A DNA stretch of 39,101 bases from contig CAYMRZ010000001.1 of NCBI GenBank assembly GCA_964393045.1, positions 2,102 to 41,202 of the forward strand. Reading direction: 5' to 3'. This DNA comes from an uncultured Bdellovibrionales bacterium (GTDB lineage: Bacteria; Patescibacteriota; Minisyncoccia; Moranbacterales; DUUL01). The notes beneath the pieces are model-generated. The model saw only the letters and a list, made by a program, of their open reading frames with translations, did no database searches and had not been told where the DNA came from. Shown here in pieces: positions 1-39,101 of this stretch. Made by a program: the position numbers and the translations under genes. Each line of letters starts with the position of its first letter. Within the stretch, counting starts at the first letter, position 1.

Positions 1-1628
1 TTGATTTAGATCAATCGCGTGATATTAGGTTAACACGGGCGGCCATGGAAAACGGGCCAGAAGAATTGCCCCTGCTGGGACCGCGGGCGGCTGGAAGCTA
101 TTTGCGCCTAGGGCCGATATTCTATTATTTTCAATTTATTTCTGCCAAAATATTTAACAGCGTAGAACCTCATGCGGTTGCTTTTCCAGACCTGTTTTTT
201 TCAATTCTCACCATACCTCTTCTCTATTATTTTTTGAGAAATTTTTTTGCAAGATTCAACGCTGTTTGCCTTACTGCAATTTACACTTTTTCTTTTATTG
301 CCATCCAATATTCCCGTTTTGCCTGGAATCCCAACAGTTTGCCTTTTTGGGGGATTTTATTTTTAACTGCTTTGCATAAAGCAGTTTCGAGTAAAAAAAG
401 AAAAAGGGCCGGGCAGTGGCTGTTGCTGGCTGCCTTGGCTTTTTCCATTGCCAGCCAGCTTCACTTTATGTCTCTTATGATTTTTAGCCTGGTGGCCGTT
501 ATTTACCTTTTAATTCATCGTCCGAGGATAAAAATAGGATATTGGCTGGGAGCGGTAGCCGTTGTCATGGTTTTTTATTTGCCCATGTTTTTCAGTGAAT
601 TTCAAACCAAGGGAGATAATTGGAAGCAATTTAGCTATGCCATGCTGGCCAAATCATCTCAAGAAGAATTGCCAGCGCGCATATATTATGTGCAGCAAAC
701 AGAGAAAATGGCGGACAATCTTTCTTTATTTTTACTGTCTTGGCAAAGCCAGCATTCCAAGTTGTCAGTTTATTTTGGCATATTCTTAGCGGTGTCCGGA
801 ACGATTTTATTGGCTTATTATTGGAAGAAAAAAGAAAATAAGCGCCCTTTTGTGAGCTTGGTATTTTTAGTTTTTGTCATCACTATCTTGGCGTGCTATA
901 AAGCTGATGCCAGCCTGAAACCGCGTTTTTTCTTTCCCATATTTTTTATGCCGCTTTTCTTTTTAGGACTATACTTTTTATTAACAGAAAAAATTTTTAA
1001 AGGCGGGATAGCTAAAATTTTAATTGTTTTGGTTAGCGGCATTGCTATAATTCTCAATCTTCAGGCAGTCGGTATGTGGTACAGCTATTTAGAAAATCAG
1101 GATATCAACGCCATTAAAAGAGGCTTTTATCTAAAGCAGTCCAATGGTGTTACTTTGGAAAAAATGAAAGCGGCTGCATATTATGCGGCAGAAAAAGCTA
1201 AGGAAAATAAAAAATTACTCTGTTTTTATACTAATCCAAAATACCGGCGTTCCGTGGAGTATGTTTTATCGTTGAAATATTCGGAAGATTTTTATGATCG
1301 CATCAGCCATTCCATGAAGACGAGTAAAAAGGAGAAGTGCCAGTTTTTTTCCATAAATCCGACTTTGGAAAAAGATGTTCTAAGTGAAAGGTATGAGATT
1401 AGTTTTTCAGTAAAGGACAGAGAAGGATTTGGCTTGATGTCTGTTTGGAATTTAGAACCGAAGCCGATTTATTTTGATTATGAAAAAATTAAGGATCTAA
1501 GGGAAAAAGAGGAAGATGAAGATGAAAACAAAGAAGAGATGAAGGAAGAAAAAGAGGAGAAAGATGATGATGAGTTGGAAAAGCCTCGACGCAAAGAAAG
1601 AGTTTTTTGGGGCGATGTGGCAAATTAG
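1..1628 (+). CDS. Polytopic membrane glycosyltransferase, GT39/ArnT (PMT_2)-like; 5' end lies upstream of the window; acidic low-complexity C-terminal tail
   Basis: Listed ORF 45..1628 stays open in the same frame back to nt 3 (DLDQSRDIRLTRAA precedes the listed Met), so the start is off-window. It has many hydrophobic segments. The N-terminal pattern LLGPRA...LGPIFYYF resembles ArnT/PMT-type enzymes. The tail is KEEDEDENKEEMKEEKEEKDDDE. Confidence 0.55.
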   Translation, partial: DLDQSRDIRLTRAAMENGPEELPLLGPRAAGSYLRLGPIFYYFQFISAKIFNSVEPHAVAFPDLFFSILTIPLLYYFLRNFFARFNAVCLTAIYTFSFIAIQYSRFAWNPNSLPFWGILFLTALHKAVSSKKRKRAGQWLLLAALAFSIASQLHFMSLMIFSLVAVIYLLIHRPRIKIGYWLGAVAVVMVFYLPMFFSEFQTKGDNWKQFSYAMLAKSSQEELPARIYYVQQTEKMADNLSLFLLSWQSQHSKLSVYFGIFLAVSGTILLAYYWKKKENKRPFVSLVFLVFVITILACYKADASLKPRFFFPIFFMPLFFLGLYFLLTEKIFKGGIAKILIVLVSGIAIILNLQAVGMWYSYLENQDINAIKRGFYLKQSNGVTLEKMKAAAYYAAEKAKENKKLLCFYTNPKYRRSVEYVLSLKYSEDFYDRISHSMKTSKKEKCQFFSINPTLEKDVLSERYEISFSVKDREGFGLMSVWNLEPKPIYFDYEKIKDLREKEEDEDENKEEMKEEKEEKDDDELEKPRRKERVFWGDVAN

Positions 1629-1730
1629 CTTATTGGGAATTAGTTGGTTGGCTTATTAGCAGAGAGCGGTTTTAATGATTTGGAATTCCCGCTAATATAA
1701 ATTACTTATAATTTATGTAACAATAAAAAT

Positions 1731-2528
1731 ATGGGAAAGTTTGGCATAAGCGAAGAAAAAATAAAAAAGTGGCGGGATAATCCAATTTTAATGGAAGGAG
1801 ACAATGGCATTTGTTTTATTCTAATTTATGGCTGGTCTGCTATGCCAAGGCAAATGAAGGATTTTGCTAAAATCCTTAATCAGCAAGGGTATTGGATATA
1901 CGTGCCAAAATTGAAAGGCCACGGTACTCGACCGGAGGACCTGGAAAACGCCGAAGCTGAGGACTGGATCCGTGATGTGGAAAGAGCTTATGATGAAATG
2001 AAAAATAATCCAAGAATCAAAAAAATATGTGCTTTAGGCAACTCAATGGGAGGAAGCCTCTCTGTTATTTTAAGTTTAAAAAGAAAAACAGAGGGAATAG
2101 TTTTGCTGGGTACGCCAGTGCATCTCAAATATCAATTTATTATTTCTTTTATTGCCCGGTCAGCTTCTTGGTTTAATTTATACTGTAGAAAAACTTATCC
2201 TAAAAATATAAAAAAGGATTATCCTGGTTCTACCTCCTATCAGTATTTTCCCCTAAAGAGTGTTGTAGAATGTTTGAAGATTATTAAAGAAGCTGCCTAT
2301 GGCATGGATAAAGTAACGGCTCCGGTATTGATATTGCAAACCAACCAAGATTATATGGTTCCTAAATATGCTCCTTGGATAATTTATAATCGAATTAGAT
2401 CTAAGATTAAAGAAATTCACTTTATTGAGTCGAAATATGAAAACCATACTATGACAGATGAGGAAATAGAAGGGGCAGCGGTAAGAATAAATAATTTTTT
2501 AAGAAAAATTTTTAAGGCAAAAAGATGA
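1731..2528 (+). CDS. alpha/beta-fold hydrolase (carboxylesterase/lipase-like)
   Basis: 265 aa with nucleophile elbow GNSMGG (G-x-S-x-G) and a C-terminal His candidate (ENHTM). The TGA stop overlaps the next start (ATGA at 2525-2528). Confidence 0.75.
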   Translation: MGKFGISEEKIKKWRDNPILMEGDNGICFILIYGWSAMPRQMKDFAKILNQQGYWIYVPKLKGHGTRPEDLENAEAEDWIRDVERAYDEMKNNPRIKKICALGNSMGGSLSVILSLKRKTEGIVLLGTPVHLKYQFIISFIARSASWFNLYCRKTYPKNIKKDYPGSTSYQYFPLKSVVECLKIIKEAAYGMDKVTAPVLILQTNQDYMVPKYAPWIIYNRIRSKIKEIHFIESKYENHTMTDEEIEGAAVRINNFLRKIFKAKR

Positions 2529-3685
2529 AAATCGGTTATTTTACCAACACTTATCTTCCCAATGAATACGGATCTACTAATTCCATCCGCTATTTTCGCA
2601 AAGGACTGGAAAAGCTTGGTCATGAAATTTATATTTTTGCTCCTAAATTTAGAGGCTACGAGGAGCAAGATGACCACGTGATCCGCTACCCTTCTTTTCA
2701 CTGGCAATACAAAATAACTTACCCAATCGCTTTTTGTTTTTATCCGCCGATGAATTTAATTTTTAAGAAATTAAATTTAGATTTAATTCATTCTCAGCAG
2801 CCTTTTAATGTGGGCGTGGCTGGAAAAAAATTTGCTGAAAAATTTAATTTGCCTTTAATTTTTACTTATCATTGCCGTTATGAAGATTATATCCATTATA
2901 TTCCGCTGCCTTTTAAGGAACTAGTTAGAAGGTATGTCGTTTCTCATGCAAAAAAGTTTGCCAATCAGTGTGATCAAGTGATTGCTCCTAGTTCTCAAAT
3001 TAAAAATATTTTACAACAGCGGGGCGTCTCTGCGCCAATTGAAGTTTTATCTACTGGCATAAATTGGAAAAAATTTCAACAAGGAAATAGGGAAGCGATA
3101 AGAAGGAAATATGGAATTAAAAAAGAAGAGATATTGCTGTTGAATATAGGACGAATTGAAAAGGAAAAGAATATCAATTTTCTCTTTAATAGTGCTGTGG
3201 AAGTATTAAAATTTAATAATAAAATTAAATTAATGATGGTGGGCGACGGTTCGGAAAAAGAGCAGCTGAAGAAGAAAGCGCAAAGGGAAGAATTGAGTGA
3301 GAGAATTATTTTTTCTAATCTGGTAGCCCAAAAAGATATTGCGGATTATTATGCGGCCGGAGACATATTTATTCACGCCTCTCTTTCGGAAACCCAGGGA
3401 ATTACCATTAATGAAGCGATGGCAGCTGGTTTGCCCATAGTAGCGGTTAGAGCCAGTGGAGTGGAAGATTCTATTGAAAGCGGCTATTCTGGCATACTTA
3501 CTGAAAATAACCAAAAAGTTTTTACTGAAGAAATAAAAAAAATAATAAAAAACGAGAGTCAAAGAAAAATTTTATCCCGAAATACCCGAGAAACAGCCAG
3601 GAATTTTGACTACATGACAAAGGCCCAAAAAATGGAAAAAATTTACCAAAATTTGATAAATAGTGCTAAAATTAAAAATAGATAA
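2525..3685 (+). CDS. Glycosyltransferase family 4 (GT-B, group 1)
   Basis: 386 aa. N-terminal MKIGYFTNTYLPNEYGS and the C-terminal E-x7-E region SLSETQGITINEAMAAGLPIV are typical of GT4 enzymes. Translationally coupled to the upstream hydrolase. Confidence 0.85.
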   Translation: MKIGYFTNTYLPNEYGSTNSIRYFRKGLEKLGHEIYIFAPKFRGYEEQDDHVIRYPSFHWQYKITYPIAFCFYPPMNLIFKKLNLDLIHSQQPFNVGVAGKKFAEKFNLPLIFTYHCRYEDYIHYIPLPFKELVRRYVVSHAKKFANQCDQVIAPSSQIKNILQQRGVSAPIEVLSTGINWKKFQQGNREAIRRKYGIKKEEILLLNIGRIEKEKNINFLFNSAVEVLKFNNKIKLMMVGDGSEKEQLKKKAQREELSERIIFSNLVAQKDIADYYAAGDIFIHASLSETQGITINEAMAAGLPIVAVRASGVEDSIESGYSGILTENNQKVFTEEIKKIIKNESQRKILSRNTRETARNFDYMTKAQKMEKIYQNLINSAKIKNR

Positions 3686-3700
3686 TCAATAATTTTTTAA

Positions 3701-4951
3701 ATGAAAGTCAGTTTTCTTGCCATTATTGGATTACTGGTCAATGCTATTTTAACTTTGCTGAAATTGGTAGCCGGATTTTTATCCGGTTCAGTAGCTATTT
3801 TAGCGGAAGGCATTCATTCTGCAGCTGATGTTTTTTCTTCCTCGGTAGCGGTATGGGGAATTAGAAAAGCGGGAAAACCGGCAGATGAAAAGCATCCCTA
3901 TGGCTATGCCCGATATGAGTCATTGGCCAGTTTGGTAGTAGTTTTGTTGTTGATTATTGGTGCTGCTTGGATTATTTATGAGGCAGTAAAATCGATAACC
4001 AGCGGTGAAGAAATAGCGGAATTTAGCTTGCTGGGAATAATTATTATGGCGATATCCATTGTTTTAAATGAAATAATGGCGCGCTTAAAATTTCATTTTG
4101 GCTCTAGGCAAGGATCCCAAGTACTGGTGGCTGACGGACAGCATGACCGGGCGGATGTAGTGGCTTCTGCTGCTGTCTTAGTAGGTTTAATTCTAGTTAA
4201 ATGGATCCCCGTGGCAGATGCCATTTTAGCTATTTTAGTCGGCCTTTATATTCTTTACGAATCAATTGATCTAACCAAGGAAAGCGTGGAGTCTCTAGTA
4301 GATACTGCTAATCCGGATTTGGAAGAAAAAATTAAAAAATACTTGAAAGAAAATAATCTCGAATTTGATGAGATTAAAACTCGGAAAATCGGGAATTCAA
4401 ATTTTGCGGAAATATTCTTGGTTTTTGGCGATAAAATTCAAATGGATAAAGTAGATACTATTTTAAGGAAATTGCAAAATGATTTGCTTAAAAAAATTAA
4501 CGAATTAACCAGCGTGACTTTGTCAGTAAAATCTCATTCCGTTAGGTCTGGCGTGCTCCGGCCGGCTGTTTGGGGCAAATTCCGCTATCGCAGAAAAATA
4601 GAGAAAGAAAGAGAAAAGCTGAATGTTCCCAAAGTAGAAGGGGATTACCGAGTGGCTATTCCGCTCCTAGAAGACAAAAATAAAATTCCTCCTAATCAGC
4701 TAGGGGCTAAATTTTATTTATTAATTGATTTAAAAAATAATAAAATTATAAAAAAAGAAACAATAAAAAATGATTTTTATACTCCCGAGGCGGGTAGGGG
4801 AGTAAAGTTTTTAAATAATTTTCGGGTGAATAAAGTTTTAGCCAAACATATTGGCAAAGGGGCCAAGGAAAATCTAAAAGGGAAAAATATTGAGTGGGAA
4901 GTTCTGGAAGACGAAACTACATTAGAAAATATTTTGGATAGGTACAGATAA
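3701..4951 (+). CDS. Cation diffusion facilitator (CDF) metal efflux transporter with a C-terminal NifX/NifB-like (Nitro_FeMo-Co-type) extension
   Basis: Six hydrophobic segments. CDF metal-site motifs are HSAADV (H-x3-D) and HDRADV (H-D-x2-D), followed by a cytoplasmic CTD. About 110 extra residues follow (YRVAIPLLEDKN...GRGVKFLNNFRVNKVLAKHIGKGAKENLKGKNIEW) and resemble the small NifX/NifB-type domain. Confidence 0.8.
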   Translation: MKVSFLAIIGLLVNAILTLLKLVAGFLSGSVAILAEGIHSAADVFSSSVAVWGIRKAGKPADEKHPYGYARYESLASLVVVLLLIIGAAWIIYEAVKSITSGEEIAEFSLLGIIIMAISIVLNEIMARLKFHFGSRQGSQVLVADGQHDRADVVASAAVLVGLILVKWIPVADAILAILVGLYILYESIDLTKESVESLVDTANPDLEEKIKKYLKENNLEFDEIKTRKIGNSNFAEIFLVFGDKIQMDKVDTILRKLQNDLLKKINELTSVTLSVKSHSVRSGVLRPAVWGKFRYRRKIEKEREKLNVPKVEGDYRVAIPLLEDKNKIPPNQLGAKFYLLIDLKNNKIIKKETIKNDFYTPEAGRGVKFLNNFRVNKVLAKHIGKGAKENLKGKNIEWEVLEDETTLENILDRYR

Positions 4952-4956
4952 AATTT

Positions 4957-6156
4957 TTAGTTACAATTTACAACCTCTTCAATTTTCATTGTTGCATCAA
5001 TAGTGTGTTGCATATTATCAACTCGAATCCTATCATCTCCTTTTTTATATCTAATCCCACCAAAGATTTTTGCTTTTTTATACTTTTTATCATCCATTTC
5101 TTTCTCTTTAAATTGTAAACTTTCTAAATTTTTAATAGCTAGCTTTAAAGATTCAAGATATTTGTTTTTGTGCTCTTGGTCTCTAGCACTAACTGCTATT
5201 TCATAAGCATAAGCTAAGCCTTCGGTATAAACTGCATCTGAGGAAACATGCGGACTTCCATACTCCGGGTATTTGGGATTATAGAATCTTCCAAGATATT
5301 CTTTTTTATCTTGTATTTTCACAAGTTCATCATTCATTGTAAAGATAGCTTCAATATAATTATTATCTTTAGTGATTTTATATAATTTATTAAGTGATTG
5401 GGTGTGCCAAGGCACGTAAGCAGGATAGTAGTTTTCTTTGATATTTTTTACATACTTTTTCAAATAAAAATTTTGGGCCAGAATTGCTTTTTCTAAATAA
5501 TATTTATTCCCAGTTTTATTATAATAATCGACTAAGGAAAGTATAGCTTCGCCAGAATAGAAAGTAAGCAAATAATCTTTGTCATATTTATAGTCAGGTT
5601 CAATAAAAAAGGGTTTAAATTCTCCTTCTTTATTCATTGAGTTTGTTATGCTCGTGGCAATTTTTTCTGCTTCATTTTTATACTGTTCAAACCAGGGACT
5701 ATAAGTTAATGTTCTGAGGAACATAGCGTTAGCTCCCAATTTTGATTTATTGTTATAGAAAATGTAGCCTTCATTATCCCTCTCTTTGTACCAATATTTA
5801 AAAATAAATTCCAAGTTTTTTTTATGGTAATTTAAAAATATTTCATCATTACTCTTGGCTAATTTGGCTGCTAAAGCAGAAGTCATGAGTTGGCGGATAG
5901 CGTTGTTTTTATTTGGAAATTCATCTTCCTGGGGAATATAAATATAATGCCATAAGCCTTTATTTCTAAAATTATTTTTCAACCATTCAATGGCAGCACT
6001 TCTTATTTCCTTGTTTTTCAAGCAAAGGTCTTTATGACTTTTTATCTCTGATAAATCTTTGTTAATTCCTTGTTTTTTAAATTGTAGAAAGATAAAGGAA
6101 AAAAGGAAAATAAGTAGAAAGATAGAAATAATAAAAATTATTTTTTTTGAATACAT
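4957..6156 (-). CDS. Membrane-anchored hypothetical protein, possibly an (alpha/alpha)6-toroid fold
   Basis: 399-aa ORF filling the gap between convergent genes, with one N-terminal TM (IIFIISIFLLIFLFSFIFL). Repeated aromatic-rich helical segments (GEAILSLVDYY, GLAYAYEIA) are present. The fold call is weak. Confidence 0.55.
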   Translation of the reverse strand: MYSKKIIFIISIFLLIFLFSFIFLQFKKQGINKDLSEIKSHKDLCLKNKEIRSAAIEWLKNNFRNKGLWHYIYIPQEDEFPNKNNAIRQLMTSALAAKLAKSNDEIFLNYHKKNLEFIFKYWYKERDNEGYIFYNNKSKLGANAMFLRTLTYSPWFEQYKNEAEKIATSITNSMNKEGEFKPFFIEPDYKYDKDYLLTFYSGEAILSLVDYYNKTGNKYYLEKAILAQNFYLKKYVKNIKENYYPAYVPWHTQSLNKLYKITKDNNYIEAIFTMNDELVKIQDKKEYLGRFYNPKYPEYGSPHVSSDAVYTEGLAYAYEIAVSARDQEHKNKYLESLKLAIKNLESLQFKEKEMDDKKYKKAKIFGGIRYKKGDDRIRVDNMQHTIDATMKIEEVVNCN

Positions 6157-6171
6157 TTTAATTATTTATTT

Positions 6172-8325
6172 TTATTCCCAATGAGCGTTAATCTCCAGCT
6201 TTTCCAGCTGGTTTTTTAATTTTGGAAACTTTTGTAATTCCTTATCAAAGCTCAATACTCGCTGAGCTTCCATGCGTGCTGCTTGAATACTTTTTACATC
6301 AGAAAGAGATTCCATAGCTACATCTGGCAAGCCGGATTGCATGGTGCCTAAGAATTGCCCAGGACCGCGCAAGTGTAAATCTTCTTTGGCAATTTTGAAA
6401 CCGTCATTGGTTTTTTCCATGGCTTTCAGTCGTCGAGTAGAATCGCCTACACTTTCTGAAGTAAACAAAAAACAATAAGATTGGTGCTCGCCGCGACCGA
6501 CTCGCCCGCGAAATTGATGAAGCTGGGAAAGTCCGAAACGCTCTGCTCCCTCAATCAACATAATAGTAGCGTTGGGAATGTCGATACCCACTTCTACCAC
6601 CGAAGTAGAAACTAAAATATCAATTTTTTTATTTTTTAATTTTTTCATAACCTGGTTTTTTTCTGCTGGCTTGATGCGGCCGTGCAACAATCCCAATTTG
6701 AAATCTTGAAATATATTTTTTTGCAGCCATTCAAACTCCTCAGCAGCGGCTTTTACTTCGGAAATTTTAGAAGACTCCTCCACTAAAGGGCAGATGATGA
6801 AAGCTTGGCGTCCGGATTGAATTTGCTGTTTAACAAAATTATAGATTTGATCCCGCCCCTTTTTGCTGATTACTTGGGTAATGATTTTTTTTCTTCCTTT
6901 TGGCATTTCGTCGATAATGGATAGATCTAAATTGCCAAAAATTGCCAATGAAAGGGAGCGAGGAATGGGCGTGGCTGTCATAGTAAGTAAGTGAGGAGTA
7001 GTTTTTGATCGGCCGTCATCCAGCGTAGAAGTTTTTTGTTGTAAATAAGCGCGTTGGTTTACTCCAAAGCGGTGCTGTTCATCAATAATAACCAATGCCA
7101 GATTTTTAAAATTAACCTGGTTCTGCAGGATGGCATGAGTGCCAATTACCAAATCAATTTTGCCTTTGGCAATTTTTTCCAACAATATTTTTCTAGACAC
7201 TTTCTTCCCATTAATTCTTTTTTCTGAGGCGGTTAATAAAGCTATTTTAAAGCTGTAATTTTCAAAAAATTTTTGTATGTCTCGGGCATGCTGGATAGCC
7301 AAAACTTCTGTGGGAGCCAGCAAGGCAGCTTGGAATTTTTTATTAATAACCGAAAAAATCGCCATGGCTGCTACCACTGTTTTCCCGCTGCCCACATCGC
7401 CTTCCAGGAGCCGGTTCATAGGAATGTTTTTTTCCAAGTCTTGAATAATCTGCCAAGCAGATTTTTTCTGGGCATTAGTCAAATCAAAGGGAAGATTTTC
7501 CACGAATTTTTTTATTATCTTTTCATTGAATTTTATTTTCAGAGCTTGCTTTTTTTGCCAATCTCCCTTGGTTTGCAGTGCCTTTAGCTGAATTAAAAAC
7601 ATTTTTTCAAAAGCAAAACGTTTTTTGGCCTCAGAAGAATCTTTTAAATTAGCAGGAAAGTGAATTTTTCGCAGAGCGGATTTTAGATTGGTTAATTCCT
7701 GGGAGTTTAGAATATCTTGGGGGATAAATTCTTCTATCTTCACTTGGTTGAGAAGTTTTTTTATAATCCTCCTCAGCCAATAGGAAGTGATCCCGACTGT
7801 TTCCGGATAAATGGGAATCAATGAGCCAGTGGCAGTGTTATTTTTTCCTTCTGCAACATTATGCTTGCCAGACATGCTGACGGTAGCACTAGGGACATGG
7901 TTAAATTGCGTTTTGGAAAGCATTTCAAAATTAGGATGCTGGAAATAAGGTTCGTTTTTTTTGGTTGATTTTACTGTTCCGCTAAGCTGGACATATTTCC
8001 CCTTAGACAGAAACTTTACGGGCAAAGGATAATTGAACCAAACGGCTTTGATAACGCCGGTTTCGTCCTCAATATAAGCTTCAGTAATAGTCATTCTTTT
8101 TTTCCAGGTGCGAGTAGTTTTAATGCTTTTCACCCTCCCTTTAGTGGTAACAGTTTCTGATAAATTAATTTTACTGATTTTTTTTGTCACGGAAAAATCA
8201 TCATATCGATGGGGAAAGTGATACAATAAATCGCTGGCAGTAGAAATATTTAAGCTTGCCAATTTTTTAATCTGGTTTTTATTAATTCCAATAATTTTTT
8301 TTACCGGCGTATCAAAGTTATACAT
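6172..8325 (-). CDS. recG: ATP-dependent DNA helicase RecG
   Basis: 717 aa with an N-terminal wedge/OB region. Helicase motifs are GDVGSGKT (Walker A), DEQHRFG (motif II), TATPIPR and QLHQFRGRVGRG (motif VI). Confidence 0.93.
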   Translation of the reverse strand: MYNFDTPVKKIIGINKNQIKKLASLNISTASDLLYHFPHRYDDFSVTKKISKINLSETVTTKGRVKSIKTTRTWKKRMTITEAYIEDETGVIKAVWFNYPLPVKFLSKGKYVQLSGTVKSTKKNEPYFQHPNFEMLSKTQFNHVPSATVSMSGKHNVAEGKNNTATGSLIPIYPETVGITSYWLRRIIKKLLNQVKIEEFIPQDILNSQELTNLKSALRKIHFPANLKDSSEAKKRFAFEKMFLIQLKALQTKGDWQKKQALKIKFNEKIIKKFVENLPFDLTNAQKKSAWQIIQDLEKNIPMNRLLEGDVGSGKTVVAAMAIFSVINKKFQAALLAPTEVLAIQHARDIQKFFENYSFKIALLTASEKRINGKKVSRKILLEKIAKGKIDLVIGTHAILQNQVNFKNLALVIIDEQHRFGVNQRAYLQQKTSTLDDGRSKTTPHLLTMTATPIPRSLSLAIFGNLDLSIIDEMPKGRKKIITQVISKKGRDQIYNFVKQQIQSGRQAFIICPLVEESSKISEVKAAAEEFEWLQKNIFQDFKLGLLHGRIKPAEKNQVMKKLKNKKIDILVSTSVVEVGIDIPNATIMLIEGAERFGLSQLHQFRGRVGRGEHQSYCFLFTSESVGDSTRRLKAMEKTNDGFKIAKEDLHLRGPGQFLGTMQSGLPDVAMESLSDVKSIQAARMEAQRVLSFDKELQKFPKLKNQLEKLEINAHWE

Positions 8326-8498
8326 AAGGCATTAAGAGTAAATTTTATTTTTTAAGCAGAAAAGAACTATTTAACTTAACTAAGCTAAACTATAAAAAAA
8401 CTGAATTAATTTTAACAAAAAAGTGCCAGAAAAGAAAATTTTTTACTTTGAGTAATATTTTTTTAATTTTACAACAGAGCTACCTTTTTCAAGAAAAG

Positions 8499-8534
8499 AA
8501 AACCGTCCTTTATTTTTAAGTGGACGGTTTTTTG
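8499..8534. terminator. Bidirectional rho-independent terminator
   Basis: AAAACCGTCC (8499-8508) pairs with GGACGGTTTT (8522-8531) across a 13-nt loop. An A-run precedes it and a T-run follows. It lies 13 nt downstream of the minus-strand 63-aa ORF. Confidence 0.7.
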
Positions 8535-8546
8535 ACGTTTAGGTTA

Positions 8547-8738
8547 TCAGACGATAGCAGTCGTTTTTTCTGTCTTTAGTCGTTGGATCTCTTCTTCACA
8601 ATGGATAAATCTTTGACATCTTGGACAGACATTTCCTGGGGCTCCTAAAACATAGCCGCGTTCCTCTAGGAATTGTTCCTCCTTGGGGATTTTAAAGATG
8701 TTGCTGCATAAAGGACAAAAGGTCTCTATCATTTCCAT
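8547..8738 (-). CDS. Small zinc-ribbon protein (CxxC...CxxC), hypothetical
   Basis: 63 aa with CPLC and CPRC pairs. It has a strong SD (AAAAGGAGAAAATAC ATG on the minus strand) and its own terminator. Confidence 0.6.
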   Translation of the reverse strand: MEMIETFCPLCSNIFKIPKEEQFLEERGYVLGAPGNVCPRCQRFIHCEEEIQRLKTEKTTAIV

Positions 8739-9127
8739 GTATTTTCTCCTTTTCGAATTATGGGGTTATTAAAAAAAGAGCAAGTTTTTATTATAAACGA
8801 ATTTTGATATTTGTCAAGCCCTGGAATTTACAATAATAACAATATAGCAACATAATGATATATCATTAAAAAGTTATTTTAAGGCTTGTTTTTTGCAGAA
8901 AGATTAAAACATTCCAATAACTATTGGAATGTTTACAGATTTCTATTACACCTTTTCTATGGAAATTTCCAAGATTGTAATTTTGGAAGTAACAATGGGG
9001 AATTATAGCCTTGGCATTAATTTCAAGAACTTAAACATTTTTAATGTAAACAATAGACATAATATAAATTAGTAAATTTTAAAACAGGAGATTAATGGAA
9101 AAAGGCGGTGATAGGCCGTTTACTCTT

Positions 9128-9155
9128 TTGACTTTTCCTTAAAATAAGCTATAAT
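9128..9155 (+). promoter_or_regulatory. Sigma70-like promoter upstream of the tRNA-Lys locus
   Basis: TTGACT (9128-9133), 16-nt spacer, TATAAT (9150-9155). Confidence 0.5.
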
Positions 9156-9286
9156 TTAATTAAGTAACTAGTGGGAGTATGATAAAAAGGCTTGGCAATA
9201 TATAATCTTTATTTAAAATTTATTTTCCAAAATTATATATTTCCAGGCTTTTATAAATATTTTAAAAATAAAAATTAAACTGATAT

Positions 9287-9340
9287 GCCCCTATAGCTCA
9301 GCTGGTAGATCCGCCAGCCGGCGGACTCTTAAGCCGACGT
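9287..9340 (+). pseudogene. Truncated tRNA-Lys(CTT) 5' copy carrying a perfect hairpin in place of the D-stem 3' strand and anticodon-stem 5' strand
   Basis: Nt 9287-9309 are identical to tRNA-Lys positions 1-23. Then comes TCCGCC-AGCC-GGCGGA (9311-9326). Then CTCTTAAGCCGACG, which is identical to the anticodon loop plus 3' stem strand. There is no T arm or acceptor 3' strand. It sits 29 nt upstream of the intact gene. Confidence 0.7.
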
Positions 9341-9369
9341 TTCTAATACTTAACTTAATATAAATATAT

Positions 9370-9442
9370 GCCCCTATAGCTCAGCTGGTAGAGCAGCGGC
9401 CTCTTAAGCCGACGGTCCCAGGTTCGAGTCCTGGTGGGGGTA
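9370..9442 (+). tRNA. tRNA-Lys (anticodon CTT), CCA not encoded
   Basis: Hand-folded 73-nt cloverleaf: GCCCCTA/TGGGGGT acceptor, GCTC-AGCTGGTA-GAGC D arm, anticodon loop CTCTTAA, T arm CCAGG-TTCGAGT-CCTGG, discriminator A. Confidence 0.9.
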
Positions 9443-9528
9443 CAAATCTCAATTTTTAGTTTAAAATTTTAAATTTACAACGCCCCCTCCCTTAGTTGAA
9501 GTAAATACTTAAAACAAAAAATAATTCT

Positions 9529-9936
9529 ATGGATAAATTAATCTGGATATTTAGGTTGTTAGTGCTGGTTTCTTTTATTTTTACAATAATAATAATATTC
9601 TCTACTTCTCCTTACGCAGATAAAGAAAGTTTGAATAGGAATTTTTTAAATATTCTGTTATTTTATCTTTCTTTTTTTGTTTTCTTTTTTAGTCTGTTGT
9701 TTTTAATTTTTTTCCGTTTTCGTAAAAGAAGGCTGGAAAAGAAAAATAATGAGCCTAAGCGGCGAAAAATCGCTTCTCTGCTCAGGTTGTCTTTTCGCCA
9801 GGGATTTTTAGTAGCGTTAGGCTTAACTTTGTTGTTATTTTTGCAGAGTTTTAAGGTTTTAACTTGGTGGGTAGCACTCTTAGTTGGTGGAGCTTTGTTG
9901 TTAATAGAACTTTATTTTTTATCAGAAAAGGAGTAG
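9529..9936 (+). CDS. Hypothetical membrane protein (4 predicted TM segments)
   Basis: 135-aa ORF with hydrophobic segments separated by the basic loop RFRKRRLEKKNNEPKRRK. No recognisable family. Confidence 0.55.
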   Translation: MDKLIWIFRLLVLVSFIFTIIIIFSTSPYADKESLNRNFLNILLFYLSFFVFFFSLLFLIFFRFRKRRLEKKNNEPKRRKIASLLRLSFRQGFLVALGLTLLLFLQSFKVLTWWVALLVGGALLLIELYFLSEKE

Positions 9937-10098
9937 AATGGTAATATAATTTAGAATATTGTCAGCCAGAGGCTGCTCTGCCTTTAGCAGAAATTTAGAA
10001 TTTAGAATTTGTTTGTTTCTTGCGCCTTGGCTATTTTCTAAATTATTTCATTAAATAATTCATTTAAAATTTAATTAAAACTTAAAATTAATAAAAAG

Positions 10099-12060
10099 AT
10101 GCCAAAAAAGAAAAAATCAGATTATTCTGCCAAATCGATCCAAGTTTTGGAGGGATTGGAGCCGGTAAGAAAAAGGCCCGGAATGTACATTGGAGGAACT
10201 TCGCTGGAAGGATTACACCACCTTGTTTGGGAAGTGGTTTCCAACTCAATAGACGAGTCCATGGCCGGCTACGGAAATTATATCGAAGTTAAGATTTTGA
10301 AAGACAATAAAATATCCGTGGAAGACCAAGGGCGTGGAATTCCGGTTGGCAAGCACAAGCAAACCGGCCTTTCTGCTTTGGAAACAGTGATGACCAAGCT
10401 TCATGCCGGAGGAAAATTTGGAGGAGACGGCTACAAAGTTTCCGGCGGATTGCATGGAGTGGGAGTTTCAGTAGTAAATGCCCTATCTATTTGGACTAAA
10501 GCGGAAGTGCATCAAAATGGAAAAATGTATACGCAAGAGTACAGCCGCGGCAAAGCTAAGCATAAAATAAAAAATGCGGGAAAAACAGAAAAAACAGGCA
10601 CAGTTATTACCTTTGAAGCAGATCCTGAAGTTTTTCCGAAAATTGAATGGAATTGGAAAACCATTTCTGATTATCTCAGAAAACAAGCCTACCTTACCAA
10701 AGGTGTCTATATTAAATTAATCGATGAGCGCTTCGAAAAAGAAGAGCTTTACAAGCAGGTTGGTTATTGCTTTGAGGGAGGCATTCGTTCCTATATTGAA
10801 TATATAAACCGAGACAAAGAAACAGTGCATGATAACGTTTTTTATGTCGAAAAAGAAATGGAAGGCATGCTGGTGGAAGTTGCTTTTCAATATAATACCG
10901 GCATAAAGGAGAGAATAATTTCCTTTGCTAATAATATCAATACCACTGAAGGGGGAATGCATGAAACGGGCTTTCGCACTGCTTTTACCAGAACTTTAAA
11001 TGATTATGCTAAAAAAAATAATTTTTTAAGAGAAAAAGATGGAAATTTTACCGCTGATGATGTAAAAGAGGGGTTAGCGGGGGTAATTTCTGTAAAAATT
11101 ACTGATCCACAATTTGAAGGGCAAACCAAAACTAAACTAGGCAATACGGAAGCACGTACTAATGTTTCGGTTGTAATGAAAGATGCTCTAGAAGAATTTT
11201 TAGAAAAACATCCCCAGGATGCCAAAGCAATAGTCAATCGCTGTTTGCTCTCTGCAAAAGCTAGATTAGCGGCTAAAGCAGCCAAAGATGCCGTGATAAG
11301 GAAAGGAGTCTTAGACGGCTTAACTTTGCCAGGGAAGCTAGCTGATTGTTCTAGCCGTGATCCTTCCCAAGGAGAGTTGTTTATTGTTGAGGGAGACAGT
11401 GCCGGCGGCAGCGCTAAACAGGGCAGAAACCGCCAATTCCAAGCCATTCTTCCTCTGAGAGGGAAAATTTTAAACGTAGAACGTGCCAGAGTAGATCGGA
11501 TGCTGGCTTCCAATGAAGTTAAATCTTTGATTATTGCCTTGGGCACCGGCATTGGTGATAAAATGGATATAGACAAATTGCGTTACCATAAGATTATCAT
11601 TATGACTGATGCCGACGTAGATGGTTCCCACATTCGCACCCTGCTTTTGACCTTGTTTTATCGCCACTTTGAGCAACTTATCACTGATGGCTACATTTAT
11701 ATTGCCCAGCCGCCGCTTTATTCCATTCAAAAAGGCAAAGAAAAAGAATATGTTTATACTGAAGAAGGAAAGGCTGAGGTTATCGCTAGAATGACCGGGG
11801 AAAGTAAAAGTAAAATTAAAGAAAAAAATGACAAGGATTTGGCAGTTTCCCTTCAACGTTATAAAGGTTTGGGTGAAATGAATCCGGAGCAGCTCTGGGA
11901 AACCACTATGGATCCGGAAAAAAGAAGAATGTATCAAGTTACTGTTAAAGATGCCCAGCGAGCAGACCAGATTTTTGATATTTTAATGGGCAACGAAGTG
12001 GAGCCGCGTAAAAGATTTATCCAGGCTCATGCCAAAAGTGTCCAGAATTTGGATGTGTAG
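10099..12060 (+). CDS. gyrB: DNA gyrase subunit B
   Basis: 653 aa. GHKL ATPase motifs are VWEVVSNSIDE, DQGRGIP and GGLHGVG. Toprim motifs are EGDSAGG, PLRGKILNV and DADVDGSHI. C-terminal QRYKGLGEM. Confidence 0.96.
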   Translation: MPKKKKSDYSAKSIQVLEGLEPVRKRPGMYIGGTSLEGLHHLVWEVVSNSIDESMAGYGNYIEVKILKDNKISVEDQGRGIPVGKHKQTGLSALETVMTKLHAGGKFGGDGYKVSGGLHGVGVSVVNALSIWTKAEVHQNGKMYTQEYSRGKAKHKIKNAGKTEKTGTVITFEADPEVFPKIEWNWKTISDYLRKQAYLTKGVYIKLIDERFEKEELYKQVGYCFEGGIRSYIEYINRDKETVHDNVFYVEKEMEGMLVEVAFQYNTGIKERIISFANNINTTEGGMHETGFRTAFTRTLNDYAKKNNFLREKDGNFTADDVKEGLAGVISVKITDPQFEGQTKTKLGNTEARTNVSVVMKDALEEFLEKHPQDAKAIVNRCLLSAKARLAAKAAKDAVIRKGVLDGLTLPGKLADCSSRDPSQGELFIVEGDSAGGSAKQGRNRQFQAILPLRGKILNVERARVDRMLASNEVKSLIIALGTGIGDKMDIDKLRYHKIIIMTDADVDGSHIRTLLLTLFYRHFEQLITDGYIYIAQPPLYSIQKGKEKEYVYTEEGKAEVIARMTGESKSKIKEKNDKDLAVSLQRYKGLGEMNPEQLWETTMDPEKRRMYQVTVKDAQRADQIFDILMGNEVEPRKRFIQAHAKSVQNLDV

Positions 12061-12286
12061 GTTGATAAACTGGTAATCAGTAATTAGTAATCAGGGATTA
12101 GAAAATTTTTAATAAACTAATTTTCAGTTTCCAGCGAATTTTCAAGCTACAATTCTGCAATGAAAATTAAAGAAATGTAAATTTAATGTAAATAGTGAAT
12201 TGAAAATTGTAAATTTGTGTCCAGTAACTCCGTGAATATAATAAGGCAATAAAATTTTATCCTTAAATCTTAATCCTCTTCAAAAA

Positions 12287-12724
12287 ATGTCTAGAAAATT
12301 TGGCATGGGAGTGGGAGCGATGATTTTGAAAGACAATAAAATTCTTCTCGGTCTGCGCCATCACGATAAAAACAAAGCGGATTCGGAATTGCACGGCGAA
12401 AATACTTGGACCATGCCGGGTGGAAAAGTTGATTTTGGCGAAAAATTGGCGGAGACCCCCGTCCGGGAAATAAAAGAGGAAACTTCATTAAAAATTAAGA
12501 AAGAAGATTTAAAACTAATCAGTGTTAGTGACGACATCATCCTGGATGATGCCCATTTTGTCACCATTGGATTTTTATGCGAAAAATTTGAGGGCGAGCC
12601 GAAGGTAATGGAGCCGGATGAAATTATAAAATGGCAATGGTTTCCCATTGACTCAATGCCGGAAAATATGTTTTTCCCCAGTCAGAGAGTTTTGGAAAAT
12701 TATCTTAGAAATAAAGTTTATTAG
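12287..12724 (+). CDS. Nudix hydrolase
   Basis: 145 aa with Nudix box GGKVDFGEKLAETPVREIKEETSL (G-x5-E-x7-REUxEExGU). Confidence 0.85.
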   Translation: MSRKFGMGVGAMILKDNKILLGLRHHDKNKADSELHGENTWTMPGGKVDFGEKLAETPVREIKEETSLKIKKEDLKLISVSDDIILDDAHFVTIGFLCEKFEGEPKVMEPDEIIKWQWFPIDSMPENMFFPSQRVLENYLRNKVY

Positions 12725-12726
12725 TT

Positions 12727-13356
12727 ATGGCATATATCTTTTTAGATGAAAGTGGCGACTTGGGATTTAAAGAGCGATCAAGTAAGTGGTTCCTTTTCAC
12801 TATTGTTTTAATCAATGATCATAAAAGAATTGAAAAAGTAATCAAAAATATTAGAAAGGGTTTAAAGAAAAAATATAAAATAAGAGAGCTTCATGCTTAT
12901 CATGCTGATAAAATTACAAGGATAAGAATGTTGAAAAAGTTGTCTGAAATAAAAGAGATAAAAATTTTATCCATAATTTTAAATAAACAGAAAGTTTATA
13001 TTGACCTCCAAAAACAAAAAGACTACCTTTATAATTATACTGCTAACATACTTCTTGATAGGCTACACAATAAAAGATTGATTAAAACAAGTGAACCGAT
13101 TAATCTTTTCATAGACCAGAAGGATACAAAAAAATTTATAAGAGAAAATTTTGAAAAATATTTAAAGAATAATTTGATAAAAAGGGGTAATAATGGGAGG
13201 ATAGAAATAAAAATTAAACCATCCCATACAGAGAGATGTTTGCAGGCAGTTGATTTTGTTAGCTGGGCTATTTTTAGAAAATATGAAAGAAATGATTATG
13301 AGTATTATGAATTAGTGAAAAACAAAATTATTGAAGAAAATATTTTATTTCCATAA
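12727..13356 (+). CDS. DUF3800-family protein
   Basis: 209 aa. N-terminal YIFLDESGD motif and C-terminal CLQAVDFVSWAI are characteristic of DUF3800. It starts 2 nt after the Nudix stop. Confidence 0.7.
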   Translation: MAYIFLDESGDLGFKERSSKWFLFTIVLINDHKRIEKVIKNIRKGLKKKYKIRELHAYHADKITRIRMLKKLSEIKEIKILSIILNKQKVYIDLQKQKDYLYNYTANILLDRLHNKRLIKTSEPINLFIDQKDTKKFIRENFEKYLKNNLIKRGNNGRIEIKIKPSHTERCLQAVDFVSWAIFRKYERNDYEYYELVKNKIIEENILFP

Positions 13357-13527
13357 AAAGAAAACCCCTCGTTTTAACGAAACGCCTTACGGTATTTCAA
13401 CACGAGAGGATTTACTTCTACAATATAATACTATCATATTTTAAAATTATTGCAAATTATTGATTTGTGGATAACTTTTTAGGTAATTTTCTAATAAATT
13501 GATAACTAATTAAACTAATCAACTAAT

Positions 13528-14529
13528 ATGAAACTAGCAATTAATGGCTTTGGCCGAATCGGGCGGCCAGTATTAAAAATAGCCGTAGAAAATCCCGAAG
13601 TAGAAATTGTTGCCATCAATGATTTAGGCAATCTAGAAAATTTAGCTTACTTGCTAAAATATGATACTGCTTATGGCGTTTATCCTCACGATGTAGAAAT
13701 TAAAGACGGCAACTTGATTGTCGGCGGCAAAGAAATTAAAGTTTTTGCCGAAAAAAATCCGGCTAATTTGCCTTGGGGGGATTTAGAAATAGATGTAGTA
13801 GCCGAATGCACCGGCGTTTTCAAGGATCGCGAAGGCGCCAAAGGGCATCTGGAAGCTGGTGCCAAAAAAGTAGTGATTTCTGCTCCCACCAAAGATGACA
13901 GCATTAAAACAGTGGTAATTGGCTGCAATGATGATAAAATAGAAGATAGTGACACCATTTTATCCATGGCCTCCTGCACTACCAATTGCATTGCGCCGAT
14001 GGCCAAGGTTTTGGATGATAATTTTGGCGTAGAAAAATCATTGATGACCACGGTACACAGCTATACCTCTACCCAGAATCTAGTAGACGGACCCAATGAT
14101 AAAGATCCCCGCCGGGGAAGAGCCGCTGCTCAAAACATTGTGCCTTCTACCACTGGCGCTGCTATTGCTGCTGCTAAAACCCTGCCTCAGCTGGAAGGAA
14201 TTTTTGACGGCATGGCCTTGCGCGTGCCTTCCCTAGTGGGTTCAGTTAGCGATTTAGTAGCAGTACTTAAAAAAGAAACCGCTGAAGAAGAAATTAACGC
14301 TGCTTTCGAAAAAGCTGCGGAAGGGGATTTGAAAAATATTATGCAAGTTACCTGGGAGCCTTTGGTTTCCCATGATATTGTAGAAAGCTCTTACAGTTGT
14401 ATTGTTCAAACAGATTTAACCAAAGTAATTGGCGGCAATCTGGTAAAAATGGTCGGTTGGTACGACAATGAGTGGGGCTATTCCAATCGTTTAGTCGAAT
14501 TAGCAGTTTTGATTTCAGCCCGAGGCTGA
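13528..14529 (+). CDS. gap: Glyceraldehyde-3-phosphate dehydrogenase (type I)
   Basis: 333 aa with NGFGRIGR NAD-binding start, catalytic SCTTNC, and WYDNEWGYS near the C-terminus. Confidence 0.95.
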   Translation: MKLAINGFGRIGRPVLKIAVENPEVEIVAINDLGNLENLAYLLKYDTAYGVYPHDVEIKDGNLIVGGKEIKVFAEKNPANLPWGDLEIDVVAECTGVFKDREGAKGHLEAGAKKVVISAPTKDDSIKTVVIGCNDDKIEDSDTILSMASCTTNCIAPMAKVLDDNFGVEKSLMTTVHSYTSTQNLVDGPNDKDPRRGRAAAQNIVPSTTGAAIAAAKTLPQLEGIFDGMALRVPSLVGSVSDLVAVLKKETAEEEINAAFEKAAEGDLKNIMQVTWEPLVSHDIVESSYSCIVQTDLTKVIGGNLVKMVGWYDNEWGYSNRLVELAVLISARG

Positions 14530-14635
14530 TGTGCCTTGGGTGCAAGCTAGTCAGGGTTTAGTTTATTAGCTTGTTTGAAATTAATTTAGCAGGCGATATC
14601 ATCCAGATTATTTGGAATCCAGTAAAATTAATCCC

Positions 14636-14672
14636 AATGGTGCCGAACCTAGCCTCAAATGGTGCCGAACCT
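14636..14672 (+). repeat. Direct repeat AATGGTGCCGAACCT x2 (22-nt period) upstream of the Clp-like ATPase
   Basis: Identical 15-mers at 14636-14650 and 14658-14672 in the gap-to-clp intergenic region. Confidence 0.85.
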
Positions 14673-14795
14673 TTTAAAAATCCAACAATGAAACTTCCTA
14701 ACAATTTAACGATTATTTTTTTATTTGTGTATTTGTATAAATTTGTAATTTGTAGGAATTATTTAAAATTATTTACAAAATTAAAAATTAAAAAT

Positions 14796-17249
14796 TTGTC
14801 TATTTTCAAATGGCATTACCAAGACGGAATAAAATTCTTCCTGGGAGTCTGGAAAAACTTTCTCTGGTTTGTTTTGTATTTTTTCTCAATTAGAAGGCTA
14901 TTTAAAACCCTTTTTGCTCCTTGGCGCCGCAGCCTACTAAGAAAAGACTGGGAAGGTTTTCATCCCATTCAAGCCCTTTTATTTCATATCACCAGCGGTT
15001 ATTTCCGATTTTTTGGCGGTTTAGTAAGGCTGGCGGTTATAACATTGGGATTAGCAGTTTATTTGCTGGTAATCTTTATTGGTGCTTTGACGCTTCTAGT
15101 TTGGCTTTTATTGCCAGCTTTGATTATTTTTATAATTATCCTGTTTTTTCAATTACCGATCCTGGCCCTTGCAATTCTGTCATTTATCTTGCTGGCCATT
15201 TTTTTATCCATCATCGGATTTCGCGAAGCTTCCCGCAAGCCAGTGTTGGAAATGGATTTCGAAGAGATAAAAAGTATCCCGTTAATCAATCGCATTTTAG
15301 AGCGAGCCAACATTCTAAAACAAGAATGGGATAAAATAGATTTTTCCGGAGATTTTCAGCCTGCCTTAAAAAAATTATTAATCCGGAAAGACTTGGACTT
15401 AAAAGATTTCAATGAGATAATGAACTGGGAACGGGCGCGGGAGCATATTAATCGGCAAAATAAAAAATTTTGGACCAAACAATCTTTAAGAAAGATTATG
15501 CCCATTGGCCGCTACTGGAATTACGGACGCACTCCCTTGTTGGATAAATTCTCTATTGATTTAAGCAAAAATGATCCGACCAATTATACTGAAATAGAAC
15601 TGATAAATTATGACAAGGAAATGGAAATGATAAATTTGGCTTTTTCCAAAGACAGGCAAAGCAGTCTAGTCTTACTGGGGCGCCCAGGAATTGGGAAACA
15701 GTCCCTAGTCCACTATTTAGCCAAAAAAATTCGCCGCAATAATGCCTATTCCTGCTTTCTTTACCAGCGTATAATCCAGATTGACTTAAAAGAAGTCTTG
15801 AATGCTGCTATTGACAGCAATAAAAATTCTGCTAGCTTTTTGGATGAAATTTTCTATCAAGCTGCTACTGCCGGCAACGTGATTTTATTTATAGAAAATC
15901 TAGCCCAATATTTTGACTCTGATAGCAAACTCTACAATGAAGTGCCGGGGCTTTTGGCTAAATATTTGGATTATCCGCCTTTTCGGCTGATGGCTACTTG
16001 CAGCGCAAAAGCTTATCATCGTTTCATTGAAAATAATGAAAACATAACCAAAAATTGTAAAAGCCTGGAAGTCTCCGAGCCCAAAAAGCAAGATGTGGTA
16101 TTTATGTTGATGCAAAGACTTGATAAACTGGAGCAAAGTAAAATATTTTTGTCTTATCAGACCATCAGGGAAATAATAGAAAAATCTTCTTTTTTAGGCA
16201 AAATAATGCCTTTGCCGGGGCGAGCAATAACCTTAATGGACGAGGTTATAACCTATTGGGATAATAATCAAACGGGAGAAATAACGCCACAGACGGTTAA
16301 CCAAGTGATTGAATTAAAAACCGGCGTGCCTCAAGGCGTGATTGACAAAAAGGAAAAAGAACAGCTTTTGAATTTGGAAGAAGTTTTGCATAAGAGAATT
16401 GTCGGCCAAGATCATGCTATCAGAAAGGTTGCTCAAGCTATTAAGCAATCCCGCACCGAAATGGGAGAAGGCAATAAGCCGGTGGGAAGTTTTCTTTTTT
16501 TGGGACCGACCGGAGTAGGAAAAACAGAAACTGCCAAAGCCTTGGCCGAAGCCTATTATGGCAACGAACAGCGCATGATTCGGTTTGATATGAATGAATA
16601 TCAGAACGAAGACAGTGCCGGCCGGCTCATCGGTGATCCCCAAACCAATATGCCAGGCTCACTGGTTTCCAAGGTCAAGGACAATCCTTTTTCCTTAATT
16701 CTTTTGGATGAACTAGAAAAGGCTTATCCGGACGTGTTGGACATTTTTTTGAGAATCCTGGATGAAGGCTATGCAGTAGATGCTTTTGACGAAAAAGTAA
16801 GCTTTCATGGTAATATTATCATCGCTACTTCCAATGCTGGCTCTGCTTTAATAAAAGAAATGGTTGAGAATAATGAGGAGCCGGAAAAAATAGAAAAACG
16901 GCTAGTGGATCACTTAATTGAAAAAAATATTTACAAGGTTGAATTTTTAAATCGTTTTGATGATGTAGTATTTTATGAGCCTTTTACTCCTGAACAATTA
17001 AAAAAAGTGGTGGCCTTGATGCTAAACCAGCTAGCTGCTCGCTTGCAGGAAGATAAAAATATTTTAATAAATTTTTCCGAGGAAGTAATTGATAAAATTA
17101 TCCAGGAAGGTTACCGTTCCATTTTTGGTGCCCGCTCCATTAGAAGATATATCAATGATAAAATTGAAACTATAATAACTGATAAAATTTTACAAGGAGG
17201 ATTAAATAAAGGCAGTGAAACTACCATTACCCCGGAGGACTTGAATTAA
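14796..17249 (+). CDS. Membrane-anchored Clp/Hsp100-like AAA+ ATPase (degenerate first module, canonical ClpB/ClpC D2-type second module)
   Basis: The D2 module has LFLGPTGVGKTETAKALA (Walker A), LILLDELEKA (Walker B) and GARSIRRYI (sensor 2). An upstream module carries GRPGIGKQS. The N-terminus has TM segments instead of a Clp N domain. I place the start at TTG 14796 (MSIFKWHYQDG). ATG 14688 and the listed 14571 are alternatives, but both run through repeat and low-complexity intergenic-type sequence. Confidence 0.75.
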   Translation: MSIFKWHYQDGIKFFLGVWKNFLWFVLYFFSIRRLFKTLFAPWRRSLLRKDWEGFHPIQALLFHITSGYFRFFGGLVRLAVITLGLAVYLLVIFIGALTLLVWLLLPALIIFIIILFFQLPILALAILSFILLAIFLSIIGFREASRKPVLEMDFEEIKSIPLINRILERANILKQEWDKIDFSGDFQPALKKLLIRKDLDLKDFNEIMNWERAREHINRQNKKFWTKQSLRKIMPIGRYWNYGRTPLLDKFSIDLSKNDPTNYTEIELINYDKEMEMINLAFSKDRQSSLVLLGRPGIGKQSLVHYLAKKIRRNNAYSCFLYQRIIQIDLKEVLNAAIDSNKNSASFLDEIFYQAATAGNVILFIENLAQYFDSDSKLYNEVPGLLAKYLDYPPFRLMATCSAKAYHRFIENNENITKNCKSLEVSEPKKQDVVFMLMQRLDKLEQSKIFLSYQTIREIIEKSSFLGKIMPLPGRAITLMDEVITYWDNNQTGEITPQTVNQVIELKTGVPQGVIDKKEKEQLLNLEEVLHKRIVGQDHAIRKVAQAIKQSRTEMGEGNKPVGSFLFLGPTGVGKTETAKALAEAYYGNEQRMIRFDMNEYQNEDSAGRLIGDPQTNMPGSLVSKVKDNPFSLILLDELEKAYPDVLDIFLRILDEGYAVDAFDEKVSFHGNIIIATSNAGSALIKEMVENNEEPEKIEKRLVDHLIEKNIYKVEFLNRFDDVVFYEPFTPEQLKKVVALMLNQLAARLQEDKNILINFSEEVIDKIIQEGYRSIFGARSIRRYINDKIETIITDKILQGGLNKGSETTITPEDLN

Positions 17250-17370
17250 AAATTTGTAGATTTGGCTGTCTGCGATGCTATCGCATAGCGATTAAGGGAA
17301 GATAGCAGATTTGTATATTTATGGTAGTTTCTAATTAGCTAATTCTTAATTCCTAATTTAACTAATATCT

Positions 17371-18765
17371 ATGAAGATCAAAGGCAAGAAAATAACCGTT
17401 ATGGGTATCGGACAACATGGAGGAGCCGTTCAAGTAATCAAGTGGCTTTTAGCCCAAAAAGCCAAAGTAACTGCTACTGATTTGGATTCTAAGCAAAATT
17501 TAGCAAAATCCTTGGAAAGCCTAAAAGATTTGAAAAATTTAAAAATCGTAACTGGCCAGCACCGATCAGAAGATTTTACTCTGGCGGATATGCTGATAAT
17601 TAATCCAGCCATTTCCTGGAAAAATAAATATGTGCAAATGGCACTGAAAAATAATGTTCAAGTGGAAATGGATGCCAGCTTGTTTTTCAAAATGTTGCCG
17701 GAAAAAAGTAGGGTAGTGGGTGTTACCGGAACCAAGGGAAAAACTACTACGGCATTATTAATTTATGAAATATTGAAAAAAGCTGATAAAAAAGCAGTAA
17801 AAGTAGGAATTGGCCAGGAGCCGGAATTGAATAAATTAAAATTTATAAGTAAAGATAGTATTGCCGTTTTTGAACTTTCCTCTTGGAGACTTTCAGCCTT
17901 GGGCAGGATGGAAAAAAGTCCGCAAATCGCAGTCATCACTAATATTTTTCCAGATCATCTTAATTATTATTCTTCGATGGAAAGTTATGTAAGAGATAAA
18001 AAAAATATTTTTTTGTATCAAAAACCGAATGATAAGTTATTTTTAAATTGGGATAATAAGCCAACCCGGGAATTTCAGGAGGAAGCTAAAAGCGAAATCG
18101 GATTTTTTTCTGCCCAAAATGTTTTAGCCAACGGTAATGCTGTTTACATAAGAAAAGGGAAAATTATTTGGGAGAGAGAAGGGGAAGAGCAGGAAATTTG
18201 CGATTTAAATGAAATAAAACTCAAAGGCGCCCACAACATCTCCAATGTCCTGGCTGCCATTTCCGCTGTCTTGCCCTTGGGAATAAAAACCCAGGTAATT
18301 AAAGAGACTTTGCGGGAGTTTAGAAAAATTTCTCATCGGATAGAGTTTGTCCGCGACGTGGATGGTGTGAAGTTCTATAATGATACCACTGCCACTATTC
18401 CCCAATCTGCTATCGTTGCCATTAACCGCTTTCTCAAGCCTATTCGCCTGATTTGCGGCGGATCCAGTAAAAAAATTGACATGGCTCCTTTAGCGAGAAA
18501 AATTTGCAAGGAAGATAATATTAAAGGCATTTACCTATTAGAAGGTACGGCCACTGATAGTTTAAAGAAAAACATTAGAGAAGAAGGCGGAGAGGGGAAA
18601 ATTAAAGGTGTTTTTGATAATTTAGAAGCAGCTGTTAATCAAGTCAAGTCCCATGCCAGAGAAGGAGAGATTGTTCTCTTTTCTCCCGGCTGCGCCAGCT
18701 TCGGGATGTTTAAGAACGAATTTGACCGGGGAGAAAAGTTTATTAAATATGTGAGTGAATTGTAA
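17371..18765 (+). CDS. murD: UDP-N-acetylmuramoyl-L-alanine--D-glutamate ligase
   Basis: 464 aa with N-terminal Rossmann-like domain, Mur ligase P-loop GVTGTKGKTTT, and C-terminal domain with NDTTATIP and SPGCASFGMF. Confidence 0.88.
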   Translation: MKIKGKKITVMGIGQHGGAVQVIKWLLAQKAKVTATDLDSKQNLAKSLESLKDLKNLKIVTGQHRSEDFTLADMLIINPAISWKNKYVQMALKNNVQVEMDASLFFKMLPEKSRVVGVTGTKGKTTTALLIYEILKKADKKAVKVGIGQEPELNKLKFISKDSIAVFELSSWRLSALGRMEKSPQIAVITNIFPDHLNYYSSMESYVRDKKNIFLYQKPNDKLFLNWDNKPTREFQEEAKSEIGFFSAQNVLANGNAVYIRKGKIIWEREGEEQEICDLNEIKLKGAHNISNVLAAISAVLPLGIKTQVIKETLREFRKISHRIEFVRDVDGVKFYNDTTATIPQSAIVAINRFLKPIRLICGGSSKKIDMAPLARKICKEDNIKGIYLLEGTATDSLKKNIREEGGEGKIKGVFDNLEAAVNQVKSHAREGEIVLFSPGCASFGMFKNEFDRGEKFIKYVSEL

Positions 18766-18890
18766 ACTTTTCTATTTCTCTCCACTCGGAAATGACAAGA
18801 ACGGGGAATAGGAAGAGATTAGTTCCGTAAATATTTATAACATTGTAGGGGCGCAAAATTTTGTATCCGTTAAAAAATAAAAACACAAAA

Positions 18891-20621
18891 ATGAACGAAA
18901 ATGAAATAGATAAAAAGAATATCATATATGATAAATCCTCAAATATCGTTAGCAAGAAGATTAAATTTAAATTATTTATTAAAGAAAATTATAAATTTCT
19001 TATTTTTATATTAATTTTAACTGCTTATTATCTATCTCCTTTATCTATTTTCTTTTGGAATCGTGCATTGATGTTTTTAATACATATTTTTTTATTTCCT
19101 TTTTTTCTTATGCCAGAGGATTCTTTTATTATTTCTGCTGGTTATGCTCCAGGAGTAATTCCCAATCCTTTTACAATTGCATTTGCAATTTTTATTTCAT
19201 CGGTTTGGATAATGGTTTTTTCTTTCTTGATAAACCTTATTGCTAAAAAATTGAAAATCAAAAGTATTTTAGTTTTTATACTAGCTATTTTAATTTTTTT
19301 AGTTTTAGGTGGTTTTGGCGAGCAGAATATTTGTGAAAGAGATTTTGAATCTTATAGGAATGAAAAAGGAGAAAAATATTTAAAAAATCTCGGTGTTATT
19401 CATTTTGTTGTAGATACAAATATGAAAAGGGGCTTAGATTTTTTCTATAAATTAAATGGATTAGAATATATTTCTGGAGATTCAAATAATGGTAGGATTT
19501 TAGCAAGAATAAAATCAGGGGATGAATATAGAAAGATATGTCAAATAAAAGCTTATAGGCAGGTTTATGAGGGTACTACTCCGATGGAGGAAAGTGGTTT
19601 GTTCTTTATTAATAATCAAGAATATTGGAATCTAATAGATAATAATTTTTGTGAAACTGATCAATTAGTTAATCACAGCAAAGAAGATTGTTTGAAGAGT
19701 ATAGAAAAAGGCTTCATGCATAAAGGAGAAACTGATTCTAGAGATAAAATACTGCCCCTTACAGAAGAATATACTAATGATTTAATAGCCTTTAGTTATC
19801 CAAAAAGTTGGCACATTTTCAAAAAAGAGGAAGATGGGAAAGGAACGGTTCGAATAAGCAAGAGTGTTGATGGAAATTTTAAATTATATGCATTAATTGA
19901 TGTCTCAAAATGTGTCCCTTCCCTTGAGACAATTGGGGAACAACTATTAAAAAAACAAGAAGAGGGAGAACTTGATAGTAATTATTATCCAAAGGGTGTA
20001 GAAAAAGTAGAAATTGGAGATTTTAATTTTTATAAATATATACAAAGTGATAAAAAGTATGGCTCCGAGGAAACTAATTATGAAGCCAAAGTAAATGGTA
20101 TCTACCTTATCAATATCAGTGTTTTTCATACTGGTTATGATGACTATATTGATGACATAAAAAGAATGATTGAGACAATAGAACTTCCAGATAATTCAAA
20201 AGTTGAACTAATTGACTATGAGGATAATTTTTTGAAAATTTCTTACAATAAAAATGCTTATCAGTTTTCAAAAGCTGATTCAACAGATGTTAATACAATT
20301 TATGAATTAAAAAATGTTAATAAAAAAGAGCAATCTCTTGTTAGGGGAGTTATATATAAGGGATTTGAAGAACATTCTCTTGATGATCGCTATAATATTT
20401 TTGTTAGTCAAGGGAAAACAACTAATTCAAAACATCAAAAAATTAAGCTTGGCAAGTATGAATTTATCAAAACAAAAGACGCTAATAATTCGTTTACTCA
20501 GTATACCACTTTTATAGGTTTGTATGAGGTAAACTTTGTATTAGACTATGGTAAGGCTGGTATGTATATGAAAGACGAAAATCTTGAAAATATATTAAAA
20601 ACTCTAGTGTTAAAAATATAG
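18891..20621 (+). CDS. Hypothetical membrane protein with a large extracytoplasmic region (possible PsbP/DcrB-like repeats)
   Basis: The listed ORF 18861 starts at TTG. The first ATG, at 18891 (MNENEIDKK), is preferred. Several N-terminal TM segments are followed by about 400 aa containing two FSYPKSW / ISYNKNAY-type segments. The sequence is very AT-rich. Confidence 0.6.
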   Translation: MNENEIDKKNIIYDKSSNIVSKKIKFKLFIKENYKFLIFILILTAYYLSPLSIFFWNRALMFLIHIFLFPFFLMPEDSFIISAGYAPGVIPNPFTIAFAIFISSVWIMVFSFLINLIAKKLKIKSILVFILAILIFLVLGGFGEQNICERDFESYRNEKGEKYLKNLGVIHFVVDTNMKRGLDFFYKLNGLEYISGDSNNGRILARIKSGDEYRKICQIKAYRQVYEGTTPMEESGLFFINNQEYWNLIDNNFCETDQLVNHSKEDCLKSIEKGFMHKGETDSRDKILPLTEEYTNDLIAFSYPKSWHIFKKEEDGKGTVRISKSVDGNFKLYALIDVSKCVPSLETIGEQLLKKQEEGELDSNYYPKGVEKVEIGDFNFYKYIQSDKKYGSEETNYEAKVNGIYLINISVFHTGYDDYIDDIKRMIETIELPDNSKVELIDYEDNFLKISYNKNAYQFSKADSTDVNTIYELKNVNKKEQSLVRGVIYKGFEEHSLDDRYNIFVSQGKTTNSKHQKIKLGKYEFIKTKDANNSFTQYTTFIGLYEVNFVLDYGKAGMYMKDENLENILKTLVLKI

Positions 20622-20818
20622 TATGTAAAAATCTCGAGCGTTGTTTATACTTTTTCTAATTGTAGAATCCTTCTAATTTTTCCTCTAAGGCATTTTGCCT
20701 CTTAGGTAAGGCAAAAATGCCGTTTTGAAAATTTAAGGAGTCCCAAATCCATTTTTGAAACTATAAACAACGCTAGGAAATCTTACAATTTATACATTCA
20801 ATTAAATTTTAAAAACTC

Positions 20819-21016
20819 ATGGACTCGGAAACAAAAAAACGTCTTGATGAGCAAGATGAAATTCTAAAAGGCATTTATACTTCAGTGGAAAAAACCAGAA
20901 GGTATTTTTTGTGGACATTGATTATCACCATCGCTACCATCGTCCTTCCCCTGATAGGGTTGATTATATTAATCCCTTGGGTTATAAATTCCTATACTTC
21001 GGCGTTAGGAATGTAA
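20819..21016 (+). CDS. Small single-pass membrane protein, hypothetical
   Basis: 65 aa with a charged N-terminus and then the TM segment LWTLIITIATIVLPLIGLIILIPWVI. Confidence 0.5.
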   Translation: MDSETKKRLDEQDEILKGIYTSVEKTRRYFLWTLIITIATIVLPLIGLIILIPWVINSYTSALGM

Positions 21017-21254
21017 ATTGGCAGGCAAGGTGAATTATTTAAGCGGGTTTTATTTTTTCTTGTTACATTTCTTGACAAAACTATTGAGCTATATTAGTTT
21101 AATAATAGCGAAGGAGGCGGTACTTTTTTGAGAAATTCAAAAAAAATTATTATTTTTTGGATTAAAAAACGTTAAGACCCGGGAAAACAAGCGGCTATAT
21201 CCTCTTTCGCACCCTTCATTAGCCCACTTTCCCGGGCTTTTTATTTTACATTAT

Positions 21255-21283
21255 TTGACAATTTTCACTATATATGGTATAAT
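21255..21283 (+). promoter_or_regulatory. Consensus sigma70 promoter with extended -10
   Basis: TTGACA (21255-21260), exactly 17 nt spacer, TG-n-TATAAT (TATAAT 21278-21283). It lies 62 nt upstream of the strongly SD-led ORF at 21346 (AAGGAGGGAAAGAAG ATG). Confidence 0.75.
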
Positions 21284-21345
21284 TGATCATTGTACCTTTT
21301 AAAATTTTTGTTTGAATAAACAATTACAACAAGGAGGGAAAGAAG

Positions 21346-21711
21346 ATGAAAAAGATTTACATCGGAACGTTTGTTTTTTTGGCAATCAGCTGCATATTGG
21401 TTTTTTACATTTCCATTTTCCATTTTCTCATTCCTGGTCCAAAAGAAGAGATTTGCCAATTCAACCAGGAGGCAATTGCCCAAGCTAGTCCGGGAGCATT
21501 GCTTCTTTTGAAAAATGGCAACTTACTTCTTCTAGGAAGTAATTGTTTTGATGACGAGGGCCGAGTTACTTTTGTAGAAAAATACGGAGGTCCGGAAAAG
21601 AAAAAGACCCCGGAAGAGCTTTCTCAGAAAGTCGTTCTCGTTATCTACTGGGATTCGCCTAAATATCATAAATACCTTAGAAAATTTGAACTCCAAGGTA
21701 TTGAATATTAA
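21346..21711 (+). CDS. Hypothetical protein with N-terminal signal/anchor
   Basis: 121 aa with a strong SD and the N-terminal hydrophobic segment IGTFVFLAISCILVFYISIF. No recognisable family. Confidence 0.6.
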   Translation: MKKIYIGTFVFLAISCILVFYISIFHFLIPGPKEEICQFNQEAIAQASPGALLLLKNGNLLLLGSNCFDDEGRVTFVEKYGGPEKKKTPEELSQKVVLVIYWDSPKYHKYLRKFELQGIEY

Positions 21712-21744
21712 TTTCATGCCCAGAGCCAGAAAGGAGATTGAAAA

Positions 21745-22155
21745 ATGGAAATAGCGGTAACGCTTGTTAATTTTTTTATCTATTGGGTAGCTTTTTATCT
21801 CTTAATATGTCTTATTTGCTGGTGGTCGGAAGCAATTGTTTTTCTTGCTCGTGTTATTCTCTTTACAGCAAGGACTGGGATAAAAGAAACCAAGGAGATG
21901 GTAAAAGAGAACATGAGGAAAAATATAAATGAGCATGAAGATGAAAAAGGAAAAAATTTCCCTGGAAGAATGGCAGCTATTTTTTTGGGAAGCTTCCTCT
22001 CTTCTCAGCTTTTGATGCATGTGGGTCACCTTCCCTGGGAAATTGGGATGGCAATCTTTCTTGTTTTTCCTTCCTTCCTTGTCTATTTAAAAGGAAGAGT
22101 GTTGCTTTTAAAGAAAGAGGGACATTTTATTCCTTTCCCTTTGTGTTTTCTTTAA
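21745..22155 (+). CDS. Hypothetical membrane protein
   Basis: 136 aa with SD GAAAGGAG 8 nt upstream and about 4 hydrophobic segments. A clean terminator follows. Confidence 0.6.
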   Translation: MEIAVTLVNFFIYWVAFYLLICLICWWSEAIVFLARVILFTARTGIKETKEMVKENMRKNINEHEDEKGKNFPGRMAAIFLGSFLSSQLLMHVGHLPWEIGMAIFLVFPSFLVYLKGRVLLLKKEGHFIPFPLCFL

Positions 22156-22168
22156 TAGCCCTTTCAAG

Positions 22169-22202
22169 AACCGCTTGTGTCATCGACACCGGCGGTTTTT
22201 TT
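22169..22202 (+). terminator. Rho-independent terminator
   Basis: AACCGC-TT-GTGTC-ATC-GACAC-CG-GCGGTT followed by a T-run (22196-22202). Confidence 0.75.
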
Positions 22203-22312
22203 ATTTATTTTTTATTTTATGTTAAAATTAATTTTGCTTAGATAAATTTTCCTAATTGTTTATCCCGTAGTTAATCTGCAGGATTATACTGTTGGGACTG
22301 ATTGCCAATTAT

Positions 22313-22585
22313 ATGAAAAGTTTAAAAATAAAAATTTACGGAAAAGTGCAGGGGGTTTTCTTTCGTGCTAATGCTCAAGAAAAGGCTCAAAAGTTAAACC
22401 TCACTGGCTGGGCAAAGAATGAATCGGACGGAACCGTATTAATAGAAGCGCAAGGAGAAAAAGAGGCTCTAGAAAAATTTTTAAAATGGTGTCAAGAAGG
22501 TTCGCCCTACTCCAAAGTAGAAAAAGTAGATTCCCAATGGGAAGAAGTAAAAAAAGAATTCCGAGATTTTTCCATAAGATATTGA
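22313..22585 (+). CDS. acyP: Acylphosphatase
   Basis: Motifs IYGKVQGVFFR and GWAKNESDGTVLIEAQG match the acylphosphatase signatures. The listed ORF begins at TTG 22292. ATG 22313 gives the usual about 90-aa size. Confidence 0.8.
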   Translation: MKSLKIKIYGKVQGVFFRANAQEKAQKLNLTGWAKNESDGTVLIEAQGEKEALEKFLKWCQEGSPYSKVEKVDSQWEEVKKEFRDFSIRY

Positions 22586-22631
22586 AATGAAAAGATTTAT
22601 TATCAATAAAGTTAAAAAAGTTACTAATAAG

Positions 22632-22663
22632 CTAAATCCTAAATCCTAAATCCTAAATCCTAA
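22632..22663 (+). repeat. Tandem heptamer CTAAATC x4.5 immediately upstream of the mltG start
   Basis: Four exact copies at 22632-22659 plus a partial copy. The repeat is preceded by TAATAAGCTAA (22625-22635). A related copy lies at 23805-23844, upstream of ftsW. Confidence 0.9.
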
Positions 22664-22667
22664 TGCA

Positions 22668-23750
22668 ATGCCTTATCAAATTCAATCAATAAAAAAACTA
22701 GCCTTGATTTTTTTCATTTTATTTTTTTTCGCTGTTGTTTTGGCGGTTTCTTTGGGCTGGTTTTGGCTGAAAAGCGGCGCCTACAAAAGTATTGCCAGCC
22801 AATCTAATGTCCCCCAGACTGTGATTATTGAAAAAGGCTGGGGAGCGAAGGAAATCGGCCAGCAATTAGAAAGAAAAAACCTGATAAAAAATAAATATTT
22901 CTTCTATTTTTATCTTTGGAAAAATAGTGAAAAAAAAGCGGCTTTGCAGGCCGGAGAATATGAATTAGCCCCTAATGTGACTATTCCTCTGATAGTCGAA
23001 AAAATTTCTAGCGGTGAAATAAAAGATAAGACTATAAAATTAACTATTCCGGAAGGCTTTACAAATAAAAAAATAATTGACCGAGTCGCCAGTTTGAAGC
23101 CGGAATTTTCTGAAGATTTTAGCTTTTATGCCAGTTGCAAATGCTTGGGTGAGGAAAGTTGCCAATGTGATAAATTTTCTGATAAGTTTTCCTTCCTGAA
23201 AGATATTCCCAAGGGAGTGGATATGGAAGGCTATCTTTTCCCAGATACTTATTTTATTGAAGAAGGAGATACTGTGAACATCCTGATGTTAAAAATATTA
23301 AATAATTTTTCGAAAAAGTTAAATGGCGATCTTTTGGAAAATATTCAGAACCAGGGAAAAAGCTTGCATGAATTTATTACTATGGCATCCATTATTGAAA
23401 GAGAGGCCAAGACTAAATCGGATCGAGAAATCGTTTCCGGCATATTTTGGCAGCGATTAGAAGACGAGCATGCCCTACAAAGCTGTGCTACCCTGGCTTA
23501 TTTTTTAGGCATTGATAAAAATCAATTTTCCTTTGAAGATACTCGGGTAGATTCTCCTTATAACACCTATGTTAATCCCGGCTTGCCTCCAGGACCGATT
23601 TGCAATCCCGGCCTAGAAGCAATAGCAGCTTCAGTTTATCCGAAAGAAACGGATTATTATTACTTTTTATCCAATTTGGAAAACGGGGAAATGATTTTTT
23701 CAAAAGATATTTTAGAACATAATCGGAAGAAAGAAGAAAACGGACTGTAG
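22668..23750 (+). CDS. mltG: Endolytic murein transglycosylase MltG (YceG-like)
   Basis: 360 aa with an N-terminal TM. The YceG core has ITMASIIEREA, LQSCATLAY and SPYNTYVNPGLPPGPICNPG. Confidence 0.88.
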   Translation: MPYQIQSIKKLALIFFILFFFAVVLAVSLGWFWLKSGAYKSIASQSNVPQTVIIEKGWGAKEIGQQLERKNLIKNKYFFYFYLWKNSEKKAALQAGEYELAPNVTIPLIVEKISSGEIKDKTIKLTIPEGFTNKKIIDRVASLKPEFSEDFSFYASCKCLGEESCQCDKFSDKFSFLKDIPKGVDMEGYLFPDTYFIEEGDTVNILMLKILNNFSKKLNGDLLENIQNQGKSLHEFITMASIIEREAKTKSDREIVSGIFWQRLEDEHALQSCATLAYFLGIDKNQFSFEDTRVDSPYNTYVNPGLPPGPICNPGLEAIAASVYPKETDYYYFLSNLENGEMIFSKDILEHNRKKEENGL

Positions 23751-23870
23751 GTTAACTGATTGGTTAAATATTTTTAATTATGAAGTTATATAAATTTTTT
23801 TCATTAATAAGCTAACCGATTAAATCCTAATTCCTAAATCCTAAGTTATAATTCTTGATTCAATTATTTA

Positions 23871-24992
23871 ATGAATATTATTAAAAAAATAGATTTCGAG
23901 TGGTTTTCTTTTTTAGCGATTCTCTTTTTAATAACTTCCAGCTTGGTGACTATTTATTCCCTCTCCTTGTCTGGAGATGAAGGAGGTTTGAGTATTTTCC
24001 ACAAGCAATTAATTTTTTTCGGCGTCAGTTTGCCGTTTTTTATTTTTTTTAGTTTTTTCGATTATAAAAAGTTAAAATTCTACAGCGGCTTGCTATATAT
24101 CATAAGCTTGATTTTATTGACCATGGTTCTCTTTTGGGGGAAAAGTGTGCGCGGTACTTCCGGTTGGTTCGATTTAGGCTTTTTTAATTTTCAGCCGGTG
24201 GAAGTAGTTAAAATTTTTGTTATTATTATTTTAGCGAAATATTTTTCCAAGAGAATAAAGGAGGTAACCACTTTTAAGCAAATAATCGTTTCATTATTTT
24301 ATATTTCAATTCCAGTTTTTTTAACCATCCAACAACCGGACTTCGGATCCGCGGTAGTAATCTTGGTAATTTGGCTCGGAATGCTGATACTTACCAATAT
24401 TAATAAAAAAACTATAGCGTTAATTTTAATCTGCTTGGCTGCCTTTTCTTTTTTAAATTGGAATTTTCTCTTGAAAGACTATCAAAAAGAAAGGATTAAA
24501 ATCTTTTTTAATCCTCAAACAGATGCCTTAGGGAGCGGTTATAATATTATTCAGTCTATGGTGGCCGTGGGATCTGGAGGAATAAAAGGTAAAGGACTGG
24601 GCTATGGTTCGCAAAGTCAATTGAATTTTTTACCGGAAAAACACAATGATTTTATTTTTGCTGTAATTGCTGAAGAAAATGGTTTTTGGGGCGCCTTGTT
24701 AATCATTTTTATTTATGGATTTTTATTTTATCGAATGGGAATAATTGCCAGGGAATCAAGAAATTATTTTGGCTGGTTTTTGGCAAATGGCATTATTATA
24801 ATGTTTTTTTTCCAAACAGTTATTAATATAGGAATGAATATCGGAATTGTTCCAATTGCTGGCTTATCCCTGCCTTTCTTAAGTTACGGCGGCAGTTTTA
24901 TCCTAATTTCCATGATAGCTTTTGGCATAGTTCAGAATATTTGGAAAAATCGAAAAAAAGGGAAATTTGACTTGAAAGTTGAAGAAAGATGA
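23871..24992 (+). CDS. ftsW: SEDS-family peptidoglycan glycosyltransferase (FtsW/RodA)
   Basis: 373 aa and polytopic, with SEDS signature LPEKHNDFIFAVIAEENG and LPFLSYGGS. The position directly upstream of ftsA-ftsZ favours FtsW, but RodA cannot be excluded. Confidence 0.8.
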   Translation: MNIIKKIDFEWFSFLAILFLITSSLVTIYSLSLSGDEGGLSIFHKQLIFFGVSLPFFIFFSFFDYKKLKFYSGLLYIISLILLTMVLFWGKSVRGTSGWFDLGFFNFQPVEVVKIFVIIILAKYFSKRIKEVTTFKQIIVSLFYISIPVFLTIQQPDFGSAVVILVIWLGMLILTNINKKTIALILICLAAFSFLNWNFLLKDYQKERIKIFFNPQTDALGSGYNIIQSMVAVGSGGIKGKGLGYGSQSQLNFLPEKHNDFIFAVIAEENGFWGALLIIFIYGFLFYRMGIIARESRNYFGWFLANGIIIMFFFQTVINIGMNIGIVPIAGLSLPFLSYGGSFILISMIAFGIVQNIWKNRKKGKFDLKVEER

Positions 24993-25091
24993 AAAATATT
25001 TCCACAATCGTTAAAAATTTGATATAATAATCTAAAATTGTTATAATCTAAACTCAGATAGAAGCGTTAATATAAATTATCAAAAATAAAA

Positions 25092-26363
25092 ATGTCCAGA
25101 ACAAATTACATTAATGTTATAGATGTAGGATCTTCTAATGTAAAAACAGTTATTGTGCAATTATTGCCAGAAGAAAAACCTCGCATTGTGGGCGTGGGGG
25201 TTTCTAATTCCAGTGGGATGAGAAAAGGCGTGGTGGTTGACCTTGAAGAAGTAACTCATTCCATAGAAGAATCAATTGAAAAAGCGGAGGGAATGGCAGG
25301 AGTAGAAATAAAAGATGCTTTTATTGCTATTGGAGGCAATCATTTAAAATGTTTTAATACTCAAGGTGTGATTGCTATTGGGAGAGCTGATGGTGAAGTT
25401 GCCGAGGAAGATGTAGAGAGAGTAATTGAAGCTTCCCAGGCCATAAATATTCCCCATAATTATACCTTACTGCACGTAGTACCACAAAATTTTATTTTGG
25501 ATAACCAGCAAAATATAAAAGATCCAGTGGGAATGAATGGTGTGAGACTGGAAATGCAAGGAGCAGTTATTTTAGGGTTTACTCCTTATATAAATAATAT
25601 TTCTAAATGTTTTTCTAATTTAAATATCGGAATAGATGGTTTTATTGTTTCTCCTTTAGCGGCTGCTAAATCGGTTTTAAATAAAAGGCAGAAAGAATTA
25701 GGCGTAGCCTTAGTAGATATTGGAGGGGAGACAACTTCATTGGCAGTTTATGAGGAAAGAGAATTGCTTCATCTAGCGGTAATTCCCATCGGTGCCAGCC
25801 ACATAACCAATGATATAGCTATTGGCTTAAGGACATCTATTGACGTGGCGGAAAAAATTAAAATTGAGTATGGCACTGCTTTGTTAAGCGAAGTAGATGA
25901 TAAAGAACAAATAAATTTAGCTGAAATTGATAAGGAAGAAGAGGGCGTTATAACCAGGAAACATGTAGCAGAAATTATTGAGGCTCGGTTGGAAGAGATA
26001 TTTTTTATAATAGAGAAAGAGTTGAAAAAAATAAATCGATCAGCTCTATTGCCGGCAGGAGCGGTTATTGTTGGAGGCGGAGCCAAAACCCAAGGTACGG
26101 TGGATTTAGCCAAAGAGACTTTAAAATTACCTGCTCAAGTTGGTTTCCCCCAGGAGCTCTCCGGCTTGATTGATAAAGTAGATAATCCTTCTTTCGCTGT
26201 GGTTATCGGCATGATTTTATGGAGCCTAGAGGAAGGAACGGAAGACTTTATTTCCTTGGAAGGGCAAGGAGGTTCGAGCCAAAAGAAAAAATTTAGCGAA
26301 AAATTGCCTAACTATGAAATTATTGATAATGTAAAAAAATGGTTTGGCAAGTTTCTCCCTTAA
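25092..26363 (+). CDS. ftsA: Cell division protein FtsA
   Basis: 423 aa, actin-like ATPase (IDVGSSNVK, DIGGETTSLAVY, VGGGAKTQG). Gene order is ftsA-ftsZ. Confidence 0.9.
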   Translation: MSRTNYINVIDVGSSNVKTVIVQLLPEEKPRIVGVGVSNSSGMRKGVVVDLEEVTHSIEESIEKAEGMAGVEIKDAFIAIGGNHLKCFNTQGVIAIGRADGEVAEEDVERVIEASQAINIPHNYTLLHVVPQNFILDNQQNIKDPVGMNGVRLEMQGAVILGFTPYINNISKCFSNLNIGIDGFIVSPLAAAKSVLNKRQKELGVALVDIGGETTSLAVYEERELLHLAVIPIGASHITNDIAIGLRTSIDVAEKIKIEYGTALLSEVDDKEQINLAEIDKEEEGVITRKHVAEIIEARLEEIFFIIEKELKKINRSALLPAGAVIVGGGAKTQGTVDLAKETLKLPAQVGFPQELSGLIDKVDNPSFAVVIGMILWSLEEGTEDFISLEGQGGSSQKKKFSEKLPNYEIIDNVKKWFGKFLP

Positions 26364-26500
26364 AAAATAAACCCTTGACATATTTCGTAAGTATAGTAGC
26401 ATGGAATACTAACTTTTTATTAATTATCGGCATTAATCGGCATTAATTTTATGTTGATTAATTGATGATTTATTTATAAATAACAATATAACTTTAAAAT

Positions 26501-27784
26501 ATGGCAGAAGTTAAACCCGACGTTGAAACATTTGCAAGAATAAAAGTAGTCGGCGTAGGAGGTTCAGGAAGCAATGCAATAAGCAGGATGGTAGAATGCA
26601 AGTTGGCAGGCATAGAGTTTGTTGCTGTTAATACAGACGCCCAAGATTTACATAATTGCAAAGCCGGTGAGAAAATTCATATAGGAAAAAATTTAACCAA
26701 AGGGCTTGGAGCGGGGATGAATCCTGAATTGGGCCGCCAAGCAGCCGAAGAAAACAGAGATGAAATTCAGGAAATTTTAAAAAATACTGACATGGCTTTT
26801 GTGGTTTATGGCGCAGGCGGAGGCACCGGCTCTGGAGCTGGACCTATTGTAGCGGAAGCGGCCCGTGAAGCAGGGGCTTTGACAGTTGGCGTAGTTACTA
26901 AGCCTTTTTCTTTTGAAGGAAAGCAAAGGACAGCTATCGCGGATGAATCTTTGGAAAATTTAAAAGAAAGAGTGGATACCTTGATTGTTATCCAAAATGA
27001 TAAATTATTGCATATTATTGACAAGAACACTTCATTAATAAATGCCTTCAGAATTGTGGATGATGTTTTGCGCCAAGGAGTGCAAGGCATTTCTGATTTA
27101 ATTACCAAGCCAGGAATCATTAACGTTGATTTCGCTGATGTGCGTTCGGTAATGCAAGACAGTGGCTCTGCTTTGATGGGGATTGGAATGGCTTCTGGGG
27201 AAGATCGATCTACTCAGGCTGCTAAGCAAGCAATTAATTCTCCCTTGCTAGATGTTTCTGTAGATGGAGCCAGGGGAATATTGTTTAATATTACTGGCAA
27301 TACTGATTTAACTATGTTGGAAATCAATGAAGCTGCTAATGTTATAACAGAGAATGTTGATCCCAATGCCCGCATAATTTTTGGCGCCTCTACCGACGAA
27401 AAAATTAAAAAAGGCGAAATTAAAATAACCGTAGTGGCAACTGGCTTCAGTGGCGGAGATTTCCCTAATTACCCAATTGCTTCCGGGTCCGAAGAAGAAC
27501 CCAAAAGAGATTTTGACAGTGATTTTGGTCAATCGTCCGGTTTTGGAGGCGGAAAAATGAGCTTTGAGGAAGATGATAAAAGTTCTGAAAAAGAAGATAA
27601 ATCCAAAAAAGAACCAAAAAAAGGCCAGAGCAATTTTTTCAACACCAAACCGCTGGAAGAAAAATCTTCAGAGGAAAAAGATAAGAAAAAATTTGATGAT
27701 GACCAGAGCCCTTTGGATGAAAGTGGAGAAGGAGATGATGACCTGGAAATCCCGGCCTTTATTAGAAAAAAGTTGGGGAAATAA
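26501..27784 (+). CDS. ftsZ: Cell division protein FtsZ
   Basis: 427 aa with GVGGSGSNA, tubulin signature GGGTGSGAGP, a long acidic linker, and the conserved C-terminal peptide DDLEIPAFIRKK. Confidence 0.96.
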   Translation: MAEVKPDVETFARIKVVGVGGSGSNAISRMVECKLAGIEFVAVNTDAQDLHNCKAGEKIHIGKNLTKGLGAGMNPELGRQAAEENRDEIQEILKNTDMAFVVYGAGGGTGSGAGPIVAEAAREAGALTVGVVTKPFSFEGKQRTAIADESLENLKERVDTLIVIQNDKLLHIIDKNTSLINAFRIVDDVLRQGVQGISDLITKPGIINVDFADVRSVMQDSGSALMGIGMASGEDRSTQAAKQAINSPLLDVSVDGARGILFNITGNTDLTMLEINEAANVITENVDPNARIIFGASTDEKIKKGEIKITVVATGFSGGDFPNYPIASGSEEEPKRDFDSDFGQSSGFGGGKMSFEEDDKSSEKEDKSKKEPKKGQSNFFNTKPLEEKSSEEKDKKKFDDDQSPLDESGEGDDDLEIPAFIRKKLGK

Positions 27785-27810
27785 AATTTATTTTATTCAC
27801 TTTTTATATA

Positions 27811-27841
27811 AAAACCACTGTTATAAGGCAGTGGTTTTTTA
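27811..27841. terminator. Bidirectional terminator between convergent ftsZ and ddl
   Basis: AAAACCACTG ... CAGTGGTTTTTT, a 6-bp core stem CCACTG/CAGTGG with an 8-nt loop, flanked by A-run and T-run. Confidence 0.75.
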
Positions 27842-27892
27842 TTTATAAATTCTGCAATTTGATTTAAAATATCTTTTATAACAAACGAAAAA

Positions 27893-28990
27893 TTACTTTA
27901 AGGCTACTCTTAGTTTTTCTTCTTGATTGTGTCTTTCTAGCGCCAAGGTGATTAATTTTTCTATTAATTTTTCATAAGGCAAGCCGCTCTTTTCCCAAAG
28001 CTTGGGGTACATACTGATAGAAGTAAATCCGGGAATAGTATTAATTTCATTGGCATAAATTTTATTTTTTTCCGTTAGAAAAAAATCAACTCGGCCCATC
28101 CCTTCACAATCAAGTGCTTGGTAGACATTAATTGCCATTTCTTGGATTTTTTTGGTTATTTTTTTTGAAATGTCAGCTGGGATAATTAAATCAGCGCCTT
28201 TCTTGTCCAAATATTTGGCCTTATAAGAATAGAAATCATATTTGGGAATTATTTCTCCTAACACAGAGGCGCAGGGTTTTTCATTCCCTAAAACCGAGCA
28301 TTCCAACTCTCTCCCTTCAATGAATTTTTCTAGAATGATTTTATTATCATAGCAGAAAGCTAAGCATGTCCCTTTCTCAAATTCTTTTATATTTCTAATT
28401 TTACTCACTCCAACAGAAGAACCAAGGCTGGCAGGCTTAATAAAAAAAGGAATTCCAAGCTCTTTTTTTATTTCCTCGAAAGTCTTTTCATTTTTATTGG
28501 CTTTTTTTATCACTAAAAATTTTCCAACAGGAATTTTTGCATTCCGCAAAATTTTTTTAGAAAATTCTTTGTCCATTCCCGCGGCTGAGCCCAAAATGCC
28601 TGCTCCTACGAAAGGAGTATTATACAATTTTAACAAGCCTTGGATGGAGCCATCCTCCCCAAAAGGTCCGTGAATAATTGGAAATACTAAAGCTACCTTC
28701 TCGTTTCTTCTGGAAGTTTTAATAAAAAAATTTCCTTGTCTGGTAAAAGGAAAAACAGATTCTCCTAGTTTCTTGGTTATTTTATTAATAGAATTTTTTT
28801 TGGATTCGGATAAAAATAGGTTTTTTTTAATTTTAATCCATTCTCCTTTGGGGGTGATGCCAATTAATACAATATTATATTTTTTCTTATTAATTCCTTT
28901 AAAAATATTTTTAGCTGAAACGATAGAAACTTCATGTTCCGCTGATTTTCCTCCAAAAATAAGAGCAATCCTTTTTTTCAATTTTTTCAA
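27893..28990 (-). CDS. ddl: D-alanine--D-alanine ligase
   Basis: 365 aa with N-terminal IALIFGGKSAEHEVS. The ATP-grasp core has FIKPASLGSSVG, GRELECSVLG and EINTIPGFT. Confidence 0.92.
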   Translation of the reverse strand: MKKLKKRIALIFGGKSAEHEVSIVSAKNIFKGINKKKYNIVLIGITPKGEWIKIKKNLFLSESKKNSINKITKKLGESVFPFTRQGNFFIKTSRRNEKVALVFPIIHGPFGEDGSIQGLLKLYNTPFVGAGILGSAAGMDKEFSKKILRNAKIPVGKFLVIKKANKNEKTFEEIKKELGIPFFIKPASLGSSVGVSKIRNIKEFEKGTCLAFCYDNKIILEKFIEGRELECSVLGNEKPCASVLGEIIPKYDFYSYKAKYLDKKGADLIIPADISKKITKKIQEMAINVYQALDCEGMGRVDFFLTEKNKIYANEINTIPGFTSISMYPKLWEKSGLPYEKLIEKLITLALERHNQEEKLRVALK

Positions 28991-29059
28991 TTTATTTTTT
29001 ATTCATTAAATTCTAACATATCTTAAGTTAAAATCCGAATTTTTATTCAATTCTAAACC

Positions 29060-29089
29060 AAATAGAGGCCTCTATAGAGGCCTCTATTT
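29060..29089. promoter_or_regulatory. Perfect 30-nt palindrome (two tandem copies of the 12-nt palindrome TAGAGGCCTCTA) 70 nt upstream of ddl
   Basis: AAATAGAGGCCTCTA|TAGAGGCCTCTATTT is its own reverse complement. It is a GC-rich core in AT-rich surroundings. Confidence 0.6.
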
Positions 29090-29391
29090 CATCAATCTTA
29101 AAAATAAAAACAGAGCTAATTCTTTGTTTCTATTACGCATATTTTATGATACAGCTTAATAAGTTGCTAATGATTCATATCGTTCACCGGCTGGCAGATT
29201 CAAATCAATTGATTAAGGTTAAGAATAAAAGGCGGGGAAAATGGCCTGTCCAGCACCAAGCTTAGCTTCGGTGCGGGAATCAATCTTCGAACCAGAATAG
29301 GGGAGAAATTGGAGGAAAATTGGGAAAAGCTTTTTGATTTGTTTGGGAGGATGGAAATGTTAATAAAATAACTTCATCAATAGTTTCCAAT

Positions 29392-29430
29392 AAAAAAAGC
29401 CCGTGGTATTCAATTGAACCCACTGGCGGC
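29392..29430 (-). terminator. Probable rho-independent terminator of the 29457..29873 gene
   Basis: On the minus strand: GCCGCCAGTGG-GTTCAATTGAAT-ACCACGGGC followed by TTTTTTT. The stem is imperfect (one bulge). Confidence 0.45.
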
Positions 29431-29456
29431 TTTTACTAGTTTGAATGATTTTACTG

Positions 29457-29873
29457 TTACTGATTCAGGAACTTTTTCCTAGTGTCCTCCTCGGCCGCAC
29501 GGCTGGCTTTAACTTCTCCATAGGATTTCTCCATTGAGTTGAAAGCCTGCTCGTCGATAAAAAATATGATACCGGAGGGGCATGGAGTTCCGATGGGTTT
29601 TCCTGGAGCCGTATACTTAACCAGAAGATGTTTGCCGTCTTTGGCAATCACCTCAATCAGTCCTCCGAACTCGATCCCACAAGTCCTGCACTCCTTTATG
29701 GAAAGTGATAAAGACCCAATGCTGCAATTTTGCTGAACAGGTTCGATGTTTTTAATATTAATCCACTGCCAATCAGATATGTGAGCCGTATCGCCAACCT
29801 CGGCCGCGAAGCCCACTGAAAAAGAAATAAAAAGAACGAATAATATTGTCAATGCAATCTGAATCTTTCTCAT
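29457..29873 (-). CDS. Secreted hypothetical protein (signal peptide, 6 Cys)
   Basis: I place the start at the internal Met (MRKIQIALTILFVLFISFSVGFAAE) because it is preceded by AAGGAGGATTCAG. G+C is visibly above the local background. Confidence 0.6.
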   Translation of the reverse strand: MRKIQIALTILFVLFISFSVGFAAEVGDTAHISDWQWINIKNIEPVQQNCSIGSLSLSIKECRTCGIEFGGLIEVIAKDGKHLLVKYTAPGKPIGTPCPSGIIFFIDEQAFNSMEKSYGEVKASRAAEEDTRKKFLNQ

Positions 29874-30014
29874 CTGAATCCTCCTTGCGATTGAATGGTT
29901 GAAATGAAACAGAACTAGCGATAAACCAAAGGTTATCATGAAATATTATCATAAATGATATAATTTGTCAATCTCTAACCATCAAAAAAGCCTTAAATAA
30001 AGGCTTTTCGAGTT

Positions 30015-30091
30015 TGGCGGGGACGACCGGACTCGAACCGGCGACCTACTGCGTGACAGGCAGTCGCTCTAACCAGCTGAGCTACGCCCCC
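30015..30091 (-). tRNA. tRNA-Asp (anticodon GTC), CCA encoded
   Basis: The reverse complement folds as GGGGGCG/CGTCCCC acceptor, GCTC-AGCTGGTTA-GAGC D arm, anticodon loop CTGTCAC, T arm GCCGG-TTCGAGT-CCGGT, G73, CCA. Confidence 0.92.
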
Positions 30092-30312
30092 GTATATAGG
30101 AAATTATGTTAAATATTATTTATTTTAAAAATTGCTTAAACATTGCTACTGCGAAGCTGGAAGCTGCCTGCCCGCCATAGCTTTAGCATAGGCGGGAGCT
30201 ACGCCCCCGTATATAGGAAATTATGTTAAATATTATTTATTTTAAAAATTACTTAAACATTGCTACTGCGAAGCTGGAAGTTATTTATCTCTCCCATAGC
30301 TTTAATGTAGTG
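30079..30312 (-). repeat. Two tandem 117-nt units, each holding the first 13 nt of tRNA-Asp, about 72 nt of upstream (promoter) sequence and a hairpin segment
   Basis: 30079-30165 and 30196-30282 differ at one position (g/a at 30134/30251). The remaining about 30 nt of each unit are diverged (CTGCCTGCCCGCCATAGCTTTAGCATAGGCGG versus TTATTTATCTCTCCCATAGCTTTAATGTAGTGAAG). Confidence 0.85.
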
Positions 30313-30459
30313 AAGCAAAGTTTATCTGCCTTTTGCAGGCCTTCATGAAAAAATTAACAAAATTAATTATAACTGTTTTTCCTAAAAATGCAATAAAAAA
30401 CGGGAGCACTTGATTCAAGTCTCCCGTTTTTGAGATCTTTCAATTTCAGAAAAGTTTTT

Positions 30460-30906
30460 TTAACAAAGCCTTATTCCCAAGAAGTGGTCCCACCCACAAG
30501 AACATACTCCCTCTTCATCCAAGGATCCCCCGCAGCCCTTGCAGCGGTTTCCATTGCGGCCAGGATAACCATCTTTCCGGGAAAAAACAATTTTTTTTGT
30601 TTCCAGGACAGCGATTTTGTTTGCGCTCAATCCCAAGCACAATTTTCTTATTTCCTCTAAGCCTACTTGTTTATGTTCCAAAAGAAAATTTTGCAGATTT
30701 TCCAGGGAGCATTCATCATCATTCAGCCAGGGAAATTCAATTCTGTCTTTCCACGAGCGAAAGAAAGTTTTACCAGTGCTGGGGTCCAATGCATAAAAAA
30801 TAAATTCTTCTCCCTGGTGCCATTTTAATGCTTGCACCATATAAAAGATTTCTTTTGCCGCTGACCCAGTCATTTCAACCATCATTTCCTCAAAATTTTT
30901 CCTCAT
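30460..30906 (-). CDS. Hypothetical protein with C-terminal 4-Cys zinc-ribbon-like motif
   Basis: Start placed at MRKNFEEMM, preceded by AAAGGAGAAGAAA. C-terminus is CKGCGGSLDEEGVCSCGW. G+C is visibly above background. Confidence 0.6.
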   Translation of the reverse strand: MRKNFEEMMVEMTGSAAKEIFYMVQALKWHQGEEFIFYALDPSTGKTFFRSWKDRIEFPWLNDDECSLENLQNFLLEHKQVGLEEIRKLCLGLSANKIAVLETKKIVFSRKDGYPGRNGNRCKGCGGSLDEEGVCSCGWDHFLGIRLC

Positions 30907-30994
30907 TTTCTTCTCCTTTCCTGGTTTTAAGATTAGTATTTTAAAAAACAAGCAGAAATACAAAAACAATAGATCTTTTATAAAAATTCAATCC

Positions 30995-31765
30995 TTACTG
31001 TTCAATTAATTCTATGCTTTCAATCACCATATCTTCTTCCGGATGATCTTTATTGTTAGTATCTACTTCTTCAATTTCCTCTACTACATCCATGCCGTCT
31101 GTCACTTTCCCAAAATTTGTATGTTTGCCGTCCAAATGGGGAGTGGAATCGGCGGTAATAATAAAAAATTGGGAGCCATTAGTGTCTGGTCCGGAATTGG
31201 CCATCGCCAAAGAACCGCGAACTAATTTATAAGAGTTAATTTCATCTTTGAATTCATAACCTGGTCCGCCTTGGCCGTCGTCTGACCAGTCGTCATCTTT
31301 AGAATTAGGATCACCGCCTTGGATCATAAAATCTTTAATCACGCGGTGGAATTTGGTGCCGTCATAAAAACCTTCTGAGGCCAGTTTTAAAAAATTATTC
31401 ACTGTTTTAGGGGAATCTTCATTAAAAAATTCTAATTTAATATCTCCCATATTCGTCTCCATCACTGCTGCTTTATATTTTTCAGCAAATTCATACTTTT
31501 TCTCTTCATCAAATTCTTCATCAATTTCTTCTTTTTCAGAATTTTTTGTTTCAGTAGTGGTATTGTTACCTGGCACTAGTCCTGGGGCAAGCTTGTCAGG
31601 ATTAGCCGGCTTTGGCGGTTCCTTGTATTTATTCATATCAATTTCCTGGTTTATGGCAGTTTGTTTTTCCATCGGAGCATTTTCCTTGTCCCTTTCCTGG
31701 AAACAACCAGCTAATAAAAAAATTGAAAACAAAAAAATAATAAAAAAATATTTTTTATTTTTCAT
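30995..31765 (-). CDS. Cyclophilin-type peptidyl-prolyl cis-trans isomerase, lipoprotein
   Basis: Lipobox LLAGC. Cyclophilin motifs are FHRVIKDFMIQGGDP, GSLAMANSGPDTNGSQFFI and HLDGKHTNFGKV. Confidence 0.9.
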   Translation of the reverse strand: MKNKKYFFIIFLFSIFLLAGCFQERDKENAPMEKQTAINQEIDMNKYKEPPKPANPDKLAPGLVPGNNTTTETKNSEKEEIDEEFDEEKKYEFAEKYKAAVMETNMGDIKLEFFNEDSPKTVNNFLKLASEGFYDGTKFHRVIKDFMIQGGDPNSKDDDWSDDGQGGPGYEFKDEINSYKLVRGSLAMANSGPDTNGSQFFIITADSTPHLDGKHTNFGKVTDGMDVVEEIEEVDTNNKDHPEEDMVIESIELIEQ

Positions 31766-31907
31766 AATCCATGTTAATTTTTATCAGAATAATCGATGGG
31801 AACTACAAAAATATTACCAATAAATAATTATAATTACAAATCTTGATCAGTGATTTGTTGTCCAGCATCTGCCAAGTTGACATCTTTTAATTTTTAAAAT
31901 GAAAAAT

Positions 31908-33716
31908 TTATAATTTTCCACCGCTTCTTTTGGCTCGAATTCTTTCATTTTCATTTAGATATTTTTTTCGCAGCCTCACGCTTTTAGGAGTTATTTCCAG
32001 ATATTCGTCGCCTGATATAAGCTCCATTCCACGTTCAATGGTAAGATCCATGGGAGGGATAAGCTGGATAGCATCATCGCTTCCACTGGCGCGCATATTG
32101 GTCAGTTGTTTTCCTTTAATGGGATTAACAGTCATATCGCATCCCTTGGCAGTATCGCCGATTACCATTCCTTCATAAACTTCCGTCCCAGCTCCAATAT
32201 ATAAGTTTCCTCTATTTTGTAAATTAAACAAGGAAAAACCCAATGCCTTGCCATTGATCATCGAAATCATTGATCCGGGCTGACTTTTCCTTATTTCTCC
32301 TGCCCAAGGGCGAAATTCTAGAAAACGAGTACAGAAAATTCCTTCACCTTTAGTGTCAACTACAAACTGGCTCCGATAACCAAACAGGCCCCGAGAGGGA
32401 ATTTCAAAAATCATTCTAGCATGCCCGTTGTTTTGTTTCATTTCTGTCATCACGCCTTTCCTCTTTCCTAATTTTTTAATAATAATTCCTGAATATTCTT
32501 CCTTTACATTGATAGTGACCTCCTCGTAAGGCTCCATTGTTCCCTCTTTTTGTTTTTTAATAATGACTTGAGGCTGAGAAATTTGAAGTTCGTAGCCTTC
32601 ACGCCTCATATTTTCAATTAAAATGGCAATATGAAGTTCTCCGCGTCCGGAAACTTTATAAAATTTATTAGATGAAAAATCAACTTTCAATCCTACATTG
32701 ACCTCCAGCTCTTTTTTCAAGCGTTCCTTGATTTGTAAATTTGTTACCAAGCTGCCTTCCCGGCTGGCGAAAGGTGAGTCGTTTACCAAAAAATTTAAGC
32801 TGATAGTTGGTTCGTCAATGATAATATTTGGCAGAGTTTTTTGACTTTTATTATTGCAAATAGTTTGACCGATATAAACATCTGGTAATCCGGCAATCAT
32901 TACAATATCTCCCTGAAAAGCTTCTTTGATTTCTTTTTTTTCAACTCCATGAAAGGTAAAAATTTTAGTTATGTACCCTTTTGAAATTTTTCCATCAGTT
33001 TTTTTAATTAACACAGCATCTCCGCTAGAAATTTTTCCTTTATAAATTCTTCCAATTGCCAGGCGCCCTAAAAAATTGTCATAAGCTAAATTAAAGGGCT
33101 GTAAAAGAAAATTTTCTTTAATCAAACTTGATTCATCTGAACTTGAAGCAGCAGGAACTTTTTCTATAATTAAGTCCAAGAGGGGATTGAGGTTATTATT
33201 TTTGTCTTTTAATTTTAGCTTGGCAATTCCTTGTTTGGCATTAGCATAAACAGTAATAAAATCAAGTTGTTCATCATTGGCGCCAAGGTCCAGAAATAGT
33301 TCATAAACCATTTCCTCCACTTCGGCTGGCCGGGCAGCCGGTTTGTCGATTTTATTTAAAACTACAATTGGCTTTAAGCCTAACTCTAAAGATTTTTTTA
33401 AAACAAAACGGGTTTGAGGCATAGGGCCTTCTTGCGCATCTATCAACAAAATCACGCAGTCGATAGCACGCAGAACGCGCTCTACTTCAGAGCCAAAGTC
33501 GGAATGGCCAGGCGTATCAACAATGTTAATTTTATTGTTTTTATAAATAACGGAAGTATTTTTTGAATAAATAGTAATTCCGCGCTCTTTTTCTAAGTCA
33601 TTGCTGTCCATTGAATATTCATCACAGGCAATTCCTGTCTGTCTCATCAAGGCGTCAGTTAGGGTGGTTTTTCCATGGTCGACATGAGCAATAATGGCAA
33701 TATTTCGTATTTTCAT
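31908..33716 (-). CDS. typA: Translational GTPase TypA/BipA
   Basis: 602 aa with G motifs [17 protein letters not shown] and NKIDK. It has EF-G-like domains and the BipA-type C-terminus. Confidence 0.93.
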
Positions 33717-33992
33717 AATTTAAGATTATCAAATGTTTTTCAAAAATAAAACCGCCCTTATTCTCGCAAAGGCGGGAATTTAAATGAAGATTAAATTAAA
33801 ACAGATTAATTATAGATTAAAATAAATCAAACGTCAACTGAAATTATAGCTGAAAATTATGGATAATCAATACAAGTTGTAATATTTTTTAGAAAAGATA
33901 TAATTAACGGAAAGACACTAGCGTTACTTGTAATAAAATTATCTAGCCAAAATTAACTGAATTGATATTGTTATTTAATTATAAATTAGAAA

Positions 33993-34166
33993 ATGGATAA
34001 AATCAAAGTAGAAAATCACAGCTTTACTGCTTTTTCCTGGGTAGCTGGTTGGCTTTTCACTGTTGGATTTTTAGAGTTGGCTTTTTGGAAAGGATTGATA
34101 GCTGTTTTGCTTTGGCCATACTTTATCGGTCAAGTGATTCATGATGTGGTAAAATTAAATGTTTAA
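33993..34166 (+). CDS. Small membrane protein (57 aa), hypothetical; below the ORF-track size cutoff
   Basis: ATG 33993 to TAA 34164-34166 translates to MDKIKVENHSFTAFSWVAGWLFTVGFLELAFWKGLIAVLLWPYFIGQVIHDVVKLNV, with two hydrophobic helices. No SD is seen. Confidence 0.4.
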   Translation: MDKIKVENHSFTAFSWVAGWLFTVGFLELAFWKGLIAVLLWPYFIGQVIHDVVKLNV

Positions 34167-34321
34167 CAAATAGTATAATTTTTTTAGCTTGCTTTATCCT
34201 TGTGAATAAGTTAAAATCTTAGAGTGGAAATTATTTTTTTGCTGAAAGCATTTGGTTGTTGTCGGGAGAGGTTGGCTAGTTATTGGTTTAAAAATTTAAA
34301 ATTATAAATTAAAATTTACAA

Positions 34322-34499
34322 GCCCCTTTAGCTCAATTGGATAGAGCATCTGGCTTTCCTGCCCGCCGTACAAGCCCTCGTGGTGAAATGGATATCACGC
34401 TTGGCTTCGGACCAAGAATTTCGGGTTCGAATCCTGACGAGGGTACGGCTTGGCAGGCGGGGGATCAGAAGGTTGAGGGTTCGAGTCCTTCAGGGGGTA
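34322..34499 (+). tRNA. Interrupted tRNA (identity ambiguous: Pro/Gln/Glu depending on junction) with a 104-nt intervening sequence in the anticodon loop
   Basis: The 5' part (34322-34353) has acceptor GCCCCTT, D arm GCTC-AATTGGATA-GAGC and stem strand TCTGG. The 3' part (34465-34499) has TCAGA, variable AGGTT, T arm GAGGG-TTCGAGT-CCTTC, acceptor AGGGGGT and discriminator A. 111 nt lie between the two anticodon-stem strands, where 7 are expected. Confidence 0.65.
34374..34445 (+). tRNA. tRNA-Arg (anticodon TCG), nested inside the interrupted tRNA; CCA not encoded
   Basis: Hand-folded 72-nt cloverleaf: GCCCTCG/CGAGGGT acceptor, GTGA-AATGGATA-TCAC D arm (A20 present), CTTGG-CTTCGGA-CCAAG anticodon arm, variable AATT, T arm TCGGG-TTCGAAT-CCTGA, discriminator A. 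Confidence 0.85.
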
Positions 34500-34537
34500 T
34501 GTTGTTACAAGAAAATTACTTGAATACTGTCTTATAT

Positions 34538-34619
34538 AGAAAGTCGAGAGGGTTCGCCCTATCATACGATAGGGCGCCATGTTGAATAACATGGCGAGTC
34601 CTTCAGGGGTACGTTGTTA
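34538..34619 (+). pseudogene. Partial copy of the 3' third of the interrupted tRNA, with a 40-nt twin-hairpin insertion in the T loop
   Basis: AGAAAGTCGAGAGGGTTCG, then a 40-nt insert (34557-34596), then AGTCCTTCAGGGGTACGTTGTTA. This matches AGAAGGTTGAGGGTTCG|AGTCCTTCAGGGGGTATGTTGTTA of the gene 40 nt upstream. No 5' half precedes it. Confidence 0.7.
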
Positions 34620-34907
34620 GCTTTTTAGAATTTAGCTTTTTGGCTTATTAAACAAGAAAATTTTATTAATTTGCCTGTGAGTCTTTGAGCAGCAACAAAT
34701 TAATAATCCTGCAATTAAGCTTGCTTTAGCGGAAGAATAGAGTTGCTGAACGGCCCTAAAAGTTTTCAGGGTAAAAATCTTTTGGGGAGGTACTAATTAA
34801 ATTTTTATTTTATAAAAAACTGGGCTAATTTACTTCATGGTTGTTGCTCGGTTTTTTTATAAAAACAAAATTTGTGATAAAATAGAAATAAATCCGTAGT
34901 AAACTAT

Positions 34908-35768
34908 ATGAAAATATTTAAAAAGATACTTTCCATTCTGTTTTTATTGGCAGTTTTATTTTTTGTTTCTAGAATTGTGGATTTTGATTTTTCAAAATTC
35001 AGCTTAAAGCCGGATATAAAAAAGAAAGAGAAGGCCTTTGTTGAGGAAAAATATCAAACTCCTATTCTCAGAAATGAAGAGCAAGATCAAATCCAAGAAA
35101 GAGAATTCCAGGGGACAGAGCTAGAGATTATCGAATTAGTTAACCAGGCTCGTTTCAAAGAAGAATTGCCAGCGCTTAAAAAAAATGAAAAATTAATGCA
35201 ATCAGCTTTGTTAAAAGCTGAAGATATGAAAGAAAAAAATTATTTTGAGCATGTTTCTCCGGAAGGATTGCAGCCTTGGTTTTTTGCGGAAAAGATAGGC
35301 TATAAATATAAAACATTTGGTGAAAATTTAGCAGAAGGATTTTTTAACTCTCAAAGCGTACATGAAGCTTGGATGAATAGTGCAGGGCATCGGAAAAATA
35401 TTCTAGGAAAAGACTTTGAAGAAATAGGCATTGGCATCACTGGCTTTGAACAAAATGGAATGAAAAGCTATATTATTGTTCAGCATTTCGCTTCCAAGCT
35501 TGCAGAAAAAGATTTGGAACCTCAAGTGGTTTGTGATCAAGATGTAAAAGAAAGCTGTGAAAATGCAAATGAGAAAGAGAAAGAAATAGACGATGTAGTT
35601 GATGAACAAAAGAAGGAGATTAAAAAAGCTAAAAAAGCCGGCGCTTCCAAAGAAGATATAGAGAAAATGGAAGACAACCTGGATGACTTGGAAGAGATGG
35701 ATGACAACATAGATGAATACTTGGATGATTGCGAAAATTATATAAAAAAGTGCGATAAATGGGAATGA
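34908..35768 (+). CDS. CAP/SCP (PR-1-like, YkwD-type) domain protein with N-terminal anchor and acidic C-terminal tail
   Basis: 286 aa with an N-terminal TM. The CAP core has LVNQARFKEELPAL, YFEHVSPEG, GENLAEGF and HEAWMNSAGHRKNIL. The tail is rich in D/E/K. Confidence 0.85.
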   Translation: MKIFKKILSILFLLAVLFFVSRIVDFDFSKFSLKPDIKKKEKAFVEEKYQTPILRNEEQDQIQEREFQGTELEIIELVNQARFKEELPALKKNEKLMQSALLKAEDMKEKNYFEHVSPEGLQPWFFAEKIGYKYKTFGENLAEGFFNSQSVHEAWMNSAGHRKNILGKDFEEIGIGITGFEQNGMKSYIIVQHFASKLAEKDLEPQVVCDQDVKESCENANEKEKEIDDVVDEQKKEIKKAKKAGASKEDIEKMEDNLDDLEEMDDNIDEYLDDCENYIKKCDKWE

Positions 35769-35891
35769 TATGTTGTTTTGACAGTTTATTCTTTCTAGAC
35801 TATTATTAGGTTAAAAGAATTTATAATTCCTGATTATTATATTCAAATGTGTATTAGTGACTTAAGCCCTGACAATTTTTAAGACAAAAAA

Positions 35892-37240
35892 ATGTTACAG
35901 TCGAAACTTTTTGCTCCGATGGCCAAAGAAGCCCCCAAGGACGAGGCTAGCTTAAACGCCCAAATTTTAATCCGGGCTGGTTTTATTGATAAAACATCAG
36001 CCGGTATTTACAGCTTGTTGCCATTAGGTTGGAAAACAACAGTAATTTTAATATTAATACTAAAGTTAGTATTATAGTACCAGTATATAATGTTGAAAAA
36101 TATTTAGAAGACGCTTTATCATCCTTAGTCAATCAAACATTAAAAAACATTGAAAAAATAATCCGCCAAGAAATGAAAAAAATGGGCGGCCAAGAAATTT
36201 TTTTGCCTGCTTTGCATGTCAAGAAAAATTGGGAAATGACGGGACGCTGGGAGAGCTTGGATGTTCTTTTTAAATTAAAGGCAGGAGAAAGGAAGGAATT
36301 TGCCTTAGGGCCGACTCATGAAGAGATCATCACTCCCTTGGTTAAAAAATATATTAATTCTTACCGGGATTTGCCAGTTTATCTTTTTCAATTTCAAAAT
36401 AAGTTCAGGAACGAAAAACGGGCTAAATCTGGTCTAATCCGTGGGAGAGAATTTTTAATGAAAGATTTATACTCTTTCCACAAAAACGAAAAAGATTTAA
36501 ATGATTATTATGAAAAAGCAAAAAAAGCTTACGAAAAAATTTTTGAGCGCTGCGGCCTTGGAGAACGGACTTATTTGACTTATGCTAGTGGCGGAACTTT
36601 TTCAAAATATTCCCATGAATTTCAAACAATAACTGAATCCGGAGAAGATTTAATTTATATTTGCCCGAACTGCAAGGTAGCGATAAACAAGGAAATCCTG
36701 AATGCCCAAAACGCTCAATGCTTGGAATGCGGTAATACTAAGTTAAAAAAGGAGAAAGCTGCTGAGGTGGGCAATATTTTTAAGCTTAAGGATAAATTTA
36801 GCCGGTCTTTTAATTTGAATTATCTAAATCAAAAAGGAGAAAAAAAGCCGGTTTTGATGGGTTGTTACGGGATAGGACTACAAAGAATGCTTGGCACGAT
36901 AGTAGAGGTATGCCATGACGAAAACGGAATTATTTGGCCAGAGCAGGTTGCTCCTTATCAAATTCATTTAATTAGCCTGTTTGGCAATGAAAATAAGAAA
37001 ATTAAGGAATATTCTAGAAATTTGTACCAACAGTTAAAAAACAAAAAAAATAAAGTTCTATGGGATAATCGTGAAGATGTAAAAGCAGGAGTTAAATTTG
37101 CCGAAGCAGATTTAATTGGAAGTCCTTGGAGGTTGGTAGTTAGCGAGAAAACTTTTGCGAATGAAAAGGTTGAAATAAAAAATCGAAATTCTGACCAGTC
37201 AGAGTTACTAGACAAAGAAGAAATTTTAAACAAATTTTAA
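35892..37240 (+). CDS. proS: Proline--tRNA ligase (bacterial type without the INS editing domain), reading frame interrupted by a 101-nt insertion after codon 49
   Basis: Frame A (35892..) gives MLQSKLFAPMAKEAPKDEASLNAQILIRAGFIDKTSAGIYSLLPLGWKT, a typical ProRS N-terminus, and then stops at 36075-36077. Frame B resumes at 36140 with LKNIEKIIRQEM...GPTHEEIIT...REFLMKDLYSFH...GCYGIGLQR plus the anticodon-binding domain. Removing 36039-36139 restores one continuous ProRS ORF. Confidence 0.85.
36039..36139 (+). other. 101-nt insertion in proS flanked by the AAACA direct repeat; encodes a GT2 glycosyltransferase N-terminal fragment
   Basis: AAACA occurs at 36034-36038 and 36135-36139. In the downstream proS frame the insert reads NSNFNINTKVSIIVPVYNVEKYLEDALSSLVNQT, the canonical GT-A/GT2 N-terminus. 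It contains a perfect 9-bp hairpin, TAATACTAA-AG-TTAGTATTA (36055-36074). Confidence 0.8.
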
Positions 37241-37244
37241 TTAG

Positions 37245-38300
37245 ATGTTATTAGATAAATTATTTGGGAAATTTTCAAAAGACATTGGCATTGACTTAGG
37301 CACAGCCAATACTTTAGTTTACGTAAGAGGAAGGGGTATTGTTATTAATGAGCCGTCAGTAGTGGCCTTAAATAAAAAAACCGGCCAAATACTTTCCATA
37401 GGAAAAGAAGCCAAAAAAATGGTTGGCAAAACTCCTTCTCATATTGTGGCCGTTCGACCGCTAGTAGACGGTGTGGTTTCAGATTTTGAAATAACGGAAC
37501 AGATGCTTAAGTATTTTATTGGCAAGGTTCATCAAGACGGTTTTAGTTTTTTAGCTAAACCGAGAATTTTAATTGGAATTCCTTCAGGAGTAACAGAGGT
37601 AGAGAAGCGGGCAGTGATTGATGCAGCTATTAGTGCTGGTGCTAGAGAAGCCTATTTAATTGATGAGCCCATGGCAGCCGCTATTGGCGCTCGCTTGCCT
37701 GTCCAGGATGCCGCTGGCAATATGATAGTGGATATCGGCGGCGGGACCACAGAAGTGGCGGTGATTTCTTTGGGCGGTGTTGTGAGCTGTAAAAGCTTAA
37801 GGATTGCCGGTGATGAAATGAATGAAGATGTAATTCGATTTGCCCGGGACGAGTATAATTTATTGTTAGGGGAAAAAACCGCAGAAGAAATAAAAATTTC
37901 CATTGGCAATGCTTATCAAGGTAATGAAAAACAATTAGCGATAATGCGTGGCCGGGACTTGATCAGCGGCTTGCCGAAAGAAATAAAAATTTCTGATAGT
38001 GAAATGAGAAGGGCTTTATCCCGATCAATTAGAATAATAGTTAATAGTATTCGCTCTACCATTGAAGACACGCCGCCAGAATTAATTGGAGATATCATGC
38101 AGCGAGGAATTATAGTTGCCGGAGGAGGAAGCCTTATAAAGGGCCTGGATAAATTAATAGCCGAACAAACTGAAATGCCAGTTAATCGGATGGAAGATCC
38201 TCTTACTGCCGTAGTTCGTGGCACAGGCATTGTTCTCGAAAACTTAGAAAAATTAGAAGATGTTTTGATTGAAGCGCCGGACGAAAAAAAATTAAGATAG
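37245..38300 (+). CDS. mreB: Rod shape-determining protein MreB
   Basis: 351 aa, actin-like (GIDLGTANT, EPMAAAIGA, DIGGGTTEVAVIS, VAGGGSLIKGL). Confidence 0.95.
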   Translation: MLLDKLFGKFSKDIGIDLGTANTLVYVRGRGIVINEPSVVALNKKTGQILSIGKEAKKMVGKTPSHIVAVRPLVDGVVSDFEITEQMLKYFIGKVHQDGFSFLAKPRILIGIPSGVTEVEKRAVIDAAISAGAREAYLIDEPMAAAIGARLPVQDAAGNMIVDIGGGTTEVAVISLGGVVSCKSLRIAGDEMNEDVIRFARDEYNLLLGEKTAEEIKISIGNAYQGNEKQLAIMRGRDLISGLPKEIKISDSEMRRALSRSIRIIVNSIRSTIEDTPPELIGDIMQRGIIVAGGGSLIKGLDKLIAEQTEMPVNRMEDPLTAVVRGTGIVLENLEKLEDVLIEAPDEKKLR

Positions 38301-38304
38301 AAAA

Positions 38305-39101
38305 ATGGTTAAACTAAATTCAAAAACAAAATATTTTTGGTTTTTCTTATTGTTTCTTTTATTAGTAGTAATAGTTATTCGGGCTAATCAAGGAAAGCCT
38401 CCTGCGAGCAATATAATACATGGATTTTCCTCTCCTGTTGCTAAATTTTTTTCTGCAGTCGGTTTTTGGTGTTCTGAAAAAATTGATTTTATATTTTCTA
38501 TCGGCAATTTAAAAGAAGAGAATGAACAACTACTAAAGGAAAACGTTAGGCTGAAATTTACTTTAGCTGATTACAAGGATATCGAAAAAGAAAACGAACA
38601 ATTAAGAAGAGAGCTGAATTTAAAACCTCGAGTAGATTACCAGATGGAGCCCGCATTAGTAATCGGAGAAGACATCAGTAATCGTTCCGAAATGATAATA
38701 ATAGACAAGGGCTCTAGAGATGGCCTTTGGGAAGGAGCACCGGTTTTGTTGGAAAAGGGAATTTTGATTGGACAAGTCAAAAAGATTTATTCAAATCAGT
38801 CAGAAGTAGAGCTTATTCTTAGTCAAAGAAAAAATATAAACGCAGAAATTGAAGAAAGTTCGGAGCGGGGGATTGTCCATGGAGAATATGGTACTTCAGT
38901 AGTAATGGATATGATTCCTCAAACGGTAGAGGTCAAGAAGGGAGACACTGTTATAACTTCAGGCCTAAGTGATAATATTCCCAGAGGATTGCTAATCGGC
39001 TATGTGAAAGAAATAACTCCCGCAGCCGATCAGCTTTTTCAAAAAGCCTCTCTTAATCTTCCTCTGGATTTAAATAAAATTAGGCTGGTTTGGGTAATTA
39101 A
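38305..39101 (+). CDS. mreC: Rod shape-determining protein MreC (3' end off-window; not in the ORF track because no stop is reached)
   Basis: ATG 38305 lies 4 nt after the mreB stop. My translation is MVKLNSKTKYFWFFLLFLLLVV..., followed by the coiled-coil LKEENEQLLKENVRLK and then GDTVITSGLSDNIPRGLLIGYV, typical of MreC. The frame stays open to the window end. Confidence 0.85.
   Translation, partial: MVKLNSKTKYFWFFLLFLLLVVIVIRANQGKPPASNIIHGFSSPVAKFFSAVGFWCSEKIDFIFSIGNLKEENEQLLKENVRLKFTLADYKDIEKENEQLRRELNLKPRVDYQMEPALVIGEDISNRSEMIIIDKGSRDGLWEGAPVLLEKGILIGQVKKIYSNQSEVELILSQRKNINAEIEESSERGIVHGEYGTSVVMDMIPQTVEVKKGDTVITSGLSDNIPRGLLIGYVKEITPAADQLFQKASLNLPLDLNKIRLVWVI

Follow-up and report, generated by a model that had tools for sequence, protein, structure and literature searches.

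What becomes of a bacterial tRNA gene when a second, complete tRNA gene lies inside its anticodon, and are its two halves still put to use? The question is raised by a 178-nt locus (34322-34499, + strand) in the 39-kb stretch of DNA analysed here, referred to below as the window, which comes from a tiny uncultured bacterium of the CPR/Patescibacteria. In this locus, one tRNA-Arg gene sits within the anticodon of another. In debates on the evolution of tRNAs and of introns, interrupted tRNA genes serve as central evidence and, as far as we know, every interruption described in a bacterial tRNA gene is a self-splicing intron. We know of no described bacterial tRNA gene that is interrupted by a nested tRNA, a judgement made after a limited literature search.

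Anatomy of the nested locus

The original prediction, which was made from the DNA letters, described a tRNA-Arg carried on a GC-rich stalk inside another tRNA, and its structural statements are all correct. When the loop nucleotides are left aside, the outer 5' part (34322-34353) and the outer 3' part (34465-34499) together form one cloverleaf. The 5' exon (34322-34357, +) comprises the acceptor strand GCCCCTT, a D arm with A20, the strand TCTGG and the loop nucleotides CTTT (positions 32-35), and the 3' exon (34462-34499, +) comprises the loop nucleotides GGA (positions 36-38), the strand TCAGA, the variable loop AGGTT, a T arm, the strand AGGGGGT and A73. Inserted between loop positions 35 (34357) and 36 (34462) is a cassette of 104 nt (34358-34461), the boundaries of which were refined by comparison with a related genome, L063 (GCA_964602335.1). 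It consists of a 16-nt GC-rich arm, CCTGCCCGCCGTACAA (34358-34373, +), which is identical in L063, a complete tRNA-Arg(UCG) gene of 72 nt (34374-34445, +) and a complementary 16-nt arm, CGGCTTGGCAGGCGGG (34446-34461, +), which has one difference in L063. The junctions of the filled site read GGCTTCCCTGCCCGCC and GCAGGCGGGGGACCAG, and the empty site reads TCTGGCTTCGGACCAGAAGGTTGAGGG. Downstream, after a spacer of 48 nt (34500-34547, +), the outer 3' part occurs a second time, truncated at its 5' end and containing the T arm and the 3' strand of the acceptor stem (34548-34611, +).

The complementary arms that had been noticed around the inner tRNA are real and are folded as a stalk. The 178 nt have a minimum-free-energy fold of -75 kcal/mol (z=-3.0 relative to shuffled sequences), in which the outer anticodon stem is lengthened by 9 bp (UUUCCUGCC/GGCGGGGGA), and a further 4-5 bp, GCCG(U)/(A)CGGC or UGGC, carry the stalk to the inner acceptor stem. 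The outer halves are predicted to pair even without the inner tRNA (cofold of -46.7 kcal/mol), and the two cassette junctions are located exactly opposite each other in the stalk helix. A TIR-type miniature transposable element (MITE) would be expected to have terminal inverted repeats, a target-site duplication and several dispersed copies; here, the arms are imperfect inverted repeats that occur once in the window, and one similar hairpin is present in L062. Neither a target-site duplication nor a duplicated tRNA segment was found at the ends of the cassette.

The inner gene

ARAGORN identifies 34374-34445 as tRNA-Arg(tcg), and in the Rfam model RF00005 it scores 61.9 bits over the full-length model (E=3e-11; gathering score 29), so that both a tRNA finder and a covariance model recognise a canonical bacterial tRNA. 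According to the rules established for E. coli, the identity elements for arginine are A20, C35 and A/G73. The inner gene has A20, C35 and A73, a D loop of sequence AAATGGATA, the anticodon loop CTTCGGA and a 4-nt variable loop, and its CCA end is not encoded. In L063, 71 of its 72 positions are the same, a single difference where 16.6 would be expected from third codon positions, which diverge by 23% between the two genomes. There is also a demand for a UCG tRNA, as CGA and CGG account for 92 of the 408 Arg codons in the window. The inner gene is a genuine and conserved tRNA, with a presumed role in decoding. A phage origin was considered and rejected. The best phage matches to the inner tRNA are about 85% identical, but they are uninformative because the restored outer tRNA matches phage tRNAs equally well, and three scans of viral collections for the inner tRNA and its junction returned no match.

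The outer gene

The identity of the outer tRNA had been described as ambiguous among Pro, Gln and Glu, all of which are ruled out by homology and synteny. The outer gene shares 81% identity with the uninterrupted tRNA-Arg(TCG) gene of L059 and 78% with that of L016, a likeness that extends to the D loop with A20 and to the variable loop AGGTT, versus 57% identity to a Pro(TGG) gene. In L059, the nearest outgroup, the uninterrupted tRNA-Arg(TCG) gene is found at the syntenic site upstream of CAP-proS-mreB. When exactly 104 nt are removed from L063, a perfect CTTCGGA loop is restored, and ARAGORN calls a tRNA-Arg(tcg). Because of the identity to the genes of L059 and L016, the synteny with L059 and the restored loop of L063, the outer gene is, on these comparisons, the lineage's resident tRNA-Arg(UCG) by descent. 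Thus, the outer and the inner gene have the same anticodon, which the original prediction overlooked, and are different tRNA-Arg(UCG) sequences. A tRNA-Lys(UUU) was also considered for the outer gene, as its acceptor stem matches that of the window's Lys(CTT) gene, and is ruled out by the Arg gene seen in L059 and L063.

In the window, the outer copy has kept an intact cloverleaf but has lost C35, position 35 being a T, whereas L063 keeps the C. Removal of the cassette at the homologous site consequently yields different results in the two genomes: the intact CTTCGGA loop with C35 is obtained from L063 and not from the window, where ARAGORN reads the anticodon ttg, that is, UUG in an Arg body. 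Because of this change of C35 to T, the window's outer gene can, judged by its anticodon, no longer serve as an arginine tRNA. The tRNA finders proposed earlier as a check gave a divided answer. The inner gene was detected in situ, and a tRNA of 72-74 nt was called in nine of 11 constructs from which the insert had been deleted, but ARAGORN in intron mode, run on the locus in situ, reported the inner gene alone and missed the outer one.

Inheritance and constraint

The same nested architecture is found at 629-806 of L063, in an independent assembly from a different population, whose flanking genes are about 11% diverged from those of the window at the nucleotide level. Seven substitutions distinguish the two versions of the 178-nt locus. 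Because an independently assembled genome has the same locus, the insertion is, by this comparison, older than the split between the window genome and L063, and the nested locus is not an assembly chimera. The comparison with relatives that had been suggested therefore proved productive at the syntenic site, with an intact Arg gene in L059 and a nested gene in L063. Elsewhere it returned less: relatives at ≤77% identity have no tRNA beside typA, and more distant CAP relatives have none upstream. At the window's Lys locus, the outgroup has no tRNA-Lys at the corresponding position, and the contig of L063 stops 279 nt before gyrB, short of this locus.

The outer exons have five differences between the two genomes versus 17 expected from third codon positions (P=0.0007), the stalk has one versus 7.4 expected (P=0.005), and the downstream fragment is likewise less diverged than third codon positions (P=0.0009). 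These three parts are thus 3- to 7-fold below the divergence of third codon positions, although with aligned intergenic DNA (10%) as the yardstick the conservation of the outer gene is not significant (P=0.22). All seven differences in the locus are compatible with the fold and none disrupts a pair (P about 0.03-0.05 by simulation), and the sole difference in the stalk, G34452 to A in L063, maps to an internal loop in the consensus fold. The changes in the outer gene are distributed unevenly, with five on the window branch and none on that of L063, for which 8.5 would be expected from third positions and 3.8 from aligned intergenic DNA. A faster window lineage as the cause of this asymmetry is ruled out by the numbers of lineage-specific changes, 137 versus 134. 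The deficit relative to third codon positions and the intact pairs show sequence constraint on the outer exons and the stalk and favour a scaffold rather than junk. The -10 element of the promoter and the bases down to G1 of the outer gene are also conserved in L063. The spacer has kept its length in L063, whereas its sequence is unrelated (33% identity), and neither an inversion nor a patchwork origin of the spacer gave a signal, since in either orientation it aligns no better than shuffles.

A proposed working

A promoter-like site, consisting of TTAAAA, a 16-nt spacer and TAAAAT (34288-34315, +), ends 6 nt before the 5' end of the outer gene; a promoter function is suggested by its sequence. 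No other promoter candidate was found on the + strand between 34123 and the inner tRNA. Because the only promoter-like site precedes the outer gene and none precedes the inner gene, the locus is most likely a single transcription unit under one promoter.

The reading that we favour, with a probability of roughly 0.6, is that a cassette interrupted the resident Arg gene, that the inner tRNA is released from it and that the outer halves stay unjoined as a scaffold. The 104-nt cassette would have entered the anticodon between positions 35 and 36 in the ancestor that the window genome shares with GCA_964602335.1. From one promoter, one composite precursor would be made, in which the outer acceptor, D and T arms form and the anticodon stem runs on into a stalk of about 14-18 bp that bears the inner cloverleaf. 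RNase P would then cut at 34373/34374, and RNase Z or 3' trimming would act at 34445/34446, followed by CCA addition, a route that we infer from general bacterial tRNA maturation. The released inner tRNA would decode CGA and CGG. The outer halves would never be re-joined and would serve as leader and trailer, a tRNA-shaped scaffold that provides the promoter, defined ends and a stable fold. This scaffold function is proposed by analogy.

Origin of the cassette

The mechanism of insertion is left unexplained by this reading. A possible origin that is compatible with it, which we hold only tentatively, is that the cassette is one of a family of small hairpin elements, rich in GC, which insert into the loops of tRNA genes without target-site duplication, and that it survived in an essential single-copy gene by carrying a replacement tRNA with the same anticodon. 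The insertion is indeed precise and duplication-free, and comparable inserts are found in other tRNA copies, namely in the D loop (21/22) and the T loop (56/57) in L062, which is not syntenic with the window, and in the T loop (56/57) in the fragments of the window and L063. In the window's downstream fragment (34548-34611), an insert of 40 nt with two hairpins (34556-34595) occupies the T loop between positions 56 and 57, and the predicted fold is a three-way junction (-32.1 kcal/mol, z=-5.8). This fragment is conserved in L063, with one compensatory change (C-G to T-A) and two wobble changes in the stem of hairpin 1, and could be an old att remnant. All three tRNA loci of the window contain partial tRNA copies joined by GC-rich hairpin inserts, versus none of the approximately 30 other tRNA genes called in related loci with such a fragment within 500 nt, and a scan of about 758 kb for orphan copies of the motif found none. 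In addition, the cassette arms, with the tRNA removed, match the D-loop insert of L062 (CCCGCC.GTAC..AACGGC...GGCGGGG) better than 1998 of 2000 shuffles do, although this similarity is short and GC-rich. Several observations weigh against such a family. Just one copy with a tRNA is known, the 39 kb encode no transposase, integrase or reverse transcriptase, and no polymorphism between empty and filled sites is seen among close strains. A metagenome scan for Arg exon halves 93-123 nt apart gave no further nested case, its sole match being L062 with a tandem arrangement, and the three viral scans were likewise empty.

Is the outer gene dead, or is it spliced?

One of the two hypotheses put forward with the original prediction was that the outer gene is a pseudogene, killed by the insertion of a tRNA-carrying segment. 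The interruption of a resident tRNA gene by such a segment stands, whereas to call it simply a dead gene is too strong, because the outer exons and the stalk are better conserved than third codon positions and no pair is broken. A plain pseudogene, without a role and not yet decayed, would account for the loss of C35 in the window and for the five changes on its branch, a number near the 3.8 expected at the intergenic rate. The non-significant comparison with aligned intergenic DNA is in line with it, and other tRNA fragments are evidently tolerated by this genome. Three observations nevertheless make this explanation unlikely: the outer exons, the stalk and the fragment downstream diverge 3- to 7-fold less than third codon positions do, the relative's branch has no change, and no pair is disrupted. 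Furthermore, part of the outer gene would be indispensable, because the inner gene appears to depend on the promoter and leader that it provides.

In the other hypothesis, cuts by RNase P and RNase Z free the inner tRNA, and the outer halves are then trimmed and ligated, for example by RtcB. For the window this is unsupported, as joining would give an Arg body with the anticodon UUG, and the halves would have 16-nt tails and the wrong ends. Cleavage by these two enzymes yields 3'-OH and 5'-P ends, a combination that RtcB does not join. Two scans agree with the statement made from the outset that the insert is no group I intron and no BHB (bulge-helix-bulge) intron. A sensitive Rfam scan of 34322-34499 and its surroundings (33700-34950, E≤10) returned the inner tRNA alone, without a group I intron or any other family. 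A BHB scan in all registers, requiring a 4-bp helix with a bulge of 3 nt on either side and the splice sites within these bulges, gave no strict solution at any of five junction sets (the anticodon inserts of the window and L063, the T-loop insert of the window, and the D-loop and T-loop inserts of L062). An archaeal-type BHB system would also call for a splicing endonuclease (EndA) and an RtcB-type ligase, and the part of the genome covered by the 39-kb window encodes neither.

It is quite unlikely, but worth stating, that genomes such as GCA_964602335.1 still make the outer tRNA-Arg, with RNase P and RNase Z as the splicing endonucleases and with the halves trimmed and joined. These enzymes could act in this way because the intron is itself a tRNA. 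If true, protein-dependent splicing of a bacterial tRNA would occur with neither a ribozyme nor a BHB motif. Linked to this is the suggestion that the GC-rich hairpin inserts in D, anticodon and T loops of tRNA copies in these CPR genomes are possibly a new class of duplication-free elements, or introns, with tRNA loops as their targets. Taken in its full form, in which the inner tRNA is an intron and excision, trimming of the tails and ligation yield two tRNA-Arg(UCG), at least in the relative, the proposal appears very unlikely. L063 without the cassette is a perfect tRNA-Arg(UCG), and its outer exons, unchanged where 3.8-8.5 substitutions are expected, would fit equally well a tRNA that is still matured there by another route. 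Every change on the window branch preserves the cloverleaf, and the junctions face each other exactly in the stalk helix. On the other hand, the insert has neither a BHB motif nor a ribozyme family, and the ends left by RNase P and RNase Z are by established enzymology not RtcB substrates. After release of the inner tRNA, each outer half would retain a 16-nt tail, and both tails would have to be removed exactly. In the window, with its UUG product, the function would at best already be lost. There is also no obvious need for the spliced tRNA, because it would repeat the anticodon of the inner one.

Finally, that the nested arrangement is an artefact of assembly is hardly credible: both genomes are metagenome-assembled and repeats near tRNAs could mislead assemblers, but the same 178-nt architecture with seven substitutions comes from the independent assembly of another project, and the longest k-mer common to the outer and the inner gene is about 13 nt, which leaves nothing to cause a false join.

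Comparison with known systems

Group I introns interrupt bacterial tRNA genes in the anticodon loop, as in the cyanobacterial tRNA-Leu(UAA), the Azoarcus tRNA-Ile(CAU) and the Agrobacterium tRNA-Arg(CCU). They are at least about 200 nt long and contain the conserved catalytic core P3-P9. The nested locus resembles them in the place of the interruption, in its inheritance and in the absence of a target-site duplication. Unlike them, its insert of 104 nt is about half the size of the smallest natural ones, has a tRNA as its core in place of P3-P9, has no Rfam match to an intron and shows no apparent route for self-splicing.

In archaea, BHB introns and split or tri-split tRNAs (Nanoarchaeum, Caldivirga) have their inserts at anticodon, D-loop and T-loop positions, the same positions as in the loci described here, and similarly GC-rich complementary sequences hold two tRNA halves together. 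The differences are the absence of a BHB at any junction, the bacterial context and an intervening RNA that is itself a tRNA. The split tRNAs of the Nanoarchaeum type come from separate half genes, each under a promoter of its own, and their halves are joined in trans, whereas the halves of the nested locus lie 104 nt apart on one strand, with one promoter-like site upstream of the 5' half.

The closest match to the proposed working may be the intervening sequences of bacterial 23S rRNA. RNase III cuts them out without subsequent re-ligation, and base pairing holds the remaining pieces of the rRNA together. In both cases, a helical extension is found at a hairpin loop of a structured RNA, and excision with the host RNA left in paired pieces is what we propose here. 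The host of the nested locus, in contrast, is a tRNA that probably loses its original function, the excised part is a useful product, and the proposed cutters are RNase P and RNase Z, not RNase III.

Ponchon and Dardel reportedly engineered 'tRNA scaffold' RNAs by putting a cargo RNA in the place of a tRNA's anticodon loop. There, as in the nested locus, the cargo is on an extended anticodon stem, and the tRNA body gives processing signals and stability. The nested locus is instead natural, inherited and conserved, and its cargo is another tRNA, which would be released. Integrative elements, which Williams reportedly described in 2002 as using the anticodon loop or the T loop of tRNA genes for crossover and leaving partial tRNA duplicates behind, share with the nested locus the use of these two sublocations and a 3' partial tRNA copy downstream (34548-34611). 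They differ in that the cassette has no flanking duplicated tRNA segment, no integrase is encoded in the 39 kb, and the 'element' measures 104 nt.

Significance for CPR tRNA genes

A bacterial tRNA gene is split here within its anticodon by a complete tRNA gene of the same specificity, and this arrangement has been inherited in two diverged genomes. If the outer halves act only as a scaffold, the locus would be a natural counterpart of the engineered 'tRNA scaffold' and would illustrate one route of in situ replacement for a tRNA gene that is essential and single-copy. If the halves are re-joined, it would represent a new splicing route in bacteria. Each of the tRNA loci examined in this lineage has tRNA fragments with hairpins placed exactly in D, anticodon or T loops, a wider pattern indicative of a process, so far uncharacterised, that acts on the tRNA genes of CPR bacteria.

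Structure of the nested locus

The window comes from an unremarkable part of the chromosome in a Patescibacteria (CPR) genome near Moranbacteria, with a G+C content of 35% and genes that include recG, gyrB, gap, murD, ftsW, ftsA, ftsZ, ddl, typA, a CAP-domain gene, proS and mreB; the closest homologues of its TypA and GyrB all come from CPR metagenome-assembled genomes. On its + strand, a full-length tRNA-Arg(UCG) at 34374-34445 is called by ARAGORN as well as by the Rfam tRNA model (61.9 bits, E=3e-11), and all arms of a second cloverleaf are present in its flanks (34322-34353 and 34465-34499). The fold predicted for the 178-nt locus (-75 kcal/mol, z=-3.0) forms the acceptor, D and T arms of the outer tRNA, and extends its anticodon stem by 9 bp (UUUCCUGCC/GGCGGGGGA) plus 4-5 bp, which reach the acceptor stem of the inner tRNA. 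The original prediction, which described a complete tRNA-Arg held on a GC-rich stalk inside the anticodon loop of another tRNA, was right in every structural detail. Running tRNA finders with and without the insert, as it had proposed, gave the inner tRNA in place and, with ARAGORN, a tRNA in 9 of 11 insert-removed constructs; in place, ARAGORN does not report the outer tRNA, even in intron mode. To our knowledge, and from a limited literature search, no case of one tRNA gene splitting another has been described in bacteria.

In this clade, the genes for tRNA-Lys(CTT) and tRNA-Arg(UCG) (window 9370-9442 and 34322-34499; 2-76 in L059, the nearest outgroup; 629-806 in L063, a relative) all start the acceptor stem with a G1-U72 wobble pair, and the outer Arg and Lys(CTT) genes have nearly the same acceptor stem (GCCCCTT vs GCCCCTA).

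Inheritance and identity of the outer gene

The second member of the 90% cluster of the CAP protein leads to contig CAZRQA010000008.1 (L063) of GCA_964602335.1, a genome whose TypA is 93% identical to that of the window. This assembly is labelled "uncultured Bdellovibrionales bacterium", probably wrongly, since its TypA and GyrB, as well as its gene order, assign it to the Patescibacteria. The same nested locus is found at L063 629-806, and because the flanking genes of the two genomes that carry it are 8.5-15% divergent, the arrangement is inherited and not an assembly chimera.

In L063, the locus reads TCTGG CTTC, CCTGCCCGCCGTACAA, the inner tRNA, CGGCTTAGCAGGCGGG, and GGA CCAGA, and the deletion of exactly 104 nt leaves GCCCCCTTAGCTCAATTGGATAGAGCGTCTGGCTTCGGACCAGAAGGTTGAGGGTTCAAGTCCTTCAGGGGGTA, a textbook tRNA-Arg(tcg) according to ARAGORN. 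This exact deletion places the cassette between anticodon nucleotides 35 and 36 (34358-34461 in the window), with no target-site duplication, and shows that both genes, outer and inner, share one anticodon. It also identifies the outer gene as the resident tRNA-Arg(UCG). The spliced outer body is 81% identical to the tRNA-Arg(TCG) of L059 and 78% to that of L016, another genome with an uninterrupted copy, compared with 75% for the tRNA-Lys(CTT) of the window, 65% for the inner tRNA and 57% for a tRNA-Pro(TGG). Like the Arg genes, it has a D loop of Arg type with A20, and its anticodon stem and AGGTT variable loop also match theirs. Gene order (CAP-proS-mreB-mreC-PBP2) is conserved, and L059, whose CAP is 66% identical, carries an ordinary uninterrupted tRNA-Arg(TCG) directly upstream of CAP, where relatives more distant than L059 have no tRNA. 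The earlier ambiguity among Pro, Gln and Glu thus gives way to Arg(UCG) on the basis of the identity to L059 and L016, the synteny with L059 and the cassette deletion in L063. In the window, the outer gene has lost C35, the main arginine identity nucleotide, and its anticodon would be UUG if spliced.

tRNA fragments and hairpins at this and other loci

Each of the three tRNA loci of the window has additional tRNA pieces attached to GC-rich hairpins. A 5' fragment of tRNA-Lys(CTT) at 9287-9339 (+) is identical to the real gene (9370-9442) in positions 1-23 and 32-45, has the 16-nt GC-rich hairpin TCCGCCAGCCGGCGGA (TCCGCC/GGCGGA) in place of positions 24-31, and is separated from the gene by a 30-nt AT-rich spacer. 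At tRNA-Asp (30015-30091, -), an 85-nt direct repeat (30079-30163 and 30196-30280, 99% identical) duplicates the promoter region and the first 13 nt of the gene, and its copies are linked by a 32-nt GC-rich junction (30164-30195) with a CCCGCC...GGCGGG hairpin. Downstream of the nested locus, a 5'-truncated copy of the outer tRNA, consisting of T arm and 3' acceptor strand (34548-34611; L063 ~855-920), holds in its T loop (56/57) a 40-nt insert of two 8-bp hairpins, and is predicted to fold into a three-way junction (z=-5.8). It is kept in L063, where the changes in the stem of hairpin 1 (one compensatory, two wobble) suggest a function at the RNA level. The spacer before it (34500-34547; L063 807-854) is 48 nt long in both genomes and unrelated in sequence between them, while the flanks on both sides are 94% identical. 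The first 8 nt of the window's spacer (TGTTGTTA) copy the sequence after the fragment (CGTTGTTA), which suggests that the two 3' copies of the tRNA have recombined or undergone conversion with each other; A57G in the outer gene and the changed 3' flank (TGTTGTTA) may be one conversion tract from the fragment.

A metagenome scan returned one locus, on an unrelated CPR contig (L062, JGI contig Ga0180007_10003605), where, within 391-592, a second copy without the 5' acceptor strand lies 14 nt downstream of an intact tRNA-Arg(TCG). This truncated copy has two inserted hairpins, one of 32 nt in its D loop (21/22) and one of 20 nt in its T loop (56/57), with the same motifs as the stalk of the window (CCCGCC/GGCGGG and CCTGCC/GGCAGG), and its D-loop insert aligns with the cassette arms (tRNA removed) better than 1998 of 2000 shuffles. 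None of ~30 other tRNA genes called in related CPR loci has such a fragment within 500 nt, and a separate scan of ~758 kb found no orphan T-arm or D-arm motifs. In L066, an outgroup contig from the same sample as L059, long near-perfect GC-rich palindromes (281-325 and 393-425, e.g. CCCCACCTTAGTCCTCCCCTTAGTAAGGGGAGGACTAAGGTGGGG) lie in AT-rich intergenic DNA upstream of gyrB, so strong hairpin elements seem common in the intergenic regions of this group.

The hairpin inserts are precise, cause no duplication, are located in loops and fold into helices. One possible origin, less likely than not, is that a family of small hairpin elements enters tRNA loops, and that the copy in an essential gene survived by bringing a replacement tRNA; against it, the window contains no integrase, transposase or reverse transcriptase.

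Conservation and selection

Between the window genome and L063, 1 of 72 sites differs in the inner tRNA (P<1e-4), 5 of 74 in the outer exons (P=0.0007), 1 of 32 in the stalk arms (P=0.005) and 4 of 65 in the downstream fragment (P=0.0009), so that all four elements are significantly conserved compared with the third codon positions of CAP and mreB (23% divergence). Compared with aligned intergenic DNA alone (6.5% and 13%), only the inner tRNA is (P=0.005; outer exons P=0.22). None of the differences disrupts a pair in the consensus fold of the two genomes: three change C-G to U-G and four fall at unpaired sites; a pair-compatibility simulation on a pre-set structure gave P ~0.03-0.05, or 0.15 with transitions alone allowed. 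Judged by this conservation and by the pair-preserving differences, the inner gene is clearly functional, and neither the outer halves nor the stalk have the look of sequence left to decay. With L059 as outgroup, the five outer differences (C6T, G26A, C35T, C39T and A57G) all fall on the branch of the window and none on that of L063 (Fisher P=0.06 for the asymmetry), at equal overall rates (137 vs 134 lineage-specific changes).

Proposed expression of the nested tRNA

Between 34123 and the inner tRNA, the + strand has a single promoter-like site, which ends 6 nt 5' of the outer gene, and none directly before the inner gene; transcripts of the inner tRNA must therefore start upstream and run through the 5' half of the outer gene. 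A conserved hairpin (CTGGGC...GCTCGG, ~34818-34862; ~1128-1172 in L063, with GCCCGG), followed by a run of seven T, separates the tRNA locus from the CAP gene; it was missed by the terminator scan because of its long loop, and may terminate the transcription unit of the tRNA.

Most probably, a composite precursor would be made, in which the outer acceptor, D and T arms and the stalk carrying the inner cloverleaf fold. Cleavage by RNase P and by RNase Z (or trimming of the 3' side), and then CCA addition, would yield the free inner tRNA, whose gene encodes no CCA.

Splicing of the outer halves is improbable, also in L063, where the outer exons are perfect and unchanged: no ribozyme family is found at the locus and no bulge-helix-bulge (BHB) motif at any junction tested, in agreement with the original view that the insert is neither a group I nor a BHB intron; both junctions directly face each other inside a continuous predicted helix, two 16-nt tails would need exact removal, and cleavage by RNase P and RNase Z produces 3'-OH and 5'-P ends, which RtcB does not use.

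Release of the inner tRNA would instead leave the outer halves paired without re-joining (cofold -46.7 kcal/mol). Functionally, the closest known analogies are the intervening sequences of 23S rRNA and engineered tRNA scaffolds. CGA and CGG make up 92 of the 408 Arg codons in the window, and a tRNA product that reads them is therefore needed.

Follow-up and report, generated by a model that had tools for sequence, protein, structure and literature searches.

Open reading frames whose gaps are bypassed during translation are known, the gap being 50 nt in T4 gene 60 and 27-55 nt in the mitochondrial byps of Magnusiomyces. In T4 gene 60 a stop codon is adjacent to the take-off codon. The known split aminoacyl-tRNA synthetase genes, for example that for AlaRS in Nanoarchaeum equitans, are separate, conserved and independently expressed. 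Most chimeras generated by multiple displacement amplification (MDA) are single inverted junctions. A further process, SPDIR, is described as leaving ectopic patches, from 3 to about 100 bp in size, at microhomologies or mismatched extended microhomologies, the donor being single-stranded DNA of intra- or extragenomic origin (bioRxiv 10.1101/2023.11.22.568220).

The locus compared here lies in a 39,101-nt stretch of a contig from an uncultured bacterium (CAYMRZ010000001.1, assembly GCA_964393045.1), hereafter the window. Its proS gene, at 35892-37240, is interrupted by 101 nt at 36039-36139 (Table 1). The initial annotation had described a ProRS N-terminus whose frame stops early, the rest of the protein continuing in another frame, and a reading restored by deletion of the insert; that description is correct and its sequence-level statements are all borne out. 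The first frame ends as an ORF of 61 aa (35892-36077). The remaining ProRS is carried by the ORF of 403 aa, in which 36 GT2-derived residues are fused in frame to ProRS residues 50-415, and the two frames overlap by 49 nt (36029-36077). Deletion of 36039-36139 gives an open gene of 415 codons that reads ...LPLGWKT followed by LKNIEKIIRQEM; the uninterrupted nucleotide sequence at this junction is ...GGTTGGAAAACATTAAAAAACATTG... As AAACA is present at both sides of the insert, its boundaries can be slid leftward by up to 5 nt, and the deletion can be placed in six equivalent ways (shift -5 to 0).

Table 1. Features of the interrupted proS locus. Positions are those of the window.
Feature	Position	Strand	Remarks
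proS 5' segment, ProRS codons 1-49 (MLQSKLF...LPLGWKT)	35892..36038	+	colinear with P0121/L001
101-nt insert (2 mod 3), GT2 5'-end fragment	36039..36139	+	missing from the L001 orthologue; PF00535 match
Left AAACA microhomology copy, includes "take-off" codon ACA 36036-36038	36034..36038	+	
Right AAACA microhomology copy, "landing" codon ACA 36137-36139	36135..36139	+	
Premature TAG in the frame of the proS 5' segment	36075..36077	+	13 codons past ACA 36036-36038
Chimeric 403-aa ORF, TTG start	36029..37240	+	identical to public-collection protein P0001
proS 3' segment, codons 50-415 and stop	36140..37240	+	PF00587 and PF03129 matches
9-bp A/U hairpin, G-C-poor, within insert	36055..36074	+	arms TAATACTAA / TTAGTATTA

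The host protein is a class II ProRS, matching PF00587 with 130 bits and PF03129 with 55 bits in a Pfam profile search. The motif-1 helix, the class II core and the anticodon-binding domain are all in the 3' segment, together with a Zn-ribbon-like CPNC...CLEC at 36662-36730. Two stretches of the repaired protein, residues 1-226 and 255-409, align with PDB 5znj (E = 8.5e-96), the junction being free of gaps, and the structures 5znj and 2j3l are colinear with the protein from residue 1. Thousands of Patescibacteria ProRS of 405-430 aa were matched in a protein search at about 60% identity.

Translated in the downstream frame, the insert reads (E)NNSNFNINTKVSIIVPVYNVEKYLEDALSSLVNQT. Its earlier assignment to the N-terminus of a family-2 glycosyltransferase (GT2) stands: residues 14-45 of the 403-aa ORF match PF00535 positions 1-32 with 26.5 bits, against a gathering cut-off of 23.3. 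Only these positions, out of 168, are covered, so the insert represents the 5' part of a gene, not a whole one. A phmmer search matched 5422 representatives at E<=1e-3. The closest GT2 relatives reach 84% amino-acid and 82% nucleotide identity, and nucleotide identities of 76-78% were obtained with annotated plasmid GT2 genes. Composition is not diagnostic of a foreign origin; the GC content is 23%, the GC3 of 14% falls at the 3rd percentile among host coding windows, and the synonymous codon choice is host-typical (67th percentile). The window has no GT2 gene, as had been stated, since Pfam scans of its ORFs of at least 120 aa gave no PF00535 gene. Neither the window nor 32 kb of the nearest relative contains a second copy of the insert, and no terminal inverted repeats were found when its ends were inspected for them. 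The hairpin (arms at 36055-63 and 36066-74) and the stop noted earlier are both present.

The initial annotation had also placed microhomology at both joints. Comparison with the relative demonstrates the 5 nt AAACA, and the longer stretches depend on the sequence of a donor that was not seen. At the right the joint falls inside AAACATTAAAAAACATTGAAA, where the GT2 sequence NQTLKNIEII and the ProRS sequence KTLKNIEKII are alike. Alignments of GT2 genes run 16-23 nt beyond 36139, past this joint, and the PF00535 profile match of the 403-aa ORF extends across it as well. An exact run across the boundary, of 3-14 nt, was found in 25 of the 52 GT2 genes compared (at least 8 nt in 23), and the 21 nt to the right of the boundary have a mean identity of 71% to GT2 genes. 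A long right-hand microhomology therefore fits typical GT2 genes, although it is still a supposition about the donor. The long left-hand microhomology, TGGAAAACA, is conjecture beyond AAACA, as is its match to the presumed donor start ATGGAAAACA. The position of the right joint within the shared T-L-K-N-I-E is the reason that the insert is in frame with the downstream proS, and a long chimeric ORF arises automatically because GT2 and ProRS are alike there at the codon level.

The closest genome found was GCA_964602335.1, which has about 90% nucleotide identity to the window and the same gene order. Its protein P0121 (locus L001) is an uninterrupted ProRS of 415 aa with exactly the repaired junction, and the blastn alignment of the window with L001 breaks at 36038/36135. 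The sequence cluster of the proS allele has two members, of which the one besides the window is intact, and none of 119 more distant ProRS homologues has the insert. After removal of the insert proS is 1248 nt long in window and relative alike. The insert is the sole indel in the gene, and the two sequences are gap-free over 2967 nt downstream of it. Elsewhere, the six ORFs in window 1-8442, the CAP-domain protein gene, mreB and the partial mreC have the same length as in the relative.

The remainder of proS is strongly constrained. Against the relative dN/dS is 0.05 overall (dS 0.59), with values of 0.019 for the segment before the insert and 0.052 for the one after it. The window has 9 derived amino-acid changes and the relative 17, none of them at strongly conserved sites; the window lineage has no excess of amino-acid change and has passed through no period of relaxed selection. 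An old pseudogene is ruled out by dN/dS and these relative-rate counts. Given the strong constraint, with no other indel and no excess change, the lesion must be either very recent or artefactual. Residues 1-49 are conserved to the same degree as the remaining protein, the N-terminal segment differing from that of the relative at one residue, A11V. With that segment conserved and colinear with the structures, a cell with a reduced Patescibacteria genome should not survive the break, which makes a majority in-vivo allele unlikely a priori.

The anatomy of the patch is what double template switching at microhomologies leaves behind. A polymerase or a single strand would have switched template twice, and a 101-nt patch from the first ~37 codons of a GT2 gene would thereby have been spliced into proS. 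Entry would have been through two short joints using the sequence similarity of GT2 and proS, the left one at ...TGGAAAACA and the right one within AAACATTAAAAAACATTGAAA (NQ-TLKNIE-II versus K-TLKNIE-KII). Such a donor gene would start ATGGAAAACAACAGTAAT... and run on ...AATCAAACATTAAAAAAYATTGAAAT. The suggestion made in the initial annotation, that about 100 nt were copied from a GT2 gene via microhomology, agrees with the data in both anatomy and origin. The insert looks like a one-off event and not a new decoding mode. We think that the interrupted gene is not the working proS of the organism, and nothing suggests read-through.

Of the four explanations offered at the outset, an assembly or strain-mixture chimera and a recent pseudogene allele are the two that are still live. 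We put at roughly 50% the probability that this is a single, non-conserved GT2 patch in a chimera made outside the cell, either by template switching during amplification or library preparation or by a local assembly error. We infer a switch in vitro or in silico instead of in vivo, and consider a chimera of this kind more likely than a fresh SPDIR-like mutation. De Bruijn assemblers require shared k-mers of at least 21 nt. As the left joint allows a shared stretch of no more than about 9 nt, a purely in-silico join would be hard to produce, and sequencing reads containing both joints probably exist. It also counts against a chimera that library chimeras are usually rare and are removed as low-coverage paths, and that the remaining window looks well assembled. 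The host-like codon usage of the insert would be expected of a donor from the same genome and agrees just as well with an event in vivo.

Several searches were made for the donor. No GTDB representative genome or JGI metagenome contained the exact 40-mer taken from the insert, and degenerate back-translations of YLEDALSSLVNQT (13 aa) and EDALSSLVNQT (11 aa) were absent from metagenome and viral contigs. A word-indexed protein search returned short GT2 fragments only, at no more than 84% identity. With phmmer against 1.84 billion representatives, generic GT2 proteins were obtained, mostly multi-domain, and the donor was not among them. A GTDB pattern scan with alignment of the GT2 N-terminus gave at best 83% amino-acid and 82% nucleotide identity, in scattered low-GC taxa. 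These results are no argument against an intragenomic donor, because the genome of the window itself lies outside the searched collections. The failure to find a donor was also counted against the chimera. A PMT_2 gene is cut by the start of the window, and another 2.1 kb of the contig lie outside the window. In the relative a GT2 gene (L082, 8895-10004) lies directly upstream of the PMT_2 gene; it is of another subtype than the insert, being DPM1/GtrA-type with the N-terminus LTILLPTFNEKDNI, and a donor just upstream of the window was rejected on these grounds.

The main competitor to a chimera made outside the cell is an event in vivo, in which single-stranded DNA from the 5' end of a GT2 gene, intragenomic or taken up, annealed through the two (extended) microhomologies at a replication fork and became part of the nascent strand. 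The sequenced allele would then be a very fresh proS null from a minority genotype, from a polyploid cell with a wild-type copy, or from the DNA of dead cells. We regard this as possible, with the odds against it. A 101-nt patch with 5 nt of exact homology and extended similarity at the right joint fits SPDIR, and the host-like codon usage is in keeping with it. Assemblers would not be expected to join sequences on 5-9 nt, so both joints should exist in real molecules, and the lack of decay elsewhere in proS is accommodated by a very recent event. Against it stands the measured frequency of SPDIR, ~1e-12 to 1e-13 in wild-type Acinetobacter (bioRxiv 10.1101/2023.11.22.568220). Furthermore, where a gene is essential and single-copy, a null allele of it cannot rise to a majority; the interrupted allele is carried by no other assembly (the other member of the two-member cluster being intact), and the donor was not found in the searched collections.

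That the insertion is real and fixed, proS being a young pseudogene covered by a second ProRS elsewhere, for example one of archaeal type, is improbable. The DNA inspected for a second proS comprised the 39-kb window and two contigs of the relative. Reduced Patescibacteria genomes normally have one gene per aminoacyl-tRNA synthetase; proS shows neither relaxed selection nor a secondary lesion, and the copy in the relative is intact and strongly constrained.

Still less probable is a real insertion from which ProRS continues to be made. The routes would be a 101-nt bypass from ACA to ACA, a -1 frameshift in the overlap at 36029-36077, yielding ProRS with an internal insertion of 34 aa, reassembly of the 61-aa N-terminal piece with the 403-aa ORF, or the 403-aa ORF alone. 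We give very little credence to the patch as the sole proS allele, with a working enzyme formed from the 61-aa and 403-aa fragments non-covalently, by a -1 shift or by an ACA-to-ACA hop. The products would be recognised by the bypass junction peptide LPLGWKTLKNIEK, by a -1 fusion peptide, or by the peptide MENNSNFNINTK.

Bypassing in the manner of gene 60 had been proposed from the matched ACA codons 101 nt apart, with an A/U hairpin and a stop downstream, and it finds no support. The AAACA microhomology by itself produces the matched codons, the stop lies 13 codons past the take-off site, and the nearest relative lacks the insert. The region 36020-36160 folds with a minimum free energy of -15.4 kcal/mol, shuffled sequences giving -14.6 +/- 3.1 (z = -0.26); the hairpin belongs to this structure, yet the region is no more stable than the shuffles. 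At the take-off site itself there is a helix of only 4 bp, the A/U hairpin lying 17 nt downstream, and the peptide upstream of the take-off ACA is the normal conserved ProRS N-terminus, as in the gap-free relative. The insert consists of ordinary coding sequence from a different gene and is no dedicated element. For a frameshift it can be said that a single -1 shift within the 49-nt overlap gives a full-length product, but no slippery heptamer X XXY YYZ occurs in the frame-0 codons of 36027-36077.

A remodelled enzyme expressed from TTG 36029, also proposed earlier, is unsupported in view of the 49 residues that it would lose, which are conserved and align 1:1 with bacterial ProRS structures. 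Split aminoacyl-tRNA synthetases do exist in other reduced genomes, and an internal TTG start is compatible with host genes that largely lack Shine-Dalgarno motifs. For the same reason the argument from Shine-Dalgarno sequences against this start was discarded as uninformative.

A MITE-like mobile or intron-like element with a 5-bp target duplication, as the flanking direct repeat AAACA might suggest, can be practically dismissed in the face of an unstructured insert with ordinary GT2 coding content and no terminal inverted repeats. The window and 32 kb of the relative yielded no further copy, and the exact 40-mer is missing from GTDB representatives and JGI metagenomes.

The initial annotation had further linked proS to an interrupted tRNA upstream, on the condition that it was a tRNA-Pro. 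The interruption is of about 104 nt, and after its removal the sequence does read as tRNA-Pro; from its sequence the locus looks like a tRNA-Pro with a nested tRNA-Arg. The link to proS does not stand, because the relative with intact proS keeps the same interrupted tRNA, and the two insertions are thus unrelated.

The case chiefly concerns quality control: a public genome record contains an essential gene that a foreign patch of 101 nt breaks, and the ProRS/GT2 "fusion" protein P0001 in the public collection should not be read as a biological fusion. Should the allele prove genuine, an uncultivated bacterium would provide a rare natural case of the insertion of a short templated patch similar to SPDIR, and the microhomology of donor and target would be explained by a chance codon-level similarity of two unrelated protein families. 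Only continued expression of ProRS, the unlikely case, would bear on recoding or on the biology of split enzymes.

Among known systems, the locus resembles split aminoacyl-tRNA synthetase genes, such as that for AlaRS in N. equitans, in presenting a synthetase as two ORFs in a very small genome. It differs from them in that the two ORFs overlap out of frame via a foreign patch missing in the relative. With T4 gene 60 and the mitochondrial byps of Magnusiomyces it has in common a gap in an essential ORF between identical take-off and landing codons and, with gene 60, a stop and a hairpin downstream of take-off. Unlike those gaps, the present one is 101 nt long and a fragment of another protein-coding gene; the stop is not next to the take-off codon as in gene 60, a stable stem-loop at the take-off site is lacking, no nascent-peptide signal of a special kind can be named, and the gap is not kept in the relative.

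The resemblance to SPDIR consists of an ectopic stretch from an unrelated gene, two illegitimate joints with putative microhomology or extended microhomology, and the lack of mobile-element features; both the size range of 3 to about 100 bp and the absence of mobile-element hallmarks agree with the 101-nt patch. It differs in being a pure insertion at the upper end of that range, in being known from assembled sequence alone, and in its target, an essential gene, for which the product should be lethal. From typical chimeras the patch is set apart by the two switches needed in one molecule and by the local dominance that this molecule would have to reach. With the template-switch chimeras of MDA and PCR, and with assembly errors in MAGs, it shares short-microhomology junctions between unrelated loci and, as in amplification chimeras, its occurrence in a single assembly, where it disrupts an otherwise intact gene.

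Both open reading frames of the divided proS gene, which encodes prolyl-tRNA synthetase (ProRS), were found, and excision of the 101 nt (2 mod 3) at 36039-36139 restored an open gene of 415 codons, confirming the initial annotation of an out-of-frame insert. Because AAACA stands at both 36034-38 and 36135-39, the deletion has six equivalent placements. Class II core and HGTP anticodon-binding domain are both present in the repaired protein. Solved structures of bacterial-type ProRS (5znj, 2j3l) align with it from residue 1 and show no gap across the junction; it aligns, too, with thousands of Patescibacteria ProRS of 405-430 aa at about 60% identity. Residues 1-49 are conserved like the remainder (64% vs 60% identity to outgroups). 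This lineage of ProRS, about 410-420 aa in Patescibacteria, is without the INS editing domain of the bacterial-type enzyme; its place in the window protein (36662-36730) is taken by a short zinc-ribbon-like CPNC...(15 aa)...CLEC segment, and the solved structures align on the two sides of this segment only.

Features of the interrupted proS and of the nested tRNA locus
Feature	Position	Strand	Description
proS 5' ORF	35892-36077	+	61 aa; residues 1-49 are the ProRS N-terminus; stop TAG 36075-77
Chimeric ORF	36029-37240	+	403 aa, TTG start; remainder of ProRS, in a frame different from the 5' ORF
Interrupted cloverleaf tRNA	34322-34499 (relative: L001 629-806)		anticodon loop split by ~104 nt
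Inner complete tRNA-Arg(TCG)	34374-34446		within the ~104-nt interruption

The chimeric ORF is recorded in the public protein collection as P0001 (41,202-nt NCBI contig), and its 90% cluster has exactly one further member, P0121, of 415 aa. The latter comes from GCA_964602335.1, the closest genome found (the relative), with the gene order of the window: CAP-domain protein, proS, mreB, mreC. The junction in P0121, ...LPLGWKTLKNIEKIIRQEM..., is identical to that foreseen from removal of the insert. By blastn, the window and the relative's proS locus (L001) align in two blocks, 34105-36038 at 87.7% and 36135-39101 at 90.5% (gap-free), which part precisely at the insert. A second contig of the relative (L082) spans window 1-9443 at ~90% identity, and all six ORFs in 1-8442 have the same length there within one residue. 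Over ~14 kb of comparable sequence the insert is thus the sole disruptive difference. Synteny with L001 (1-425) is lost at ~33720-34120, beside bipA/typA (31908-33716, minus strand). The final ~20 codons alone of a small membrane ORF (33993-34166) are common to the relative, in which a different 94-aa ORF lies upstream, at the end of the contig.

Translated in the downstream frame, the insert reads ENNSNFNINTKVSIIVPVYNVEKYLEDALSSLVNQT. Its assignment to the N-terminus of a family-2 glycosyltransferase (GT2) is borne out by PF00535 (Glycos_transf_2), positions 1-32 of 168 matching residues 14-45 of the chimeric ORF (26.5 bits; cut-off 23.3), by 5422 representative proteins matched with phmmer at E<=1e-3, and by 76-78% DNA identity to annotated plasmid GT2 genes. 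The PF00535 match crosses the right joint and takes in the first eight ProRS residues. GT2 N-termini generically run on as ...SLVNQTLKNIEIIVVNDGS, and the DNA alignments of GT2 genes extend 16-23 nt beyond 36139. For 52 GT2 genes of the same subtype, mean identity with proS is 71% over the 21 nt right of the insert, and the longest exact run across the boundary has 14 nt. As the match runs past the insert edge, GT2 (NQ-TLKNIE-II) and ProRS (K-TLKNIE-KII) have a chance codon-level similarity exactly at the target site. That similarity would make the right joint an extended microhomology of more than 5 nt; it necessarily puts the insert in frame with downstream proS, so that the long 'remodelled' ORF is a by-product, with no design. 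Microhomology had been proposed for both joints; on the right it is supported, while on the left, where TGGAAAACA would be common to proS ...GGT TGG AAA ACA and a GT2 start ATG GAA AAC AAC AGT, it is a plausible conjecture, no donor having turned up.

The donor search covered GTDB representative genomes, JGI metagenomes, metagenome and viral contigs and protein collections and gave no donor GT2 gene; a donor in the same genome is compatible with this result. The window, as noted initially, holds no GT2 gene, by Pfam scanning of its ORFs of 120 aa or more, nor a further copy of the insert. Composition is not diagnostic of donor origin, with GC3 at the 3rd percentile and codon choice at the 67th. 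At its left end the window cuts into a PMT_2 gene, directly upstream of which the relative has a GT2 gene; this candidate was rejected as DPM1/GtrA-type, with a different N-terminus. The PMT_2 (GT39/ArnT-like) gene (1-1628, the window starting 118 nt inside it) closes a tandem array of three PMT-like genes in the relative (L082 5402-11755), with an intervening GT2+GtrA gene (polyprenyl-phosphate sugar synthase-like) among them; an S33 hydrolase and a GT4 gene follow the cluster in both genomes. The relative's allele of this region was found in a Logan contig (SRR14492187). For a 586-aa ORF at 18861-20621 (TTG start, no Pfam match) GC3 is 0.19, the window's lowest by a wide margin (0.24-0.48 in the other genes); this ORF may be recently acquired or fast-evolving.

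Between window and relative, dN/dS for proS was 0.05 at dS = 0.59 (0.019 for codons 1-49, 0.052 beyond them); mreC (0.063) and the CAP-domain protein gene (0.091) gave comparable values. When 27 ProRS amino-acid differences were polarised with 119 outgroups, 9 proved to be derived on the window's side and 17 on that of the relative. At strongly conserved sites the window retains the consensus residue, and its proS has no second indel or stop. Purifying selection thus acted in full on the gene until essentially the present, and the insertion is extremely recent or not biological.

The interrupted tRNA upstream, conditionally named tRNA-Pro in the initial annotation, does look like one: Pro anticodons (GGG or UGG) alone fit both genomes. 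Its outer arms are an acceptor GCCCCTT/AGGGGGT, a D-arm, an anticodon stem TCTGG/TCAGA and a T-arm GAGGG-TTCGAGT-CCTTC. ARAGORN calls a tRNA once the interruption is removed; in the intact locus Rfam and ARAGORN detect the inner tRNA alone, which is borne on a long helix of roughly 14 bp prolonging the outer anticodon stem. The whole arrangement recurs in the relative, where three of three stem substitutions preserve pairing; the neighbouring spacer, 34500-34545, is strongly diverged. The interruption is too short for a group I intron. RNase P/Z may free the inner tRNA, with ligation of the halves thereafter. The suggested link with the proS insertion does not hold, because the relative has the nested tRNA yet an intact proS; the tRNA interruption is old and conserved, the proS insert a one-off. 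At 34546-34612 (L001 ~855-921) there is a second, partial copy of a tRNA-Pro 3' end, GAGAGGGTTCG ... GAGTCCTTCAGGGGTA, with its T-loop split by ~40 nt that form two 8-bp hairpins in tandem (34557-34576 and 34577-34596). This copy has no Rfam match, and the relative keeps it with a single compensatory change, C-G to U-A. It could be either a small structured RNA or what is left of an integration site at the 3' end of a tRNA.

A ~100-nt patch from an unrelated gene, with microhomology at both ends, would be the trace of a double template switch or double annealing, and sequence alone does not separate an in-vivo from an in-vitro origin. We favour a chimera formed outside the cell, with a probability of about 0.5; a purely in-silico join is countered by the overlaps that assemblers require, far above the <=9 nt on offer at the left joint. 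A genuine allele, fresh and non-fixed, is a serious if less probable contender, but a dominant allele of this kind would be expected to kill a cell with a reduced genome, and it is seen in no other assembly. The initial reading as a chimera or fresh null allele is thus retained, and its recoding option is not. That this is a genuine pseudogene in a cell with another ProRS to rely on is improbable; an old pseudogene is excluded by dN/dS, the derived-change counts and the absence of further lesions. Continued expression of ProRS despite the insert is more doubtful still. The matched ACA codons proposed for take-off (36036-38) and landing (36137-39) are an automatic outcome of the AAACA microhomology, and the first in-frame stop lies 13 codons past take-off, whereas T4 gene 60 has its stop next to the take-off codon. 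The fold of 36020-36160 has -15.4 kcal/mol vs -14.6 +/- 3.1 for shuffles (z = -0.26); the 9-bp hairpin described earlier is present at 36055-74, A/U-rich and 17 nt downstream of take-off. A -1 shift at any point of the 49-nt frame overlap would fuse both frames, but an X XXY YYZ heptamer is absent from this overlap. The insert consists of normal coding sequence from a different gene, and the relative lacks it. Neither bypassing nor a remodelled enzyme from TTG 36029, whose ORF follows from the right-joint similarity, finds support. A mobile element can practically be dismissed, the insert having no features of one.

The insert is a new instance of an already known kind of lesion or artefact, and its interest would rise if reads proved the allele real and dominant. 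The in-vitro counterpart is polymerase template switching in amplification. The in-vivo counterpart of the two-joint microhomology patch seen in proS is short-patch double illegitimate recombination, in which ectopic single-stranded DNA anneals at (extended) microhomologies at the replication fork, giving microindels that span 3 to about 100 bp, at a frequency, in wild-type Acinetobacter, of about 1e-12 to 1e-13 (bioRxiv 10.1101/2023.11.22.568220).
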